A stretch of DNA of 64,000 bases from Candidatus Onthoplasma sp. (lineage in GTDB: Bacteria; Bacillota; Clostridia; Christensenellales; UBA1242): contig JBGVOQ010000023.1 of assembly GCA_045126575.1 (NCBI GenBank), positions 17,382 to 81,381 on the forward strand. The letters run 5' to 3'. The position numbers were made by a program, and so were the translations under genes. Numbering within the stretch: the first letter of the stretch is position 1; each line of letters opens with the position of its first letter. Under the pieces are notes generated by a model that saw nothing but the letters and a program-made list of their open reading frames with translations, searched no databases and was not told the origin of the DNA. Positions 1 to 64,000 of this stretch are shown one piece after another.

Positions 1-3000
1 TGCCAAATCCTGCAACACCGGTTACATTTTTGCCAAGATACATATTGTACTGCTTGCCTGTTCCGTGCTTGTAACTAGATAGTACGCTAACGTTACTTGT
101 TACACCCACGATTTCCAAATCGCCTACAATAATTCCTGCCAATCCACCAACAGCATTTCGTCCCAATACTAATAAATTGTCATTATCAATATTAATATTG
201 TATAACTTAGCGCTATCCATCGCTCCAGCCAACACGCCTACTGCGTAAGCACTGCTTGCCTTAACCTCGGCAGGTATTAAATTTAGGTTTCTAATATTAG
301 CATATTTTACTTCCTTAAACAATCCTACATAATGTTGACTATCGTCTATTAAATCATCTTGTCCTTGTTCAAGTTTGTATATGGTAAAGTTGCTTATTTC
401 CATATTGTTGCCTTCGATATTTGACATTAAAGTTTTGTTTACGGTTGTAGGGTTACCCACAAATCCTTCAGCTTCAAAGTCAATATCACGCACAATTTGA
501 ATTGTTATACCCTCAATTGTATAATTTTTATTTTCATCAAATTGCTTTAACCAGCCTTCATATGTTTCAACGTCGTAGATGTTGTATATGTCATCATATT
601 CGTCATAATTTGAATTAAATCCTGCATTTACAAGCTTTGGTCCTTTGACGGTTTTGGTCCATATACCTTCAGAAGTGATTTCTGCAAATATAAATCCATT
701 CCAAATAGTATTTTCAATATTAATAAGTCGCACAATCTCCAATCCTGGAAGTTTAGGATTATTGTTGCCGTCGGTGATACAGTAACTATTGGTTATTGTT
801 CCAACAGTGCTTGTATCGTATATAAACTTACTATAGAACAAACTATTTTTAGTTTCTACCTTGGAATAGCTGTTAATAATATCGCCCGAACTCTTGTACA
901 CAAATCCACCAATGCTGCCTTGTGTATGTATCTTAGCACCATTAATGTAACAGTTGGTTATTGTTCCTGAATTATCTAGTACAAATCCGGCAGTATCACC
1001 AACACTTCGTATATTGTCCTCATCTCTAGTAAATTCCACGTAACTTAATGAGATTGTTGCGCCACTAGAGTTGTTTACTACAAATCCAGCAGTTAACACG
1101 TCACTTACATAACTTGTAGTTGCCATGTAACTTGATATTCTACCATCAAAGTTGGTTGTGGCAATTTTACCATTGTTAGTGCCCGCTATTCCGCCAACTA
1201 GTGCTATAGCATTAATATGTAATGTTACCGTACTATTTGTAATAGCAGCATCCTTTTGTGTTTCAACAGATGTATCACCATTTAGCGCAGTTATACCACC
1301 ACAATCAATTAATTGAGCCGCAATATTGTTAGCCCTAATTTCCACTTGTCCTGACACTTCCACGTTGGTTATCACGCCTAGGTTAATACCGGCAATTCCA
1401 CCAAAGTGTACGTTGTTGCCAGGGTGTTCCTCAAATTGTTGATTTAAGTCAATTTCGGCCCACAAATCCATATTATTATCGTTACGATATACAACCCTTA
1501 AATTTTGTATAATAGAATTTTCTGCAAGTGTACCAAATAGTCCAATATTGATATCTCCAGTCAAGTAATCGTTACGTAACTGGTCTTCATTAAATGACGC
1601 AATTGTAATAGAATATTTTCCACCATTAAATCCGCCAATTGCTACGTTTGAAGGTGTGTAGTTATTTAGCGTAATATTATCGCCTAATTGATAATACTTG
1701 CCTTCCAACATATCTTCCAATTCCGCTTGAGTATAGATGGTAATATATTCATCAAACGGAGTGGTCTTTTTAGATACATTAAATCCAAAACTGTTGGAAA
1801 TATCTGTGCCTGAATCTATGCTTGAATCTATGCTTGGATATCCAGCAGCATATTTAACTGGAAACTCAACATTTAACCTATAGTCATTAATATCCTTACC
1901 GCCTGCAATTCTAGGGTCCTTGGCGTGAATTTTAAAGTGGTTGTCTTCATGCTTAATGCTAAAGCCTGTTTCCACCACCTCACCATTAATCACCTGACGG
2001 TCAAATGTTTGACTACTATTGTTTATTAGGTCGTGTGCAATATTATTCAAATCGATTAATCTGATTTTCTTAGTTCCATTAGTTCCACCAAATCCTTCAT
2101 TAAATTCTTTAAGAATATCGTTAATCTTTTCCAAGTCTGCTTTTAACGTGCTATTAATACCCTCAAACGCATTATCTGCCTGTAACTCATATTTAGTATT
2201 CCAATATGTGTTACTAATGTTGTTGTAGTATGAAATATCTGTTTTGTCAAAGTAGAATTGAGTAACAAATTCATCATCCCAGTCACCATACAAATCACCT
2301 TGCGAACTAGTGTGAGTCATACTTATAGCATGTATTACAAATTTTTGCACTTTAAATTTAATGGTTGCCTCGCAGTACTCGGTTGAACCGTTAAGTGATT
2401 TGGAAGCCTTAAATGTTAGATGAATAGTATTTCCTAGTAGACTATCCCATGAGCCTTCGTGTTCCTTATTAAATAATAAAATATATTTACCATATCTATA
2501 TTCTAATTTTAATATATCATTTAGTCCAGTTACTTCATTTTCGTTGTCGTTATAAATCTTTACTTCCGGAGTTAATGAACCCTCATCAATATTGTGGGTT
2601 TGAACGGTAACACCAGCCTCCACACCAACTGCCAAGTTGGTTTCTTTCGCAGCCGAAACCACTATTCTACCAGTTTCTTCGTCTGTAGTAATTTCAGTAG
2701 CCGCACTTGTGTCAACCTCTAACGATTGTCCCTTTGGAGGAGTGTATGTCATAATAACTGTTGGATAAGCAATAGCTTCCACATTTAAATGTGTAGTATA
2801 CACTGCTTGTCCATCACGATATGCAATCATGCTTAGTGTATGGGTTATGTTAGTAATAGCCTTGCTTGGCAATCTTGCTTCTACAAATAGTTGTGATGCT
2901 TGTACACTATCATTACCATCGCTTCCAAGTTTGCGCAACTTAATACCATTGTCAACCCATTTATCCATATTGGCAGGAGTTTTGTATGCGCCTGAACTAT

Positions 3001-6000
3001 CTTTATAAACTTGTCGCAATAATATGCGCTCGGTGGTTAAACTATCCACAATTTCAACATAATCAAACACTGCGATATTAGGTGCAATGTCAATACCTAT
3101 AATATTAATAGAGCCTGGCCTAATAAGTGTGCTTTGATTTAGGTTTTTGTCCCTAATTTTACCATCTGGGTCAAGTTTTACACCGTTTTTGCGATAGTTA
3201 CGAGCAATCATACTAGACATTGTTTGAGGTTCGATATCAATAAATGTAACCGCTTGTACATTTTGACCATCAAGTTTAACCTTATTGCCATTTTCGTCCT
3301 TTAAGTAGATTGTAATCTGCAACTTAAGTGACTTGTTGATATAATGAGATTTGTCGTTTAATTTTAACTTTAACCCAAACTCTTGCAAGTTGTTGGTTAA
3401 ATCTAAATTATCTATAATATTTCCCGGATAACTTAATGTATATTTAATTGAATCATTACTTAAAGTTGAAATTTTGGTTAAAGTAGTGGTTGCGTTATTA
3501 ATAATTGCTACAGCGCTTAAATCCAACATTTCAACCACGTTAATGGTTGGATTATTGCCACCTTCGGCACCTAATGGATTATCAACTTGCCAATCACCTA
3601 TCGCCTCAACATCAATATAAATATCCTTTTGAACTGTATCGGTTGCAATCTTTACATTTAAATTGGTTTCGCTATCTGCAGGCATCATTACAATATGGTT
3701 CTTGTTAGCATTAATGGCGCTTGCACCACGCTTAGTAGATATATTAAATGTTGAACTGTATCCCTCCAATATAGGAGACTCTGAGTTAGTTGATGTCCCA
3801 TTGTCCGCTTTATAATCGGATATAACATATGGCACAGCCTCTACATTAAATGTTTTTTCACAATAATCTTTTACGCTTATTGTTATAGGTGTTCCAAATG
3901 GAATACGATATACAAGTTTGGTAAATATTTCATCATGATTTACACACTTATCTTCACACAATGTTCCATTTAGTTCGATATAATCTTTAATGTTTACTTC
4001 TGGTTGGGTAGCATTATCATCTGAGCAAGTAATAGTAAGTTGTGTGCCCACACGTGTTGCAGGCTTGTAGTTAAATTCCTTATCAAAATAATTAACTGTA
4101 GATTTAACGTTAGGATAAATTATTTTGCTAGAGCCTTTTACTATGCTTAATGGTGTGTCATTGTTGATAACAAAATCGTTGTGCAAACTTGCACTTGTAT
4201 GCAAGCTAAATGCCTTAACTTTGCTACGTACAATCACTACAAAACTAGCACTTACACTAGGATTAATTATGGATGTCATTGTAATGGTTACTTGACCTTC
4301 ATTTAATAGCAATAGATATCCATCATCTAACACACGGACAATGCTTGAATCGCTACTCTTTAATGTAACACGTCTAAGCGACTCAGGAACTATCAGTATT
4401 TTTTTCTCGTTGATAATGTCATCCATATTAACCTTGTTAAACTCATACGCTGCTTCCAACACATTTTCATCAGCAATATCAGTTAAACCATAGTAGTACA
4501 AAATCAAAGCCTTTGCACGATAATCACTTGGATTAGAATTTGTATCTTCTGTATCGATTACACTACCTCTTAAAGTGTATCTAGTAGGATTTCCACTAAC
4601 ATCCTTTTCATATAAAGCATAATCTCCATCTTTTATATAATACTCACCATTATCATCTTGTTTATACCAATTAAGCAATGAATCACTATCCGAATCTGCA
4701 ATAGTTATAAGTGTAGGAATAGGGTTGATAATGTTTTTGTCTTCTTCATCAACAATGTAAGGTTCGTTATTGTTTTGTCCACCATAAAGCATAAAACCAT
4801 TGGACGAAGTTGTGCTTTCAGTTCCTGGTCCTTGATAATAACCTTTGTATGTTGTATGTTCCTTACTATCAACACCATTAACAATCCAATATACGTTGTA
4901 ATAAGGTAGTATAGTATTGTGATTTACAATACCTTCATATGCTGTTGCATCAATCACTCCATAGTAATATGCTGTGTATATGGCTGCAAATGCAAACTTT
5001 TGTTGATCTTGTTGATCTATCAAACCTATTAAACCAATTAAACCAGCAACATTACTTGAACCACTAATAGTAACGCTAGCAGCGCTGCTGATAACTGTTG
5101 TTATTTCTAGGCTAGTATGCGTTCCATTTGAAGGCGCAGTATCTTCCGAGTTTGCTAAACCTATTAAGCCACCAACATTTGTATCGCCTATAATGTCGTA
5201 TGTAGTTACATATTCCTTTGATTTGTATCCCCAACCAAAGTTGTTTGCATAGCAATATAGCAAGTCACTATTATTAGCATTACCAATTAAGCCACCAACA
5301 TTTTCCTGTCCTTCCACACCTTCGCCAGATGTATACATTTCGTAATACACATGTTGATAACTACCGTGGGTATCGTGACCAACTGCTCCGCCAACGTTTG
5401 AATTTCCTTTAACCTTGGCAGTAGAATAACTTTCCGTAATCTGGAAGCCTATTTCAGGTTTAGCATCCGCTCCAGTAAATTTAGCATCGCTCACATACAA
5501 ACCACCTGCGTCACTAACAGTTATTTCTGCCGGCATATCAACATACTTAGATACACTGTTAACAATTACCGTTTTAGCAGCATTTTTACCAATAATACCA
5601 CCAACGTTATTTACGTTTAATTCTTTAGCATTGTCAATTCCATAAACAGTTCCATCAGTAAGCACATTGGTTACGTTTCCGCCATTATTAAAGCCTATGG
5701 CTCCGCCTAATGCGCCATCACCGCTAGAGTTTGTAACTTGTAAGTTGACGTATGCGGTAATACCTTGCTTACCATAGTACATATTGGAATATAATTCACC
5801 ATTTCTATCATAATTGTATGATGATTGAGCACCTTCTAAACTTCCAGTATTTTGACCTATAATGCCACCTAAAGTTATTGTTGAATTATTATTGCCCTCA
5901 ACTTTAATATTGGCCTCAACCGCCACCACATCAGTATCGGTAAGATTGATTTTACCATTATTTATTGCCACTAACGAAGCAATTGTATAACTATTTTCAC

Positions 6001-9000
6001 TTTGTCCAACAATCACTTGGCCATCAGCAATAACTGTTACATCCTTAATAGTTCCGCTGTTTTTACCAATTAATGCTATAGAAACGTTGTTGCCATTTTT
6101 ATTTTCAACGTTTTCGATATAATTGATATCCAAGTTAAAGCTTACATTTTCGATTGTTCCTGTCAAATTAGCAAACACTACAGGGTTATCGTATGTTAAC
6201 ATTATGCCAGCAATTCTAAACCTTGTATCATCATTTTCGTATTGTTTAAAGCTACTAATACTTCCGCTAAAGTCGCCATTAAATGTAACGCCCTGACCAT
6301 TTAAATTGATATTGGATATCAATGCATAATGGTTTTCGTTAACACCTTCAACAAAGTCATTTTGGATATTTTTAAAATCATTTGAATTAGCAATTAGATA
6401 TGGGTTGCCCACACTTCCGTCAGACACTATAATATCAATAATCACACAAGGTCTGCCATCAACATAGTGTATATAGTTCTGCGTATCTCTCCAGTCGCTA
6501 TCCACTCTATCCTTAGCCACTATAATCAACTTTGCCTTGCCTGGGTTAGTTGCAGTTACCAGTCCGTTACTAGAAACAGTTGCAACACCGTTTGATTGCG
6601 TTCCCATTGGTGAACATATCAAATATTCCACAATATTAAATGATGCAGGTTTATCATCTTCACCTTTCACCGTTGCGCTAAATTGCTTAGATTCTCCAAC
6701 CTTTAAATTGATATATGGGCCACCCGATTTAAACACATTTACAGTAGTGTCCAGTTCTACCCTTTTGCTTAAAACAGGTTTTTGGATACTGTATGAACAA
6801 TACACAGGGATTTCTATGCCAAATTGTTTAATTGTAGCAATTAGCCTTCCTGTTGCCTTTTTGTCGGTTGTATTACGGAAGGTGTAAGTACATGATTTTT
6901 CTGCTTGGGATACATCCACAGTTCCGCCAACACTGCTCCACGTAACATCAATATAATTAAACACGTCATCATCACCATTGTTAAGGGATATCGTTAATGT
7001 TTCCTTTCCATAAAGTTCCCTAAGGTCATTATTGTAAGTTCCTTCCCCTTCATCAAGTTCATAACTATATTTTTCTATATTAGTTTTGCTAAGCACCGCT
7101 TTAGTTACAGGCTTGTAGATATATATAAGTATATTTTTTTGTATTTCATCCTTTTCTTCACTTCTTTGATAGTAATCGTATTTATATACCGAAATAGTGT
7201 ACCTTAATTGGATAAAATTCTCCTTACCCTCAGCAGCATTAAATGTTCCGTTTAATCCTGTTTTTATGATTTGGTTACCATATTGGTCGATTCCGCACAT
7301 ATTGCTTGTATCATATGATAAATCTCCTATCTCAAACCTTTCAACAGTCACACCAGCATCACCAATAAAGTCCTTGTTTTTATAATCAAACTTTGCAAGG
7401 TACTGACTAGACGTAGCCAAAACATAAACATTGTCTCTTCCTACATAATAAGTATTATTATAACTTAGACTCTCCGCTTGCTTATACTCAGAACCATCAA
7501 GCACGTAATAACCTTCCCAACTGCTCGGTATTTTATCTAATTTGATTCTTACATACTTGCTATCTAGTACATCCCCCTTAAAGTTAGCCAATGGGATATC
7601 CACATCAATATCATCTTCGGTAAGAGGTTTATATATTGTTATATTGCGCTTAACTAATGGTTCTGCCTTGATGTCGCCTCCATCTTGCCTAAACTCAATG
7701 ATATAATCATCACAAACAACATCAACCGAATCGATTTTTCCTATTAATATAATATCCGAATCTTCTTTTTGGTAATTATATGTTAATTCCTCTTTAAATT
7801 CTATTTTAGTAGCATCTTCCCATTTATTTAATACAGCAATACCAAGGTTTGTATCGCATTCACATTGTGACTTATTAATGCATTTATCACAATCCTTACG
7901 TCTTATGGTAATATTGATATTTACATTTTGCTTTTCGTCATCATTTAGCGTTTCGTTGTTTAATCCAAAAACGTCAGTGATATAAAATCCATAAAGTGAT
8001 TTCACATTATTCACATTATTAAGTTCACTATTAGATACAAGCATATCATTAGATAAATAGAATTGCCAATTTGGGTCGGTAGGATTTGCACCAGCAGCAT
8101 CCCACAAGTTACCACCAGTACCACCAGGAGTTACATGAGTTGGCTGGTAATTAATACTACCAACCGTGCGTTGACGATTAAAGTCAAGTTTTAGTTTGAT
8201 TTGAGTTTCTTTAAACTTATTATCATTAATAGCGGTATCATAATCTCCGTTATACCAGTTAGATACACTTATTCCAAATCCAATATCCGAATTTAATCCT
8301 TTACCCTTGTTAAGATTCCACTTAATGTATATCATATTTCTGCTAGAAAGTGGCTCTGATACAAAATAGTCACTTGTTTCAGATTCGTGATAAAATTTAA
8401 TTTGGTTACCATCTTTCAATATTGAAATTTGATACAAATTGCCCTTTACACCAACTAAATCATACAGTTCACTCTTGTTCATTTCTTCAGATTGGTAAAT
8501 ATAAGGGCTTTTTCCGTCTTCTATAAATTCTGGATTGATATATAACAAATCCTTATGTATTGTAATCCTATATTGCTTTAAAGCCGACAGCGTGTTAGTG
8601 CTTAGCATTTGGAACCTAAATGCTTGACCAACCGAGTTTGAATCATTTAAAGGTGTAAGCGCCTTAAAATTATAATTACTAGTATCAGAATTTTCAATAA
8701 CAACCCTTTCGCCGTTATTAACCACACTAAACGAAGTTGCTCGCTCTCCAACCGTGCAAGGAATCTTTAACTCAAACGAGTTAATATCTCCAACGCAATC
8801 TTTAGGGCTAAACTTAACACTTATATCACCCTCGCCGTAACAAGTAGATGTAGCAATAGCTCTAATTTTGCCAAACTCAACATATTCCAATGTTAAACCT
8901 TGAATATTGCTATATGCAGTTATGTCGTACAGGTCATCTAATAACTCATACGAATTTAATCCAATATAAGGATTTTCTTTCGCAGCCTCTTCATCTGGGT

Positions 9001-9946
9001 TATTTAATTTTAATTCAATCACTGCCGTGCTATACAAATCATAGCCTGAATAACTATCATCTTCACGTCCAGCATCTTCATCAGGGTTACTAATCAGTGC
9101 TAATTCATGTAATTTCCCCTTGATGTCTCCATGAGTTTTGCTTGTGACAGCAATATCATCACTATCCAACAAATCGGTTATATACACCGTTACCGTTTCA
9201 AATATATGTGGCATCACCGAAGCGCCCAATATTGAAACTGGGTAAATATCTATCCACCCATCAGTAGTACATGTTTTATCTATTAAAATCACGCTCTTAA
9301 CTGCGTTTTTAATATTATCTTCACCAACCTCTTTCCCGTCCTTATCATACGAAACCACTTTTACACCAGCAGGATTTTCTGAATGCAAATCTTTATCCCA
9401 AACAATTGTGTCGGTATAATTTAACGGCTTACAATCCAATAAGTCATTGGTTGGAATTTCGTACACCCTTTCACTTTCATCCTCTTCAAATGTTGGACGT
9501 TGCAAAACATACGACTGATTATTAACTTTTACATCTTGTAATTTTTTACCAATGTTAAGAGGGACTTTACAATTTTTACCAGAACCTAGATGAGTAATAA
9601 TCAACTCGCCACCTTCAACCGGTTGCAATGCACTAATAACAACGTTGCAAGTAGTTCCGCTAGCACTACATGATTCAACCTTTACAACTTCGGTAGGACT
9701 AGATGCAACACTAACCGAACCCCATTCCTTTACTCCGGATATATTAAAAGTAACTCCACACTTTGACAACACCGAGTCATCTAACACCAAACTAATTTCG
9801 CCATTCTTAACATAATAGTCCTCGGAGCCGTAAACAATATTTCCTAAACTAATATTTAACTTTTTATACTTATTACCACACCCGCAAAAAACAATGCCTG
9901 ATACAAGCACCAAAAGTGTAGCAATTAATAATGACATCTTTTTCAT
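1..9946 (-). CDS. Giant secreted/cell-surface repeat protein (>=3315 aa; C-terminus lies beyond window start) with GLUG-type glycine-rich repeats
   Basis: Absent from the supplied ORF track because the ORF runs off the edge. The ATG at 9946 gives MKKMSLLIATLLVLVSGIVFCGCGN, a signal peptide with a possible non-canonical lipobox. Hand translation at codon starts 151, 1198 and 5299 (all in the frame of 9946) gives AVGGLAG, LVGGIAGTNNGKI and NVGGLIGN. Only 4 short plus-strand ORFs are reported across 10 kb. Confidence 0.8.
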   Translation of the reverse strand, partial: MKKMSLLIATLLVLVSGIVFCGCGNKYKKLNISLGNIVYGSEDYYVKNGEISLVLDDSVLSKCGVTFNISGVKEWGSVSVASSPTEVVKVESCSASGTTCNVVISALQPVEGGELIITHLGSGKNCKVPLNIGKKLQDVKVNNQSYVLQRPTFEEDESERVYEIPTNDLLDCKPLNYTDTIVWDKDLHSENPAGVKVVSYDKDGKEVGEDNIKNAVKSVILIDKTCTTDGWIDIYPVSILGASVMPHIFETVTVYITDLLDSDDIAVTSKTHGDIKGKLHELALISNPDEDAGREDDSYSGYDLYSTAVIELKLNNPDEEAAKENPYIGLNSYELLDDLYDITAYSNIQGLTLEYVEFGKIRAIATSTCYGEGDISVKFSPKDCVGDINSFELKIPCTVGERATSFSVVNNGERVVIENSDTSNYNFKALTPLNDSNSVGQAFRFQMLSTNTLSALKQYRITIHKDLLYINPEFIEDGKSPYIYQSEEMNKSELYDLVGVKGNLYQISILKDGNQIKFYHESETSDYFVSEPLSSRNMIYIKWNLNKGKGLNSDIGFGISVSNWYNGDYDTAINDNKFKETQIKLKLDFNRQRTVGSINYQPTHVTPGGTGGNLWDAAGANPTDPNWQFYLSNDMLVSNSELNNVNNVKSLYGFYITDVFGLNNETLNDDEKQNVNINITIRRKDCDKCINKSQCECDTNLGIAVLNKWEDATKIEFKEELTYNYQKEDSDIILIGKIDSVDVVCDDYIIEFRQDGGDIKAEPLVKRNITIYKPLTEDDIDVDIPLANFKGDVLDSKYVRIKLDKIPSSWEGYYVLDGSEYKQAESLSYNNTYYVGRDNVYVLATSSQYLAKFDYKNKDFIGDAGVTVERFEIGDLSYDTSNMCGIDQYGNQIIKTGLNGTFNAAEGKENFIQLRYTISVYKYDYYQRSEEKDEIQKNILIYIYKPVTKAVLSKTNIEKYSYELDEGEGTYNNDLRELYGKETLTISLNNGDDDVFNYIDVTWSSVGGTVDVSQAEKSCTYTFRNTTDKKATGRLIATIKQFGIEIPVYCSYSIQKPVLSKRVELDTTVNVFKSGGPYINLKVGESKQFSATVKGEDDKPASFNIVEYLICSPMGTQSNGVATVSSNGLVTATNPGKAKLIIVAKDRVDSDWRDTQNYIHYVDGRPCVIIDIIVSDGSVGNPYLIANSNDFKNIQNDFVEGVNENHYALISNINLNGQGVTFNGDFSGSISSFKQYENDDTRFRIAGIMLTYDNPVVFANLTGTIENVSFNLDINYIENVENKNGNNVSIALIGKNSGTIKDVTVIADGQVIVGQSENSYTIASLVAINNGKINLTDTDVVAVEANIKVEGNNNSTITLGGIIGQNTGSLEGAQSSYNYDRNGELYSNMYYGKQGITAYVNLQVTNSSGDGALGGAIGFNNGGNVTNVLTDGTVYGIDNAKELNVNNVGGIIGKNAAKTVIVNSVSKYVDMPAEITVSDAGGLYVSDAKFTGADAKPEIGFQITESYSTAKVKGNSNVGGAVGHDTHGSYQHVYYEMYTSGEGVEGQENVGGLIGNANNSDLLYCYANNFGWGYKSKEYVTTYDIIGDTNVGGLIGLANSEDTAPSNGTHTSLEITTVISSAASVTISGSSNVAGLIGLIGLIDQQDQQKFAFAAIYTAYYYGVIDATAYEGIVNHNTILPYYNVYWIVNGVDSKEHTTYKGYYQGPGTESTTSSNGFMLYGGQNNNEPYIVDEEDKNIINPIPTLITIADSDSDSLLNWYKQDDNGEYYIKDGDYALYEKDVSGNPTRYTLRGSVIDTEDTNSNPSDYRAKALILYYYGLTDIADENVLEAAYEFNKVNMDDIINEKKILIVPESLRRVTLKSSDSSIVRVLDDGYLLLLNEGQVTITMTSIINPSVSASFVVIVRSKVKAFSLHTSASLHNDFVINNDTPLSIVKGSSKIIYPNVKSTVNYFDKEFNYKPATRVGTQLTITCSDDNATQPEVNIKDYIELNGTLCEDKCVNHDEIFTKLVYRIPFGTPITISVKDYCEKTFNVEAVPYVISDYKADNGTSTNSESPILEGYSSTFNISTKRGASAINANKNHIVMMPADSETNLNVKIATDTVQKDIYIDVEAIGDWQVDNPLGAEGGNNPTINVVEMLDLSAVAIINNATTTLTKISTLSNDSIKYTLSYPGNIIDNLDLTNNLQEFGLKLKLNDKSHYINKSLKLQITIYLKDENGNKVKLDGQNVQAVTFIDIEPQTMSSMIARNYRKNGVKLDPDGKIRDKNLNQSTLIRPGSINIIGIDIAPNIAVFDYVEIVDSLTTERILLRQVYKDSSGAYKTPANMDKWVDNGIKLRKLGSDGNDSVQASQLFVEARLPSKAITNITHTLSMIAYRDGQAVYTTHLNVEAIAYPTVIMTYTPPKGQSLEVDTSAATEITTDEETGRIVVSAAKETNLAVGVEAGVTVQTHNIDEGSLTPEVKIYNDNENEVTGLNDILKLEYRYGKYILLFNKEHEGSWDSLLGNTIHLTFKASKSLNGSTEYCEATIKFKVQKFVIHAISMTHTSSQGDLYGDWDDEFVTQFYFDKTDISYYNNISNTYWNTKYELQADNAFEGINSTLKADLEKINDILKEFNEGFGGTNGTKKIRLIDLNNIAHDLINNSSQTFDRQVINGEVVETGFSIKHEDNHFKIHAKDPRIAGGKDINDYRLNVEFPVKYAAGYPSIDSSIDSGTDISNSFGFNVSKKTTPFDEYITIYTQAELEDMLEGKYYQLGDNITLNNYTPSNVAIGGFNGGKYSITIASFNEDQLRNDYLTGDINIGLFGTLAENSIIQNLRVVYRNDNNMDLWAEIDLNQQFEEHPGNNVHFGGIAGINLGVITNVEVSGQVEIRANNIAAQLIDCGGITALNGDTSVETQKDAAITNSTVTLHINAIALVGGIAGTNNGKIATTNFDGRISSYMATTSYVSDVLTAGFVVNNSSGATISLSYVEFTRDEDNIRSVGDTAGFVLDNSGTITNCYINGAKIHTQGSIGGFVYKSSGDIINSYSKVETKNSLFYSKFIYDTSTVGTITNSYCITDGNNNPKLPGLEIVRLINIENTIWNGFIFAEITSEGIWTKTVKGPKLVNAGFNSNYDEYDDIYNIYDVETYEGWLKQFDENKNYTIEGITIQIVRDIDFEAEGFVGNPTTVNKTLMSNIEGNNMEISNFTIYKLEQGQDDLIDDSQHYVGLFKEVKYANIRNLNLIPAEVKASSAYAVGVLAGAMDSAKLYNINIDNDNLLVLGRNAVGGLAGIIVGDLEIVGVTSNVSVLSSYKHGTGKQYNMYLGKNVTGVAGFG

Positions 9947-10299
9947 AAGTACCCCTGTTAATGTTATTATACGTAACTTTAAACTTTTAATAATATTATT
10001 ATAATAATAAAATTATTATTAGTCAAACCTTTTCACATACTTCACAAACCAAAAACAATTTAAATTATTAAAAAATGTTTAAAAATTATTCCTTAATTAT
10101 TTCGTAAATATATTATAAAAAATAAAAATGTTAGGTTGAAATATTGAACAGTATAGCGATTTTATGCTTATTTGTAGCATGTTTGACACTTATTGACAAT
10201 TTAATAATATTTAAGCAATATTTAACCTATTTTAATATTTTAAATTATTTTTTTATTTAATTTTTTATTTTTTTTATTTTATTAATTTAAAGCTAGCAC

Positions 10300-10328
10300 T
10301 TGACTAACGTAATGTATATAGTTATAAT
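10300..10328 (+). promoter_or_regulatory. Sigma-A type promoter (TTGACT-17 nt-TATAAT)
   Basis: TTGACT at 10300-10305, a 17-nt spacer and TATAAT at 10323-10328. An AGGAG RBS and the ATG at 10348 follow. Confidence 0.5.
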
Positions 10329-10347
10329 ATATGTTAGGAGATTTATT

Positions 10348-11214
10348 ATGAAAAAACATTTTAAGGTTATTATAATCGTAATATCTATTTTAGCCGTTTG
10401 CGGTGTGGGTTTATGGTTTGTATTATCTCGCACAAAGGTTGAACCGCTTGCTCAGGCAGTTAACTCATTTATTGAGCATGAAGAAACTGAGGATTTGCAT
10501 GAACGTCTTACAACATCTCAATCATTGTATAGCGAGCACTACAACGACACACGTATGAATTCGCTTAAGGAAGTTTTGTTAAAGCTAGACACCTTTGAGC
10601 AGGATCTAAATTCATATCTTGTGGTATGTAACGCCAAACCAAAAACCACCAAAAATTTAACCAAATCATACAACAATTTAGCTTCGGCACGTACTAACTT
10701 AATCAAGGATTGTGATGAGTATATTGTTAGAATGCGTGGCAACACCTTGGCTGAGGGTCAAACGGTTAAATCCTTGTACAACAGTTTATTTAATAAGGTT
10801 GCAAATTACATCTCGCAATACAACGCATGCTTTTTGGATACTTCAAACTTCGTGTTTACATCTGTTGCTCCAAGCAACAACATAAAACTTCAAATGTATA
10901 GTTTGTATTCACACGGAGTTAAAAATTTAGTAGGCAACATATCCAATAGTCAGTTTAAAGAACTTACAACTATCAATCGTTTAAATTCATCAATCAGCCT
11001 TGATGGTTACAACAACATCAAATTAAAGAGCGGCATTTTAGGTGGTGAATTTAGTTCATTAGCTTTAAACTTTAAAAAACATTTCAACAACGCTGACAAA
11101 AATGATTTAATATCCAACTTTAATACATACTACTCATTGACAATAAATTCTGATACCGAAACTTCTAACGAAAAGTTGGCGGTATACTACTTTAGACAAA
11201 TTGTGGAGGTGTAA
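10348..11214 (+). CDS. Hypothetical membrane-anchored/secreted protein
   Basis: ORF-track frame. I prefer the internal start MKKHFKVIIIVISILAVCGVGLWF, which has an AGGAG RBS. There is an N-terminal hydrophobic anchor and no recognisable domain. Confidence 0.6.
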   Translation: MKKHFKVIIIVISILAVCGVGLWFVLSRTKVEPLAQAVNSFIEHEETEDLHERLTTSQSLYSEHYNDTRMNSLKEVLLKLDTFEQDLNSYLVVCNAKPKTTKNLTKSYNNLASARTNLIKDCDEYIVRMRGNTLAEGQTVKSLYNSLFNKVANYISQYNACFLDTSNFVFTSVAPSNNIKLQMYSLYSHGVKNLVGNISNSQFKELTTINRLNSSISLDGYNNIKLKSGILGGEFSSLALNFKKHFNNADKNDLISNFNTYYSLTINSDTETSNEKLAVYYFRQIVEV

Positions 11215-11216
11215 CA

Positions 11217-12305
11217 ATGAAAAAATTTATATGCATTGTTTTAATTTGCTTACTCTTACCAATAACATCTATTATGTTGGCGGGTTGTAAAAAAGATTCC
11301 TATGACCTTAAAACCTTTTATACTACTTATGAAAACATCGTACATAACACGCCTTACCTAACTTTGGTAAACGCTACCGACACATACAACTTTGACACCG
11401 CTGTCAGCAAGAAAATTGCCATAAATTACGATAAGGCAACCAATCTAAAAGCAGCAACTTCGTCAGGTTCGTATAAATACATCAACACACTATACCATCA
11501 ACTTTTAGATGACACGCTTGCACCAGTTTATTTCTTTGGTCAAAAAATCGCATCAAGTGACCGCTTAAGCAAAAACCAAACCAAACAATTATTTGAACAA
11601 CTTTATTCTTTGGAGCACGAGTATCAGGAACTGGATTACTATATTGGAATATTAAATAGTTCGCTATCTGCAACATCTAACACCACAATCAATATGTCAC
11701 ATCTCAAAAAAGTATTGTTGCAATACGAAAAACTACTTACTGCAGCCGGAAATCTATCCTCTACTGTATCCAACATCTATTTTAACACAATACTATCTTT
11801 GACCGAGTTTGATTATTCTAACAAAAAGGCAAATGAACTTACATTTGCTGACCTAACCAAAATATCAATCAACACACGTGCCAAAATGTATTACTTCAAA
11901 TCTGTTTACGCAAACGTTTATCATCAAATGTTTATCAAAAACAGCACTATTTCAAATGAAATAATATCTTCTAGCAGCACTCAATTGCCTTCATACAAGC
12001 CACACACATATATGGCTAGCGTAAAGTCTTTAAAAAGTAGAGATTATAGCACTTTAATTAATATGAGTTCTACAATGGAAAAAATCCATACCTACTCTGT
12101 ATCTCTATTTAATATACATCAAACATTTGAGGCCGCTTATGCCGAGTTTAATTTAGCAACCAGCAAAGTTTCGTATTCAAACTTAAGCTCAAAAAGTTCA
12201 AGTGAAGAAAAATCCTATGGAAAAATCATTGAACGCTTTGCTTACGGCATCTCAGTCGACAGTTATGAAGTTTTGAAAAATTTAGCAACATTACTATATT
12301 ATTAA
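11217..12305 (+). CDS. Hypothetical lipoprotein
   Basis: The signal peptide ends in the lipobox MLAGC (ITSIMLAGCKKD). The start lies 2 nt after the upstream stop. Confidence 0.65.
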   Translation: MKKFICIVLICLLLPITSIMLAGCKKDSYDLKTFYTTYENIVHNTPYLTLVNATDTYNFDTAVSKKIAINYDKATNLKAATSSGSYKYINTLYHQLLDDTLAPVYFFGQKIASSDRLSKNQTKQLFEQLYSLEHEYQELDYYIGILNSSLSATSNTTINMSHLKKVLLQYEKLLTAAGNLSSTVSNIYFNTILSLTEFDYSNKKANELTFADLTKISINTRAKMYYFKSVYANVYHQMFIKNSTISNEIISSSSTQLPSYKPHTYMASVKSLKSRDYSTLINMSSTMEKIHTYSVSLFNIHQTFEAAYAEFNLATSKVSYSNLSSKSSSEEKSYGKIIERFAYGISVDSYEVLKNLATLLYY

Positions 12306-12314
12306 GGAGAAATT

Positions 12315-13970
12315 ATGGACTACAAAAAATTAGCGGATTTACTTTATCCTAATACAACTAAAACAATTCAAGATTATTTAAATATTTATCAACCTCGCAA
12401 CCTACCCGAAGGCGCTGAAGTTACACGTTTTGCACCAAGCCCTACTGGATATTTGCACTTTGGAAATTTCTATGGTGCCACAATAGACAAAATGATTGCC
12501 AGCTATTCTAATGGAATTTTCTATATGCGTCTTGAGGATACAGACCAAAAGCGTTTGGTTGAAAATGCTGATAAAGTAGCGCTATCAATTTTAGAGAAAT
12601 TTGAAAGACAACCAGATGAAGGATATCTGCTAAATGGACAAACTGGAAATTATGGACCTTACAAGCAAAGCGAACGTGTAGAGATTTATAACACATTTGC
12701 AAAGTACCTTGTAAGTATAGGTCGTGCATATCCATGCTTCTGTAAAAAGCGTGAGAATAAAGATGAGATATTAAAAGAACGTACCGAACAATTACAAACT
12801 ACAAACACAATGCAAATTAAAGACTCTTGTAGAGATTTAACACTTGAGCAAATTATCGAACATTTAAACAATGGTGATGAATGGGCTTTACGTTTTAAAT
12901 CTTTAGGAAGTGATGGCGAAACCTTTAAATACATTGACGTAGCCAAGGGAGAACGTGTTATTCCTAAAAACACTATGGACTATGTTATAGTAAAAAGCAA
13001 TGGCATACCCGTTTACCACTTAGCACACGTGGTTGATGACATACTAATGCACACCACAACAGTTGTACGTGGCAGCGAATGGTTAGGAACTCTACCATTA
13101 CACGTGGAAATGTTTGAAGCCGTTGGATTTAAACCACCAAAATATTTGCATAACTCCTTAATTATGATTAAGGACAAGGTTACAGGAAATGCTCGTAAAA
13201 TTTCTAAACGTTTTGACCCTGAAGCAGATATGAGATTCTATTTAACCAGCGGTTACCCTGTGGAAGCAGTTAATCGTTATGTAATGAACTTAATTAACAG
13301 CGAATATGAGCCTTGGGCACTAGCAAACCCAGATGCACCACTAAGTGATTATCCATTTAATCCTAAAAATTTAACCACATCAGACCCAATGTTTGATATT
13401 GTTAAGTTAAATGATATTTCAAAAACCGTTATTTCAAAATATACAACTGAGCAAGTGCTAGATAATATACTAACTTGGGCAAAAGAATATGCGCCAAAGG
13501 ATTACGATATTATTATAAATAATAAGGAAGCATTTAAATCAGTGTTGTCTATTGACCGTGAATGTGAACGCCCTCGTAAGGACATAACCAAATTTGATGA
13601 AGTTGTATCACTTTATGATTACATTTTGCCAGACTTCAAGGTTGGCAACACAATTGACTTTGGCACAGTAAACAAGGCATATTTAAAAGAATTTTTGATT
13701 GACTACACTGATAATTACACTGAAGCGCCTGACAATAGCACTTGGTTTAACGATATCAAGCAATGCGCTTTAAAGCACAACTTTGCCGATATGAAGGACT
13801 ACAAAAAGAATCCTGAATTATATGCAGGCAATGTGGCAGATGCGGTTAAGTTTGTACGTTTTGCAATCACAGGCCGCACCAATACGCCTGAGTTGTTTAC
13901 AATAATGAGAACTGTTTCAAAATCTAAATGCATTGAACGTTTAAATGCTTTTATAAAAGCAAATTTCTAA
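12315..13970 (+). CDS. gltX: Glutamate--tRNA ligase (long, about 550-aa form)
   Basis: Class I HIGH-type motif PTGYLHFGN and KMSKS-type motif KISKR. Length and overall layout are typical of GluRS. Confidence 0.9.
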   Translation: MDYKKLADLLYPNTTKTIQDYLNIYQPRNLPEGAEVTRFAPSPTGYLHFGNFYGATIDKMIASYSNGIFYMRLEDTDQKRLVENADKVALSILEKFERQPDEGYLLNGQTGNYGPYKQSERVEIYNTFAKYLVSIGRAYPCFCKKRENKDEILKERTEQLQTTNTMQIKDSCRDLTLEQIIEHLNNGDEWALRFKSLGSDGETFKYIDVAKGERVIPKNTMDYVIVKSNGIPVYHLAHVVDDILMHTTTVVRGSEWLGTLPLHVEMFEAVGFKPPKYLHNSLIMIKDKVTGNARKISKRFDPEADMRFYLTSGYPVEAVNRYVMNLINSEYEPWALANPDAPLSDYPFNPKNLTTSDPMFDIVKLNDISKTVISKYTTEQVLDNILTWAKEYAPKDYDIIINNKEAFKSVLSIDRECERPRKDITKFDEVVSLYDYILPDFKVGNTIDFGTVNKAYLKEFLIDYTDNYTEAPDNSTWFNDIKQCALKHNFADMKDYKKNPELYAGNVADAVKFVRFAITGRTNTPELFTIMRTVSKSKCIERLNAFIKANF

Positions 13971-13985
13971 TACATACAAAAAAAT

Positions 13986-14013
13986 GGAGATAAGCACTTT
14001 ATCTCTATTTTTT
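13986..14013 (+). terminator. Rho-independent terminator after gltX
   Basis: Stem GAGATAA (13987-13993) pairs with TTATCTC (13999-14005). The loop is 5 nt and a T-run follows. Confidence 0.6.
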
Positions 14014-14101
14014 AGACTTAAATCTCATTTTCCCCGCCTAACAATTACCCTATTTTAGCAAACATTATAACAAAGTTATACATTTTTTTTCAAAAACAGT
14101 A

Positions 14102-14130
14102 TTGACATTGCGCTAGATTACTGATATAAT
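14102..14130 (+). promoter_or_regulatory. Sigma-A type promoter (TTGACA-17 nt-TATAAT)
   Basis: TTGACA at 14102-14107 and TATAAT at 14125-14130, upstream of a GGAGG RBS and the ATG at 14163. Confidence 0.5.
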
Positions 14131-14162
14131 ATGATAAATTTAAAAACATTTAGGAGGTTTTT

Positions 14163-15164
14163 ATGAGTAAAATGAAGAAAGCAACCAAAGGTAGCACACC
14201 TTTAAAAGTTTCAATCGCCGCTGTTTGTTTGCTAGTATCTATTGGATTCTCTGTGCTCATAAGCAATAGCAACAAAACAACTTCTCAAGAGAATTCTACC
14301 GGCACACCAGGGATTAAGGATAAAGTTTCAGCTAGCGATTTGGGAACAGACTCTAAACCTTTATATAAAGTAGAAGATACATCTGCTGCTACAGAACACG
14401 TAACTTCTGAAACCGAGCAAAATGTTTCTGCAAACTCTTTATACGGCTCACTTATAGCAGATTTAACAAATAAAGCTCAGGAGTATTGCGCAGAACATAG
14501 AGCTAGTTTGTCAAAAATGCAATTTATTGGCGTAAGTAACGTTAAAGTTGAAGGAAACGAGGTTGCCGTAAAGGGCGAATTTAAAAATGGTGAACAATTT
14601 GGCAACTGCATATTCACTATGCAAAACGAAAATCCAGATTTGGAAATCTTTAATATTAGTGGCACTGAAATTGATACCGAAGATTTTGTAGAAGCTGTTC
14701 GTGAAATATTAAATGACTCAGCAACATCATTTGCTTTAGATGCAAGACAACGCCTTATTAACTTTGATGAAATCAACAAGTCAGCAGTTGCTCAAAAAGT
14801 TGTGGAAGGATTATCCGCAGAAGAATCAGCTAATTTAACTGAAAATGTGGACTCAGCATCTTTCTCACTATTATTAAATAGCCGTGAGAAAAACGAAGAT
14901 GGATTTAAATACACATACACTGTTGTAATCTACACCGAAAATTATGTTTATGCTTCAACATTCTCATTCAATTCCGCAGATACGCTTAGCAGCACGGATT
15001 TAAAAAATAGAATTAAGGACCATGTTACAGCTAGCGATACAGTATGTGAAAATTCGGCAGCCAAAGCAACAGATGACTTTGAAAAATTATTGCACGACCT
15101 AAAAAGTCAAAAAACTACAAAAGCCAACATTGAAGAATCTGAACAAGTTGTAAGCCGTTATTAA
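14163..15164 (+). CDS. Hypothetical secreted/membrane-anchored protein
   Basis: N-terminal TM/signal segment (LKVSIAAVCLLVSIGFSVLI), then an acidic Ser/Thr-rich region. Strong RBS. Confidence 0.6.
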   Translation: MSKMKKATKGSTPLKVSIAAVCLLVSIGFSVLISNSNKTTSQENSTGTPGIKDKVSASDLGTDSKPLYKVEDTSAATEHVTSETEQNVSANSLYGSLIADLTNKAQEYCAEHRASLSKMQFIGVSNVKVEGNEVAVKGEFKNGEQFGNCIFTMQNENPDLEIFNISGTEIDTEDFVEAVREILNDSATSFALDARQRLINFDEINKSAVAQKVVEGLSAEESANLTENVDSASFSLLLNSREKNEDGFKYTYTVVIYTENYVYASTFSFNSADTLSSTDLKNRIKDHVTASDTVCENSAAKATDDFEKLLHDLKSQKTTKANIEESEQVVSRY

Positions 15165-15182
15165 TAATTATTTAAAAAAATT

Positions 15183-15218
15183 AAAAAACTATAACATTGC
15201 CTTGTTATAGTTTTTTTT
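15183..15218. terminator. Bidirectional rho-independent terminator between convergent genes
   Basis: 9-bp stem AACTATAAC (15187-15195) pairs with GTTATAGTT (15204-15212). An A-run lies upstream and a T-run downstream. Confidence 0.6.
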
Positions 15219-15329
15219 ATTGAATTTTTATTAAATTAAAATATGTTTTTTGCAATTATAGATATATTTTTTTATTATTTTTATAATTATTTTATATAAC
15301 TAATTCATATATTTAATTACACATTTAAA

Positions 15330-16061
15330 TTACAACGCAAACCCACCATCAACAGTAACGACCTGCCCTGTAATAAATGTAGCATTATCGCTAGCCAAAA
15401 AGTATACCGCATCTGCTACATCTTGCGGAGTTCCTAACCTGTTAAGTGGTGTTTGATTTTTTAATTCCTTTTTATCTTCATCACTATAGTCCAACAACAT
15501 ATCAGTATCAATCACTCCAGGACACACACAATTTACACATATTCCGCTTGGAGCAAGTTCCTTAGCCAGCGCCATAGTGAATGCAATAACCGCACCCTTA
15601 CTAGCACTATAAATAGTTTCCATACTAGCACCAACCTTACCCCAAATTGATGAAATGTTAACAATCTTACCAGCCTTTTCACTGACCATACTTGGAACAA
15701 CCGCCCTAGAGCAGTTAATTACACCAAACGTGTTCACTCCAAACACTCGTGCTATTTCATCAGTGGTTGTAAGTTGAAATAATTTAGATAGCGCCACACC
15801 CGCATTATTGACCAACACATCAATTTTGCCAAACTTTTTTAAAGCCTTAGCCACCATTTCATTCACTTCACTTTCCACCGAAACGTCTGCCTTAATCAAT
15901 AAGCATTGCACACCTATATCATCAATATACCTTGCAATAGTTTTAGCCTTAGCTTCACTTGTATTGTAATTTAATACAACATTATATCCTTCACGTGCAA
16001 ACTTTAAAGCAATCTCCTTACCTATCCCACGTGACGCACCTGTAATCAAAACTGTTTTCAT
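15330..16061 (-). CDS. SDR-family oxidoreductase, 3-oxoacyl-ACP reductase-like
   Basis: TGASRGIG cofactor motif, NNAG, and the YSASK catalytic Y-x3-K. The 243-aa length is that of a classical SDR. Confidence 0.8.
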   Translation of the reverse strand: MKTVLITGASRGIGKEIALKFAREGYNVVLNYNTSEAKAKTIARYIDDIGVQCLLIKADVSVESEVNEMVAKALKKFGKIDVLVNNAGVALSKLFQLTTTDEIARVFGVNTFGVINCSRAVVPSMVSEKAGKIVNISSIWGKVGASMETIYSASKGAVIAFTMALAKELAPSGICVNCVCPGVIDTDMLLDYSDEDKKELKNQTPLNRLGTPQDVADAVYFLASDNATFITGQVVTVDGGFAL

Positions 16062-16069
16062 AAATTTTT

Positions 16070-16630
16070 CTACTCCTTTGTTATTTCACCCAATTTTTCA
16101 AATATTGGAACATTATTTTTATACCCTTTAGGATTTAATGGTGATGGGTGATATATCGGCAACAATAAATATTTCTTACCACCGAGTTCAATATCAAACA
16201 CTTTACCGACCACATCTGAAAATTTATTCAACTTATAATCCAACAATACTTGCGTTGGCGCCAGCCCCATTGTAACAATAATATCACAAGGCAAATCCCT
16301 TAATTGCCTTGCCAAGATTGGTAAACATTTACTAGAGCACTTAGGTAATGTTTTCCTATCGTCAATAATACATTTACAACATTCGGTAAAATATATATCG
16401 CTTATACTCAAACCTATAATATTTAACAACTTTTCAAGAACCCTGCCACTTGCCTGCAGTTTGCCTGCAGTGTTATAAAAAGCTTTATGCGATTGAATCC
16501 AGCCATCTTTTGCAGGGCTTTCGCCAATAACCACAAATCTTGTAGTCCCAATTTGAATATTATCATCCACAAGTTTTGGCAAATCTCCACATAATTTACA
16601 TTTAATTATATCTTGCTTTACATCATTCAT
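16070..16630 (-). CDS. Uracil-DNA glycosylase, family 4-like
   Basis: Motif A GESPA and motif B HPSPLN, plus N-terminal CxxC and further Cys residues consistent with an Fe-S family 4 UDG. Confidence 0.75.
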   Translation of the reverse strand: MNDVKQDIIKCKLCGDLPKLVDDNIQIGTTRFVVIGESPAKDGWIQSHKAFYNTAGKLQASGRVLEKLLNIIGLSISDIYFTECCKCIIDDRKTLPKCSSKCLPILARQLRDLPCDIIVTMGLAPTQVLLDYKLNKFSDVVGKVFDIELGGKKYLLLPIYHPSPLNPKGYKNNVPIFEKLGEITKE

Positions 16631-16754
16631 ATAATTATTATATCAAAACTTACCATTTTTTTCAAGTATAATCAACATATTTACACTCCTGATTTAACTG
16701 CTATACTTATCATATTTAATAGAACCATAGCATATAAATAACTAGGAGAATTAT

Positions 16755-17039
16755 ATGGAAGAGAATAAATCTAATAATACCAAGCCAGTCCTTGAGCATA
16801 ATTTAACACTAACCAACCGAAAACACCTAACCATTACAGGAGTTGACAAGGTTGTTAGTGTAAAGCCAGAACTTTTGCAAATCAAATCTACCGCCGGCGA
16901 CATTGCAATATCTGGGCAAAACATTGAAGTTACAAAACTTGACGTGGAACAACATACGATTACCCTAACAGGAAAATTTGATAACATTAAATACTTTGAA
17001 AATACTAAAACTCCACTATTAAAGAAGATTTTTAAATGA
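16755..17039 (+). CDS. yabP: Sporulation protein YabP
   Basis: LTLTNRKHLTITGVDKVVS...IEVTKLD...LTGKFDNIKY matches the YabP pattern. A small membrane ORF follows, as in Bacillus and Clostridium. Confidence 0.8.
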   Translation: MEENKSNNTKPVLEHNLTLTNRKHLTITGVDKVVSVKPELLQIKSTAGDIAISGQNIEVTKLDVEQHTITLTGKFDNIKYFENTKTPLLKKIFK

Positions 17040-17410
17040 TATTTTTCAGCATAAATCAATTATATTCTTTTTGTTTAATTTTGTTTTGCGGAATACTTTG
17101 TGGGCTTATTTATAGTATTTTTTGTGTATTTTTAATTAAAAATCACCAAAATAAATTAATTAATTTTATTTTTAAATTTATTTTTAGTATTTTTATCGGT
17201 ATTTTATTAATATTTTCCATAAATATTTTTTATTTTGGGCAGTTTAATCCAATTGTTATTTTATCATTTTTTATTGGATTAATATGGAGTATAAAAACTC
17301 TTGGATTTTTGCTTGATTTTTTCGAAACAAAAGTTTATTATATTTATAACAAGTCGTTTAAGTATATAAAGTTTTGTTTTGTGAGGAAAAATGAATCAAT
17401 CAAGGACTAA
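17036..17410 (+). CDS. yabQ: Spore cortex biosynthesis protein YabQ-like membrane protein
   Basis: Polytopic small membrane protein that overlaps the yabP stop by 4 nt. The call rests on synteny. Confidence 0.6.
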   Translation: MIFFSINQLYSFCLILFCGILCGLIYSIFCVFLIKNHQNKLINFIFKFIFSIFIGILLIFSINIFYFGQFNPIVILSFFIGLIWSIKTLGFLLDFFETKVYYIYNKSFKYIKFCFVRKNESIKD

Positions 17411-17627
17411 ATCTAAAGTAACATTAATAGCACTATCCGCAATCGCAATAGTGTTTTTGCTTTTGGTGGTATCCATTGTTGAAATAGTTTGCGTGTACAA
17501 GTACAAAAAGCAAATCGCCAAGCAGGAACAACAAATTACGGAACTTCAAAACGCCAAGGATTTTTACGAAGATAAGCTTTATGATTTGGGCTACACTGAT
17601 GACGATTTGATTTTTGAGGAGGAATAA
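17391..17627 (+). CDS. Septum formation initiator (DivIC/FtsB-like)
   Basis: One TM segment followed by a coiled coil (QIAKQEQQITELQNAKDFYEDKL). Its position after yabPQ matches the conserved yabP-yabQ-divIC order. Confidence 0.55.
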   Translation: MNQSRTKSKVTLIALSAIAIVFLLLVVSIVEIVCVYKYKKQIAKQEQQITELQNAKDFYEDKLYDLGYTDDDLIFEEE

Positions 17628-18178
17628 TGATTATTACAGTTAGCGGTAAGCCTTGCACAGGCAAAAGCACAATGGCAGAAATCTTTTGCAAAAAATACAA
17701 CTTTGACAGAGTATATGCGGGAGCAATATTTAAGGCGCACGCTCGTGAACTAGGTATTGATATAACAGACCTTTGCAAAAGTGAACAAATGTGTGAAATT
17801 GACAAACGTGTAGATAAGGATTTAGAAAAACTATATCACGCACGTTTAAATGATGACCTGCTAGTTGAAAGCCGCACTTCTTGGAGTTTTATGCCAAAAG
17901 CATTTAACGTGTTTATCAACATCCCTGACCAAGTTATGGCTGAAAGATTATTCAACTCAGACCGTCCAGAAAATGAGCGTGGAAAAAATTTGGAAGAAGC
18001 TCTAACAAAGGTAACCGAGCGTTATAACGCAGACGTGTCACGATATAAAATGTTATACAATATTGATTGCGACAATCTTGATAATTACACTTTTGTAATC
18101 GACAACTCAAATCTCACTCCAGAACAAACCGCTGACAAGATATATGAAGAATATTTAAAATTTTTAAACAAGGCTTAA
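17627..18178 (+). CDS. Cytidylate kinase-family (archaeal-type CMP kinase-like) P-loop protein
   Basis: Walker A SGKPCTGKST. The size and layout fit small nucleotide kinases. TAATG stop-start overlap with the upstream gene. Confidence 0.65.
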   Translation: MIITVSGKPCTGKSTMAEIFCKKYNFDRVYAGAIFKAHARELGIDITDLCKSEQMCEIDKRVDKDLEKLYHARLNDDLLVESRTSWSFMPKAFNVFINIPDQVMAERLFNSDRPENERGKNLEEALTKVTERYNADVSRYKMLYNIDCDNLDNYTFVIDNSNLTPEQTADKIYEEYLKFLNKA

Positions 18179-18203
18179 GATTTAAACAATATCAATTCAT
18201 TAG

Positions 18204-18236
18204 AACAATCATAATATTCTTATGGTTGTTTTTTTG
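18204..18236 (+). terminator. Rho-independent terminator
   Basis: 11-bp stem (18204-18214 with 18220-18230, one G-U pair), 5-nt loop and a T-run. Confidence 0.55.
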
Positions 18237-18352
18237 TTATTATTACAAAAAATTATATTTATTAATATAATATACTTGTTATTTTAGTTTACAAAAAGTT
18301 GATTATTTGGTATTATAGGGTCAAGAGTAATTTGCTCAGAAAGGGAGACATT

Positions 18353-21082
18353 ATGGGATTATTTTCATACTTGTTCGGCTCTGATAACAGCCGAAACTTA
18401 AAAAAGGTAAACAAAATTGTTGACAAAATTGAAGAAAAGTCTGATTTTTACAAAGCCTTAAGTGACAACGAACTTCAAGGTATGACCGCTAAATTTAAGG
18501 AAAGATTATCTAATGGCGAAACATTGGACGATATTTTGCCAGACGCTTTTGCTGTTGTGCGTGAAGCCAGCACACGTGTATTTGGCAAACGTCATTTCCG
18601 TGTACAATTAATTGGCGGTGTTGTTTTACACCAAGGCCGTATTGCCGAAATGCGTACAGGTGAAGGTAAAACTTTGACCGCAACACTTCCAGCATACTTA
18701 AATGCTCTATCAGGCAACAATGTACACGTTGTAACCGTTAACGAATATTTGGCACAATATCAAGCTGAACTCATGGGCAAGTTGTACAAGTTTTTAGGCC
18801 TTACTATCGGTGTATCACTTAGTGGTCAGTCTGCTGAGGCTAAGCAAAAAGCATACGCTTGCGATATCACCTACTCTACTAATAACGAGTTAGGCTTTGA
18901 CTACTTGCGTGATAATATGCAACCAGATAAAAAATACAAGGTTCAACGTGGCCACACTTTCTGTATCGTGGACGAGGTGGACTCAATTTTAATTGATGAA
19001 GCACGTACTCCTCTTATCATTTCAGGTAGTGGCGACAAAACAAGTGACTTGTATGTAAAAGCCGACAGTTTTGTGCGTAGATTAAATGAAGGTGACTATG
19101 AAATTGATATCAAACAAAAACAAATCCGTTTAACCGAAGATGGTGTTACACGTGCCGAAAAATATTTTGGAATTGAAAATTTATCCGACATTTCAGCACT
19201 TGAACTTAACCATCATATAAACAATGCGTTGCGTGCACACTTTATTATGAAACGTGATAGCAACTACATTGTAAAAGATGATGAAGTGTTGATTGTTGAC
19301 GAATTTACCGGACGTTTGATGCAAGGTAGACGTTATAGCGATGGTTTGCACCAAGCAATCGAAGCTAAGGAACATGTTAAAATTAAAAATGAAAACAAAA
19401 CTCTGGCAACCATCACATTCCAAAACTACTTCAAACTTTATTCAAAACTTAGCGGTATGACTGGTACTGCAAAAACTGAGGAAATTGAATTTAACAAAAT
19501 TTACAACCTAGACGTTGTAACAATCCCTACCAATAAGCCAGTACAAAGAATTGATGAAAATGATATGATTTTCTACACCGAAGACGCTAAATACAAGGCT
19601 ATCGTTGAAGAAATTCAAGAAAAATACAAATCAGGTCAACCAATCCTTGTAGGTACTGCATCAGTTGACAAGAGTGAGCGCATTAGCCGCGAAATTTCCA
19701 AACTCGGAATCCCTCACAACGTGCTTAATGCTAAAAATCACGAACGTGAAAGTTTGATTATTGCCCAAGCAGGTCGTGTCGGAGCAGTTACTATTGCTAC
19801 CAATATGGCAGGTCGTGGTACAGATATTTTACTTGGCGGTAATGCAGAATATCTTGCTAAAGCAAAACTTACTCAAGAAGGAATTTCTAACGAAGTTATC
19901 GACAAAATCACCGCATATAACGTAGAATTAACAGATGAAGAAAAACAAATTAAAGAACAATATAACAAAGTTTTGGCAGACTATGAAAAAGAAACTGCTG
20001 AAGAACGTGAAAAAGTGTTGGCTCTTGGAGGTCTTCACATATTAGGTACTGAGCGCCACGAATCACGCCGTATTGATAACCAATTACGTGGTCGTGCTGG
20101 ACGTCAAGGTGACCCAGGCTCATCAATATTCTTTATATCTCTTGAAGATGAACTTCCTCAACGTTTTGGCGAAGACCGTATGAAAAATTTATTCTCTATA
20201 ATCTTTAGAGGAAATGAAGATATGCCTATCCAAATGGGTATGCTTACCAAGTTCTTTGAACGTGCACAAAAGAAAACCGAAGGTGTGAACTTTGGTATAC
20301 GTAAACAAGTGCTTGAATATGATGATGTATTAAACAAGCAACGTACAATCATCTACAACGAACGTGACAAAGTGTTGGAAGGCGAAGATGTACATGCTCA
20401 AGTTATTGAAATGTTGCATGATTATATCAACTCTATCTGTATGGACTACATTGATGATACAAAACCTAGTTACGAATGGGATTTGGAAACTCTTAACAAG
20501 GCGCTTGAAGATAAATTATTTGAAAAGGGCGCAAATATTGTAACCAAGGAACTTGTTGACGATTGTGATGTGAACCAAGCAAGTGCAAAAGTGTATGAAA
20601 AAGCCCTTGAATTGTACGAAGGTAAAGTTAACGAAATTAAGAAGATTGGTATTGATTTTTCACAAATCGAACGTGCAATTATGTTGCGTGTAGTTGATAA
20701 ATTCTGGATGGACCACATTGATGCAATGAACACTTTACGTAACGAAATTGGTGTATTGTCATATGGTCAAAAAGACCCTATTATCGCATACAAAAATGAA
20801 GGTTTTGATATGTTTGATAATATGATTGAACAAATTCGTGAATATACTGCATCTACATTATTTAGAATGAAGATTCGTATCGATATCAAAGTGCCTCAAC
20901 GTGCACCAATCCCTACTAGCAATCAACCACAACCAGCGGCAGCACCTAATGCTAAAGGTCCATTTGTGCCAGGCAATGTTAGCAAAACACCTGCTAAGGC
21001 AGAAACAAAAGTAGACCGCAATGCACCATGCCCTTGTGGAAGCGGTAAGAAGTATAAAAACTGTTGCGGAAAAGATGCTTAA
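18353..21082 (+). CDS. secA: Preprotein translocase ATPase SecA
   Basis: The start MGLFSYLFGS has a GGGAG RBS. DEAD-like motor motifs are MRTGEGKT and DEVDSILIDEARTPLIIS. The C-terminal zinc motif is CPCGSGKKYKNCCG. Confidence 0.95.
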   Translation: MGLFSYLFGSDNSRNLKKVNKIVDKIEEKSDFYKALSDNELQGMTAKFKERLSNGETLDDILPDAFAVVREASTRVFGKRHFRVQLIGGVVLHQGRIAEMRTGEGKTLTATLPAYLNALSGNNVHVVTVNEYLAQYQAELMGKLYKFLGLTIGVSLSGQSAEAKQKAYACDITYSTNNELGFDYLRDNMQPDKKYKVQRGHTFCIVDEVDSILIDEARTPLIISGSGDKTSDLYVKADSFVRRLNEGDYEIDIKQKQIRLTEDGVTRAEKYFGIENLSDISALELNHHINNALRAHFIMKRDSNYIVKDDEVLIVDEFTGRLMQGRRYSDGLHQAIEAKEHVKIKNENKTLATITFQNYFKLYSKLSGMTGTAKTEEIEFNKIYNLDVVTIPTNKPVQRIDENDMIFYTEDAKYKAIVEEIQEKYKSGQPILVGTASVDKSERISREISKLGIPHNVLNAKNHERESLIIAQAGRVGAVTIATNMAGRGTDILLGGNAEYLAKAKLTQEGISNEVIDKITAYNVELTDEEKQIKEQYNKVLADYEKETAEEREKVLALGGLHILGTERHESRRIDNQLRGRAGRQGDPGSSIFFISLEDELPQRFGEDRMKNLFSIIFRGNEDMPIQMGMLTKFFERAQKKTEGVNFGIRKQVLEYDDVLNKQRTIIYNERDKVLEGEDVHAQVIEMLHDYINSICMDYIDDTKPSYEWDLETLNKALEDKLFEKGANIVTKELVDDCDVNQASAKVYEKALELYEGKVNEIKKIGIDFSQIERAIMLRVVDKFWMDHIDAMNTLRNEIGVLSYGQKDPIIAYKNEGFDMFDNMIEQIREYTASTLFRMKIRIDIKVPQRAPIPTSNQPQPAAAPNAKGPFVPGNVSKTPAKAETKVDRNAPCPCGSGKKYKNCCGKDA

Positions 21083-21087
21083 CAACT

Positions 21088-21120
21088 AAAAATGGGTGGA
21101 AAATTTCCACTCATTTTTTA
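21088..21120 (+). terminator. Rho-independent terminator after secA
   Basis: Stem 21092-21099 pairs with 21107-21114 (ATGGGTGG/CCACTCAT, one G-U pair), followed by a T-run. Confidence 0.55.
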
Positions 21121-21131
21121 CGCCCTTTTGT

Positions 21132-21160
21132 TTGACAAAACCTTAGTTGTTTGATATTAT
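21132..21160 (+). promoter_or_regulatory. Sigma-A type promoter (TTGACA-17 nt-TATTAT)
   Basis: TTGACA at 21132-21137 and TATTAT at 21155-21160, upstream of the tdk RBS. Confidence 0.5.
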
Positions 21161-21178
21161 GTGTTTGAGGAAAAATTT

Positions 21179-21769
21179 ATGAGCAAATTGTACTTTAGAT
21201 ATGGCGTTATGGGTAGCAGCAAAACTGCCGAAGCCTTGATGTGTCGCTTTAATTACATTCAAAAAGGATTTAATGTTCTTCTTTTAAAGCCAAGTATTGA
21301 TAATAGATTTCAGGAAGACAATCCACAAGTAATCTCACGTATTGGAATTAAGGCTGATTGCATAAAATTTGATAAAAATCAAGATTTAATCAAATTGTTT
21401 AGTACTGAAAATTTAAAGCAAAAAATTGATGTTGTAATCGTTGACGAGTGTCAGTTTTGCTCCGCAATTCAAATTGAGCAACTAAGACGAATTGCCTATG
21501 ATGTTAATGTGCTTTGCTATGGACTACTTACCAACTTTAAAACTGAACTATTTGAAGGAAGCAAGCGCCTAGTTGAAATTGCCGATAGTTTGCAGGAAGT
21601 TAAAAGTGTATGCAAATGCGGACGTAAGGCAAGTGTAAACGCCCGTCTAATAAATGGACAAATTACAACTAGCGGAGCCGAAGTTATGATTGGAGCCGAA
21701 GAGTGTTATGAAAGTATGTGCTACCTATGTTTTAGAAAGCAACTATCAAAACAAAAAACGAGTGATTAA
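21179..21769 (+). CDS. tdk: Thymidine kinase
   Basis: The start MSKLYFRYGVMGSSKT contains the P-loop. VDECQF is present, and the C-terminal zinc ribbon is CKCG...C..C. Confidence 0.9.
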   Translation: MSKLYFRYGVMGSSKTAEALMCRFNYIQKGFNVLLLKPSIDNRFQEDNPQVISRIGIKADCIKFDKNQDLIKLFSTENLKQKIDVVIVDECQFCSAIQIEQLRRIAYDVNVLCYGLLTNFKTELFEGSKRLVEIADSLQEVKSVCKCGRKASVNARLINGQITTSGAEVMIGAEECYESMCYLCFRKQLSKQKTSD

Positions 21770-21788
21770 GTTCACTCATTTTTTTAAC

Positions 21789-22391
21789 CTATTTACTTCT
21801 ATTCATTGTAATATTTATGCGGTAATATCCTTGAGGTTGGTGGCAAAGCGGGCACTCCACCGGCGCACATTTACCAGTTTGAACGGTGCCACATTCGTCA
21901 CACTTAAAGCAACCTTCACCCTCACAACATTTATACAATGTTTTACCTTTTAATTCTTCATGTAATTGTGTTAAAATCTTTTCATGCCCCTTTTCTACAT
22001 CAGCTACCATTGTAAACAATTTAGCCACATCTTTATATCCTTCCTCTTGCGCAATTTTAGCAAACTCAGGATAAATATTTTCACCAGACGAATGCTCGTT
22101 TTCACTTTCAAGTTTTAACAAGTCAACCAACTCTCCTGAGCGGAACGGATATCCTGCACATATATCAATATTTTGCACATTGTCGCCGCCATACTTTGTA
22201 ATCATTTGAAAAAATTGTTTGGCATGCGCCATTTCGTTATGAGCCAATGTTCTAATTAACGCACTCATATAGGTGTAGCCATCTTGCATTGCGGTTTGCG
22301 ACATAAATTGATATCTTGCACCTTCCTGACATTCAGCAGCAAATGAGCGCGCTAAGTTTTCTTTTGTTTTACTTTGTTGAAAATCTACCAT
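21789..22391 (-). CDS. rbr: Rubrerythrin
   Basis: Ferritin-like diiron domain (ENLARSFAAECQEGARY, E..H motifs) plus a C-terminal rubredoxin-like CDECG...CPLC. Confidence 0.9.
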   Translation of the reverse strand: MVDFQQSKTKENLARSFAAECQEGARYQFMSQTAMQDGYTYMSALIRTLAHNEMAHAKQFFQMITKYGGDNVQNIDICAGYPFRSGELVDLLKLESENEHSSGENIYPEFAKIAQEEGYKDVAKLFTMVADVEKGHEKILTQLHEELKGKTLYKCCEGEGCFKCDECGTVQTGKCAPVECPLCHQPQGYYRINITMNRSK

Positions 22392-22576
22392 AATTCCTCC
22401 TACGTATTATTATTTACAAATAAATCAAAATTAAACCTTTAAAATCATTTTATTTAATTTAAATAATTATTTAAAAATTAAATTACTACATTAAATTAAT
22501 TTAATAATATTTATTTATGTACTAATAAACATCTTATTTGTAGTATTTTATTACATTTTCACAAATTAATTATTTT

Positions 22577-25216
22577 TTAATTGTTTTTATTTATTTTTTT
22601 ATATCCAAATCTATAATTATTTATTTTTCTATAATTTAAAAACAATTTAACAATTTCGCATAATGGTATTATGGATATTGACGCAATAGCCACCATTATC
22701 CATTGATGAATATTTAAGAATTCTAATTCAAAAATAGTATAGAATACTGGACAAACAGCTATTAATAAACTAATGCCTAACGACACCAAAAAGCATATAT
22801 TAAAAGTTTTATTGTCTAGTAAGTTTTTGCCCAAAATGCTTTGATTGGTTTTACAATTAATACTGTGCAACAATTGCATAAATACTATTACAAAAAACAC
22901 CATTGTTGTAGCCACGTTAGGACTAAAGTTGGCGATGGCATATAAATACACACCCACCACTATAACCATCTGTATAATCGACTGGTAAATTATACTAATA
23001 CCTACATCTTGCCCAAACAAACCGCTATTGCTTTTGCGAGGCGGCTGACGCATAATTTCTGGCTCAACCAGTTCCTTACCTAGCGCAAATGCTGGCAAAC
23101 TGTCACTAACAAGGTTTATAAACAACATTTGTGACGGCAATAGGAAACTGTATTGCGGAAAGAATATTAATCCAAAAAACATTCCAAACACTTCTACCGA
23201 GTTGGTTGATATTAAATACTGCAGCGCCTTTTGAATGTTGTTGTATACCTTTCTGCCCTCCTCGACCGCCACAATGATGCTAGCAAAATTATCATCAGTA
23301 ATTAGCATATCGCTTACACTTTTAACAATATCTGTACCACTCATTCCCATTCCAACGCCAATGTCGGCAATCTTTAGGCTTGGAGCATCATTAACGCCAT
23401 CGCCTGTCATTGCAACAATCTTTTTTAGGCTCTTATACGCTTTTACAATCTTCACCTTATGCTCAGGGCTAACACGTGCAAATACTGTGTACCTTTGAAC
23501 ATTATCTGCAAATTCCTTATCTGTCATTTTTTCAATCTCGTCGCCGGTAAGCACCTGATTAATATTTGTTGCTATACCCAAATCTTTTGCAATTGCAAAA
23601 GCTGTACGTTTATGGTCGCCGGTTATCATAATAGGCTTTAAACCCGCCTTAAAGCATTTACTAATTGCGCCTTTTACTTCCTTTCGAGGAGTATCCATCA
23701 TTCCGCACAGTCCAACAAAAACTAAATCTTCCTCCAAATTGTGCGTTTGGTCAAGTGAATTGTGTTTTTTATAGCAAAAGGCCAAAACTCTCAAAGCCCT
23801 ATCGGCAAGCGTGTTGTTAATCTCATTTAATCTTATTTTCATATTGTCGGTTAGTGGTATAATTTCGCCGTTGATATCTATATATTTACATATTTTAATC
23901 ACCCTATCAAAAGCACCTTTGGTATAACTAAGTATTTGATTATCTACAATATTTAATGTTGTCATCATTTTGCGAGTGGAATCAAATGCGATTTCCTGAA
24001 CTCGCCTTACCTTGCTTACATTGGTATTTATAGCATATTCATATATTGCCTTTTCGGTAGGCTCGCCCACAACGTTGTTTTTTTCGTCAATATATGCATT
24101 ATTACAGCATATCATACAATTTAGCATTTGACGATTTATTTGAGATGCATTTTCGTAATATCTGTTGTTGCAAAACGCACTTACAACTGTCATTTTATTT
24201 TGCGTTAATGTTCCTGTTTTGTCTGTACATATAATCTCACAACTTCCCAAAGTTTCTACCGCGCTAAGTTGTTTGATTATTACTTTACGCTTTGAAAGCT
24301 GCTGCACACCCATAGCCATAATTAATGTAATTACAGCCGGCAAACTTTCTGGTATAGCTGCAACGGCTAGAGCAACCGAAATCATTAATGCGCTTACAAA
24401 CCCACCATCTTTGACAATAAACATTTGAATAAAAAAAACAATCACACAAACGCTTAGTACCGACCATGTTATAAATTTACCAATACGCTCAATGCTTTTT
24501 TGTAATGGTGTAATTTCTTTTTTTGTGTTAAATAATAGGTGTGCAATCTTCCCTATCTCGGTGCTAGCGCCCACAGCCGTTACCACACCGCAGCCCTTTC
24601 CCGCAGTTACCACACTTCCAGAGTATACCATATTACGCCTTTCGGCAAGGGCTATATTTGTTTTACATACAAATGAGTGGTCCTTATTGGCAGATACAGA
24701 CTCGCCTGTTAACTTACTTTCATCACACTTTAAATTGTTGCTATCAATTAATCTAATATCTGCAGGTATAATATCACCCGCTTCAATATATACAATATCG
24801 CCAACCACTATGTCCTGCGTTGGTATTAATTGGATTACTCCATAACGCCTAACTTTAGCCGAAGTTTTTTCACTTCTGCGTAATTCTGCGATACACGCTT
24901 CGGCCTTGTCCTCCTGCACCACTCCAACAATCGAGTTTACTATAACAATAAATAAAATTACCAAACCTTCAAAAAGTTCGCTAGTTTGCCTGTGCATAAT
25001 AGCAATGCTAATCGAAATAATGGCGGAAACAAGAAGTATTAGAACCATTATATTTTTAAATTGAGCCAAAAATCTAATCAATAGACTTTTGCGCTTTTTC
25101 TCTGCAATAGCGTTTATTCCATACCTATCTCTATTCCTCGAAACCTGTTCGATAGTCAATCCATTTTGTGATGTGTTAAATTTATCCAACAGTTCCTTAA
25201 TACCTAACTTGTACAT
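22577..25216 (-). CDS. Cation-transporting P-type ATPase (P2A, Ca2+-ATPase-like)
   Basis: Phosphorylation motif CTDKTGTLT, the TGES actuator motif, the hinge MTGDGVNDAPSL, and about 10 TM segments over 879 aa. Confidence 0.9.
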   Translation of the reverse strand: MYKLGIKELLDKFNTSQNGLTIEQVSRNRDRYGINAIAEKKRKSLLIRFLAQFKNIMVLILLVSAIISISIAIMHRQTSELFEGLVILFIVIVNSIVGVVQEDKAEACIAELRRSEKTSAKVRRYGVIQLIPTQDIVVGDIVYIEAGDIIPADIRLIDSNNLKCDESKLTGESVSANKDHSFVCKTNIALAERRNMVYSGSVVTAGKGCGVVTAVGASTEIGKIAHLLFNTKKEITPLQKSIERIGKFITWSVLSVCVIVFFIQMFIVKDGGFVSALMISVALAVAAIPESLPAVITLIMAMGVQQLSKRKVIIKQLSAVETLGSCEIICTDKTGTLTQNKMTVVSAFCNNRYYENASQINRQMLNCMICCNNAYIDEKNNVVGEPTEKAIYEYAINTNVSKVRRVQEIAFDSTRKMMTTLNIVDNQILSYTKGAFDRVIKICKYIDINGEIIPLTDNMKIRLNEINNTLADRALRVLAFCYKKHNSLDQTHNLEEDLVFVGLCGMMDTPRKEVKGAISKCFKAGLKPIMITGDHKRTAFAIAKDLGIATNINQVLTGDEIEKMTDKEFADNVQRYTVFARVSPEHKVKIVKAYKSLKKIVAMTGDGVNDAPSLKIADIGVGMGMSGTDIVKSVSDMLITDDNFASIIVAVEEGRKVYNNIQKALQYLISTNSVEVFGMFFGLIFFPQYSFLLPSQMLFINLVSDSLPAFALGKELVEPEIMRQPPRKSNSGLFGQDVGISIIYQSIIQMVIVVGVYLYAIANFSPNVATTMVFFVIVFMQLLHSINCKTNQSILGKNLLDNKTFNICFLVSLGISLLIAVCPVFYTIFELEFLNIHQWIMVAIASISIIPLCEIVKLFLNYRKINNYRFGYKKINKNN

Positions 25217-25372
25217 AATTACCCCTAATTAAATGTATAAATTTTGTATACACTTTAGAACCATTGATACACAACAAAATCAAAACCTTTAATTTAAAAT
25301 TACTATCAACAGCAAAATATTATAAACATTTTAAATAAAGCGATAATTTTTAAACAAAATTTAAAAAAAGGG

Positions 25373-25401
25373 TTGACAAAACCATCTATATGGCATATAA
25401 T
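25373..25401 (+). promoter_or_regulatory. Consensus sigma-A promoter for the tRNA gene
   Basis: TTGACA at 25373-25378, a 17-nt spacer and TATAAT at 25396-25401. Confidence 0.6.
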
Positions 25402-25437
25402 ATAAATGTATGCAGTTGCATATACATCGTATTATAT

Positions 25438-25514
25438 CGCGGGATAGAGCAGTTCGGCAGCTCGTCGGGCCCATAACCCGAAGGTCGCTGGTTCAAATCC
25501 GGCTCCCGCAACCA
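25438..25514 (+). tRNA. Initiator tRNA-fMet (anticodon CAT)
   Basis: CGCGGG...CTCGTCGGGCCCATAACCCGAAGG...GGTTCAAATCCGG...CCCGCAACCA. It has the C1-A72 mismatch, three G-C pairs in the anticodon stem and an encoded CCA. It is near-identical in layout to E. coli tRNA-fMet. Confidence 0.9.
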
Positions 25515-25576
25515 ATATTATTAATATATGAACCACAAGAAATCTTATTTAAAAAGAAAATAATTCTAGTGTTCGT

Positions 25577-25612
25577 AAAAATACCAGAGTATTAATCTCT
25601 GGTATTTTTATT
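25577..25612. terminator. Rho-independent terminator (bidirectional)
   Basis: 9-bp stem ATACCAGAG (25581-25589) pairs with CTCTGGTAT (25597-25605), with A-rich and T-rich flanks. Confidence 0.65.
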
Positions 25613-25627
25613 TCCAAACGTTATTAA

Positions 25628-26274
25628 TTAGTCTATTTCATAAAATCCATCATCACTTGCTATTCCAAAACAACTATGACAAACATATTTTTCTTCCGTT
25701 GTAACTTTTTGTCCATTATTTAAGGTTATCAACCTAGTAATACAAGGAAATATCATGCAATGCGTAACCATCAAAATGGCAGCATTCGGATTTTGTTTAT
25801 GTATCATAGTAATTAGATTGCTAATTTTACGTGCATTTTTAAAATCTAAATTATTTAAAGGTTCATCAATAATAAATAACTTTGCATCTTTACGTACTGC
25901 AACTGCGGAGATGATAGATAACATTCTTTGTTGTCCTCCACTTAATTTAGAAGGTATAGATTTTTCATAAAACAAAGGCTTACCGTTAGCGTCGTAAATT
26001 CTTAATTTATATTCATCAAATATATTTTTAATATCTTGTTTAGTAAGCTTAGTAGATGAATAAAACTCTGCACTATCCATCATAACATCAAAACCATTAA
26101 CTTTTTCCCAATATTTATATAGTCATCTGCTTGAGGCACATATGCCACTTGCGACCTAAACTGTTGAAGTTCGCTATTTGACATTTCGAGAATATTCTTT
26201 CCTCCGCAATATGATATGATTCCAATTACAGTCTTAATTGTATCATCTTTTTTGACTGCTACTACAACACTCAT
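25628..26274 (-). pseudogene. Degenerate, split ABC-type ATPase (no Walker A)
   Basis: Two ORFs overlap by 4 nt. The downstream part carries the signature LSGGQQRM, Walker B LFIIDEP and the H-loop VTHC. The upstream part carries the Q-loop region AYVPQ, but VKKDDTIKT sits where GxxGxGKS/T should be. A GGAGG RBS is retained. Confidence 0.5.
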
Positions 26275-26610
26275 ATTTATCCTCCATTTTTTTAATACGA
26301 CATTATTTTAGTAGCATTCGATACACTATTTATGTATCATTAAAATTTTTTGTATCTCAATTATAAAAATTTCATATTGATAAAATTGATGATAACTATA
26401 TGATTTATGTTGATTTTGGTGATAATTCAGATAAAAAAGTTGATTTTGATGACTATACTAAGGATATCGAAAACATACTAGAAAATAGGCATAAAGTCAA
26501 TTGTTATTATGTTGACAGGGATGAGCAACCCAATTGGTCTGAGTTGAACACATTATTCAATTCGGATTTTTATTTACTTTATTAATATTATTAAAAAAGC
26601 CATTATGATA

Positions 26611-27360
26611 TTAACAGCTTTTTTTTGTGCATAAAACGTAAATTCTACTCGCTTTTCGTATATTTATTTTTTTAAAATTCTCATCCAATAAGTATATCTG
26701 CTTAAATCCCACACTCTTTAATTCTTTATATATCTTTTTTGTAGAATATTCATATTGAGTCATTTCATATTCATTTTTTATAAATAATCCCTCATCATTT
26801 TTTGAATATGTTATTGTTTTAAATTGGATTTTACCATCTAATATTGGATTATTGATAGCCACTTCATCACATTCCTCCGTTTCGGTAAAAATCACTCTTC
26901 CGCCTTTTTTAAATTTGTTTATTGTATTAAAATCAAACAAAAACCATCCATTATTTTTAAGGTGATTATATACAGCATTAAACATATTTTTTAACTTTAA
27001 AAATGGGAATAACTCATTTATAGCATTATAATTACATGAAACAGCATTAAACTTTTTATTTAAGTTAAAATCTGTCATATCTCCATAAATAAATTTAATG
27101 TTAGGTTTATTTATATATGCTTGTGCATATTCTATCATATTTTTTGAACAATCTATTCCCACTGCCTCTTGTATATTTAAAGGCTCTACTATCTTATCCA
27201 AAAAAGAACCTGTCCCGCTAGCCAAATCTAGCCAACTATGAACTTTAATACCTTTACTATTAAAAAATGATATCACATGTTTTGCACGTTTTATTGCAAA
27301 TCTACCATTAAATAGGTGATAATATTTCACATAATCACCCTTATCATAAAAACCATGCAT
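26611..27360 (-). CDS. Class I SAM-dependent methyltransferase
   Basis: Motif I is LDLASGTGSF, with an acidic residue after strand 2 (GIDCS). Confidence 0.75.
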   Translation of the reverse strand: MHGFYDKGDYVKYYHLFNGRFAIKRAKHVISFFNSKGIKVHSWLDLASGTGSFLDKIVEPLNIQEAVGIDCSKNMIEYAQAYINKPNIKFIYGDMTDFNLNKKFNAVSCNYNAINELFPFLKLKNMFNAVYNHLKNNGWFLFDFNTINKFKKGGRVIFTETEECDEVAINNPILDGKIQFKTITYSKNDEGLFIKNEYEMTQYEYSTKKIYKELKSVGFKQIYLLDENFKKINIRKASRIYVLCTKKSC

Positions 27361-27376
27361 CTATTATCACTCCCTT

Positions 27377-27913
27377 TTATATTGTGTCGGGATAGCCTTT
27401 TTCCCATGGGAAATACACCCAATCATCTTTATGTACTTCATACACATACTTTACAGGTATATCATCATATTCAAATACTGTATCTTCAATATAATTTTCA
27501 TCAATAACTAATGAATAAATAGCAAGAACATTTTTATTTTTATGTTTTAATAATTGTACAGCTTGATTAATACTTTTACCCTTATAAATTATATCTTCAA
27601 ATATAATATAATTATCGTACGACATATCAAACTCTCCACTTAATAAAAATGCTTCCCCGTAATCCGCTCTTTCATCAGATTTATTCATTTGAACTTGCAA
27701 TGAAGATACATTTCTTAACCCTGAAAAATGAGAAACTCCTGTCATAAAAGGCAATCCACCTCTTGCAATCCCTAACAAACATAAATTTTTCATATCTTTA
27801 TATTGCTCCAAATCTTTTGAAGCGACCTTTAATGCTTTTCTATATTTATTTAAATCTATAACTGCCGTATTATCAATTGAAATTAGTTGTTCTTCTGTTA
27901 AATTTTTTATCAT
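27377..27913 (-). CDS. Phosphoribosyltransferase-domain protein
   Basis: PRPP-binding loop pattern IIFEDIIYKGKS preceded by GIARGGLPF. Size of 178 aa. Confidence 0.7.
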   Translation of the reverse strand: MIKNLTEEQLISIDNTAVIDLNKYRKALKVASKDLEQYKDMKNLCLLGIARGGLPFMTGVSHFSGLRNVSSLQVQMNKSDERADYGEAFLLSGEFDMSYDNYIIFEDIIYKGKSINQAVQLLKHKNKNVLAIYSLVIDENYIEDTVFEYDDIPVKYVYEVHKDDWVYFPWEKGYPDTI

Positions 27914-27917
27914 AACT

Positions 27918-28871
27918 CTACCTTTTAAAATTGTAAATTATATCACCAATATATGTTTTAATATTCCCACCACATAAACTTGATTTAAATTGATATACCC
28001 CATAATCCTTATTTGATATATCGTTTTTATCACAATATACTCCTCCACATAAAAAGTAATCAATATCTTTGCTATTTATACAATATAACATTCTTCCCCA
28101 GTGCAACATATTATTTACTTTTTTATCATTATACATACTATCGCTAACAGAGTATATACATTCCAAAACTCTATTATATGCATAATCTATACTCATAGCA
28201 ACAACCTCGTCTTCAATACTAGTTTTGTTAAATCTTAAACATTTGCTATCCATATTTGATAAAAAATCTTTAAAATATTGTTTATCGTGTATTGAAAGGT
28301 TTTTCCTTTGCATTGTTTTTACATATAGTTCATAAAATTTATCCAAATCAAAATTATTAACATCCTCTATTTCTACGCTTTTTAAACCATATATATTGGC
28401 CTTTTTTATATTCTTTCTACAACTCTTTGACATTTGCGCCAGCATTTGTTTTTCGTTGTCAGATTTTATAAATATTTCATTTGGTGGCAACATTGTTTTT
28501 GTTGGATTATTTATAATTTCACAGCCTAGAGTTTTCAAATATTCCTCACACTTATTTGAAATTAATGGATTACAAATAATCTTTGTGGCATTATATTGTT
28601 TAGCAATCTCTTCGGTTTTAATTAAAAAATCTTTAAAATATTGAATGTCTCCTTCATCAAAAATTGGACCTCTTGGACAATACAATTTACATTTGCCATT
28701 ATCGCTTTTACGCAAAAACACACTGGCGGAAAGTTTTGTATTGCCATCGCTATCATTGATTTGAATTAAAAATTTTTCATCTTTTTTATTATTAAAAAAA
28801 TGTATACTTTGCTGATATCTAGTATGCGATAAATTTAATATAAAATTTTCATGAATTACTTTATTACACAT
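27918..28871 (-). CDS. FemAB/FemX-like aminoacyl-tRNA-dependent peptidyltransferase (GNAT fold)
   Basis: The layout and motifs resemble FemX: LYCPRGPIFDE, CRKNIKKA, the YELYVKTMQRKNL...YFKDF block, and C-terminal YQFKSSLCGG. Confidence 0.6.
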   Translation of the reverse strand: MCNKVIHENFILNLSHTRYQQSIHFFNNKKDEKFLIQINDSDGNTKLSASVFLRKSDNGKCKLYCPRGPIFDEGDIQYFKDFLIKTEEIAKQYNATKIICNPLISNKCEEYLKTLGCEIINNPTKTMLPPNEIFIKSDNEKQMLAQMSKSCRKNIKKANIYGLKSVEIEDVNNFDLDKFYELYVKTMQRKNLSIHDKQYFKDFLSNMDSKCLRFNKTSIEDEVVAMSIDYAYNRVLECIYSVSDSMYNDKKVNNMLHWGRMLYCINSKDIDYFLCGGVYCDKNDISNKDYGVYQFKSSLCGGNIKTYIGDIIYNFKR

Positions 28872-29773
28872 TTTGTTTTTTCTAACCTATATATCAATTT
28901 TTTATATTTAATTTCTCTTTTTCTTACTTTGTTGATATAATATTTTAATACATTATCTTTAAAATACTTAGTATTATAAGTCAGCATTTCATTAAAAATT
29001 TCCATTCTTAATTTTAAAAACTCTAAATCTTTTTTTATATACTTAATCATTAATTTCGAAACATAATCATAATTTTTAATTATTGCTTTGGCTCTCAATT
29101 TTTCATTCAATAAATCCTTAGGTGCTGTCACTCCATTAACATTTTTAACATAATTATATCCAATAAAATTTATATTCGCTATTTTATTTGCTTTACAAAG
29201 TATATAATCATTTAATAAATCTTCATGTATATGGTAGTCTAAAAACTTAAATTTATTTTGTTTAATAAAATTTGTTTTATAGCAGTATAACCATAATGGA
29301 CCAAACTCACATTCGTTTTCATTAAAAATTTTCAATGCTTCCTTAGGTGTTAATGGAGGCATTTCTCCTAACATATATTTATTTAATTCTTTATCTGATG
29401 TTTTTAAGTATTCTATTCTATTGGCGTTAAATCTTATAACATCTACATCTTGTAAATCTGTTTGTATGCGACTTGTTAAACAATCGATTAATTTCTTATT
29501 AAAATAGTCATCACTATCTAAAAATAAAATATAATCACCTGTCACATTCTTTAATCCAATATTTCTTAACTTACCAATTCCACCAGTTTTGTTTATAAAA
29601 TATTTTATATCAAGATTTTTAAATTCTTTAATAATGTTTAATGAGTTGTCAGTAGATCCATTATCTATTAAAATCACTTCAATATTGTTATAATTTTGCT
29701 CTACAACACTTTGTAAGCACTTATGCAATGTTTTTTCAGAATTTAAAAATGGTATTATTATACTAAATTTCAT
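28856..29773 (-). CDS. Family 2 glycosyltransferase
   Basis: FSIIIPFLNSEKTL...VILIDNGSTDNS and LDSDD motifs. Confidence 0.8.
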   Translation of the reverse strand: MKFSIIIPFLNSEKTLHKCLQSVVEQNYNNIEVILIDNGSTDNSLNIIKEFKNLDIKYFINKTGGIGKLRNIGLKNVTGDYILFLDSDDYFNKKLIDCLTSRIQTDLQDVDVIRFNANRIEYLKTSDKELNKYMLGEMPPLTPKEALKIFNENECEFGPLWLYCYKTNFIKQNKFKFLDYHIHEDLLNDYILCKANKIANINFIGYNYVKNVNGVTAPKDLLNEKLRAKAIIKNYDYVSKLMIKYIKKDLEFLKLRMEIFNEMLTYNTKYFKDNVLKYYINKVRKREIKYKKLIYRLEKTKCVIK

Positions 29774-29784
29774 AAACCCTCTTT

Positions 29785-30348
29785 TTAATTTATATTTTGT
29801 AATAAATCCACAATTTCATTTAATGTTTTTTCACGATCAATTGCTGTATCATAATATAAAAACCCATATTTTTCACATTGTTGTTTTATATTTATACTTC
29901 TATCTATTAACTTTTGGCAAGTTTTTAACATTTGCTCATCTGTATATTTTAATGTCCAATCACCATATGACTGTGTTTCTTTTATATTCGCAAGCATTTC
30001 TTCCTTAGTTACATTAGACATACCCAAAAAGATAACTATCAAGTCATCTACTTTGGAAAATTTAGAAATTGTTTCAGGAGAAAGTTGAAATCCGTTAATA
30101 GCAACTTTAATGTTGCCATATTTTCTATCTTTATCACAACATTTTAACATCTCATAAGCAAATGGTGCAAAATTCTTATCTAAATCTTCCTTTTTCTTTT
30201 CACTAATTCCTAATTCTGGAAATATTTTAGTAAAACTATGTACTATTGTATCAAGTTCAAATACACTATAACCTAATTTATGATATAACATTTGAGCCAA
30301 TGTGGATTTCCCTGCTCGTGACACTCCGCCTATATATACATTTTTCAT
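29785..30348 (-). CDS. P-loop kinase/ATPase (paralog of the N-terminal half of the next gene)
   Basis: Walker A GGVSRAGKST. It aligns along its length with residues 1-185 of the 526-aa neighbour. Confidence 0.6.
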   Translation of the reverse strand: MKNVYIGGVSRAGKSTLAQMLYHKLGYSVFELDTIVHSFTKIFPELGISEKKKEDLDKNFAPFAYEMLKCCDKDRKYGNIKVAINGFQLSPETISKFSKVDDLIVIFLGMSNVTKEEMLANIKETQSYGDWTLKYTDEQMLKTCQKLIDRSINIKQQCEKYGFLYYDTAIDREKTLNEIVDLLQNIN

Positions 30349-31929
30349 TTATTCCTCCAATTGTTTGAGAATAAACTCTCCAACTTTTTCCATATTACTT
30401 TCATTTTGTTTTACTATATATGTCTGCTTATTAATTAGTTCATTAAATATATCGTTTTTAATATTTTTATTCCTAATAGAAACATTTATTTTGTAGAAAT
30501 CATTATCATAATTTTCCTGACTAGAATAATCTATAAAGTTATTAAATTTGTTACTGTCTAATATTTCCATCTTTTGATTGTTATTTGCAACAATGCAACA
30601 ATATTTGGAATTAGGAGTATATTGAGGAATTACAATTATTTTAAGTTCTGAACATATATTACCAATATTTACATTATTTAGACTTATTAAATCCTGTGGG
30701 CTCATATATATTCGGTCCTCTGCGACCCTTATATATCCCTCAGATTTTAATGAGTCGTATTTTTTATTCTTCTCTAATTCCAACCATTTTCTACTTCGCC
30801 TAATACCTATAAATTGAGGTGATGGCAAAAATTCAAGTCTATTATCGTTCTTGTCAACTATCAAAAAATCATTTGTAATAAAGTTAAATCCAAAATCTAA
30901 TAAATTTAACATTGTCACTGTTTTTCCACAATTAGCATTACCTACAATTATTACTGCATTGTTATCTTTTTCAACACATGAGCAATGCAATAATAAAGCT
31001 CCTTTTAATTGATACAATCTTATAAACAAATTAGTTATGAAATTTCTTGCTATTTTCTTCTTAGCTTCTTTATCATAACTATCTAAAAAAAATACTTTAC
31101 AAGAATTATTCTCGTTGTTCACACTAAATTGAGGATGATAATCCATATATGGTATATTTAAAGTAAATAATTGGTCAATATAATTTTCTGTTTGTTTGCA
31201 AAACTCTACCGAATAGTCATAATCCTCGCCGATAGGACTTATCGACACCATTCCCTTAAATCTCTTTTTAATTGTATCTATAAGATATGTTGGAGATTTT
31301 AGTCTTATTTTCAGTTCTCCATACTTTATTACAACTTGTTCGAAGTAATCATCTTCTGTTAAATTTATTTCATATTCTAAATCTTGTAATATTTGATTAA
31401 AAACATCTTCTCTATTTTTAGATGTATCATAATATTTCATATTGTTATTTTTACAAAATTGAATAATACGATTATTATCTTTATATAGATTATTAGCATA
31501 ATTCATTAAATCTTCATCGGACAATTTATATGTCCAGTCATATTCTTTATCGAATTTTCGCATTTTATCAAAATATTGTTTAGGAGAATCTAAATTTTCT
31601 GCCAAAATCACAATGATAAAATTGTCTTTATTAGAATATAAATCATTAATATCGTAATATGCACCCTCTACGCAATAAAAAATATCTCTTTTTTTGTTGT
31701 TAGATTTGTTTATTGTATTTATGTATTCCCATAAAAATGGTTTAAGGTTATTTACCACCACACCATCTGCTCGGTTATGATTAATGTCAAGTTGCGGTAT
31801 GGCCCTACTAAATGCCGATACAAAAGAGTCTAACGCTATAACATTATAATTAAACTTTTTATTTAATAATTTAGATAACGTCGTTTTTCCACTTCTACTA
31901 GAACCATATAATAATATATTCTTTTTCAT
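30349..31929 (-). CDS. Fusion protein: N-terminal P-loop kinase plus C-terminal HPr-kinase-like P-loop domain
   Basis: The first Walker A is GSSRSGKTT. The C-terminal LLLHCSCVEKDNNAVIIVGNANCGKTVTMLNLLDFGFNFITNDF matches the HprK C-terminal-domain pattern (H..v....g.a.li.G.sG.GKS...L...G..l..DD). Confidence 0.6.
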   Translation of the reverse strand: MKKNILLYGSSRSGKTTLSKLLNKKFNYNVIALDSFVSAFSRAIPQLDINHNRADGVVVNNLKPFLWEYINTINKSNNKKRDIFYCVEGAYYDINDLYSNKDNFIIVILAENLDSPKQYFDKMRKFDKEYDWTYKLSDEDLMNYANNLYKDNNRIIQFCKNNNMKYYDTSKNREDVFNQILQDLEYEINLTEDDYFEQVVIKYGELKIRLKSPTYLIDTIKKRFKGMVSISPIGEDYDYSVEFCKQTENYIDQLFTLNIPYMDYHPQFSVNNENNSCKVFFLDSYDKEAKKKIARNFITNLFIRLYQLKGALLLHCSCVEKDNNAVIIVGNANCGKTVTMLNLLDFGFNFITNDFLIVDKNDNRLEFLPSPQFIGIRRSRKWLELEKNKKYDSLKSEGYIRVAEDRIYMSPQDLISLNNVNIGNICSELKIIVIPQYTPNSKYCCIVANNNQKMEILDSNKFNNFIDYSSQENYDNDFYKINVSIRNKNIKNDIFNELINKQTYIVKQNESNMEKVGEFILKQLEE

Positions 31930-32795
31930 TAATATCTCCTTCTTCGAATAGGTAATAGTGGATGTGATTTTTTCTTTAACTCTCTATATATTTGCTGTAC
32001 ATTTTTATATGCACAACGATATAAAAAATCTTTTTCATATTTTTCAACACTATTCTCTGCCATATCCAAAAATTTCATAGCTATTTGATATCTTGAATTA
32101 TATCTTAATTTCAAATGTTCGGGTTCTTCACGTTGCATTATAGAGTCTTTATGAATTCGATAATTATAAAAAGGTTGTTCTATTAAACAAAAATTATCAA
32201 CCAATAACAACATTCTTGTCACCCAATCTTCATCTTCATGCAATATCCCTTCTTCAAAATATAGATTGTTATTTTCTATAATCTCTCTTTTTACAATAAA
32301 TCTCCAAACAGTAAATATTAAACGAACTCTATAAAAGTATTCCAATACTTGTGATTTTTGTTTATTGTTAATATATCTCTTATTTAAATTCTCGGTATAA
32401 CATCCATGTAAATTCTCATCTTCTTTAATAGTGTTAAACATGCCAACAAACGCTTCAATATTAGGTTTTCGTATAAGTTTTTTAGCAACTGTTTCTAATA
32501 TCCAATTTTCTATATAATCATCACTATCCAAAAATACTATATAGTCGCCAGTTGCCTTATTTAATCCTATATTTCTAGCAACAGAGACTCCTTGATGGTC
32601 AGATTGTATTAGATTTATTTTATTATTTTTAAAACTATTTATCATCTCAATTGTTTTATCTGATGAACCATCATCAACAATTATTATCTCATAATTTGTA
32701 TAACTTTGATTTAAAACACTTTGTATTGTTTTTTTAATAAACTTTTCAACATTATATGCTGGAATTATTATTGAAAATTTAATATTTTTTCTCAT
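31929..32795 (-). CDS. Family 2 glycosyltransferase
   Basis: FSIIIPAYNVEKFI...IIIVDDGSSD and LDSDD motifs. Confidence 0.8.
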   Translation of the reverse strand: MRKNIKFSIIIPAYNVEKFIKKTIQSVLNQSYTNYEIIIVDDGSSDKTIEMINSFKNNKINLIQSDHQGVSVARNIGLNKATGDYIVFLDSDDYIENWILETVAKKLIRKPNIEAFVGMFNTIKEDENLHGCYTENLNKRYINNKQKSQVLEYFYRVRLIFTVWRFIVKREIIENNNLYFEEGILHEDEDWVTRMLLLVDNFCLIEQPFYNYRIHKDSIMQREEPEHLKLRYNSRYQIAMKFLDMAENSVEKYEKDFLYRCAYKNVQQIYRELKKKSHPLLPIRRRRY

Positions 32796-32805
32796 ATAAT
32801 TCTCC

Positions 32806-33639
32806 TTATAATTGGTCTTTATATTCCGCTTGTTCCATTAATGTGTAATACATTTCCTTACACAATCTATAAGTTTTTCTTAATATATGTGTTTTTCTAT
32901 AATCGGTAAATTGTTCCGAGAATTTTAAAAGATTTTTAGCAATCTCTAATTTTGAAATATAATTAAAATTTGTTGGATTTGTTGTTATTGAATTCTTTCT
33001 TTTTCTATACGTAATAAATGGTATATCAATACATTGGAACGAATTACAATATAATAATATTTTAGTTATCCACTCTTCATCTTCGTGTATAACTTTTTCA
33101 TTGAAGAATATTTTACTGTCTTCTATAATCTTTCTCTTTATTACAAATCTCCAAACTGCCATAATAAATCTTAATTGATATAAATAATCTAAAACTTCTT
33201 CTTGTGACCTACCAATTATTTTAGTTTTATCAATATTTTCGCAAGATAATTTTTTTATCCCCTTTTCAGCGATACATTTAAACTCGCCTATTATACAATC
33301 TGTATTTGATTTTATTACATTACTTAAAGAACATAAAAGCCCTTTCTCCATCTTGTCATCACCATCAAGAAATACAATATATTCACCTTTTGCCCTTTTT
33401 AATGCAATATTTCTTGCATGCGAAACACCCTTGTGTTTTTTACAAATCAATTTTAACTTGCTATTAAATTCTTTTTTCCAAGATTTTATTTTTTTTAGTG
33501 TTAAATCTGTTGAACCATCATCAACACATATAATCTCAAAATCATTAAAATTTTGTGATTTTACAGATTTTAATGTATCATCTATATATTTCTCACAATT
33601 ATAACACGGAATAATTACTGAAAAAAGTTTATTATTCAT
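32806..33639 (-). CDS. Family 2 glycosyltransferase (paralog of 31929-32795)
   Basis: FSVIIPCYNCEKYI...ICVDDGSTD and LDGDD motifs. It shares the WRF(I/V)(V/I)KR and HEDE(D/E)W blocks with its neighbour. Confidence 0.8.
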   Translation of the reverse strand: MNNKLFSVIIPCYNCEKYIDDTLKSVKSQNFNDFEIICVDDGSTDLTLKKIKSWKKEFNSKLKLICKKHKGVSHARNIALKRAKGEYIVFLDGDDKMEKGLLCSLSNVIKSNTDCIIGEFKCIAEKGIKKLSCENIDKTKIIGRSQEEVLDYLYQLRFIMAVWRFVIKRKIIEDSKIFFNEKVIHEDEEWITKILLYCNSFQCIDIPFITYRKRKNSITTNPTNFNYISKLEIAKNLLKFSEQFTDYRKTHILRKTYRLCKEMYYTLMEQAEYKDQL

Positions 33640-34496
33640 TAATCCTCCTTTATATATTCAATAACATATTTTGCTAACTCTTCTTCATAATTTTTAAATG
33701 AGTGTTTTGCATTTGCTATTATCTTATATTTTAGATTTAAATTATAGTGTTGTAATCGTTTCATGGCTAGTTCTGCCGATAAATTTGAATAACTTAACCC
33801 TTGGTCATATTCTCCAATAATTGCAAAAATTGGTATATCTATTAATTTAAACATACCAAAATCACAATCTTCTGTTAAATAGGGAAGATTATTAATATCT
33901 TTACGTGAAAATAAGTCCTTATATGTTCTTCCACAAATTTCGCAATAACCAAACAATTTTTGTGTAAGAAGTTCGTCTCCTTTATTAGATATTATATTTT
34001 CTTCGGCTTCTGCCATCATATTATTATCCACTTGAACACTAATATCTTGTGGGCAAATTAAAATTAATTTTTTAATATTTGGATATTGTTTTACATTTAA
34101 TAAACTAACTAATCTATTACATGCCAAACTTGCACCTACTAAATATATTTTTTTGAAACCTTTATTAATAATATACTCAACCCATTCCATCATATCTTTA
34201 ATAGTTTCATCATAGTCTTCGTAAGCACCACCCCTTAATACAAGTTTAGTTTCTCCATCCGCAAGTTTTTGCTTTAATCCCTTAACCTTATAACTTGCTT
34301 GTGTATTTCCGAACAAGAAACTTAATCCACTATTAATAACTTCATCGGCAATGGCACAAAACATATTATCACAAGTCCCACCTAAACCAGCAAAACATAC
34401 AACACACGAATCTTTATTATTTTCATAATAATATCCTTTCAATTCAATACCATCTCTTTGCAATATTTTTATTTTATAATCATCTTTAATAAACAT
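33639..34496 (-). CDS. Alpha/beta-hydrolase-fold protein (Ser nucleophile variant GASLA)
   Basis: Its predicted catalytic triad: nucleophile elbow LVGASLA, a later acidic residue (GEYDQ) and a C-terminal His (NAKHSF). Confidence 0.55.
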   Translation of the reverse strand: MFIKDDYKIKILQRDGIELKGYYYENNKDSCVVCFAGLGGTCDNMFCAIADEVINSGLSFLFGNTQASYKVKGLKQKLADGETKLVLRGGAYEDYDETIKDMMEWVEYIINKGFKKIYLVGASLACNRLVSLLNVKQYPNIKKLILICPQDISVQVDNNMMAEAEENIISNKGDELLTQKLFGYCEICGRTYKDLFSRKDINNLPYLTEDCDFGMFKLIDIPIFAIIGEYDQGLSYSNLSAELAMKRLQHYNLNLKYKIIANAKHSFKNYEEELAKYVIEYIKED

Positions 34497-35391
34497 TATT
34501 TATCTCCTTTGTTCTTGAATTTATAAATTCTTCTATTATTTCATCCAACTCTTGTTCTTTCCCTTTAAACAGATGTTTTGCATTGTCAATTATATAAAAT
34601 TTACCATTCTTACAATTTCTTACCATACTATTAAAATATTTTAAAATAATCTCCTCAGTTTCATTTCTAATAGCATAATCCAATCTCCCCATAACAAACA
34701 AAATTCTAGCATCTATTAATTGTAAGTCTTTAAGTTTCTCTATATTGGTTTTATATGAAAGAGTATTAAATATATTATTAAGACTAACATCTAAATAAGT
34801 TATACTGCTTATGTCCATATAACCTAAAAACTTTTTGCTTAATATTTTGTTGGGACAGCCTTGTTTAACATTATCAATCGCTTCCTGCTCCAACCCTTCA
34901 TGAACTGAACTGGTACGAACTTCCACAAAATCTTGTGGTGCCAACAATATTAATTCTGAAACCATACTATTAGCCTTTTGATTATGTTGTAGATAATACG
35001 TCAACTTACTAGCCGAACCACATAATCCCACTGCTACTACATTTTTATATCCTTCATTGTTTAAAAATTTAAAAAAGCAGTCAAAATCAACAATACTTTT
35101 ATATAATCTAGAATTTGTTGCTCCAATATATTCTTTTTGAACTTCACCATTATTCAAATGCTTAACAGTCTCCATTTTATCGTAGCTATCCTTAAATTGA
35201 CCAAATAAAAATCCATACCCATTTTTTTGAGCAATGTCAGAAAGTAGCTCTCCAATATTCCCATATCCGCCACCGAAACCTGGGCAATACATTATTACAG
35301 TATCTGAGTTTTGAGCAGGCAGATATCTAGCAGTTAACTCTATATAATCGCCGTTTATTAATTTTATATCTTTTAAAGAATGCTTATCCAT
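34486..35391 (-). CDS. Alpha/beta-hydrolase-fold protein (paralog; Cys at the nucleophile position)
   Basis: It aligns with the neighbour, but the elbow reads VGLCGSA. The MGRLDYA and DNAKHLF positions are retained. Confidence 0.55.
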   Translation of the reverse strand: MDKHSLKDIKLINGDYIELTARYLPAQNSDTVIMYCPGFGGGYGNIGELLSDIAQKNGYGFLFGQFKDSYDKMETVKHLNNGEVQKEYIGATNSRLYKSIVDFDCFFKFLNNEGYKNVVAVGLCGSASKLTYYLQHNQKANSMVSELILLAPQDFVEVRTSSVHEGLEQEAIDNVKQGCPNKILSKKFLGYMDISSITYLDVSLNNIFNTLSYKTNIEKLKDLQLIDARILFVMGRLDYAIRNETEEIILKYFNSMVRNCKNGKFYIIDNAKHLFKGKEQELDEIIEEFINSRTKEINNVY

Positions 35392-35433
35392 AATCTCTAT
35401 TATTATAACATATAAATTTTAATAGTGCAAGTA

Positions 35434-35462
35434 TTGACAATATTTTTAATAAGTGCTACTAT
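35434..35462 (+). promoter_or_regulatory. Promoter-like element placed for a leaderless transcript
   Basis: TTGACA at 35434-35439, a 17-nt spacer and TACTAT at 35457-35462. The ATG at 35469 follows after 6 nt with no RBS. Confidence 0.45.
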
Positions 35463-35468
35463 ATAGTT

Positions 35469-36434
35469 ATGAAATTTATAAGTTTTATAATTCCAATATA
35501 TAATGGCGAAAAGTATATTGATAGATGCTTAAATTCCATATTCCATCAGTGTCGTGATAATGATATTGAGATTATATTAATTAATGATGCTTCGACAGAT
35601 AATACCTACAATATTTGCTGTCAATATGCCAATAGATATAATAATATAATCATATTAAACAATCCTGAAAATTGTGGGGTGTCATATTCTAGGAATATAG
35701 GAATTGAAAATGCTAGTGGAAAATATATATTCTTTTTAGATATAGATGATTTTTTAACAGAAAATAGTTTGAATATCATGCTAAAAGCAATACAAACAAA
35801 TAATGATTTAATTTGTTTTTCTATCTTTTCAAACAAAAAAAATAATCTACATAAATATAATCTTCCTTTACTAGAAAGTTTATCTCAAAATGATTTGTTT
35901 CAAAAAAATCTTTCAGTTTTGTTTGATGTCACAGTTTCCACCTGGATAAAAAATAAGTTGTATAAAACATCTATAATAAAACACAACCATATCAAATTTA
36001 ATACTAATATGAGCTATTCCGAGGATGTGATTTTCAATTTGTCGTTTTTCCCCTTTGCCATCACTTATTATTTTAAAGATTTTCCAATACTTGTTTATGA
36101 TAGAGATGTTGAAAACTCCTTGTCCAGACAATATGAACATAATTTAATTAGCCAGTTTTTTATACAAAGAAAATATTTTGATAAATTTTTTAATGATAAT
36201 AATATTCCAATAGACAAATATTATTATTTGGATTGTGTTGGACTATTGACATATTGTGTTTATAAGGTTATAAATAGTCAATCCAGCAAAGAAAATAAAA
36301 TTGATGAATTGAAAATTTTGTTAAAAAACAATCCTATTCATTTATTGCCTTATTTTAATCTTGATGATAAAGAAGAATTATCAATTTTTAACTTTATCAA
36401 TACACAAGATTTCAGTATTTTAATCAAGGAGTAA
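35469..36434 (+). CDS. Family 2 glycosyltransferase
   Basis: ISFIIPIYNGEKYI...IILINDASTDNT and LDIDD motifs. Confidence 0.8.
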   Translation: MKFISFIIPIYNGEKYIDRCLNSIFHQCRDNDIEIILINDASTDNTYNICCQYANRYNNIIILNNPENCGVSYSRNIGIENASGKYIFFLDIDDFLTENSLNIMLKAIQTNNDLICFSIFSNKKNNLHKYNLPLLESLSQNDLFQKNLSVLFDVTVSTWIKNKLYKTSIIKHNHIKFNTNMSYSEDVIFNLSFFPFAITYYFKDFPILVYDRDVENSLSRQYEHNLISQFFIQRKYFDKFFNDNNIPIDKYYYLDCVGLLTYCVYKVINSQSSKENKIDELKILLKNNPIHLLPYFNLDDKEELSIFNFINTQDFSILIKE

Positions 36435-36437
36435 TTT

Positions 36438-37070
36438 ATGCAAATTTTTTTAATACGACATGGCGAAAGTCTTAAAAATGCAGGGAAATGCGATTTGGAA
36501 GATTGGAAAGTTCCTTTAACAAATAAAGGAGAAAATCAAGCACTACAAACAGGACAAACTTTATTAAATTATTGTAAAACTCATAACATTTCATTAGACA
36601 ACTCTGTAATTATTTCTAGTCCTTATATTCGAGCTAAACAAACCGCTAATAATATTAATAAATATTTAAATTTACCTGTATTAATCAATTATTCTATTTC
36701 CGAATATCAACATTATGACCATGTTACTGCCTCAATTTCTAAACTAGAAGAGTACAATAAAGAACTATCAAATTCTTGTACATTATTGAAAAACTTTATA
36801 GACAATCAAGTAGATGAAAATCAAAATGAAAATAATGTTGAAATAGTATTACGTGCAAAATCTGTAATTGAAAACCTTTCAAATCTTCCATATGATAATG
36901 TTTTTATCGTTTCTCACAAAGGTTTTATAAAAGCATTTATTACCGCTTTTAATAATAAGGATTATTCTGCATACTTTGAACATCATATTGTAGAAAATTG
37001 TTCAGTTAAACTTTTTGACCTTCATAATAAAATATTTAAAGAAAACGGAAATATCGAATTAAAATTTTAA
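36438..37070 (+). CDS. Histidine phosphatase family protein
   Basis: N-terminal RHG motif (FLIRHGES) and a downstream His (VSHKGF). Confidence 0.75.
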   Translation: MQIFLIRHGESLKNAGKCDLEDWKVPLTNKGENQALQTGQTLLNYCKTHNISLDNSVIISSPYIRAKQTANNINKYLNLPVLINYSISEYQHYDHVTASISKLEEYNKELSNSCTLLKNFIDNQVDENQNENNVEIVLRAKSVIENLSNLPYDNVFIVSHKGFIKAFITAFNNKDYSAYFEHHIVENCSVKLFDLHNKIFKENGNIELKF

Positions 37071-37447
37071 TTTGTTAAAAAACATCTTATTATAGATAAA
37101 AATTAAGCATTGCGATTGGTGTTCATTTTAGGTCCCGGTCAGTCAACCATCAAAAAGGCCCTTATTTATAGGTTTTTTTTATTTTCCATTTCCTACACTC
37201 AACTCACCCAAATCCCCCATTTCTACAAATTTTCTACAAATCCTACTGCAAAACAACTTGAATATCGTATATTATTGTATTGTTACGAATGCTTACTTAT
37301 TGTATCTTATTATTGAAATAACTTATAAATCTATTATTGTAAATCTTCAAAAAAATGGCACACCTTGTTCGGATTTGGATTTTCGTATGATACAATTCTC
37401 CAAAAGATTGAATGTCATCAATCTTAATTAATACAAGGAGAATCATT

Positions 37448-37528
37448 ATGAACAATATTATTAATCCAAAAGTAATTCCTAAAGATAAAAATATAACTAC
37501 TTGCAAAAAATCGTGCGAGGTGCTATAA
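37448..37528 (+). CDS. Possible 26-aa leader ORF, translationally coupled to the next gene
   Basis: AAGGAGA RBS 6 nt upstream. It reads MNNIINPKVIPKDKNITTCKKSCEVL. Its TAA overlaps the ATG at 37528 (TAATG). It is below the ORF-track size cutoff. Confidence 0.3.
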   Translation: MNNIINPKVIPKDKNITTCKKSCEVL

Positions 37529-37821
37529 TGGGAATGTGTAAACCTAGTGGCGGAGTAAAACGTGTTGTTGGAAGAATTGGAGATTTAGAACGTGAAGGAA
37601 CTCCCAATTCAAGAGTAGATATGTATAATGAAAAAGGCATATTAATACAACAACGATGGTATGGTCCAGATGGACATGCAGTTTGGGACAGAGATTGGAA
37701 ACATGGCGGAGTTCATACATTCCCGCATGACCACTCTTGGGATTGGACAAATATAGAACACCCTGATAGACCTCCTTATGAGGGTCTAAATGGTGAAAAA
37801 ATAAATAAACACTATTATTAA
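37528..37821 (+). CDS. Small toxin-domain-like protein (97 aa)
   Basis: GTPNSRVDMYNEKGILIQQRWYGPDGHAVWDRDWKHGGVHTFPHDHSWDW resembles, from memory, C-terminal modules on phage head-morphogenesis and polymorphic-toxin proteins. The family assignment is unverified. Confidence 0.45.
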   Translation: MGMCKPSGGVKRVVGRIGDLEREGTPNSRVDMYNEKGILIQQRWYGPDGHAVWDRDWKHGGVHTFPHDHSWDWTNIEHPDRPPYEGLNGEKINKHYY

Positions 37822-37833
37822 AAGGAGACAATT

Positions 37834-38298
37834 ATGGGAAATAAAAATATATATGAGCCAATATTTGAAAAATCTTGTGCAGTATGTAGTAATAAGTATA
37901 TGGCAGATATCTATGGGCAAGGGAAATGCAGTCATTGTGGTTGGAGAAATGGTGATACGATTGAAGAAAATAAAAACAGTGTCGTATATCCCAATTTAAT
38001 TTCATTAAATAAAGCAAAACAACTTTATAAAGAAGGAAAATCATTTGCACCTAATTTAGATGAATTTATTGAAGCTCTATTTTGTTATAGCGAAGTTCAA
38101 TTTGAATATAATGGCATTTATTATGGTGTTGAAATAAATAGAAATAATGAAAAAATTAGTATAATAATGTATGATATCCCTTCAAATACAACTCAACAAT
38201 TTAAAACAAAAGAAGAATTTAAAAATAATGCAAAAATTGGAAATCAATATTTAAAAGATATATGGAACGAAACAACTGATAGATATTGGTTACAATAA
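37834..38298 (+). CDS. Zn-ribbon (CxxC...CxxC-W) protein with C-terminal alpha/beta domain
   Basis: CAVCSNKY...GKCSHCGW is followed by VYPNLISLNKAKQLYKEGK. Strong GGAGA RBS. It is a paralog of the C-terminal third of the next gene. Confidence 0.6.
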   Translation: MGNKNIYEPIFEKSCAVCSNKYMADIYGQGKCSHCGWRNGDTIEENKNSVVYPNLISLNKAKQLYKEGKSFAPNLDEFIEALFCYSEVQFEYNGIYYGVEINRNNEKISIIMYDIPSNTTQQFKTKEEFKNNAKIGNQYLKDIWNETTDRYWLQ

Positions 38299-38316
38299 AA
38301 ACATTTTGGAGAAAAT

Positions 38317-39336
38317 ATGCAAGATAAGGTAAATGAATTAAACAATTTATATATACCCATATTAAAAGAAATAGAAAATATAAGACAATTCCTAGGAAGC
38401 AAATGTATTGATCATTCTTTAGGATTTTACAATCGTAACTCAATAAAAATCAACGATAAAATAACAAGTGAAATTTATCCTATTCCAGTTATCTTTTGCA
38501 AACTAAACAATATTAATATTGATATTGCACTTGACCTTGTAAGCAACGAAAAATATATAGGTTTTATTAGATTTACTTTTAGTAAAGAAGATTTGCTGTG
38601 CTTCAATTTTAATCTTTTAAGCGATTTTTATTTTGAACTTTATTCATATAGTTATATTAACACTAATTTTGATTTTGAAAATATTGAACAAGAACTAATT
38701 AAAATACAAAAATCAAAAGAAACACAATTTAAAATAAAAATTAGCATTTCCAATACAAATCAAATTAAGGATATTATAAATAGATTGTTTAATAACCGAC
38801 CAAAATCTTTCTCAATGACATCTTTTACTTGTGATTGCAAAAATAATATATCTATTGAAAGTTATGATGGTTGTTGTCCAATCTGCGGAAAAGAAAGTCC
38901 TGGAAAAAGAATATTCCCAAAAACATGCTCAGTTTGTAACGAAAGTTTTTTAGTCGACCAATTTGGACAAGGAGAATGCCCTAACTGTAATTGGTATACT
39001 GATACATTAAGTGAAAAAAGTCCCAATGATGTTATATACCCTAATTTAGTCTCTCTAAATAAAGCAAAGCAATTATATAATGAAGGGAAACCATTTAGAC
39101 CCGATTTAAATGATTTCCTTGAAGGATTTGATATGTATGGTGAAATGCAATTTATTTACAAAAATATTGATTGTGAACTTTTTAGAAGTAATAATGAAGG
39201 CGGAATATCTTTTTACTATGAAGAAGGTAATGAGATTTTATTTAAAAATAAAGAAGATTTTATTCAGAATGCTAAAATTGGAAACGAATACGTAAGAGAT
39301 ATATGGCACTTAGTCGAAAACCCTAGTTATATGTAA
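38317..39336 (+). CDS. Unknown N-terminal domain fused to two Zn ribbons and the same C-terminal domain as 37834-38298
   Basis: It contains CPICG and CSVCNESF...GECPNCNW, then VIYPNLVSLNKAKQLYNEGK. It is about 50% identical by eye to the preceding protein over roughly 135 aa. Confidence 0.6.
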   Translation: MQDKVNELNNLYIPILKEIENIRQFLGSKCIDHSLGFYNRNSIKINDKITSEIYPIPVIFCKLNNINIDIALDLVSNEKYIGFIRFTFSKEDLLCFNFNLLSDFYFELYSYSYINTNFDFENIEQELIKIQKSKETQFKIKISISNTNQIKDIINRLFNNRPKSFSMTSFTCDCKNNISIESYDGCCPICGKESPGKRIFPKTCSVCNESFLVDQFGQGECPNCNWYTDTLSEKSPNDVIYPNLVSLNKAKQLYNEGKPFRPDLNDFLEGFDMYGEMQFIYKNIDCELFRSNNEGGISFYYEEGNEILFKNKEDFIQNAKIGNEYVRDIWHLVENPSYM

Positions 39337-39359
39337 AATTAATATTTTAAGGAGAATTT

Positions 39360-40097
39360 ATGAAAACAAGTGAACAATTAAGTTCGCTTTTTTCACATAT
39401 AGACAATGAGTCTAATTATGAAGAAGAAAAGCGAATAAAGAAACTAAAAATAACACGAAACGAATTTAAAACAGTAGGCAAATATGGTATGCCTCTCATT
39501 AAAAAACAAGATATTGATTTAGATAAAGTAAATTTATGGAATTACACTAAAACTAAAAATAATGATGCTGAACATAAAGATAAAACTATACATTTTTTTA
39601 CTTATGATTGGCACTTTGATAATGTTTATGAAAAGCCAGAAGTGGCGTTAGAGAAATTAGACCAATATTATGCCCTACTCACACCAGAATTTAGCACATA
39701 TAACGATATGCCACTAGCAAGGCAAATAGATAGCGTATTTAAAAGTAGATGGTGTGGAGCATACTGGCAAAAGCAAGGTTTTATCGTAATACCAACAATC
39801 TTTTGGAGTTCTGATGATAGTTTTGAATTTTGTTTTGATGGTATTGAACAAGGCTCAGTAGTTGCAATATCAACTTATATGCGAGAAAGTTATAAAGAAC
39901 AATTTATGGCGGGATATAATAAGATGTTAGAAATAATCAAACCTTCAGCAATTATATGTTATGGCACCCCTTTTAAAGAAATGAAAGGCAATATAAAAGC
40001 AGTTGACCCATTTAATAGAACTGAGTTAATTAAAAAGATTGGACTAGCGGAGTTTACAAAAAAATATCTCGCTGGCGAGTTGTATCCTGAAATTTAG
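39360..40097 (+). CDS. DUF4417-like protein
   Basis: IHFFTYDWHFDNVYEKPE...LLTPEFSTYNDMP...RWCGAYWQKQGFIVIPTIFW...FCFDGIEQGSVVAIST matches my recollection of the DUF4417 pattern found on phages and plasmids. Confidence 0.6.
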   Translation: MKTSEQLSSLFSHIDNESNYEEEKRIKKLKITRNEFKTVGKYGMPLIKKQDIDLDKVNLWNYTKTKNNDAEHKDKTIHFFTYDWHFDNVYEKPEVALEKLDQYYALLTPEFSTYNDMPLARQIDSVFKSRWCGAYWQKQGFIVIPTIFWSSDDSFEFCFDGIEQGSVVAISTYMRESYKEQFMAGYNKMLEIIKPSAIICYGTPFKEMKGNIKAVDPFNRTELIKKIGLAEFTKKYLAGELYPEI

Positions 40098-40156
40098 GAG
40101 GAATAATATTATATTTTTAACTCTTACGAGTTAATTGCATTTATAAAGGAGAAATT

Positions 40157-40966
40157 ATGAAAAATTATAAATTAACTATTGATTTACTTCCTAAAGGTGC
40201 TTGGGGAAATGATTTTAGCAAAACACTTTCCAAAAAAGATTGGGACATACTTAGAAATAAATGTTATGAACGAGCAAATCATAAATGTGCAATTTGTGGA
40301 TATGCTAGTGATGAACTTGACGCACACGAAGTTTGGAATTTTAATGTAGAAAATAAAACTCAAACATTGGTTGATATTCTTGCCCTTTGTAGTAGGTGTC
40401 ATGGTGTAAAACATATAAGAAATTCATATAGATTGGGTTATGGCGAAGATGCCAAAACTCATTTTATGAAAGTTAATAACGCTAGCGAACTTGACTTTAT
40501 TGCCCACCTAACCGAAGCGGAAATGAAATACGAAGAACAAAACAAAGTTTATAGATGGAATATAGTTGCCGACCTTAGTAAATTTGGCAGTAAAGATATT
40601 GAATTTAAACAAAGTTATATCCCTATGATTGCAAATCCTTATGAAAATATTGACTTTAACACAGTAAACTATGCTAACACTAAAAATCTTTTTATAATAT
40701 CTAAAGCAGAAAACACCACTCTAATTGGAACACCAAAAGTAACTGAGATTAATGTTGACAACTATCAAGGAATAATAACTATAAAATCATTATTCACAAA
40801 CAAAATTGAATGGTTTTTAGACGGGACTAAAATTAAAACTAAATACAATCTAGCAGGATTATTTAAAACTGAATTTTCAGTTAAAAACTTAACAGGCAAA
40901 CAATTATACTTTAAACTAACAAATTCAAATGGCGAATTGATTTCTAAACCTTTTGACTTATATTAG
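40157..40966 (+). CDS. HNH-endonuclease-like Zn-finger protein with extra C-terminal beta-rich domain
   Basis: CAICGY...DAHEVWNF...LCSRCHGVKH is a CxxC/CxxCH HNH-type arrangement. Strong RBS. Confidence 0.6.
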   Translation: MKNYKLTIDLLPKGAWGNDFSKTLSKKDWDILRNKCYERANHKCAICGYASDELDAHEVWNFNVENKTQTLVDILALCSRCHGVKHIRNSYRLGYGEDAKTHFMKVNNASELDFIAHLTEAEMKYEEQNKVYRWNIVADLSKFGSKDIEFKQSYIPMIANPYENIDFNTVNYANTKNLFIISKAENTTLIGTPKVTEINVDNYQGIITIKSLFTNKIEWFLDGTKIKTKYNLAGLFKTEFSVKNLTGKQLYFKLTNSNGELISKPFDLY

Positions 40967-40999
40967 AGTTCTATTTACTTTGCAAATGCTCAACCAAAC

Positions 41000-41047
41000 A
41001 AAAAATCAGCATATAAAGTGAAATTTATTTTATATGCTGATTTTTTA
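41000..41047. terminator. Bidirectional rho-independent terminator
   Basis: 12-bp stem ATCAGCATATAA (41005-41016) pairs with TTATATGCTGAT (41030-41041), flanked by an A-run and a T-run. Confidence 0.6.
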
Positions 41048-42346
41048 TACCCTATAACTATTGAATGTGTCTATTTCATTATTATCGAACATTATGCCAA
41101 TAGTTTCGGCTGACTTTAATATTGTGTTTAATTTAACATTATCTATTGAATTCCCTCTTAGTGACACGGCTGTAAATGAATTGGAATATGCTACATTAGA
41201 GTTTAGTGCACAACTATATACTGTTTTACATATTGGCAAATCAATTTCAGTTTCCAAACCCATAACAGTCTCGGCATCATCTACAATAACCGCCACCTTG
41301 TTACCTAGTTCCACTAAACGCTTAGCATAGTTTGCTCCAAGCAATATTATATTTTGCTGATGTTTTGGTTTAGCATTTATTGGAGTGCAAAATTTAATAA
41401 CCTTATAACTATTATCAATATATGGGACTGCTGAATATTTAGGATTTAAGTATACAATATAGTCAAACATATCTTCCAACTCATTAACAATTTGAGGCAA
41501 GATTTTTTGTTTTTGACAAGTTTGGTTTAAATATAGGAACATATTGTCACCCTTATATAAATCAAACTTATTTATAACCGCTTGCATAAATTCGCCCGCA
41601 GCATGCAAACTTTCCGTTTTGGTTTGTTTTAAGTTATTAAACCATGGGCGATTGTTATCCCAATTAGCACATGAAATCTTGTTTATGGCAAATAATGAAG
41701 TAAGCACCATACACCCTTTATCTTCCTTGCACGTACAAACCAATTCATCACCATTGCGCAATCTATATTTTTGCACATAACACTGCGGAACATACACTAT
41801 TGATAGTTCTGAGTTGCAATCACAACTACGTATAAAACTAAACTCCTCCATCGTGACTTGCAAATACCCTTTAAAAGTTTTAATAACCTTACTGTATTCT
41901 GCGCCATTACTATTTGGTTCAGCTAAAATGCAATTAGCAAATATATCGCCACCACTATAAGACACCATCTCGCTATCATCAATGCTATTAATAAATTTTT
42001 GACCAACAAACTTAGATAAGTCCACGGTTTTGTGATTATCGCTATCAAGTGGCTTATAGTTGTATATGCCTAAGTCAGCGCCTGTTGCACGTCCCTTAAT
42101 AGCACCCTCAACCATTAATGAATATAAATCTCCCTTATCAACATATTCCACAATATCCACAAGGCCACTAATATTGTTAGTGTCAATATTTTTTATTATA
42201 TCAATATCTCTATCCGTAAGCTTGGTTTTAAATGAGGTGTCGCCTATTGGAAACATGTAAAAACTCAACCTAATATAATTAGGAACAGCAAGTTTATATT
42301 TTTTTAACCTTTTTAACTTACAAATTTTTAACATATACATATCCAA
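41045..42346 (-). CDS. Rho-like protein with degenerate ATPase motifs and a novel N-terminal region
   Basis: The central region aligns with the Rho RNA-binding OB fold: GYLQVTMEEFSFIRS...VYVPQCYVQKYRLRNGDELVC against G.LE....GFGFLRS...IYVS.SQIRRF.LRTGD. The C-terminal part aligns with the RecA-like domain (ANYAKRLVELGNKVAVIVDD against EKAKRLVEHKKDVIILLDS). Walker A is replaced by NQTCQKQK and Walker B by VYLNPKYS. The true start may be M31, at 42256. Confidence 0.6.
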   Translation of the reverse strand: MDMYMLKICKLKRLKKYKLAVPNYIRLSFYMFPIGDTSFKTKLTDRDIDIIKNIDTNNISGLVDIVEYVDKGDLYSLMVEGAIKGRATGADLGIYNYKPLDSDNHKTVDLSKFVGQKFINSIDDSEMVSYSGGDIFANCILAEPNSNGAEYSKVIKTFKGYLQVTMEEFSFIRSCDCNSELSIVYVPQCYVQKYRLRNGDELVCTCKEDKGCMVLTSLFAINKISCANWDNNRPWFNNLKQTKTESLHAAGEFMQAVINKFDLYKGDNMFLYLNQTCQKQKILPQIVNELEDMFDYIVYLNPKYSAVPYIDNSYKVIKFCTPINAKPKHQQNIILLGANYAKRLVELGNKVAVIVDDAETVMGLETEIDLPICKTVYSCALNSNVAYSNSFTAVSLRGNSIDNVKLNTILKSAETIGIMFDNNEIDTFNSYRV

Positions 42347-42589
42347 AATTCAACTATCTATCCAATAGTATACAACACAACGCATTAAAAGTAAATATCT
42401 TTTCGACAAATTTATACAAATTTATACATCATCACAACTAAATTAACGTATGCAATTATCACAATTTCTAACACTATATGTACCATTAAATGTTATTTCA
42501 CGTGTAGGTATTATTATATACTTAAATACCATCAACACTTAACTATCTATCAATACAAATTATCTGTGATAAAATTTACATATTGTAAA

Positions 42590-44158
42590 TTATAATAACG
42601 GTGAAAATATTTTTACTAGTATGTATACAAATTTAGAAATCAATCTACGTTTTGGCGTGTTGTTGCTGGTTTGTTCGGACTTATTCATGGTATCAATAAA
42701 GTCTTGTTTCATATCCAATACAACATTATCATTGTAAATCCAAACACCATTTTCAAAATTGTGTGCTAAACTTCGATAATCCAAATTCATTGTTCCAATA
42801 ATAGCATATTCATCATCTGCAATATACGATTTAGCATGTATAAATCCTGGAGTGTATTCATAGATTTTAACACCAGATTTAGCCAACTGTTGACAAACGC
42901 TTTTAGTCATACCAAATATTATTTTTTTGTCAGGAATGTGTGGAATTATAACCCTTACATCAACGCCTCTAATTGCCGTATTTTCAATTGCACGCATAAG
43001 TTCGTTGTCCACAATTAAATATGGTGTGGTTATATACACATACTTTTTTGCCTGATTTAGTAGGTTTAAAATTGCCATTTTAGAAACCGAAAAATCATTT
43101 AACGGCCTTGGCGCATCTCCAAATGGGATAATATAATTATCCGTTTGTGTGCTTGAAGCTGAAATATAATACTTATCAAAATCGATATTTAATTCCTTGG
43201 AGTAATTTAACGAATAGTCCATAAAGAACAACTTTGTCAGTTCATTTACAGCCTCTCCTTCAATTTGAATTCCAGTATCCTTCCAATGACCAAACCTTGC
43301 AACTTTGTTTATATATTCATCTGCAAGATTTATTCCGCCAGTGAAACCAACCTTACCGTCAATAACCAAAATCTTTCTGTGGCTACGGTTATTAAATTCG
43401 CCACTTGCCTGACCTTTAAGTTTTGAAAATATTACGGTCTGTATATTAAACTTTTTAGTTAATTTCCTATAATAATTCCCTGGCAAAGTACCCATGCAAC
43501 CAATATCATCATAAATCAATTTAACTTCAACACCGCTTTGTGCTTTTTGTTTTAAAACGTCCAATATAGAATTCCAAAACTCCCCATCTTCAATAATAAA
43601 ATATTCAAAGAAGATAAAGTTTTTAGCCTTTTTAATTTCGTTCAATATTGCCTCGTGCATTTGCTCGCCTGTGCTAAAATATTTAAGCTTGGAATTTCTA
43701 TATAAATGTGAGTCAGCGGTTTTACACAAAGATTTGGCTTGTGTCGAAATTAAACTGTTTGTCTCCATAAGTTGATTAAAATTTCCCTCATCAGAATACG
43801 AATAACTTGTTTTTACCTTTTCCAATCGCCTAATAGCCTTGGCAGGAAGTTTTCGCTTGTAGAATATTAGATAAATCATTAGTCCAACAAGCGGAATCAT
43901 TACAACAACAAACAGCCACACCAGTTTGTAGTCTGGATTGTTATTGGAAATCATTATTGATACAATCACAGCTATTTCGGTTAAAATAAGCGCAGAATAA
44001 AAATATGGTACATAAATTGCCAGCACTACAACAATGCCAATTATGGACAAAACTTCCAATATAGTTATAAGGATTGCAATAATATATCGTGTAGGGATAT
44101 AGTTGATTTCCTTATCCACCAATTTGCCTTTGTGATAAATTTTAATATTCTTTTTCAT
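42590..44158 (-). CDS. cls: Cardiolipin synthase
   Basis: Two N-terminal TM helices and two HKD motifs (SHRKILVIDGKVGFTGGINL and IHAKSYIADDEYAIIGTMNLD). Confidence 0.9.
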   Translation of the reverse strand: MKKNIKIYHKGKLVDKEINYIPTRYIIAILITILEVLSIIGIVVVLAIYVPYFYSALILTEIAVIVSIMISNNNPDYKLVWLFVVVMIPLVGLMIYLIFYKRKLPAKAIRRLEKVKTSYSYSDEGNFNQLMETNSLISTQAKSLCKTADSHLYRNSKLKYFSTGEQMHEAILNEIKKAKNFIFFEYFIIEDGEFWNSILDVLKQKAQSGVEVKLIYDDIGCMGTLPGNYYRKLTKKFNIQTVIFSKLKGQASGEFNNRSHRKILVIDGKVGFTGGINLADEYINKVARFGHWKDTGIQIEGEAVNELTKLFFMDYSLNYSKELNIDFDKYYISASSTQTDNYIIPFGDAPRPLNDFSVSKMAILNLLNQAKKYVYITTPYLIVDNELMRAIENTAIRGVDVRVIIPHIPDKKIIFGMTKSVCQQLAKSGVKIYEYTPGFIHAKSYIADDEYAIIGTMNLDYRSLAHNFENGVWIYNDNVVLDMKQDFIDTMNKSEQTSNNTPKRRLISKFVYILVKIFSPLL

Positions 44159-44178
44159 ACGTACACCTCTATCAAAAT

Positions 44179-45075
44179 TTAACCTTCTTTATCTTTTGCA
44201 TTTTTTAAAGCATTTAATCTCTTGTTCGATTTAATAACCATTAATACACCTAGCACTAGTATAATTGCACTAACACCTGCTCCAGTCAAAGCATTTGCAA
44301 ACCCTAAGTTATGCTCGGGCGAAAAAGCCTGAAACATTGCAACTTGTAACATTATGAATGAAATTAATGCACTTGCTAAATTTATGTTTCGTATATTTTC
44401 GATATACAAATCATCTTGTTTTCTTGCCTTAAAAATGTTAAATATTGCTAACGTTAATTTGTAAAATGTAAATGCTGCAACTGCATAAATTAAAATACCC
44501 GCATATTCAAAATAATGATTTGCTTTATAAATCAAAACAATAACTCCGGAAAATACGATTGTCATAATAACAAACATAATACCGCTAAATCTTAATGCTC
44601 TTGCCTGCTTTACTTCGGAGCCATATTTACGTTTTGAATAAAACACATTACCCTTCATAAATGCAAGAACCATATAGTAGGCTGTGATTGTAAAGTACCA
44701 CGCCGTTTTACTCATTATAGCCATAACTAAAATCAATGAAATATATGCCATGTTTATAATAAACGAAATCACGGCAAAAACAACCGTTCTGTAGCCATAA
44801 TCCTCAAGCACCTTATTGGTAAATTTATGGCTTTGTAAAAATCTAATTGTATTATTCTTTATTTTAGGAGCAAATATCACCATTGTATACACAAAGTACG
44901 TAAGCGCCAATGCTGCTAAAACATATAATAAATAATGTAATAATGTTTGCTTTGGGACAAGGATAACCAAAACTAAAGTACCGGCCGTTATTAGCGCAAA
45001 AAATACATAGAATAATGCAAGCCATATTCCATGTGGCGTTTTAATTTTGCTCCAAATGTTTTTAAAAAAATTCAT
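44179..45075 (-). CDS. Polytopic membrane protein, unknown function
   Basis: About 7-8 hydrophobic segments over 298 aa, with no recognisable motif. Confidence 0.6.
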   Translation of the reverse strand: MNFFKNIWSKIKTPHGIWLALFYVFFALITAGTLVLVILVPKQTLLHYLLYVLAALALTYFVYTMVIFAPKIKNNTIRFLQSHKFTNKVLEDYGYRTVVFAVISFIINMAYISLILVMAIMSKTAWYFTITAYYMVLAFMKGNVFYSKRKYGSEVKQARALRFSGIMFVIMTIVFSGVIVLIYKANHYFEYAGILIYAVAAFTFYKLTLAIFNIFKARKQDDLYIENIRNINLASALISFIMLQVAMFQAFSPEHNLGFANALTGAGVSAIILVLGVLMVIKSNKRLNALKNAKDKEG

Positions 45076-45281
45076 ACCACCACCTTTATACTATTATAAC
45101 ATATAATTATTATAAACTTATCATCAAATCTCAATTATTTTAATTATAAAACACATATTCATCAAAAAGTTCAATTATTTTAATTATAAGATATACATTC
45201 ATCAAGATGCTCAACACAAAAGCACAAACACATCTATTTAAACAATATAATAAAGCCCAGCCTATTGGCTGAGCCTATCAT

Positions 45282-45313
45282 TTGGTGGAGCAAGCATCCT
45301 CTATGTCGAAATT
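45282..45313. repeat. 32-bp direct repeat, copy 1 (TTGGTGGAGCAAGCATCCTCTATGTCGAAATT)
   Basis: Identical to copy 2 at 31 of 32 positions. The 16 nt at 45275-45290 (CTATCATTTGGTGGAG) match the tmRNA 3' end/flank junction at 55445-55460 in 15 of 16 positions. Confidence 0.8.
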
Positions 45314-45383
45314 TTTATAAATTCATCAAATATTGTTGACATTGTTTTTTTTATACTATATACTCACAATAAGGAGGGTTAAT

Positions 45384-45695
45384 ATGAAATCAGAGTTTAC
45401 AGGCGGACTGCTTGGTCTAATAGGTATTAATATTTTATCTTTTATTATAATTATTTTTACTTTAGGACTAGGTATTCCTTGGACAACATGTATATCGCAA
45501 AGATGGTATGCAAAACACACAATTATTGATGGCCAACAACTATATTTTGATGGAAAGGCTGTTCAACTTTTTGGTAATTATATTAAATGGCTTTTGCTTA
45601 CAATAATAACCTTAGGCATATATTCATTCTGGTTAGGAATAAAAATGCATAAATGGGTTGTTCTACACACTCATCATTCATCAAATGTTGCATAA
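45384..45695 (+). CDS. Small membrane protein, DUF898/YjgN-like
   Basis: The start MKSEFTGG has an AAGGAGG RBS. There are two TM hairpins around DGQQLYFDGKAVQLFGNYIKWLLLTIITLGIYSFW. It is flanked by the 32-bp repeats. Confidence 0.55.
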   Translation: MKSEFTGGLLGLIGINILSFIIIIFTLGLGIPWTTCISQRWYAKHTIIDGQQLYFDGKAVQLFGNYIKWLLLTIITLGIYSFWLGIKMHKWVVLHTHHSSNVA

Positions 45696-45757
45696 ATATA
45701 AAAAGAACACTTAATAGTGTTCTTTTTTCTAAATCGTGGGTGCGATTTAGCTTTGGA

Positions 45758-45789
45758 TTGGTGGAGCAAGCATCGTCTATGTCGAAATT
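45758..45789. repeat. 32-bp direct repeat, copy 2 (TTGGTGGAGCAAGCATCGTCTATGTCGAAATT)
   Basis: See copy 1. Its upstream flank TTAGCT-5 nt-TTGGTGGAG also mirrors the tmRNA flank TTAGCTATCAGTTGGTGGAG. Confidence 0.8.
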
Positions 45790-45791
45790 CC

Positions 45792-46586
45792 TTACGATAT
45801 AAATTGTTGCTTAAAGCAATTAAAATCCTTTAACAATCTTTCATCAAGATATTGCAATGCTTGTGTTTTTATTCCTTCTGGAATTCCATAATATGCTTCT
45901 GCAATAGCACCAATTATGGCACATAATGTATCAGAATCACCACCAATAGATATTCCCGTTCTTATAGCATCTTCAAAATCATTACTTATCAAAAAACAAT
46001 AAATTGCTTGTGGTACTGTTTCTTGACAGGTTTCATTAAACCTATAATTTTCTTTTAAATCATTATAGTCGTAATCCAAACTATAATAATTGTTCTCTAT
46101 ATAATCTTTAATTTCTTCTTTACTATATTTATGTAATGCCAGCCATATTGCAATAGCAGTTGATTCTGCACCTTTTATCCCTTCTGGATGATTGTGAGAT
46201 ACACTTGTTACTTTATATACTAATTCTTTTAATTCATCAATAGAATGTGAATAATACGCAACAGGACTAACACTCATTGCCGAACCATTACCATAAGAAT
46301 TATAGGGTTTTGGATTTTTAGTAATCAACCAAGTCCCAAAAGAATTGCCATAACTCATATTAGGATATATCTTTCCATACTCTTGCTTAAATTTAATTAT
46401 ATAATCAGATAATTTTTTATATTTGCCCTTACATTTTTCCAATGCTCTAAATGTAGCAAAAGTCATCACACTATCATCTGTAAAAAAACATCTTGGATAT
46501 GTTGAAAAGAATGGGAAATCTTTTGTTCTTATATTATCAAATTCGTATATTGAACCAACAATATCCCCAATAACAGCACCTAACAT
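45792..46586 (-). CDS. ADP-ribosylglycohydrolase family protein
   Basis: N-terminal MLGAVIGDIVGSIYEF, FTDDSVMT, and C-terminal GGDSDTLCAIIGAIAEAYYG are ARH hallmark blocks. Confidence 0.85.
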   Translation of the reverse strand: MLGAVIGDIVGSIYEFDNIRTKDFPFFSTYPRCFFTDDSVMTFATFRALEKCKGKYKKLSDYIIKFKQEYGKIYPNMSYGNSFGTWLITKNPKPYNSYGNGSAMSVSPVAYYSHSIDELKELVYKVTSVSHNHPEGIKGAESTAIAIWLALHKYSKEEIKDYIENNYYSLDYDYNDLKENYRFNETCQETVPQAIYCFLISNDFEDAIRTGISIGGDSDTLCAIIGAIAEAYYGIPEGIKTQALQYLDERLLKDFNCFKQQFIS

Positions 46587-46930
46587 AACTCTAAATACCT
46601 TTTAATTACACTTTCAAGTGTTCCATCATCTATACACCTTGCTATTAAACCATCACAAAAGCGTTCGCCTCTAAAAATTCTTGTTGTATATGTCTTTAAT
46701 TCATCTTTTGTTAAATCTTTTATATTCTTATTTTGTATTAGTTTAAAGTTTTCAAGATAATTATAATCTTCTCCTATAATTTTATGACATTCCATTATCT
46801 TACTATCATAATCATACCAACCAATACTATTACTCTCTTGCGAAGGAATATATTTATATGCCTTTTTGCTTTGTATAATTGATAATATCTCTATTAATTT
46901 ATCCTTATTTGATATTTGAATTTCTTTCAC
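46580..46930 (-). CDS. Small protein, possibly DUF6508-like (ARH/macro-associated)
   Basis: It overlaps the ARH start by 7 nt. The C-terminal RFCDGLIARCIDDGTLESVIKRYLEL recalls DUF6508. The assignment is from memory only. Confidence 0.45.
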   Translation of the reverse strand: MKEIQISNKDKLIEILSIIQSKKAYKYIPSQESNSIGWYDYDSKIMECHKIIGEDYNYLENFKLIQNKNIKDLTKDELKTYTTRIFRGERFCDGLIARCIDDGTLESVIKRYLELC

Positions 46931-46950
46931 AAATTCCTCCTATTACGCTG

Positions 46951-48399
46951 TTAGACATTAAGTGATTGCTCTCTATCATAAGCCTCTTGTATAAAAATAT
47001 TATTAGTTTCATTAGTAATATTTCTATGTTCCATACAATAATCCACTGACGCTGTAAATCGTTCTCTCACTTTTTCTTCTGCTTGTTCCTTTGTCAATCC
47101 TCTAGCCATATATACATTTTTTAATGCTTGACCAAAACTCTTCTTTGATATATGGGTTGGATTTAATCTTAAATCAGCCCATTCAACCATTTCATCATTA
47201 AATTCTAAATTTGTTTCAGTCCAATGCAAGTTCATTTCAACTGTTTGAGGCATTTGCTCAATCAATTGTTCATCAGAGTAGTTTTTTAGTACATGAATAA
47301 TTTGTTCTTTGTTTAATTTTAGTATGTCTACAACATCTTTTGCATTACTATTACTAGAATTATTTGCTATATCTAATAATAAATATCTTTGAACTAAAGG
47401 TAATATCTTAGACTCCATCCTTAATGGTTTTAAACTTTCCTTTTCATTCTCAACCTCAAGTTCTTGGCGAAGTTTTAATATTTTTTTAGTAACCTTTTTC
47501 GTAACAAATTCATTCCTAGATGCTATTCGTTGTTTTTTTTCTTCTCCTATCAGTCTAGGCAAATTAGATGTTTGTTTTGACTTTTGTATAATCATGCTAA
47601 TGACGGAACTTGGATCTACGCTTGCTGTTTTACCAAATATTTTCCCAACATCCTCAAATTCAATAAAAGCATTATGATAAGTAGATTCTTCCTGTTCAGT
47701 TGATTTTGCATCCCAACAAGGATCAGAATAAAATATTCCATCAATACCATATAATTCATCGTGAATTTCAACATTACAGTTCTGATGATTATCGCTTAAA
47801 TTATTTTCACCTTTATCATTTGTAATACAGTGCTGTGCTTCACATTTTATACCAACTCTTTTACATATTTCAGATAGTAAATTTGCATAACCGACACAAA
47901 CAATATTATTAGAGTTTAACACTCCTATTAATTCTCTTGAAAAACCCTTATCAAGCCCATCTTCAACCTCATGAAAAACATAACTTGTTACAATTTGATA
48001 GGCATATAAATATTTTTCAAAAGGACTTAATTCTCTACCATTTACTTGTGCATTATTTATTTCTTGAGTCCAATTCTCTAATTGATTACTTGCATTTATA
48101 GCTTTATCTACACTCCATAGGTCAGCACTTCTAGCTCCATCATCAAATAAGGTTTGAGCCCCATATTTACTTTTGATATGATCGTTGCCTTGTTGTAGCT
48201 TAATACTATTCTGTTGAGTTAATTCAAAATCAGTGGTATTAATAAGAATTGTTGTGTTAGGATGTAGATTATAAATTTTATCTAAAATATCTATATTGTA
48301 ATTGTCAAATGTTATTGATAAATTAATATGTTCATCCGCAGAAGCCTGTTTTAATTGTTCCCAAGTATCATCCATTACTTTGTAGCATTTTATATCCAT
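46951..48399 (-). CDS. Transglutaminase-like cysteine-protease-fold protein with long helical C-terminal extension
   Basis: Core Cys in IVCVGYANLLSEICKRVGIKC, His in NHQNCNVEIH and Asp in FYSDPCWD, in the C-H-D order and spacing typical of the transglutaminase-like superfamily. Confidence 0.55.
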   Translation of the reverse strand: MDIKCYKVMDDTWEQLKQASADEHINLSITFDNYNIDILDKIYNLHPNTTILINTTDFELTQQNSIKLQQGNDHIKSKYGAQTLFDDGARSADLWSVDKAINASNQLENWTQEINNAQVNGRELSPFEKYLYAYQIVTSYVFHEVEDGLDKGFSRELIGVLNSNNIVCVGYANLLSEICKRVGIKCEAQHCITNDKGENNLSDNHQNCNVEIHDELYGIDGIFYSDPCWDAKSTEQEESTYHNAFIEFEDVGKIFGKTASVDPSSVISMIIQKSKQTSNLPRLIGEEKKQRIASRNEFVTKKVTKKILKLRQELEVENEKESLKPLRMESKILPLVQRYLLLDIANNSSNSNAKDVVDILKLNKEQIIHVLKNYSDEQLIEQMPQTVEMNLHWTETNLEFNDEMVEWADLRLNPTHISKKSFGQALKNVYMARGLTKEQAEEKVRERFTASVDYCMEHRNITNETNNIFIQEAYDREQSLNV

Positions 48400-48442
48400 T
48401 TTAAGCTATTTCCTTTGTAATAATATTTTAATTAAACCATTT

Positions 48443-48916
48443 TTAAAATGTAGGCAATCCATCATCTTTATCTTCATAAGAAATCCAAAGTGAATGTCTA
48501 TCTGAATAGTATCTTAATAATTGTTTGTGTAGTTTTCTAATGTACCAAATTATAGGGTAGATTTCTGAACCATCAATTTCTTGATTTTCATTAATAGTTC
48601 CAATGCCATCATAGAAATCAACAATATCACAACTTGCTTTTAATAAGAGTTTATCAAACTTATCACTTGAAATATCCTCAACACCGTCAAATTTTGACAA
48701 GTTATTATACAACCTCGCCAACGCCTTCTCTTGATATTCACTTATTTGTTTAAGATTAGGTAAATTTGCATTATTTACATAATTCATAAAACACTCCATA
48801 TGAGCCCATACAGTTTCAATTTTATAATGTGGATGTATGTTTGGTCCAACATACAAGTCCAAAGGACATCTATTTAACAATTCAATTATTTTTTTACGAC
48901 TTATTTTCTTTTCCAT
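48443..48916 (-). CDS. Hypothetical protein (157 aa)
   Basis: ORF with an RBS, in an operon context. No recognisable motif. Confidence 0.5.
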   Translation of the reverse strand: MEKKISRKKIIELLNRCPLDLYVGPNIHPHYKIETVWAHMECFMNYVNNANLPNLKQISEYQEKALARLYNNLSKFDGVEDISSDKFDKLLLKASCDIVDFYDGIGTINENQEIDGSEIYPIIWYIRKLHKQLLRYYSDRHSLWISYEDKDDGLPTF

Positions 48917-48936
48917 GTTATTTCCCTCAATATATA

Positions 48937-49827
48937 CTATATCAAATTTAATCGTTCATAAAACTCTCTAACTTTTCTTGTAATTTGGTTGGCTTCTATT
49001 TGTGTAGGTGCAAATATTTCTTTGTGTTGTAAAAACTCAACCTTTATGTTATCTGATTTAACAGGTGTGTAAATTGACACCATTCGTTCTAACAATTCAA
49101 TGGTATTTATCATTACTTTCCTTAACATTGGATGTAATTTAGCAAATGTATTCACTGCCATCATTATTATAGGATATATTTCTATTTTCTTAAACATCTC
49201 CTTAGGAATTAGCAAAATAATATTAGGACCAAAATTTCTTACATAAAATTCAATATTATTCATATCTTGAAGTTCTGGAGCTTGAATATCATTATCAGCA
49301 CCTTCGTTGCTGATGGTAAATTTTAATTCTTTTCCATCAGAATTAATTATTTTTCTTTCTTTTATTTTGTATCCATTTCCCAACGGATAATGATTAACCG
49401 CACAATATATACCAAAATCATCTTTTTTAGAGAGTCTATTAATTCGAGTATATCCATTGCTTATTAGATTTCCTTTATTATCAACAAGATATTCTAGGTC
49501 TGTTCCTTTAAGTTTTGCAATACATCTATTAAACATATTAAACCCACCAGAATATCCAAATATTAAATTAGGAAACTCTGTTATTTTACCTTGATTATTA
49601 ACGATAGCCGAATATGTGATATCCATAAATAAATCTTCATTATAAACAACATGATTTCCACTATCAGATAAAATTATTTCATCATATAAATGTTCTGTGA
49701 TAAACTCGCTCGTTTCTTTATTAAATATTGCAGATTTCCTATTTTTCTTAACAACAATTAAATCTTCTGCTCTCATTTCATATCCATCATCTATAATGTT
49801 CTTTTCCTTATCAATAGATTTATCCAT
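48937..49827 (-). CDS. Hypothetical protein with WG-repeat-like N-terminal half
   Basis: It has repeated segments of the type ..N..G..I...YD.I (AIFNKETSEFITEHLYDEI; VDNKGNLISNGYTRINRL). It is the first gene of a minus-strand operon. Confidence 0.45.
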   Translation of the reverse strand: MDKSIDKEKNIIDDGYEMRAEDLIVVKKNRKSAIFNKETSEFITEHLYDEIILSDSGNHVVYNEDLFMDITYSAIVNNQGKITEFPNLIFGYSGGFNMFNRCIAKLKGTDLEYLVDNKGNLISNGYTRINRLSKKDDFGIYCAVNHYPLGNGYKIKERKIINSDGKELKFTISNEGADNDIQAPELQDMNNIEFYVRNFGPNIILLIPKEMFKKIEIYPIIMMAVNTFAKLHPMLRKVMINTIELLERMVSIYTPVKSDNIKVEFLQHKEIFAPTQIEANQITRKVREFYERLNLI

Positions 49828-49975
49828 AATCTTCTCCTTTACTTATCTTATTTCTGGTTTATAATTTCAGTATAACATACTTTTTTATGTTTTGTATCAT
49901 TATTTCTTTAATTAATTGACTTTTTAAAAAGATTTTATTATGATATGATTATATAATATAAAGGAGGAAATTAAT

Positions 49976-50692
49976 ATGCAACAAATGGCTTTTCAACTAT
50001 TAAGAGAAAAAGGTCGTTTTAATTTTAAAGATTTATTTTCAATTTGTTTAGGTAAAGTATTTTCCAACAAAATTGAATTAGATGAATATATTGGACATTA
50101 TAGCAGATGGGATACTGATGTAACCAAAGGAGAATTATTATGTGATAATAAAAAATTTAATGTTCAATATATCGGAACATCATCAAAACAAGATAATATG
50201 TGGTTTTCAGCAGAACTAGAAAAACAAATTCCTGATAAATATGTAAATTTAACAATACAAGTTCGGAACTTATTGCAATCTTTAAATCTAACCAATCTAG
50301 CACAACCTAAAATTCCGCTTAACAATATCATTACAGATGAAAAGTTGGCAATAATATATACAGCTTTCTTAACTGATGAAAAAACAACATATTATATTGG
50401 CAATTCAGGAGATATTAAAATATTTATGTTTGTTAAGGATTTTGATGGCGAAAATGTAATTTCAACACTAACTCAACCAATCGGTTCACATAAATTCATA
50501 CCTAGAGTACAAGAAATGTTATCGACTTATGATGTGGACCATAAACTTTGCATCAAATCATTCCTAATTCACAATCGTTGTAGATATCAAGAATTACCTA
50601 ATAAGATTATTGGAACTTTCGGTGATAAATCCATAAGTTTTGAATTTGATAACAATGGATATCTAACTAGTATGTCTGGTGTGCTTAACTAA
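49976..50692 (+). CDS. Hypothetical protein (possibly DUF6882-like)
   Basis: Strong AAGGAGG RBS. WDTDVTKGELLCDNKKFNVQYIGTSSKQDNMWF recalls DUF6882. Memory only. Confidence 0.5.
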   Translation: MQQMAFQLLREKGRFNFKDLFSICLGKVFSNKIELDEYIGHYSRWDTDVTKGELLCDNKKFNVQYIGTSSKQDNMWFSAELEKQIPDKYVNLTIQVRNLLQSLNLTNLAQPKIPLNNIITDEKLAIIYTAFLTDEKTTYYIGNSGDIKIFMFVKDFDGENVISTLTQPIGSHKFIPRVQEMLSTYDVDHKLCIKSFLIHNRCRYQELPNKIIGTFGDKSISFEFDNNGYLTSMSGVLN

Positions 50693-50701
50693 AAAAAATA
50701 A

Positions 50702-50735
50702 ATTCCCACTATGTAAGTGGGGATTTTTATTTTTT
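50702..50735 (+). terminator. Rho-independent terminator
   Basis: Stem ATTCCCACT pairs with AGTGGGGAT (one G-U pair), the loop is ATGTA, and TTTTATTTTTT follows. Confidence 0.6.
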
Positions 50736-50755
50736 AATTAAATTTGGCACTAAAA

Positions 50756-50810
50756 CGTGTGCTTGTCTTGATACAAGTGGCGTCGCTTCGCTCCGCCAGA
50801 CAAGCACACG
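50756..50810 (+). promoter_or_regulatory. Candidate double-strand origin hairpin with pC194/phiX174-type nick motif
   Basis: Perfect 13-bp stem CGTGTGCTTGTCT (50756-50768) pairs with AGACAAGCACACG (50798-50810). CTTGATA lies at 50767-50773, at the stem-loop junction. The GC-rich loop forms a secondary stem (GGCGTCGC/GCTCCGCC). Confidence 0.5.
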
Positions 50811-50833
50811 CAAAAAACTTAACCAAATAAAAT

Positions 50834-50900
50834 AAAACGGAACAAAATGGGGTTCGCACGCAAGCTTTCTGCGAATCCCCATTTTTTATTGTTCCGTTTT
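50834..50900 (+). other. Long imperfect hairpin (candidate single-strand origin or terminator)
   Basis: AAAACGGAACAA-AATGGGG-TTCGCA ... TGCGAA-TCCCCAT-(TTTTTA)-TTGTTCCGTTTT. About 25 paired positions. Confidence 0.4.
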
Positions 50901-50937
50901 ACATATTTTCAATGGTTCATAAAAAACATGGACTTTT

Positions 50938-51104
50938 TTTCATTTAGACCACGTACTTTTATCATTCTCGTGGTTTTTATATATAGAGGTATATAAAATT
51001 TTATATCTCCACAAAACAATCTAAATGTAAAAATTTTTAACAAATTTTCATTTAGGGGGTCCCTTTTTGCCATTCTCGTGCCTTATATATGAAGGGCATA
51101 TAAA
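50938..51104 (+). repeat. Two roughly 60-bp imperfect direct repeats, 108 bp apart (iteron-like)
   Basis: Both units read TTTCATTTAG-15 nt-CATTCTCGTG-..TTATATAT..(A/G)GG.ATATAAA. Unit A spans 50938-50998 and unit B spans 51046-51104. Confidence 0.6.
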
Positions 51105-51414
51105 TGATACATTGATGATGTATTAAGAAACAAAGTTCCTATATAAAGGATACACAAATGTTGTGGTAATACTAAAACATTTATGATATTTATTAAATAT
51201 CTCTCAAAACAAACAATCGCTTTGGGTTTTGTTTGGGAAAACTTTGGAAATTGTACAGGTAAAGTTCCTTCTATTTCTCGATAATTTGTGATATTAATAA
51301 AGCATATCTCAAACTCTTGTCAATAACTTGGCAACAAACTCTCAATAAAATGGCAAGTAATGTCATGGTTTTTGAAATATGACCTGTAATACAATTTAAA
51401 CAAGGAGGTTAACA

Positions 51415-51549
51415 ATGAAAGTTAAATTTAAAAATCAACATAATACTGATGTTTTAGATAAAGATTTTTATCTATTGCTTTTTAACAACATTGTTAATCT
51501 TAAAAAGGAGGCGGACAATGAATTATGCTCAAACAAAAGTGTACAATGA
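51415..51549 (+). CDS. Possible 44-aa ORF overlapping the Rep start
   Basis: AAGGAGG RBS 6 nt upstream. It reads MKVKFKNQHNTDVLDKDFYLLLFNNIVNLKKEADNELCSNKSVQ. It is below the ORF-track cutoff, and no homology is recognised. Confidence 0.3.
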   Translation: MKVKFKNQHNTDVLDKDFYLLLFNNIVNLKKEADNELCSNKSVQ

Positions 51550-52387
51550 TGGCAGTCATTTTATAGGCATACCTAAAACTACTCAGCCATGGAAAAAGAA
51601 AAAGTCTAAATCTAACAATCAATCAAAAGAAAAAGAGATATTTGAACAAACATACAAAGAAAGCAATAACAAAACAAAGAAAGAAAAGATTGAAAATATA
51701 AGTAAAGTATTAGAACCACATTTTAAAGATAAGAAAGAACTCGATGAATTTATAAAAGAAAATATGGATAGGAAGAAAAGGAATTTAATAGTAAGAAGAA
51801 ATAGATTATCTAAAAAGATTAATTTACATAAATGGCATTACTTTTGCACTTTTACCTATGATGACAAATTGCATACAGAAGAAAATTTTAGAAAATCACT
51901 ATCTAACACATTAAAGCATTTATCAAATCGTAAAGGTTGGAGATATATAGGTGTATGGGAGCGAAGTCCTACAAATAACAGGTTACACTTTCACGGATTA
52001 TTCTATACCCCTATTATGATTGGTGAGTTTGAAGAAATTAAAGATTATTCAACCAAGAAACACGAAATGCAGATTGCTAATCAAAATACTTACTTTTTAA
52101 AAAGATTTGGAAGAAATGATTTTAAGTATATTGTAGGTAGCCAACATATAGACGAGTCTAAAAACTATCTTATGAAATACCTTGAAAAATCTGGTGAAAG
52201 AATTGTATATAGCAGAGGCCTATATACTTACTTTGTATCAGATATATTGGAAGATGACATAGTTTGCACCATAGGACAAGAAGATAGAAAGATACTTTTA
52301 TTCGATAACTTTAATTGCTTAATTGATGGCGAAGTGATTGGACAAGTCAGTCAAGAAATAATAGATAAAATGCCAAAAACAAATTAA
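51518..52387 (+). CDS. Rolling-circle replication initiator (HUH endonuclease superfamily Rep)
   Basis: The start MNYAQTK has an AAGGAGG RBS. Motif I is HYFCTFTYD, motif II (HUH) is RLHFHGLFY, and motif III (catalytic Tyr) is NYLMKYLEK. Confidence 0.75.
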   Translation: MNYAQTKVYNDGSHFIGIPKTTQPWKKKKSKSNNQSKEKEIFEQTYKESNNKTKKEKIENISKVLEPHFKDKKELDEFIKENMDRKKRNLIVRRNRLSKKINLHKWHYFCTFTYDDKLHTEENFRKSLSNTLKHLSNRKGWRYIGVWERSPTNNRLHFHGLFYTPIMIGEFEEIKDYSTKKHEMQIANQNTYFLKRFGRNDFKYIVGSQHIDESKNYLMKYLEKSGERIVYSRGLYTYFVSDILEDDIVCTIGQEDRKILLFDNFNCLIDGEVIGQVSQEIIDKMPKTN

Positions 52388-52535
52388 TTTGTCTTTCGCT
52401 AGTCGGTTTAAACGAAAACTCTTTTAAGTCAAGGGTAAAGTGCATTGATTCTCAACCCTTGACTTAAAAACAAAAACTTAAAACTAAAATATCAAAATCC
52501 CTTTTCGTTTCTGCCGATTGTTGTCGAAAGACAAA
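52388..52535. repeat. Nested inverted-repeat structure between rep and the recombinase gene
   Basis: Outer 11-bp perfect IR: TTTGTCTTTCG (52388-52398) with CGAAAGACAAA (52525-52535). Middle IR: AAACGAAAA (52410-52418) with TTTTCGTTT (52502-52510). Inner 13-bp perfect IR: TTAAGTCAAGGGT (52424-52436) with ACCCTTGACTTAA (52455-52467), separated by 18 nt. Confidence 0.75.
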
Positions 52536-52563
52536 AATATATATAAATTAAAAGGAGTTAAAT

Positions 52564-54024
52564 ATGAAAACAGCAGTTATATATGCTAGATATAGCAGTG
52601 ATAACCAAACTGAACAAAGTATTGAAGGGCAATTAAGAGTTTGTCAAGATTATGCACAAAGAAATGACATAGTTATTCTTAACACATACATTGACCGAGC
52701 AATGACAGGTACTAATGATAATAGACCAGATTTTCAACAAATGATTAAAGATAGTTATAACAAGGAATGGAATTATGTGTTGGTATATAAACTTGATAGA
52801 TTTAGTAGAGATAGATACGAAACATCTATCCACAAACACACATTACAACAAAATGGTGTAAAACTTATTTCAGCTATGGAAAATATACCAGATACGCCAG
52901 AAGGAATTATTCTAGAAGCATTAATTGAAGGAATGAATCAATATTATTCAGCAGAACTTGCACAAAAGATTAAAAGAGGCATGAAAGAAACTCGCCTAAA
53001 AGGACTTTACCAAGGCGGTGGCTTACCTTATGGTTATAAAGTTCAAGATAGAAAAATTATGCTTAATGAATTAGAATATAGAAATGTTCAATTCATGTTT
53101 AATCAATATGCAAGAGGTTTTAGAGTAAAACACATTATTGAAACTTTAACAAGTCAAGGTGTTTTAAACAAAGGTAAACCATTTGAAGAAAATATTGTAT
53201 ATCGCATGTTAAGAAATGAAAAATATACAGGTGTATACAATCACAATGGGGAGATTATAGAAAACATGTACCCTCCTATCATTTCAAAAGAACTTTATGA
53301 AAAAGCACAAATAAGCATAAAAAACAATAGATATGGTAAAAGCAGTTTAACGACAAATTATTTACTAAAAGGTAAAATAAGATGTGGTTATTGTGGCAAT
53401 ACTATAAGTTCTGATTGTGGCACACTACGAAATGGAACATTGGTCCACTATTATAAATGTCGAGGAAAGAAACGGCATAAAATCAATTGTCCTAATAAAA
53501 GTATTAGAAAGGAACTTTTAGAGGAAATTATTATAACCAAAATAATCGAAGAATTACAAAAACCTAAAAATCTAAATATTGTTGTTGACAATGTTTTACA
53601 ACTACAAGATAATTGCATTGAAAACAATACTAAACTTAAATATTTAGAAAAAGAAATAAAGCACAAGCAATCTCAACTTAATAATATTATAAAAGCTATT
53701 GAATGCGGTGTTGTCAGCAAAACAACAGCATTAAGAGTTAAAGAACTTGAAACCCAAATTGAAGAACTTGATAAAGAAATCTTAATAGAACACAATACAC
53801 AATCATTTAGAATGTCAAGAGAAGAAATTGAAAGGTTTTATGCAGACGCTTTAAAACGAGAACCAATGTTATTGATAAACTATTTGATAAAAGAAATTAA
53901 ACTATATAACGATAAGCTTGAAATACAACTTAATAATCCAATAAAAAAGAGTCCAAATAACGATTTGGATTCTTCTTTTTTATTTAAAACTAAATTGTTT
54001 AAAGACATTGAGATATATGTATAG
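52564..54024 (+). CDS. Large serine recombinase
   Basis: N-terminal resolvase catalytic domain (AVIYARYSSDNQ...SIEGQ...DRFSRD), the recombinase domain, a zinc ribbon (CGYCGN...YYKCRGKK...CPN) and a C-terminal coiled coil. Size of 486 aa. Confidence 0.9.
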   Translation: MKTAVIYARYSSDNQTEQSIEGQLRVCQDYAQRNDIVILNTYIDRAMTGTNDNRPDFQQMIKDSYNKEWNYVLVYKLDRFSRDRYETSIHKHTLQQNGVKLISAMENIPDTPEGIILEALIEGMNQYYSAELAQKIKRGMKETRLKGLYQGGGLPYGYKVQDRKIMLNELEYRNVQFMFNQYARGFRVKHIIETLTSQGVLNKGKPFEENIVYRMLRNEKYTGVYNHNGEIIENMYPPIISKELYEKAQISIKNNRYGKSSLTTNYLLKGKIRCGYCGNTISSDCGTLRNGTLVHYYKCRGKKRHKINCPNKSIRKELLEEIIITKIIEELQKPKNLNIVVDNVLQLQDNCIENNTKLKYLEKEIKHKQSQLNNIIKAIECGVVSKTTALRVKELETQIEELDKEILIEHNTQSFRMSREEIERFYADALKREPMLLINYLIKEIKLYNDKLEIQLNNPIKKSPNNDLDSSFLFKTKLFKDIEIYV

Positions 54025-54203
54025 TGGCTATTTATTCCACGGTGTCCTTGACACGAGGCTCTTTGAAATGGTTGTTTTAGGGCATGCGGTCAAGGGAAAG
54101 AAGTTGCAAGCAACTATCTTCCTTGCCCTTGGCAACAAGCCTAAACCATTTCATCTCATGTCAAGCACCTTTCGCGGCATAAACCGCCACATAAAAATTT
54201 ATA

Positions 54204-55070
54204 TTACAAATTATTTGCATCCACATCAAAACCAACAGCCTTCATATTTTTAACCAATTTATTTCTCCATCCACCTTCTTCACCATCGTAATTATTGTAC
54301 ACAACACCTATTATATCCGAAGGGACTTCAACTTCTCCTTGTTTTAATACAAAAACTTTATTTCTGCCCAACTTACCAAGAAAATAACCTAGTTCCATTA
54401 TAACATTTTGACGGGCTCTTAATTTTAATTCAACTTCTTGTTTAGCTTTGCCCAAATCATCATCACTTAACAAAATTATAGCATAAGAAGCTTTGCTTGC
54501 ATGTTCTTCAAATTTTTCTATAATAGTATTTCCACAATCCGCATTCTCATGCAAAATAATTGGATTAAATTTTAATTGAATAAGTGTTCTGGCAACAACT
54601 TGTTTTAACTCATTGTTATGACCATGAACAATAAATACATTTTCATTAATTGTAAGTTTTTCATCATTCTTCTCAGATTGTATTTTGTTTGTTTGTTTTC
54701 TTGTTGAGTTTGCATCAACAATAGAACATAGCTCAATAATGCTGAATACTTCCTGATTTAATTGAGAATTCATTTCATTTAAAATTTTTTGACTTTCGCT
54801 TTCTCCAAAATAGTTTCCAAAATTGTAGGGACCTTCTTTTTTAATTTGAGTATTATATTTTTCAACATTTTCATTTATTAAGTTATCTCTTTTTAAATAT
54901 TCAATTTCGATTGCTTTAATAAACGAATCTTCTACAAATGTTTTTTTAGCCATTTGTAGAATTTCTTTCACCCATAAAGAAATTCTAGATCTTCTATTAT
55001 TGAAATCCATATTTTTATTTGTGAGATTTAAGCCTGCAACTTTTATTGTGTCATAATCAAATTCTTTCAT
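54204..55070 (-). CDS. TIR-like nucleotide-binding protein (CAP12/PycTIR-type, COG4271-like) with unknown roughly 140-aa N-terminal domain
   Basis: The start MKEFDYD has an AAGGAG RBS. The C-terminal half reads VFIVHGHNNELKQVVARTL...GNTIIEKFEEH...AIILLSDDDLG...LRARQNVIMELGYFLGKLGRNKVFVL...VPSDIIGVVY. This matches the conserved blocks of that TIR-like family. Confidence 0.7.
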   Translation of the reverse strand: MKEFDYDTIKVAGLNLTNKNMDFNNRRSRISLWVKEILQMAKKTFVEDSFIKAIEIEYLKRDNLINENVEKYNTQIKKEGPYNFGNYFGESESQKILNEMNSQLNQEVFSIIELCSIVDANSTRKQTNKIQSEKNDEKLTINENVFIVHGHNNELKQVVARTLIQLKFNPIILHENADCGNTIIEKFEEHASKASYAIILLSDDDLGKAKQEVELKLRARQNVIMELGYFLGKLGRNKVFVLKQGEVEVPSDIIGVVYNNYDGEEGGWRNKLVKNMKAVGFDVDANNL

Positions 55071-55415
55071 AGCTTTCTCCTTTTGTAAAAATTTTCGCAA
55101 AACGCTTGCTCGACTACAAGAAATATGTTAATATACTACTAGGGATTAGTATAAAACATAAAATGGCTTTGCTAAATAAAATAACACTAGCACAAAAATA
55201 GGGCTAGTGCTATTTTTTAATAAAGTAATCTCCTTTATTAAACTTACTAGCACTACCCCTTTTTACCAGTATATTTTATCTATAAATGAGTGTATCAAAA
55301 AATTTCAAAAAAGTCAAACTATTTGAGGTGTTTGTAAAAATATCTCAATTCTAAAAATTTAGCAATTTTTTTGAAAATCAAATTTTGAAATTTGGAAATT
55401 TTAAGCGATAAACCA

Positions 55416-55448
55416 TTAAAAAATAGCCAAGTGATTCGACTTAGCTAT
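55416..55448 (-). terminator. Rho-independent terminator of tmRNA
   Basis: On the minus strand, ATAGCTAAGT-CGAATC-ACTTGGCTAT (10 bp, one G-U pair) is followed by TTTTTT. It starts 4 nt after the CCA end. Confidence 0.6.
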
Positions 55449-55452
55449 CAGT

Positions 55453-55794
55453 TGGTGGAGGTGATGGGAGTCGAACCCATGTCCATCATAAAATGTTATA
55501 CATACTCTACATACTTAGTTGAAGAATTGCTCTCACTCTGCCGAGGTGCTTCAACCACCTTGCAAAGCCAGCCTAAAATTACAATCCTATGTCCTAGGCA
55601 AAACATAAAATTGTTGACCGATAACCGACGCCAGACTTTGCCATATCGGTACTAGCAAACTGACGGTTGCGCTAACTAAGCTGCAACAGCAACTGTTCTG
55701 TTGTTATTTATTTAAAAAGTTTTGTGTACTTAACGTGCCACCGCACGATATGCATACCTATAACACCCTACAATGTCGAAACCATTACACCCCC
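55453..55794 (-). ncRNA. ssrA: tmRNA (SsrA)
   Basis: The minus strand starts GGGGGTGTAATGGTTTCGAC and ends GGGTTCGACTCCCATCACCTCCACCA. The acceptor stem has G3-U, there is a T-arm, and an internal tag ORF ends GTT GCT GTT GCA GCT TAG (..RTVAVAA*). It lies immediately downstream of smpB. Confidence 0.9.
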
Positions 55795-55949
55795 ATATTG
55801 CAATTAAAATTGTAGTGATAACTTAATAATGAAGAACTAAAAATTTAATTGTAATAATTTTTCATTATCCATTTTTCATTATTCATTAAAAATTATAATT
55901 ATGAATCAAAACTGATTAATTAATAATTATGGATAATGTTGTAAAATTA

Positions 55950-56396
55950 TTAATAAATTTCCCTGCTCATTCGGCGGTCAATATCCTTTTGTTTGATACT
56001 TTCACGCTTATCGTAGGTCTTTTTACCTTTTGCTTCGGCAATGGTAAGTTTTAAGTACGAGCCATCAAAATATGCCTTGATTGGCACAACGGTAAGCCCT
56101 TCCTGCTCAACCGCTTTTTGCAATTTTGCAATTTCAGTTTTGTGCAATAAAAGTTTTCGGTCCTTACGCTCATCCGCTTTTTTGCGACTGCCATCATAAG
56201 CATTAGAATATTGTTCAATATAAGCATTTTTAAGTAATACTTCGCCATGCTTAACACTAACAAAACTCTCCTTAATCGACATATGGCCTGCACGCACAGC
56301 CTTAATTTCATCACCCGTAAGCACAATACCTGCCTCGTACTTGTCTAGCAAGAAATACAAGTAACTTGCATTAGGATTATTACAAACTATCTTCAT
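55950..56396 (-). CDS. smpB: SsrA-binding protein SmpB
   Basis: The 148-aa sequence has A.N.KA...Y...d..EAGivL.G.EiKs.R-type blocks (NPNASYLYFLLDKYEAGIVLTGDEIKAVR). Its position between rnr and ssrA is the conserved one. Confidence 0.95.
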   Translation of the reverse strand: MKIVCNNPNASYLYFLLDKYEAGIVLTGDEIKAVRAGHMSIKESFVSVKHGEVLLKNAYIEQYSNAYDGSRKKADERKDRKLLLHKTEIAKLQKAVEQEGLTVVPIKAYFDGSYLKLTIAEAKGKKTYDKRESIKQKDIDRRMSREIY

Positions 56397-56544
56397 ATTT
56401 CCTCCTAGTTTGATTTGAATATCGAAATATTCAACAACTATTATATCATATTTTTAGAAATTTTCAATAAATTTTATACAATTTTTATCACATTAATAAA
56501 CATTAACTAAAAAAGATTGACTATTTATGTCAATCCTTTGTTTT

Positions 56545-58824
56545 TTAATAATTGTAATCGTTATATTCCCTATCCTTACGTTTTTTTGATTTTTTCTTGT
56601 AAAAGTCAGGCTTTTTGTTAGAATGTTTAGTTTGTTTTTGTGTAGCAGACGACTTTTTGCCACGTACCATTTTTTCCTTATTAGATTTATCCTTTTGGCG
56701 GGCAATTTCTTCCAAACTTGATGGCTTAACCCTATCCGCTAATTCAAATTCGATACGTCTAGTGTGAGTATTTGCCGCCACCACCATAACTTGAACTTTA
56801 TCGCCAAGGCTATAACTGTGTTTACTTCCGCTTAGTTGAACTGCACGTGGGTCATAATCGTAGTTATCGATAGGTAGATTTTCAAACTTAATCATACCCT
56901 CAATGGTATTATCCAGTTCTACAAACACGCCAAATTCTTGAACACCTGAAATAACACCTTCGTATATCTCTCCAAGATATTGCTTCATATACAATGCTTT
57001 TTTGTAATCGTCAACTTCACGTTCTACTTCATCAGCACGTTTTTCGGTAAGGCTTGATTGCTCACTAGCCTTAGCCACAATTTCCTCAAAGTGAATACGG
57101 CTATCACGCGCCTTTTGACCATTTAATGCAGCCTTAATAATACGGTGAATCATAAGGTCTGGATAGCGCCTAATAGGTGAAGTAAAGTGGCAATAGAATG
57201 TGCTTGCAATACCAAAGTGACCTAAGCATTCTGGAGCGTAGCGCGCCTTCATCATTGTACGTAAAATAATCTTATTGATTGTATCTTTACGAGGGTCGTC
57301 ACCCAAATCGTCCAATATTTTTTGGAAGTCGCCCGGTTTGATATCCTTAGTATTAATTGATACATTTACGTGTAATGCTTTTAGCATATCTATTAGTTTT
57401 TCAACACGTTCAACTTCTGGCTTTTCGTGCACACGGTATACAAATGGATACTTTTTGCTGAAATATGTTTTAGCAATCACTTCGTTAGCAAGTATCATCA
57501 AACTTTCAATTAATTGATGACTTTCATCAATTGGCATTTTTTCAATCTTAGCAATAGAGCCATCTTCATTTTCGGTAATCACAGGTTCTGGAATATCAAA
57601 GCGGATTTCGCCACGGTCATAACGTTGTTGTTTTAATGTTTTGGATATAGTTACATAGTCCATAATATCTTGAGCCACATCACTATATTCTTCCAACAAC
57701 TCTTGGTCGCCCTCTATCATCTTTTGAACCTTTGTATATGTCATACGATGCTTACTAATAATCACGCCTTCACTTACACGACTGTTGAGCACCTTGCAAT
57801 TTTTATCAAGGTCGATAATTACACTTAAGGTTAATCTTTTCACACCTTCACGCAATGAGCATATACCATTAGACAGTTGTTCTGGAAGCATTGGAATTAC
57901 AAGGTCTGGGAAGTACACACTTGTTCCTCTTACATATGCCTCTTCATCAATAGCCGAACCTTCCTTAACATAATGAGTAACGTCGGCAATATGCACACCC
58001 AAACGATAGCCACCTTTTTCAATACGCTCTACCGAAATCGCATCGTCAAAGTCACGTGAATCTTCGCCATCAATGGTTATTGTGCGTAGGTCTGTAAAGT
58101 CTTCACGGCCTTGCAAATCCTTTGGTGTTACATTTTGCTTAATTTTAGCGGCTTCCTTAAGAGTTGATTCCTCAAATTTATCCTTAATCTTGTAACTACG
58201 AATAATTGCCAATTGTTCCGCTGCCACAGTTCCCGCCTTGCCCAACACTTCGGTAATCACACCATGCATTGAAAGGTTTTGGTCATCAAAAACTATCTTT
58301 GCTACCACTTTATCGCCATTATTGGCTCCCATAAGGTCTGGCTTAAATATTTTAACATTAGGAAATTTGTCATCATCACTATCTACCACTATACCATTTT
58401 TGCTAACATTAAGTGTACCAACAACATATTCCGTGTTGCGCTTAATAATATGAACAATTTCACCTTCTGGATTATAGTTATCAACATTTTGCACAATCTT
58501 AACCCAAACAACGTCACCATTAATTGCATTTAATGTAGCATGGCGTGGCACGAAAATATCTGCTAGACCGCTGTCATCTAAACGCTCTGAAAAAACAAAT
58601 CCTTTTTGATTGCCTCTAACCACACATTTCACATAACCACGCAAGGTTGGTACATAAATTTGCTGATTGGCATTTAGCAACAAATCGCCTTCCTGCAATA
58701 ATTCCTTAATCATCAACTTAGCGGTTTTGCGGTCCTTTAATGTAATCAAAGCCAATTCCTTACTAAGTTCTTCCATACTAAGATAAACAAGTTTATTATC
58801 CACAATTGTTTTTAAAATGTTCAT
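56545..58824 (-). CDS. rnr: Ribonuclease R
   Basis: I prefer the start MNILKT (GGGGAAG RBS). The RNB domain includes TIDGEDSRDFDDA, and there is a C-terminal S1 domain (GVISGVQEFGVFVEL) and a Lys-rich tail. Confidence 0.9.
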   Translation of the reverse strand: MNILKTIVDNKLVYLSMEELSKELALITLKDRKTAKLMIKELLQEGDLLLNANQQIYVPTLRGYVKCVVRGNQKGFVFSERLDDSGLADIFVPRHATLNAINGDVVWVKIVQNVDNYNPEGEIVHIIKRNTEYVVGTLNVSKNGIVVDSDDDKFPNVKIFKPDLMGANNGDKVVAKIVFDDQNLSMHGVITEVLGKAGTVAAEQLAIIRSYKIKDKFEESTLKEAAKIKQNVTPKDLQGREDFTDLRTITIDGEDSRDFDDAISVERIEKGGYRLGVHIADVTHYVKEGSAIDEEAYVRGTSVYFPDLVIPMLPEQLSNGICSLREGVKRLTLSVIIDLDKNCKVLNSRVSEGVIISKHRMTYTKVQKMIEGDQELLEEYSDVAQDIMDYVTISKTLKQQRYDRGEIRFDIPEPVITENEDGSIAKIEKMPIDESHQLIESLMILANEVIAKTYFSKKYPFVYRVHEKPEVERVEKLIDMLKALHVNVSINTKDIKPGDFQKILDDLGDDPRKDTINKIILRTMMKARYAPECLGHFGIASTFYCHFTSPIRRYPDLMIHRIIKAALNGQKARDSRIHFEEIVAKASEQSSLTEKRADEVEREVDDYKKALYMKQYLGEIYEGVISGVQEFGVFVELDNTIEGMIKFENLPIDNYDYDPRAVQLSGSKHSYSLGDKVQVMVVAANTHTRRIEFELADRVKPSSLEEIARQKDKSNKEKMVRGKKSSATQKQTKHSNKKPDFYKKKSKKRKDREYNDYNY

Positions 58825-58970
58825 AACTTCCCCTATATTTAAAGTACAACACTTAGTTTGCACTACTTTCTTACTTTATTATATCACATTTAGAAAAAAA
58901 TTGTAAAATGTTTTAGTAAATATATTAAATAAACAAAAAACCGCTACTTGATGTAACGGTTTTAGTTTTA

Positions 58971-59279
58971 CTAAATAAATTCGCCATTATAGATATTGAA
59001 TGTAACAAAGAATAAGATTGATAACACAACGATTAATCCAACGCAGATATAAATTAAACGTGTGATTCTGCCTTCACGTGAGCCGCCCTTATTTTGAGAA
59101 TAGTAACTATCAGTATTACCTGTTACAACATTGGTGCTGTTGCCACCTTGGCCAATTTGCATAAATACTAGCACAATAGCCGCCACAGCAAGCACTGCCA
59201 AAAGCACTAAAATAACATATCTAACAACTGGGATTACCTTTGAAACCCATTTAGCCACTAATAATGTATTATTGTTCAT
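58971..59279 (-). CDS. secG: Preprotein translocase subunit SecG (probable)
   Basis: Two TM segments flank the Gly-rich loop FMQIGQGGNST. Its position upstream of rnr-smpB-ssrA is the conserved Firmicute one. Confidence 0.6.
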   Translation of the reverse strand: MNNNTLLVAKWVSKVIPVVRYVILVLLAVLAVAAIVLVFMQIGQGGNSTNVVTGNTDSYYSQNKGGSREGRITRLIYICVGLIVVLSILFFVTFNIYNGEFI

Positions 59280-59362
59280 AATTCCTCCAAAGCCAATTTT
59301 TACTTAAGTGATTATATCACATATCTATATTTTTTACAAGTGTTTTACTAAAATTTTCAATA

Positions 59363-59587
59363 TTAGTTACGGATTCTCACCAACACAACAAATAGAACTA
59401 TCATTAGTATACATGTAAGTAGATAACTGATTTTGTTAACCCTTGCGGCCTCTTTTTTGTTAGCCTTTAGAAACAATCCTAGGAAATAAAATCCCAACAC
59501 CGCCAAAATTGATGCCAAAATTATAAAATAGGTACCTTTTAAATCCCTAACAAACATTGTTACGTAATTTGTAATTCTATCCCACAT
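59363..59587 (-). CDS. Small two-TM membrane protein, unknown function
   Basis: 74-aa ORF with two hydrophobic helices. It is intergenic otherwise. Confidence 0.45.
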   Translation of the reverse strand: MWDRITNYVTMFVRDLKGTYFIILASILAVLGFYFLGLFLKANKKEAARVNKISYLLTCILMIVLFVVLVRIRN

Positions 59588-59608
59588 AAGAATCTCCCTT
59601 GTAAAACA

Positions 59609-61090
59609 TTATTTAATTAGCACTTTACCCTCAAACTTATTATTATCTGGTAATCCCATCATCTTAATAAATGTTGGCGCAATGCTTTCCAATCCACTAG
59701 ATTGTATCATATTATACCTAGTTTTGTCAATAGCCATACAAATAACTGGGTTCAAACTGTGTGCAGTTTGTACATTACCATTAACATCACGCATTTCCTC
59801 AGCATTGCCATGGTCTGCTGTAAGTAACACAAAATAATCATTTTTAAGTGCCGTTTCTACAATATCCTTAACACAACCGTCAAGATATTCAAGTGCTGTA
59901 ACAGTCGCATCATAATTTCCTGTATGGCCAATCATATCCGGGTTTGAGAAATTTACGATAATAGCATCATGCTTATTATTGTTCAAAGCATCTACAGTGC
60001 TTTTAGCAATTTCGCCAGCACGCATTTTAGGAGTTAGCGCAAAGTCATTAGTCTTTTCTGTTTCAATATGAATACGGTCTTCACCATCAAAAGGTTGTTC
60101 ACGACCACCGTTTAGGAAATAGGTTACATGCGCATACTTGGTACTTTCGCTAATCTTTAATTGCTTTAGTCCACATGTTGATAAATACTCGCTTAATGTT
60201 CCTGTAATGTCCTCATCGTTATAAATATGCTCAACATTATCTGCCTTATAAAAATCACAAAATGTGATTATGTCCATAATTTTCATATCACTTAACATTT
60301 TTACAGGTTGCTTCATTCTATCTGCACGGAAATTATAGAATATAAACAAATCGTTATTGTTAAAAGAATATCTTGCATTTGTTTTGATACGCTTTGGTTC
60401 GATAAATTCATCAGTAATTCCTGCGCCGTGGCTTGCCTTTATACAATCCATAGCGGAGTTACAATCATATTCAAGTCTTTTCATCGCCTCAACATACTTA
60501 GCAGTTCTATCTAAATTGTTTTCGCGATCCATTATATAAAATCTTCCACCAACAGTCGCAATTTCGCCTAATCCAATTTGTTTTGTTGCACTTTCAAATT
60601 TGGCTAAATATTCAACACTTGATTTTTGCGCACAATCACGACCATCGGTAAATGCATGGAAGAATACTCGTTCGATACCAAAAATTTTAGCCATTTTGAT
60701 TAATGCAAACGCGTGATTTAAGTCGCTATGGATTTGCTTATCCGAAAACAACCCACCAATGTGCAATGCACCACCAGTTTGTTTTAGTTTGGATAATTTT
60801 TCCACAAAAATATTATGTTTAAAAAACTCACCACTTTCAATTTCATCATCAATCTTAACAGTTGTAGTTTTAATAACTCTGCCAGCACCTATTGTAGTGT
60901 GCCCAACCTCAGAGCCACCCATAGCACCATCTGGTAAACCTACACTGCGACCATGCGTATAGATTAAACAATTCGGGTAATTACTACGCAAATAATCTAG
61001 GTATGGGGTATTTGCATTTGTAACCGCGTTAAATTCCCCCTTAGGCGCTTCACCATATCCATCTAAAATTAATAATAAACCCTTTTTCAT
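59609..61090 (-). CDS. gpmI: 2,3-bisphosphoglycerate-independent phosphoglycerate mutase
   Basis: The start MKKGLLLILDGYG has a GGAGG RBS. Motifs include the Ser nucleophile in GGSEVGHTTIGAGR, NFSNPDMIGHTG and TADHGNAE. Confidence 0.9.
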   Translation of the reverse strand: MKKGLLLILDGYGEAPKGEFNAVTNANTPYLDYLRSNYPNCLIYTHGRSVGLPDGAMGGSEVGHTTIGAGRVIKTTTVKIDDEIESGEFFKHNIFVEKLSKLKQTGGALHIGGLFSDKQIHSDLNHAFALIKMAKIFGIERVFFHAFTDGRDCAQKSSVEYLAKFESATKQIGLGEIATVGGRFYIMDRENNLDRTAKYVEAMKRLEYDCNSAMDCIKASHGAGITDEFIEPKRIKTNARYSFNNNDLFIFYNFRADRMKQPVKMLSDMKIMDIITFCDFYKADNVEHIYNDEDITGTLSEYLSTCGLKQLKISESTKYAHVTYFLNGGREQPFDGEDRIHIETEKTNDFALTPKMRAGEIAKSTVDALNNNKHDAIIVNFSNPDMIGHTGNYDATVTALEYLDGCVKDIVETALKNDYFVLLTADHGNAEEMRDVNGNVQTAHSLNPVICMAIDKTRYNMIQSSGLESIAPTFIKMMGLPDNNKFEGKVLIK

Positions 61091-61260
61091 AAATCCTCCA
61101 ATTAAAAAAGTGGAATTAACCACTTTTATTTTTTATTAAAATAATTTGTTAAAAATGCCGCAAAACACTTATTTATAGTATTTTTTTACTATTTTTATAA
61201 TCTTTTTACTTTTTTAATTATTTAAAATTATTTTTTTAATTAATTATTAAATATTAATTA

Positions 61261-62445
61261 TTATTTTTTATCTTCAATAATTTCAACACATGGCAATGCT
61301 TTACCTTGAAGTAAATTTAAACTTGCGCCACCGCCTGTTGAAATATGTGTAATTCTATTTTCAAGTCCAAGGTCCTGAACGCTAGCAACCGTATCGCCAC
61401 CACCAATTACACTAACAGCCTTGCTTTTTGCAATATATTTTGCAATCTTGCGTGTACCACGTCTAAACTTAGGGAATTCGTATACACCCATTGGTCCATT
61501 CCAAACAATTGTTTTGGCGTCTTTAATTATATGCCTAAAACACTTGGTTGTATGAGGTCCAATATCCATACCTTGAAAATCCTTTGCAAAGAATCCGCTA
61601 TTAAAGCATTTACGCTTAGCATTAGCCGAAAAGTCATCAGCACCATAATTGTCACATGGTAGCACAATCTTAACACCCTTTTCCTTAGCCTTGTCCAAGG
61701 TTTGCTTTGCAATATCTAAACTCTTGTTATCAATCAAAGATTTACCTGTTTCGCCACCAATTGCCTTTACAAATGTATATGACATTCCACCACCAATCAA
61801 AATAGCGTCAACCTTATCTAACAAGTTTTCGATAACTGGAAGTTTGTCAGTAACCTTAGCGCCACCTAGCACAGCAACAAATGGGTGCTCTGGTTGGGTT
61901 AGCACCCTATCAAACATTTTAAGTTCTTTTTCTACCAAAAATCCAACTGCATTAGGCAAAAGTTTGGCAACCGCATAAGTAGAGGCATGCTTACGGTGTG
62001 CTGTTGCAAAAGCATCAAACACGTACACGTCTGCAAGGCTTGCAAGTAATTTTGCAAAGTCAGCATCATTTTCTTCCTCTTCCTTATAGAATCTAATATT
62101 TTCAAGCAGTGCAATTTCACCATTTCCTAGTTTGTCCAATGCCTTTGTGCATTCCTCGTCCTTAACGTCCTCGATAAACATAATTGGCTTTTGCAATAAT
62201 TTGCTTAATCTTGCTTCCACTGGGCGTAGTGACATTTTAGGATTTGCATTGCCATCAGGACGACCTAAATGCGAACACAAAATAACTTTAGCATTGTGCG
62301 ACACCAAATATTCAATGGTTGGCAACGCTTCAATAATTCTGTTGTCATCAACTATTTTTAAATCTGTACTTAATGGAACGTTAAAGTCTACACGAAGCAA
62401 AACTCTTTTTCCATTTACATCAATATCATTTAAGGTTTTTTTCAT
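61261..62445 (-). CDS. pgk: Phosphoglycerate kinase
   Basis: RVDFNVP, SHLGRP, the FATAHR variant (DAFATAHRKH), and GGGDT near the C-terminus. Confidence 0.95.
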   Translation of the reverse strand: MKKTLNDIDVNGKRVLLRVDFNVPLSTDLKIVDDNRIIEALPTIEYLVSHNAKVILCSHLGRPDGNANPKMSLRPVEARLSKLLQKPIMFIEDVKDEECTKALDKLGNGEIALLENIRFYKEEEENDADFAKLLASLADVYVFDAFATAHRKHASTYAVAKLLPNAVGFLVEKELKMFDRVLTQPEHPFVAVLGGAKVTDKLPVIENLLDKVDAILIGGGMSYTFVKAIGGETGKSLIDNKSLDIAKQTLDKAKEKGVKIVLPCDNYGADDFSANAKRKCFNSGFFAKDFQGMDIGPHTTKCFRHIIKDAKTIVWNGPMGVYEFPKFRRGTRKIAKYIAKSKAVSVIGGGDTVASVQDLGLENRITHISTGGGASLNLLQGKALPCVEIIEDKK

Positions 62446-62492
62446 AAAAAATCTCCCTCAATTAAATTTTGTGTAGAATCATGTTTAGTACA

Positions 62493-63026
62493 TTATATCA
62501 TGTTTTTAAAAAAACACAAAATGAATTTACAACATTTACTAAATTTTTTATAAAATTTACCACCCTTAAATAATGTTACAGCCTTTTTGTCACACAAAAA
62601 ATAATTACAAACCTTACTTTGGTTAATTTTAGGATTTTTTATATCGTCCAACATTGTGATTGTTGCAAAAGCCTTTGATGAATAATACACTTTGGCTCCA
62701 ACCAAAATATAATAGTTTTTGACCTTTACATAAATATCACTATTCCGCTCAAATATTTTTATTTTCCCATTGTTGCACACTATAAAACATTTACATTTTT
62801 TACCATTATCAATCTTTACTCCGTAAACCAGAACTGGACAATTAAGCAAACTATTTAAATGTAACAATTCTTTGCTAACTGGACCGTTAAAATCACTTTC
62901 CGCAGTAATATCGAAATCATAAAAAATATTTTGATTAAACACAATAATATCAGGGTTACCAATCTTGGGCAAATAGTTTAAATAAAACGCCTTGTACGAA
63001 CCACCCACAACAAATACAAATTCCAT
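62493..63026 (-). CDS. Hypothetical protein (177 aa)
   Basis: ORF only. No recognisable motif. Confidence 0.4.
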   Translation of the reverse strand: MEFVFVVGGSYKAFYLNYLPKIGNPDIIVFNQNIFYDFDITAESDFNGPVSKELLHLNSLLNCPVLVYGVKIDNGKKCKCFIVCNNGKIKIFERNSDIYVKVKNYYILVGAKVYYSSKAFATITMLDDIKNPKINQSKVCNYFLCDKKAVTLFKGGKFYKKFSKCCKFILCFFKNMI

Positions 63027-63073
63027 ATCTCATAATATGTTTTTGTAAACCCCATTGCCACCTATACGGCATT

Positions 63074-63102
63074 AAAAAACAGGGATTAATATCCCTGCTG
63101 TT
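63074..63102 (-). terminator. Rho-independent terminator after the transporter gene
   Basis: Stem CAGGGAT (63080-63086) pairs with ATCCCTG (63091-63097), and a T-run follows on the minus strand. Confidence 0.45.
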
Positions 63103-63106
63103 TGTT

Positions 63107-64000
63107 TTATATTAAAAAATGTAATCCGTATCCAACCAACAAACTTGGTATAATAAGTAGTGATAGAATAAATACAACTTCCTTAATATTTTTATCCTGT
63201 TTAAATAGCACCATTAATCCTAGCCCTGCATTAACGCACAAACCTGCCAATATTGCACCAAAACTTAGCCCACCAAGCAAATACAATTCGGTTATAACTA
63301 CAGATGATGCGCAGTTTGGAATTAATCCGATAAGCACCGCAAGTAACGGTTGAAGATAACTGCTTTTTACCAACAACTCGGTTAACCTATCTTCGCCTAC
63401 AAAATGAATAATAAATCCAAAAATTATATTAATAATTAATATAAACAATAGTATTTTTAAGCAATGCAGTAATGGATGCTTGAAATCAAACTTAGAATTT
63501 TCAATTGTGTGATTACAGCAACCAATATGTTTGTCAGACTTTGCAATAAGTTTGGATTGCGCATGTTTTCCGCCCTCAAATTCGTCATGGTGACCATGCT
63601 CGTTGTGATTGTGGTCATGTTCTTCGTGGTGATGACCATCATGATCGTGGTCATGTTCTTCATGATTGTGGTCACTATGTTCGCTTTCAATATGTTGGTA
63701 GCCATTATTAGCGGTTTCCATATACATTTTTTTAGTCTTAAATATTCTTGGATACAGCCACATAGCCAAATATCCTATCACAATACCTAAAACAATTTTA
63801 CCTACAATCAAGCCTAGTAGCGGAGCCCACTTGTCGCCATGTGATAACATTATTGGCAACGCCTCATCACTAGTAGCAACATACACGGCAAGCAATGCAC
63901 CAATGGACACAAATCCTTTAGTAAATAGGTCGGTAGAAACTACCGAAAATCCACATTGTGGCAAACTTCCAAATAATGAGCCAAACACAGGGCTAGATTT
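63107..64000 (-). CDS. Putative metal transporter (ArsP_2 / putative 10-TM heavy-metal exporter-like), N-terminus probably beyond the window
   Basis: The duplicated half-motifs LPQCGFSV and IPNCASSV lie in membrane segments. The central cytoplasmic His/Asp/Glu-rich loop reads HSDHNHEEHDHDHDGHHHEEHDHNHNEHGHHDE. The frame stays open from the GTG at 63988 to position 64000. Confidence 0.6.
   Translation of the reverse strand, partial: KSSPVFGSLFGSLPQCGFSVVSTDLFTKGFVSIGALLAVYVATSDEALPIMLSHGDKWAPLLGLIVGKIVLGIVIGYLAMWLYPRIFKTKKMYMETANNGYQHIESEHSDHNHEEHDHDHDGHHHEEHDHNHNEHGHHDEFEGGKHAQSKLIAKSDKHIGCCNHTIENSKFDFKHPLLHCLKILLFILIINIIFGFIIHFVGEDRLTELLVKSSYLQPLLAVLIGLIPNCASSVVITELYLLGGLSFGAILAGLCVNAGLGLMVLFKQDKNIKEVVFILSLLIIPSLLVGYGLHFLI

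Follow-up and report, generated by a model that had tools for sequence, protein, structure and literature searches.

Pseudo-Rho, a conserved family of Rho derivatives with a degenerate ATPase core in reduced-genome gut Clostridia

Rho, a homohexamer with RNA-dependent ATPase, helicase and termination activity, is the textbook example of a ring-shaped RNA motor, and few protein segments of bacteria are as highly conserved as its ATPase core. The RecA-like fold also has non-catalytic paralogues, such as the alpha subunit of F1, the B subunit of V1 and the Rad51-paralogue Shu complex, which serve as scaffolds or as nucleic-acid-binding partners. Canonical Rho is represented in this work by the NCBIfam models TIGR00767 and NF006886 and by the PDB entries 1PV4, 3ICE and 3L0O. 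According to the main text of a 2024 survey of complete RefSeq genomes (PMC11347177), "Rho-like" sequences, defined as having the Rho RNA-binding domain, with or without the N-terminal domain, and no detectable Rho ATPase domain, occur in 421 species, and species with only such sequences are counted as having no functional Rho; the sequences themselves are left to its supplement. The same text describes a short Rho ("Group B", NCBIfam NF041509) that retains the catalytic and bicyclomycin-pocket residues. Here we describe a Rho relative, called pseudo-Rho, which we consider most probably (probability of about 0.6) to be a vertically inherited, fast-evolving and motor-less descendant of Rho that binds RNA independently of ATP.

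A stand-alone gene derived from Rho

The window (the whole stretch of 64,000 nucleotides from Candidatus Onthoplasma sp. that was analysed) carries the pseudo-Rho gene on its reverse strand at 41045..42334, and all features given below lie on that strand. The ORF was called mechanically at 41045..42346 (433 codons, TTG start at 42346); since the homologues begin at the position equivalent to the ATG at 42334, the protein is taken to have 429 aa (stop codon at 41045-41047). At least 47 full-length homologues (at least 410 aa each) have this start region in common, as well as a C-terminus of S-Y-R and one further residue, and these sequence clusters define what we call family a. Directly 3' of the stop codon lies a bidirectional-looking intrinsic terminator (40996..41046) made of A6, an 18-bp stem and T6, with a minimum free energy of -18.4 kcal/mol (z = -7.3 against shuffles), and a similar hairpin with a T-run follows the gene in most other loci examined. 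Among the loci compared, neighbours differ from one locus to the next, and they offer neither a shared operon partner nor a pathway hint from conserved genes. The pseudo-Rho gene stands alone and has a terminator of its own.

Pseudo-Rho is also a true Rho derivative and not a chance resemblance. The earlier note had proposed a Rho homologue with lost catalytic motifs and had asked for a profile comparison with the Rho families; this comparison gave a significant match, and the alignment upheld the motif loss. Pfam Rho_RNA_bind (PF07497) scores 35.9 bits on residues 159-224 (gathering score 27), phmmer against PDB Rho chains places residues 159-359 on residues 59-272 of T. maritima Rho (E 3.6e-4), and hhalign of the family a profile with that of canonical Rho yields a probability of 99.2% (E 1.2e-19), with residues 146-384 aligned onto E. 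coli Rho 43-312. For the AlphaFold2 monomer model (pLDDT 73, pTM 0.76), 50 of the 50 best Foldseek matches in the PDB are Rho chains (best match: E 2.5e-15, probability 1.00, TM ~0.55). The Pfam search gave no match to the ATPase domain PF00006, and the NCBIfam Rho models stay below their cut-offs: 35.4 bits against 315 for TIGR00767, 30.0 against 509.45 for NF006886, and 20.3 against 628 for NF041509 (paralog_Rho2, the short Rho), the catalytic residues being absent.

All the family a sequences found come from uncultured gut Clostridia with reduced genomes of only ~750-950 genes, in the family UBA1242 (Ca. Onthoplasma and relatives). Full-length homologues are 32-77% identical, with 35 invariant and 28 nearly invariant columns. 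Between the same genome pairs, pseudo-Rho is 32-48% identical where neighbour proteins are 58-87% identical, a rate that would also fit a conflict-related or a relaxed role. By its pattern of conservation, family a is a real gene, conserved under selection and fast-evolving. Loss of catalytic motifs and fast divergence would also be expected if the ORF were a pseudogene in decay or had been misannotated; yet the ORFs are intact (415-487 aa) in at least 47 clusters, the invariant columns and the terminator are conserved, and the fold is confidently modelled except at the N-terminus. The pattern of conservation already refutes this reading, to which we leave next to no weight. The host genomes are reported to be compact and without accumulation of pseudogenes (PMC12306168). 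The suspicion that no such family had been described holds for Pfam, NCBIfam, PADLOC, the main text of PMC11347177 and a 2025 review on Rho, none of which contains a description of it.

RNA-binding fold, ATPase core and N-terminal region

The OB fold of the Rho primary RNA-binding site, recognised earlier at about residues 160-250, was recovered at aa 150-220 (41675..41887) by PF07497 and by hhalign onto E. coli Rho 43-122. Its signatures are T-F-K-G-Y-L-E-V, F-S-(I/F)-I-R, V-Y-(I/V)-P and L-R-N-G-D-E. The equivalents of E. coli F62, R66, Y80 and L91-R92-x-G94-D95 are retained in 34 to 47 of the 47 family a sequences, and those of D78, E108 and Y110 are lost. By residue correspondence, the aromatic and arginine core of the predicted RNA-binding cleft is retained, while the cleft as a whole is only partly conserved; because of the three lost positions, RNA binding by family a and its base preference are putative.

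The degenerate RecA-like core follows at aa 245-428 (41051..41602). Alignments to Rho and the order of strands and helices in the AlphaFold2 model agree with the earlier view that the C-terminal part follows the Rho core. The P-loop is reduced to a remnant of the same length as A-P-P-K-A-G-K-T, Y-L-N-Q-T-C-Q-K-Q-K (aa 268-277, 41504..41533), without Gly and without Ser or Thr, and the family consensus is N-K-x-x-Q-K. Indeed, the replacement of PPKAGKT by N-Q-T-C-Q-K-Q holds across family a: G-K-[ST] of the Walker A motif (G/A-x4-G-K-[ST]) is present at the P-loop position in 0 of 47 members, the position of E. coli G183 is Q in 30 of 47, and that of T185 is variable. K275, the equivalent of E. 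coli K184, is kept in 44 of 47 sequences, and Y268, the first residue of the remnant, in all 47.

In place of M-V-L-L-I-D-E-R-P-E-E stands the strand Y-I-V-Y-L-N-P-K-Y-S-A (aa 292-302, 41429..41461), with the consensus V-I-Y-I-N-P-Q-Y, which has no conserved acidic residue. The earlier note had taken the change from LLIDERPEEV to VYLNPKYSAV as loss of both Walker B and the catalytic stretch. The catalytic Glu211 and the Arg212 valve are indeed gone, but the Walker B strand V-A-V-I-V-D-D is retained further on (aa 347-353, 41276..41296): D352, which corresponds to D265 in the E. coli ILLDS, is invariant (47/47) and D353 nearly so (41/47), so that "Walker B obliterated" was imprecise wording. 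The survey of homologues proposed at that time found the P-loop and Glu/Arg losses to be common to family a.

The Q-loop, which in Rho comes after the Walker B strand, is deleted, its columns (E. coli 278-290) being gapped in every family a member, and the R-loop region, which forms the secondary (translocation) RNA site of Rho together with the Q-loop, shows no conservation in the alignment. The protein ends one residue after S-Y-R (aa 426-428, 41051..41059; S426 47/47, Y427 44/47, R428 47/47), and it lacks the C-terminal helices of E. coli Rho, ~53 residues beyond R366. S-Y-R may correspond to the arginine finger of Rho (S363-G-T-R366); counted from the conserved I-D anchor in the alignment to P-A-I-D-Y-N-R-S-G-T-R, its register is shifted by one residue. 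The deleted Q-loop and the missing helices strengthen the earlier proposal that the protein would be unable to translocate.

The residues kept around the former ATP pocket, namely the P-loop Lys (44/47), the Walker B Asps and the terminal Arg (47/47), are unexpected for a wholly idle pocket, and ligand binding is therefore possible. Pseudo-Rho might then still bind nucleotide through a non-canonical P-loop, as a sensor or a very slow NTPase, its motor being modified and not dead. The unchanged length of the P-loop is in line with this, as are the pocket residues, Y268 included; the remnant has, however, neither a Gly for the phosphate-binding turn nor a Ser or Thr for Mg2+, the catalytic Glu and the Arg valve are absent, and PF00006 gives no match. 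We regard such a role as improbable, and with the Q-loop deleted there would be no way to couple any hydrolysis to the movement of RNA.

The family-specific N-terminal region (aa 1-145, 41900..42334) stands in place of the Rho helix bundle and is mostly predicted to be disordered, with pLDDT below 50 at residues 1-34, 49-63 and 98-149 of the AlphaFold2 model. It had been called unlike the Rho bundle, and the searches agree: Pfam and PDB gave no match for the first 145-150 aa, Pfam gave no match to Rho_N (PF07498), and hhalign comparisons with the corresponding regions of canonical Rho and two related groups (b and c, see below) stayed under 1% probability. The best candidate relation, which pairs N-I-Y-x-L-M with S-I-F-x-L-R of Rho_N, reached only E 0.075 and 0.8% and was taken as unsupported. 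The sole confidently modelled part of the region is a conserved motif (aa 66-93, 42056..42139), G-N-I-Y-x-L-M-x-E-G-V-L-x-G-x-x-T-G-A-D-L-G-I-Y-N-Y, with a pLDDT of ~90 at residues 71-90 and with L73, E76, T84, G85, D87 and Y91 each present in 44 to 46 of the 47 sequences. It is probably a lineage-specific contact, either with a partner or for self-docking.

Neighbouring genes, sister groups and canonical Rho

A cassette of DUF4417, HNH and CPCC genes lies just past the pseudo-Rho gene, in convergent orientation, in the window and in three other loci (L002, L003 and L018). The idea that pseudo-Rho is part of this adjacent mobile cassette was not supported by the survey of neighbours, which are variable: the cassette is absent from six of the ten distinct loci examined, and where two genomes share cassette proteins at 72-93% identity, their pseudo-Rhos share ~40%, which indicates separate histories. 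A functional tie to the cassette, or a part in anti-phage defence or another conflict system, would be compatible with the convergent neighbours, with the fast evolution and with a weak Pfam match to the S1/CSD domain of TOTE conflict systems (E 0.19). The identities and the six loci without cassette speak against it; besides, the PADLOC defence-system search gave nothing convincing (only LmuA, E 0.006, 14 bits), the phage-protein search with pseudo-Rho was equally unconvincing, and the viral-contig search found no relatives. We hold this reading to be very unlikely, and its cassette version is largely refuted. Pseudo-Rho is neither mobile nor viral and is most probably inherited vertically.

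Two sister groups without a P-loop were found in the same and in related uncultured Clostridia. Group b (28 clusters of ~390 aa, e.g. P0056), from uncultured low-GC organisms, has the Rho_N domain and the same S-Y-R end, and aligns to family a with E 3.5e-48 (hhalign). Group c (180 clusters of ~355 aa, e.g. P0087 of Ca. Onthoplasma faecipullorum) aligns with E 5.7e-34 and occurs in Ca. Onthoplasma. Both resemble family a in having I-Y-(L/I)-N for L-L-I-D-E-R, a deleted Q-loop and a retained V-D-D, and differ from it by a clear Rho_N bundle followed by a K-x-K-Q-G-R-P-P-K linker. Group c, which is fast-evolving like family a, has at the P-loop position Y-G-x-N-N-x-N-T, where the Thr is kept and the Lys lost; unlike family a, it lacks the last strands and has a more degenerate OB cleft. 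Together the three families total ~250 clusters at 90% identity, and family a is one part of a wider, uncharacterised group of motor-less Rho proteins of small-genome gut bacteria.

The genomic position of group c is fixed, the order being ArsP_2, a 146-aa gene, an antitoxin, PemK and then the pseudo-Rho gene; in this window the usual site after ArsP_2 is without group c. A giant gene downstream of group c is unrelated to the giant ORF found at the start of the window. The window and the homologue loci, which span less than 10% of any one genome, were searched by tblastn for canonical rho, with the E. coli protein and two AT-rich canonical Rhos as queries; only pseudo-Rho genes came back. P0330, a canonical Rho with an N-terminus like groups b and c, lies in a genome with sporulation genes, and nothing was found to link it to UBA1242.

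These relatives bear on a reading in which pseudo-Rho is a non-catalytic subunit or a dominant-negative poison of a Rho ring, the partner being canonical Rho or group c. As a subunit it could be a structural or regulatory partner in a mixed hexamer, by analogy with the alpha and B subunits of the F1 and V1 ATPases. The RecA-like scaffold, the retained Walker B Asp and the invariant terminal Arg would suit this role, the arginine finger of Rho acting in trans; so would the complementary P-loop residues (Lys in family a, Thr in group c) and the occurrence of both families in organisms named Ca. Onthoplasma. However, no canonical rho is present in the window and homologue loci (under 10% of any genome), group c is missing from its usual site here, and the two group c assemblies identified by accession (GCA_045578345.1 and GCA_965647245.1) differ from the two so identified for family a (GCA_045633705.1 and GCA_054293605.1). 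Moreover, the abundant group c species are sampled in 20-60 copies and every family a cluster in at most four, so that at least those species do not have family a. We consider a ring partner rather unlikely.

The whole Rho lineage of UBA1242 may have been converted into motor-less proteins of three architectures (a, b and c) with no canonical Rho left, an idea that we find conceivable but doubtful. In that case, family a would be a factor that derives from Rho and binds RNA without ATP. It might still modulate termination by binding RNA polymerase or the nascent RNA, without translocation, or else assemble with group c into mixed rings, like the alternating catalytic and non-catalytic subunits of F1 and V1.

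Proposed role and comparison with known systems

We suggest that pseudo-Rho, as a motor-less descendant of Rho, would bind single-stranded, probably pyrimidine-containing RNA independently of ATP. ATP hydrolysis and RNA threading would be impossible with the P-loop, the Glu, the Arg valve, the Q-loop and the C-terminal helices all lost. The protein is possibly oligomeric, and an oligomer would likely be built on the RecA-like scaffold. The fate of the transcript (termination, antitermination, protection or chaperoning) would be changed by occupancy and not by translocation. That genomes of ~750-950 genes retain family a implies that the Rho fold can have a useful job that is independent of the motor. 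As a natural separation-of-function variant of Rho, family a bears on the debate on how far Rho acts on RNA polymerase in an allosteric or occupancy-based way and not by translocation.

Compared with canonical Rho, its best structural match, pseudo-Rho has the OB-fold primary RNA-binding domain and the RecA-like domain in the same order, and keeps the signatures F-x-F/I-x-R, V-Y-V/I-P, L-R-x-G-D, R-P-x-F, A-K-R-L-x-E and V-x-V-D-D. Unlike Rho, which is highly conserved, it evolves fast, and it lacks the N-terminal bundle, Walker A, Glu211, Arg212, the Q-loop, a conserved R-loop and the last ~53 residues. The likeness to F1 alpha, V1 B and the Shu complex is an analogy, a RecA-like fold minus catalytic motifs, and implies no specific kinship. 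Pseudo-Rho shares with the short Rho of Group B its kinship to Rho, the absence of the N-terminal bundle and a possible coexistence with a second protein of the Rho type; unlike Group B, it has lost the catalytic and bicyclomycin-pocket residues. With PF07497 detected and PF00006 absent, pseudo-Rho falls under the operational definition of "Rho-like" given in the main text of PMC11347177. The data of that survey are RefSeq genome annotations, whereas the relatives of family a come from metagenome assemblies and MAGs, and its main text does not contain the degenerate but retained RecA core, the N-terminal region or the S-Y-R end. Species scored as lacking a functional Rho may carry diverged Rho derivatives.

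Rho ancestry and motif status of family a

The open reading frame at 41045..42346(-), which the earlier note had described as a Rho homologue with obliterated Walker motifs, is present in the window. Since its closest relatives start at the ATG at position 42334, the product (pseudo-Rho) has 429 aa, and residues are numbered here from this ATG, i.e. minus four relative to the earlier note. Pseudo-Rho and its full-length relatives (47 aligned proteins) constitute family a; the 41 database relatives of pseudo-Rho are nearly all of 415-487 aa.

The Rho ancestry was borne out by domain, sequence, profile and structure comparisons. Pfam Rho_RNA_bind matches pseudo-Rho with 35.9 bits (gathering score 27), and phmmer aligns residues 159-359 (numbering of the 433-residue ORF) with Thermotoga maritima Rho (PDB 3L0O; E 3.6e-4). 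The profile alignment that had been proposed as a check, between the 47-member family and canonical Rho (hhalign), gave a probability of 99.2% and an E-value of 1.2e-19, residues 146-384 corresponding to Escherichia coli Rho 43-312 (reference sequence checked to be identical to PDB 1PV4 chain A). The AlphaFold2 model (pLDDT 73, pTM 0.76) is confident from residue ~150 on, and its 50 best Foldseek matches in the PDB are all Rho chains (top E 2.5e-15, probability 1.0, TM ~0.55). Pseudo-Rho fails all the curated Rho models: its scores are 30-35 bits where 315-509 are required, and 20 bits where the short Rho paralogue model requires 628.

As the earlier note had proposed, the N-terminus is unlike the Rho helix bundle: nothing in Pfam or the PDB matches residues 1-145, and these do not align with the Rho_N of canonical Rho or of two sister groups, b and c (hhalign probability <1%). 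This region is mostly modelled with pLDDT <50, except residues ~70-90 (pLDDT ~90), within which the motif L-x2-E-G-x6-T-G-x-D-L-G-I-Y-x-Y is conserved in 42-46 of the 47 proteins; our guess is that it serves as a docking or partner-binding peptide.

Considering the positions of E. coli Rho across the 47 members, the RNA-binding OB cleft is partly maintained: F62 (F in 34, Y in 5), R66 (R in 43) and Y80 (Y in 36, F in 6) are kept, F64 is hydrophobic (I in 23, F in 14), and L91-R92-x-G94-D95 is retained in 45-47, while D78, E108 and Y110 are lost. The changes noticed at the P-loop and at the LLIDERPEEV stretch are real. The P-loop A-P-P-K-A-G-K-T is replaced, at equal length, by L-N-Q-T-C-Q-K-Q in the window protein (family consensus L-N-K-x-x-Q-K), a remnant devoid of Gly and of conserved Ser/Thr that retains the Lys184 equivalent (K275, 44/47); none of the family a members has G-K-[ST] at this position, so that the motif loss extends to the homologues. 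M-V-L-L-I-D-E-R-P became I-V-Y-L-N-P-K-Y-S in the window protein, with loss of Glu211 and Arg212. Walker B itself was not obliterated as had been stated, its Asp265 being retained as D352 in all 47 proteins. The Q-loop (278-290) is deleted throughout the family, a helix preceding P-A-I-D is deleted as well, and the R-loop shows no conservation. Finally, the proteins stop one residue after an S-Y-R (S in 47, Y in 44 and R in 47 of the 47) that is in register with, or one residue off, S-G-T-R366 of Rho, whose last ~53 residues are missing.

Because of these combined losses, and judging from the established roles of the motifs concerned, ATP-driven translocation by family a is very unlikely. The best-supported reading is that of a motor-dead Rho derivative whose Rho-type OB cleft and scaffold would still be in use and which would act by binding rather than by translocating. 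The earlier interpretation was largely right, apart from the Walker B loss and from the membership of an adjacent cassette discussed below.

Sister groups and possible stepwise degeneration

An exhaustive profile search (E up to 1e-3) returned 469 matches, among them family a and the two sister groups, which are also P-loop-less. Group b (~390 aa, 28 clusters; E 3.5e-48 against family a by hhalign) combines a clear Rho_N bundle with the degenerate core and S-Y-R end of family a. Group c (~355 aa, 180 clusters; E 5.7e-34), to which a Ca. Onthoplasma faecipullorum protein belongs, keeps the Rho_N bundle intact and carries I-Y-I-N-x-S and V-D-D; in place of the P-loop it reads Y-G-x-N-N-x-N-T, with Thr retained and Lys lost. 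Its genes (8001-9056 in locus L013, 10001-11077 in L015-L017, 3001-4077 in L019 and 3001-4086 in L020) lie in a fixed order: Gate, ArsP_2, a 146-aa gene, antitoxin, PemK, then pseudo-Rho(c). The frame of at least 3337 codons that occupies window 1-~10050(-) and runs off the window start was compared with the giant genes found 3' of group c in other genomes and rejected as unrelated.

Intermediate Rho-like forms occur in uncultured Clostridia outside the window (P0316, P0318, P0320 and P0321). Their P-loop is gone, and P0316 and P0318 retain the catalytic L-I-N-E-R-P-E-D stretch, S-x-T-R-K and the C-terminal helices. These forms, together with an N-terminal signature (G-I-F-E-L-R ... G-R-P-P-K) also present in canonical Clostridial Rho proteins, suggest that the P-loop-less groups arose by stepwise motor decay from a Clostridial Rho. 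Families a and c evolve far faster than their neighbour genes: identity is 32-48% in family a against 58-87% for flanking chromosomal genes of the same genome pairs, and 37-40% in group c against 77-83% for the adjacent PemK (58-83% for the PemK toxin/antitoxin pair and ArsP_2).

Genomic setting and distribution

A hairpin (A6, 18-bp stem, T6; -18.4 kcal/mol, z = -7.3) directly follows the pseudo-Rho stop codon, and a similar hairpin and T-run is found 3' of the gene at most other pseudo-Rho loci. As no neighbour gene is common to all the loci compared, pseudo-Rho looks like a stand-alone gene. It had been suggested to belong to the adjacent cassette (37501-40966(+)), whose products are a 106-aa protein, two cysteine-rich proteins of the CPCC type (154 and 339 aa), a DUF4417 protein whose PHROG match carries a nuclease annotation, and an HNH endonuclease-like protein. 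Indeed, the cassette lies just past the pseudo-Rho terminator in the window and in three other loci (L002 11652-15974, L003 11935-14871 and L018 1571-2492). However, identity reaches 72-93% for the main cassette proteins in genome comparisons where it is only ~40% for pseudo-Rho, and the cassette is missing at 6 of the 10 distinct pseudo-Rho loci. The cassette must therefore have been mobile recently, landing repeatedly beside the pseudo-Rho gene without forming a functional unit with it, and its constant position suggests a preferred landing site. Neither close relatives of the DUF4417 protein nor family a relatives were found among viral contigs.

No canonical Rho was found in the window or in the examined loci, which cover a small fraction of each genome. 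The ArsP_2 orthologue at the window end (63113-64000(-)) has a 177-aa gene after it, then pgk, gpmI, secG, rnr, smpB and finally ssrA. The PemK/pseudo-Rho(c) block of Ca. Onthoplasma faecipullorum is missing at this locus (58971-63026), so group c is not at its usual position in the window genome; no tpi orthologue was detected between pgk and gpmI. Frequent group c species are sampled in 20-60 copies and each family a cluster in at most four; at least the common group c species thus appear to be without family a.

Two other regions were observed in the window. A large serine recombinase (Resolvase, Recombinase and Zn_ribbon_recom domains; 52564-54024(+)) is separated by ~1.4 kb from the tmRNA gene (55453-55794(-)) and has several + strand ORFs (49976-52387) beside it; the region probably represents an element that inserted at ssrA. 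Positions 26000-36000 (GC 0.24-0.28 versus 0.30-0.36 elsewhere), with co-directional (-) genes ending beside a family-2 glycosyltransferase, may represent a surface-polysaccharide island.

When each GTDB species was scanned by pattern in one genome, seven family a loci were located, all in animal-gut MAGs labelled Ca. Onthoplasma sp. (Christensenellales, GTDB family UBA1242) or "Clostridia bacterium". One belongs to MAG KA0021_177 (PMC12306168). UBA1242 MAGs are of 0.76-0.92 Mb with 738-930 genes, and the whole genome set of that study has a coding density of 81-94% and no pseudogene accumulation (PMC12306168).

Comparison with described Rho-like sequences

In the text available to us, a 2025 review mentions neither "Rho-like" nor "second Rho", and none of the consulted passages concerns an ATPase-dead Rho relative (PMC12360218). 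Neither that text nor the main text of a 2024 survey of Rho diversity (PMC11347177) describes family a, the anatomy of its proteins or the sister groups. The general phenomenon has already been glimpsed: as far as its main text goes, the survey reports from 421 species, and treats in its supplement, "Rho-like" sequences composed of the RNA-binding domain alone or of the N-terminal domain together with the RNA-binding one, and it scores species with only such sequences as being without functional Rho (PMC11347177).

Follow-up and report, generated by a model that had tools for sequence, protein, structure and literature searches.

The tmRNA gene (ssrA) in the window, the 64,000-nt stretch of Candidatus Onthoplasma DNA analysed here, ends in a sequence that recurs far downstream. 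The 16-mer CTATCAGTTGGTGGAG (55445-55460) has a single further copy, CTATCATTTGGTGGAG, at 45275-45290 (15/16), and a 32-bp unit is present in exactly two copies, at 45282-45313 and 45758-45789 (31/32 identical); shuffles of the window give 0.00 expected matches for each. An earlier note had read the 16-mers as att sites of an ssrA-targeted island bounded by a terminator-like hairpin at 45255-45274. The tmRNA 3′-end repeat is real and, by the shuffles, not a chance match, and a minus-strand hairpin is indeed found beside the distal copy (45276-45253), with another on the ssrA side (55449-55422). The features at the two ends are:

55453..55794, minus strand: ssrA, the tmRNA gene (ARAGORN; Rfam RF00023, 137 bits)
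55445..55460, minus strand: attL core CTCCACCAACTGATAG, the same sequence as the empty-site attB
45275..45290, minus strand: attR core CTCCACCAAATGATAG, 15/16 identical to attL and attB
45249..45276, minus strand: displaced original ssrA terminator (B-right), GCTCAGCC-AATA-GGCTGGGC plus a T-rich tail (terminator scan), directly 3′ of ssrA in contigs L001 and L002

The latter two contigs, from the same species and matching the window at 96-97% identity in their flanks, have an empty site that reads ...CACCTCCACCAACTGATAG immediately followed by GCTCAGCCAATAGGCTGGGCTTTTTT. Both have the order ssrA, the 45255-45274 hairpin, the membrane-protein gene, cls and a rho-like gene, the arrangement that had been predicted beforehand for an empty-site comparison. 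Because this empty site is present in same-species contigs, the 10.17 kb between the repeats is inserted DNA; the 16-mers are confirmed as att sites of an ssrA-targeted island, as is the boundary at 45255-45274, where the hairpin is the original ssrA terminator. The 3′-terminal ...CACCTCCACCA of ssrA, with the T-loop box GGTTCGACTCC, constitutes B-left, the left half of attB. No clear motif was seen in B-right, the bacterial right half-site.

The 10.17 kb (45,28x-55,45x) very probably consists of two site-specific integrative elements arrayed in tandem and inserted where the tmRNA gene reaches its very 3′-end. One, element A, is autonomous and ~9.69 kb in length, with genes for a large serine recombinase (LSR), a rolling-circle Rep and a TIR protein as well as an ADP-ribosylglycohydrolase operon:

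55418..55452, minus strand: right arm of element A (P-right A), ACTGATAGCTAAGTCGAATCACTTGGCT then a T-run (terminator scan; family consensus), identical in contig L005
54204..55100, minus strand: TIR-domain protein gene, cargo (Pfam CAP12/Pycsar TIR, 5.5e-39; PADLOC candidate single-gene defence system PDC-S35, 1.5e-66)
54025..54195, no strand assigned: long imperfect hairpin of ~150 nt directly after the recombinase stop codon (z-scores -5.9 and -6.5)
52564..54024, plus strand: LSR, 486 aa (Pfam Resolvase, Recombinase and Zn-ribbon; PHROG integrase, 3.9e-107)
51491..52387, plus strand: rolling-circle Rep (Pfam REP_ORF2-G2P, 1.4e-10)
49976-50692, plus strand: DUF6882, cargo (Pfam, PHROG)
48937-49827, 48443-48916 and 46951-48399, all minus strand: unknown proteins, cargo
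46580-46930, minus strand: DUF6508, cargo (Pfam, PHROG)
45792-46586, minus strand: ADP-ribosylglycohydrolase (ARH), cargo (Pfam, PHROG)
45758..45789, minus strand: left arm of element A (P-left A), AATTTCGACATAGACGATGCTTGCTCCACCAA, copy 2 of the 32-bp unit

The LSR is full length: none of its three domains is missing and it retains each of the residues invariant among 25 homologues. By sequence only its catalytic domain matches any solved structure; we infer that it is the integrase of element A. The earlier note had recorded the absence of a tyrosine integrase, and no Phage_integrase domain was detected by Pfam among the scanned island ORFs. No recombination directionality factor was identified in the element. 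The TIR gene lies between the recombinase gene and attL, the cargo block 45792..50692 is missing from the empty-site contigs, and P-left A directly abuts the ARH stop codon. P-right A, with the family motif CTAAGTCGAA at +9 after CCA, doubles as a replacement terminator hairpin for ssrA (terminator scan, 55449-55422). The ~150-nt hairpin is conserved in two other loci (L103 and L104) with five compensatory pairs, has no Rfam match, and is a candidate replication origin, single-strand origin or non-coding RNA.

The other member of the array is a 476-bp mini-element:

45729..45757, minus strand: type-B right arm (P-right B), TCCAAAGCTAAATCGCACCCACGATTTAG, with a hairpin at 45729-45750; an identical arm lies directly on ssrA in contigs L003, L004 and L101
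45700-45727, plus strand: the mini-element's own terminator (terminator scan)
45384-45695, plus strand: DUF898-like small membrane-protein gene (Pfam DUF898, 3.9e-13)
45336-45364, plus strand: near-consensus promoter (promoter scan)
45314..45728, plus strand: mini-element body, with a 98.8% identical copy in L101
45282..45313, minus strand: left arm of the mini-element, copy 1 of the 32-bp unit

P-right B and P-left A together form an attP-like inner junction, which supports the proposal in the earlier note that CTCCACCAA carries a tandem pair of related elements, of which one is a 476-bp stub. The resemblance noted there between the flank of the second 32-bp copy and that of the tmRNA gene is also real, both being element-side right arms of one family; these arms, AGCTAAATCG and AGCTAAGTCG, lie at an equal distance from CCA. 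The mini-element has both arms but no recombinase and is similar to a cis-mobilizable element (CIME), the name for deletion derivatives that retain att sites; it would thus presumably depend for movement on a recombinase provided in trans. CIMEs are, however, defined for integrative and conjugative elements with a tyrosine integrase.

Occupancy of the ssrA site varies among contigs of the species. L005 has element A at the site, L003 and L004 carry a type-B element, and L101, a 683-bp contig that is the only one of its kind, has the mini-element alone. In L101 the mini-element is 98.8% identical to that in the window whereas the adjoining ssrA is only 89% identical, suggesting recent horizontal movement of the unit, with the caveat that L101 could be a chimeric assembly joined via a 38-nt shared arm. 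In a related species, ssrA holds elements of types C and D in tandem in L104, a second, independent array that also backs the tandem reading, and type D alone in L109.

The arms themselves are short. Their conservation ends sharply at ~29-32 bp, as expected for LSR att sites, and attP(A), attP(C) and the inner junction share one CC as their best dyad centre (13/24, 14/24 and 12/24, respectively), a CC that is also included in the identity blocks of five junction pairs. Over all possible centres this symmetry is modest, with shuffle frequencies of ~0.10, 0.16 and 0.015 for attP(A), the inner junction and attP(C), respectively. With the centre taken from dyad symmetry and the overlap of the identity blocks, the crossover dinucleotide is probably the CC at 55457-55458, tRNA positions 71-72. 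The T-loop box TTCGAC is 5 bp closer to this centre in the ssrA half-site than in P-left and P-right A, and a 5-bp shift of the zinc-ribbon motif toward the centre in attB relative to attP is a feature of the published LSR model, which the arm geometry, judged from the sequence, appears to match (PMC3783163). In some relatives (L032, L047 and L058), the left-arm box seems shifted by 4 rather than 5 bp.

The recombinase belongs to a large clade from gut Clostridia whose members usually adjoin a tRNA-type gene at its 3′-end. Homologues of the LSR (52-59% identical) were surveyed at 80 genomic loci, and at 49 of these a tRNA gene is located 50-1130 bp beyond the LSR stop codon, convergent in every case (49/49), and many different tRNAs are represented. 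The conserved arm AAACCTAAATCGAAC is at a fixed distance after CCA in 44 of these 49, with [CG]TAAnn[CT]GA exactly 9 nt after CCA in 44/49 versus 3/60 of the other tRNAs in the same loci. The three exceptions also look like junctions. At 11 further loci a CCA-ended fragment is followed by the same arm, and both element-side right arms in the window fit the register of the clade. Searches of the viral and JGI metagenome collections yielded no match to the left-arm pattern. A Rep homologue is encoded just upstream of the recombinase gene in 55/80 loci, and also in L102, L103 and L104; Rep and recombinase are a conserved two-gene module.

In the mechanism that we propose, the LSR would have recombined an attP of ~55-60 bp, comprising the left arm TTTCGAC-N16-CC and the right arm ACCA-N8-CTAAGTCGAA, with an attB consisting of the last ~25 nt of ssrA and the terminator flank. 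The zinc-ribbon domain would read the T-loop box and the crossover would occur within the last 7 nt of ssrA, most likely at the CC. The right arm of element A restores the ACCA end of ssrA and brings a new terminator hairpin, with the old terminator now 10 kb away. The excised circle may replicate by a rolling-circle mechanism. The mini-element may have been on ssrA before element A arrived or have come afterwards. Recombination of attP with attL or attR is not carried out by canonical LSRs; a tandem array must therefore have arisen under relaxed rules, with the help of an accessory factor or in some other way.

An explanation of the repeats by coincidence, or as a dispersed intergenic repeat with no tie to ssrA, has a negligible probability: nothing was found in its favour, neither repeat has further copies in the 64 kb, and the shuffle expectation of 0.00 and an empty site exactly at the repeat boundaries refute it. 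A second alternative is a classical ssrA island made by a tyrosine integrase: most islands in t(m)RNA genes use tyrosine integrases, and t(m)RNA-gene sites are used by 44.5% of tyrosine but 4.9% of serine integrases (PMC7192596). The tyrosine integrase would have been lost or have acted in trans and the LSR would be a passenger, such as the resolvase of a Rep replicon; a 15/16 direct repeat exceeds what a serine integrase needs, and the TIR gene intervenes between the recombinase gene and attL. We consider this very unlikely, as the scanned island ORFs have no Phage_integrase domain, arm conservation stops at ~30 bp with no long attP arms carrying arm-type sites, and the clade is tied to tRNA 3′-ends, with a fixed-register arm in 44/49, as a passenger would not be. 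Some HUH proteins mediate site-specific integration, and the retention of Rep beside the recombinase in 55/80 loci would fit an HUH Rep that integrated the element by strand transfer at a nick site. The junctions are, however, conservative reciprocal products with both arms kept and the core shared, the dyad-symmetric arms and 5-bp register shift fit the serine-integrase model, and some loci with the conserved arm have no detectable Rep, making integration by Rep highly improbable.

It is less easily dismissed, if still unlikely, that the 476-bp unit is a dead remnant left by internal deletion of a full-length type-B element, in a fixed array with nothing mobile. The unit lacks a recombinase, it shares its right arm with the larger type-B element of L003 and L004 but diverges immediately beyond the arm, and canonical serine integrases cannot use hybrid sites. 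Against this, both arms are intact (the left arm 31/32 identical to that of element A), the higher identity of the unit than of ssrA in L101 suggests recent horizontal movement (subject to the assembly caveat), and occupancy varies within the species. The earlier note had left a choice between an immobilised island and involvement of the serine recombinase. Involvement of the recombinase is favoured because the LSR is intact, its clade lies beside tRNA 3′-ends with a conserved arm and site occupancy is variable, and a tyrosine integrase need not be invoked; no support was found for immobilisation.

LSR islands at ssrA are already known from Dehalococcoides, whereas targeting of tRNA ends across a clade was not described in the literature examined. 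As here, the Dehalococcoides ssrA islands with DsiB form tandem arrays (McMurdie et al. 2011, PMC3146451), have an LSR next to attL, the likeness to DsiB being drawn from its description, and are interspersed with integrase-less units read as cis-mobilizable. They belong, however, to another phylum, have a six-gene integration module that includes a second, small serine recombinase (DsiA) rather than a single LSR and a rolling-circle Rep, and have a 20-bp rather than a 16-bp repeat; their insertion point was inferred to be in the T-loop whereas the crossover here is placed in the last 7 nt (acceptor end/CCA), and the present clade mostly adjoins ordinary tRNA genes. In composite SCCmec-type arrays (CcrAB serine recombinases) and CIMEs with accretion, a non-autonomous unit with functional-looking att sites at its ends similarly lies in tandem with an autonomous element at a single chromosomal site (PMC3146451), but the putatively mobilizable mini-element has merely 476 bp and one small gene. 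In 2020, the targeting of t(m)RNA genes by large serine integrases was described as unreported until then and as still requiring proof (PMC7192596). Tyrosine-integrase islands and prophages at tRNA and tmRNA 3′-ends share the ssrA 3′-end target (Williams 2002; Islander, PMC4383910), and in them too the element restores the gene end, a displaced fragment marks the far boundary and tandem arrays are common (PMC4383910), but their recombinases are of an unrelated family and their attP arms are long, in contrast to the ~30-bp dyad-symmetric arms here. The integrase of the Listeria phage A118 family (LI) has the same order of Resolvase, Recombinase and Zn-ribbon domains (Rutherford et al. 2013, PMC3783163). 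Its att sites are likewise short and imperfectly symmetric, with the outer zinc-ribbon motif 5 bp nearer the centre in attB, a motif assignment that for the window is deduced from sequence, but its target is a protein-coding gene rather than the end of an RNA gene.

Very probably, the 3′ end of ssrA in the window carries two insertions in tandem: an element of the large serine recombinase (LSR) type, designated element A, and a 476-bp unit, designated the mini-element. The gene order, taken from Pfam, PADLOC and PHROG scans, is as follows.

56545-58863, minus: rnr
55950-56396, minus: smpB
55453-55794, minus: ssrA, the tmRNA gene (ARAGORN; Rfam RF00023, 137 bits)
54204-55100, minus: TIR-domain protein (PADLOC candidate defence system PDC-S35, 1.5e-66)
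52564-54024, plus: LSR (Resolvase, Recombinase and Zn ribbon domains)
51491-52387, plus: rolling-circle Rep (REP_ORF2-G2P)
49976-50692, plus: DUF6882 protein
48937-49827, 48443-48916 and 46951-48399, minus: three proteins without a family match (Pfam matched none of the island proteins of 482, 296 and 157 aa)
46580-46930, minus: DUF6508 protein
45792-46586, minus: ADP-ribosylglycohydrolase (ARH)
45758-45789, minus: second copy of the 32-bp unit
45384-45695, plus: DUF898-like membrane protein, 103 aa
45282-45313, minus: first copy of the 32-bp unit
45253-45276, minus: terminator hairpin
44179-45075, minus: membrane protein
42590-44158, minus: cls
41045-42346, minus: rho-like gene

The 16-mer CTATCAGTTGGTGGAG at the ssrA end (55445-55460) is nearly matched at only one other place in the window, by CTATCATTTGGTGGAG at 45275-45290, and the 32-bp unit is present in exactly two copies that are identical at 31/32 positions; in both cases shuffles give an expectation of 0.00. 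A simple terminator scan places hairpins on the minus strand at 45276-45253 and 55449-55422 and another one at 45729-45750. The earlier note had described the repeat, the 32-bp unit and the hairpin and, on re-examination, all of its sequence statements proved correct. It had also predicted, and proposed as a check, an empty site at which ssrA would run straight into the 45255-45274 hairpin. Same-species metagenome contigs were retrieved by exact look-up of the SmpB protein, and two of these (L001 and L002, with flanks 96-97% identical to the window) have the order rnr, smpB, ssrA, membrane protein, cls, rho and the junction ...CATCACCTCCACCAACTGATAG joined to GCTCAGCCAATAGGCTGGGCTTTTTT, with that hairpin directly after ssrA. 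The 10.17 kb between the repeats is therefore an insertion, and the 45255-45274 hairpin is the original ssrA terminator.

Set against the window junctions, these empty sites show that the insertion was exact and took place at a defined attB. In the ssrA direction, the junctions are ...CACCTCCACCA followed by ACTGATAGCTAAGTCGAATCACTTGGCTATTTTTT at attL, ...AATTTCGACATAGACGATGCTTGCTCCACCA followed by ATCCAAAGCTAAATCGCACCCACGATTTAG at the inner junction between element A and the mini-element, and ...AATTTCGACATAGAGGATGCTTGCTCCACCA followed by AATGATAGGCTCAGCC... at attR. The 32-bp unit is therefore the left arm of the element (P-left), and the two sequences that follow CCA are two versions of its right arm, P-right A and P-right B. 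As in islands recognized by Islander, the insertion is in the 3′ part of ssrA, the gene end is restored by the element, so that ssrA retains an intact full-length match to the tmRNA model with attL reading ...CTCCACCA, and a displaced fragment, CTCCACCAA at 45282-45290, lies at the far end. The Islander pattern also includes a tyrosine integrase; none, and no Phage_integrase domain, was found by Pfam in the scanned island ORFs. The G+C content is 25-30% in the island and 30-38% in the flanks, too weak a contrast for drawing boundaries. Across the island, Rfam at a relaxed threshold gave, apart from the tmRNA, matches only to isrJ (E = 0.9), which overlaps attR, and to U6 (E = 0.35); both are treated as chance.

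Three small features were noted around the gene and its old terminator. A 40-nt tandem repeat (...ATAATTAAAATAATTGAACTTTTTGATGAATA...) lies between that terminator and the membrane-protein gene (~45105-45215), with two copies in the window and L002 and three in L001 (3690-3810). The outer 9-mer of the left arm, TTTCGACAT (45304-45312 and 45780-45788), equals a 9-mer in the tmRNA 5′ domain (GGTTTCGACATTG, 55773-55781, minus strand), probably a coincidence on top of a shared TTCGAC box. For the ssrA tag peptide ARAGORN gives no more than AVAA*; the immediately preceding sequence, AATAACAACAGAACAGTTGCTGTTGCAGCTTAG, points to a longer tag with the ending ...VAVAA, and the resume codon is probably miscalled by ARAGORN.

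The array thus reads ssrA, element A (9,694 bp between cores), the 476-bp unit and then chromosome, an order that is obtained whichever of the two was inserted first. The mini-element has a single DUF898 gene flanked by a left arm of 32 bp and a type-B right arm of 29 bp and, like a cis-mobilizable element (CIME), is bounded by att sites of an autonomous family while having no recombination or transfer genes. Two contigs, L005 and L006, match the window at 100% identity and share its sample of origin. P-right B is not confined to the window: in L003 and L004 it lies directly on the same ssrA and starts another element, and in L101 it lies on ssrA and is followed by the DUF898 gene. The last case suggests that the small unit is able to occupy the ssrA site alone, and its 98.8% identity to the window, versus only 89% for the adjoining ssrA, points to horizontal movement; L101 is only 683 bp long, however, and may be a chimera joined at the shared arm of 38 nt. 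The mini-element may move by means of the machinery of element A.

An independent second tandem array at ssrA, of element types C and D, is present in L104, from a related species with flanks 72-81% identical and SmpB in the same 90% cluster. Here ssrA is joined to CTCTGAGCCACGGTCGAAATGCCGTGGTTTTTT, followed by a PDC-M34B-like candidate defence gene, an LSR with 58% and a Rep with 54% identity, and ~8.9 kb further is the junction of TTTTTCGACGGACGTTTAACTTGCTCCACCA with TATTCCGTCTAAATCAAACC; that last right arm lies directly on ssrA in L109, from that related species. Canonical serine integrases do not use hybrid sites, and tandem arrays would therefore need relaxed rules, an accessory factor or another route. 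A further array may be present in L080, where a far repeat of a tRNA-Leu 3′ end at ~1034 is followed by family-arm-like sequence, GCATAGTCGAACC.

The combination of a REP_ORF2-G2P Rep with a size of 9.7 kb led us to consider a filamentous prophage as the identity of element A, but nothing else in the gene content supports this. By exact-protein look-up, the ARH was found in the same sample only and the TIR protein gave no record. In both ssrA-targeting elements the slot between attL and the LSR gene holds a candidate defence gene (the TIR gene in the window; 11172-12128 in L104) that runs in the ssrA direction, just past the replacement terminator. An imperfect hairpin of ~150 nt, with a G+C content above that of its surroundings, starts right past the LSR stop codon (54025-54195); it has z-scores of -5.9 and -6.5, one per strand, is conserved in L102, L103 and L104 with five compensatory pairs, and had no Rfam match. 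It could serve the rolling-circle Rep as its single-strand or double-strand origin; alternatively, it could be an uncharacterized RNA.

By far the most likely integrase of element A, judged from sequence comparison, is the 486-aa LSR. Its domains are, in order, PF00239 (1e-28), PF07508 (2.1e-15) and PF13408 (3.2e-13), and it carries every column invariant across 25 homologues, including R9 and S11, with the YARYSS serine motif intact; a sequence search of solved structures matched its catalytic domain only. Homologues with 55-60% identity number in the thousands, mostly in gut Clostridia and Christensenellaceae-type metagenome-assembled genomes. In a scan of species-representative genomes, at least 599 stretches matched the search patterns, 597 encode a relative, and 80 loci were examined. 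A tRNA gene lies 50-1130 bp past the LSR stop codon in 49 of the 80, without exception encoded on the other strand and pointing its 3′ end towards the LSR gene, and contig ends truncate many of the other loci. The adjacent tRNAs are Gln, Glu, Met, Leu, Ser, Arg, Lys, Ile and Ala. When flanks were aligned on the CCA end, [CG]TAAnn[CT]GA was found exactly 9 nt past CCA in 44 of the 49 tRNA-adjacent loci, within an arm of consensus AAACCTAAATCGAAC from +5 to +19, after which a hairpin closes and a T-run follows. Only 3 of 60 other tRNAs in the same loci have this motif, and those three resemble att junctions; in 11 loci without a called tRNA, a CCA-ended fragment (GGTGCACCA, GGCGCGCCA or alike) is followed by the family arm. 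The window right arms, with CTAAGTCGAA and CTAAATCGCA at +9, fit this register, and a Rep homologue is encoded just upstream of the LSR gene in 55/80 loci. Given this clade-wide tRNA adjacency, fixed-register arm and Rep pairing, the window contains a member of a widespread Rep-LSR family of integrative elements, here targeting the tmRNA gene. The involvement of the serine recombinase, which the earlier note had raised as an alternative, is thus favoured.

Few far boundaries of the related loci could be mapped: of 39 tRNA-adjacent loci, only 6 have a perfect far-end repeat of 12 nt or more within 10 kb, and two of these (L082 and L055) look like chance. The left-arm pattern CGACATAGASGATGCTTGCTCCACCAA had 0 matches both in viral contigs and in JGI metagenome contigs, and neither a free attP nor any further copy was therefore found there. 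Thirteen viral contigs encode an LSR relative; 12 of these (36-60% identity) have no tRNA past the recombinase gene. The viral contig L007 (57%) has no adjacent tRNA and has an attP-like junction with the family arm. In L058 (7786-7900) and L047 (6385-6500), the family right arm follows a tRNA-Lys upstream of the recombinase gene, and an inverted second copy follows GGTGCACCA downstream of it (~11708 and ~10222, respectively). The core of these two loci, TGGTGCACCA, is a perfect palindrome, and either integration in both orientations or inversion of the segment seems possible.

Where strands are exchanged can be narrowed from the identity blocks. That shared by attL and attR, CTCCACCAA(C/A)TGATAG, comprises 8 nt of the ssrA end and 8 nt of flank, and its C/A mismatch was considered as a crossover marker that would place the exchange in TGATAG, downstream of the gene. 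This was dropped, as the block common to the type-B junctions extends no further than CTCCACCAA, and the mismatch is then more readily accounted for by a strain polymorphism in the bacterial right half-site. The blocks of four relatives with a plausible far-end repeat (L029, L061, L080 and L091) and the type-B block of the window share an overlap in the final 7 nt of the RNA gene, where the crossover would therefore lie. The predicted attP(A) circle junction after excision is AATTTCGACATAGACGATGCTTGCTCCACCAACTGATAGCTAAGTCGAATCACTTGGCT, the putative 50-bp attB at the ssrA end is GGGTTCGACTCCCATCACCTCCACCAACTGATAGGCTCAGCCAATAGG, and the restored junctions would be ssrA joined to the type-B arm and ssrA joined to GCTCAGCC.

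Conservation of the arms stops at 29-32 bp. A dyad scan found the same best centre, the CC of CTCC/ACCA (tRNA positions 71-72), in three P-type sites, with 13/24 complementary pairs in the reconstructed attP(A), 14/24 in attP(C) of L104 and 12/24 in the inner junction. With every centre scanned, shuffles reach these counts at frequencies of ~0.10, ~0.015 and ~0.16, respectively, and the modest values mean that the dyad argument rests on the agreement of the three sites and not on any single one. TTCGAC is present at outward positions 17-22 in the left arms of element A, the mini-element and type C, with inverted GTCGAA equally far out in right arm A, and at outward positions 12-17 in the ssrA half-site, where it belongs to the T-loop of the tmRNA gene. 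In attB the outer motif is thus 5 bp nearer the centre than it is in attP, a comparison that holds for the left half-site only, as the bacterial right half-site has no motif; in L032, L047 and L058, the left-arm shift looks like 4 bp. A 5-bp shift of the zinc-ribbon-domain motif between attP and attB is established for the Listeria LI integrase (PMC3783163).

These features can be joined in a tentative reading, to which we give somewhat less than an even chance, of an LSR clade of gut Clostridia specialised on tRNA-type genes. Its thousands of members, usually paired with a rolling-circle Rep, would use the zinc-ribbon domain to read the universal T-loop box GTTCGA of such genes as the outer attB motif, and crossover would be at the acceptor end, beside the encoded CCA. 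The element would mimic the T-loop box in both attP arms, copied 5 bp further out, and its conserved right arm would double as a new terminator in place of the one displaced from the RNA gene. Non-autonomous mini-cassettes could share these sites. If true, any tRNA or tmRNA gene that encodes CCA would be a potential landing site reachable by a few base changes, which would explain why so many different tRNAs are targets although the proteins diverge by only 40-48%.

The finding is real, and the interpretation first placed on the repeats is supported. Together with the 80 related loci, this locus provides comparative evidence for an LSR clade usually located next to tRNA-type gene ends, and suggests a rule, read from sequence, of T-loop box as outer motif, 5-bp shift and crossover at the acceptor or CCA end. 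Locally, there is a defence-gene slot beside the att site and a single-gene unit of 476 bp that may share machinery; the wider pattern would be clade-wide targeting of tRNA-type gene ends with a fixed-register arm and a T-loop recognition rule. Serine integrases serve as genome-engineering tools, and a family directed at a landing site that is both safe and universally conserved could therefore be useful.

The ends of tRNA and tmRNA genes are considered the territory of tyrosine integrases. In a genome-wide survey of 2020, 14 of 297 serine-integrase islands were at t(m)RNA genes, and such use was described as unreported and needing proof (PMC7192596), and a large LSR catalogue of 2022 makes no mention of tRNA (PMC10083194). 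The later island-database papers that were read single out no such LSR clade, and a description in other papers is possible. The closest parallel is the ssrA-GI of Dehalococcoides, in which tandem ssrA islands with an LSR are accompanied by integrase-less units (PMC3146451); tandem ssrA arrays with integrase-less units are likewise found in the window and, with types C and D, in L104. The Dehalococcoides module, however, has six genes, with DsiB and a small second serine recombinase, DsiA (PMC3146451), whereas the window island has one Resolvase-domain ORF with Rep as its partner. Insertion in Dehalococcoides is in the T-loop of ssrA, with a 20-bp repeat (PMC3146451), whereas in the window it involves the last 8 nt of the gene and 8 nt of flank.
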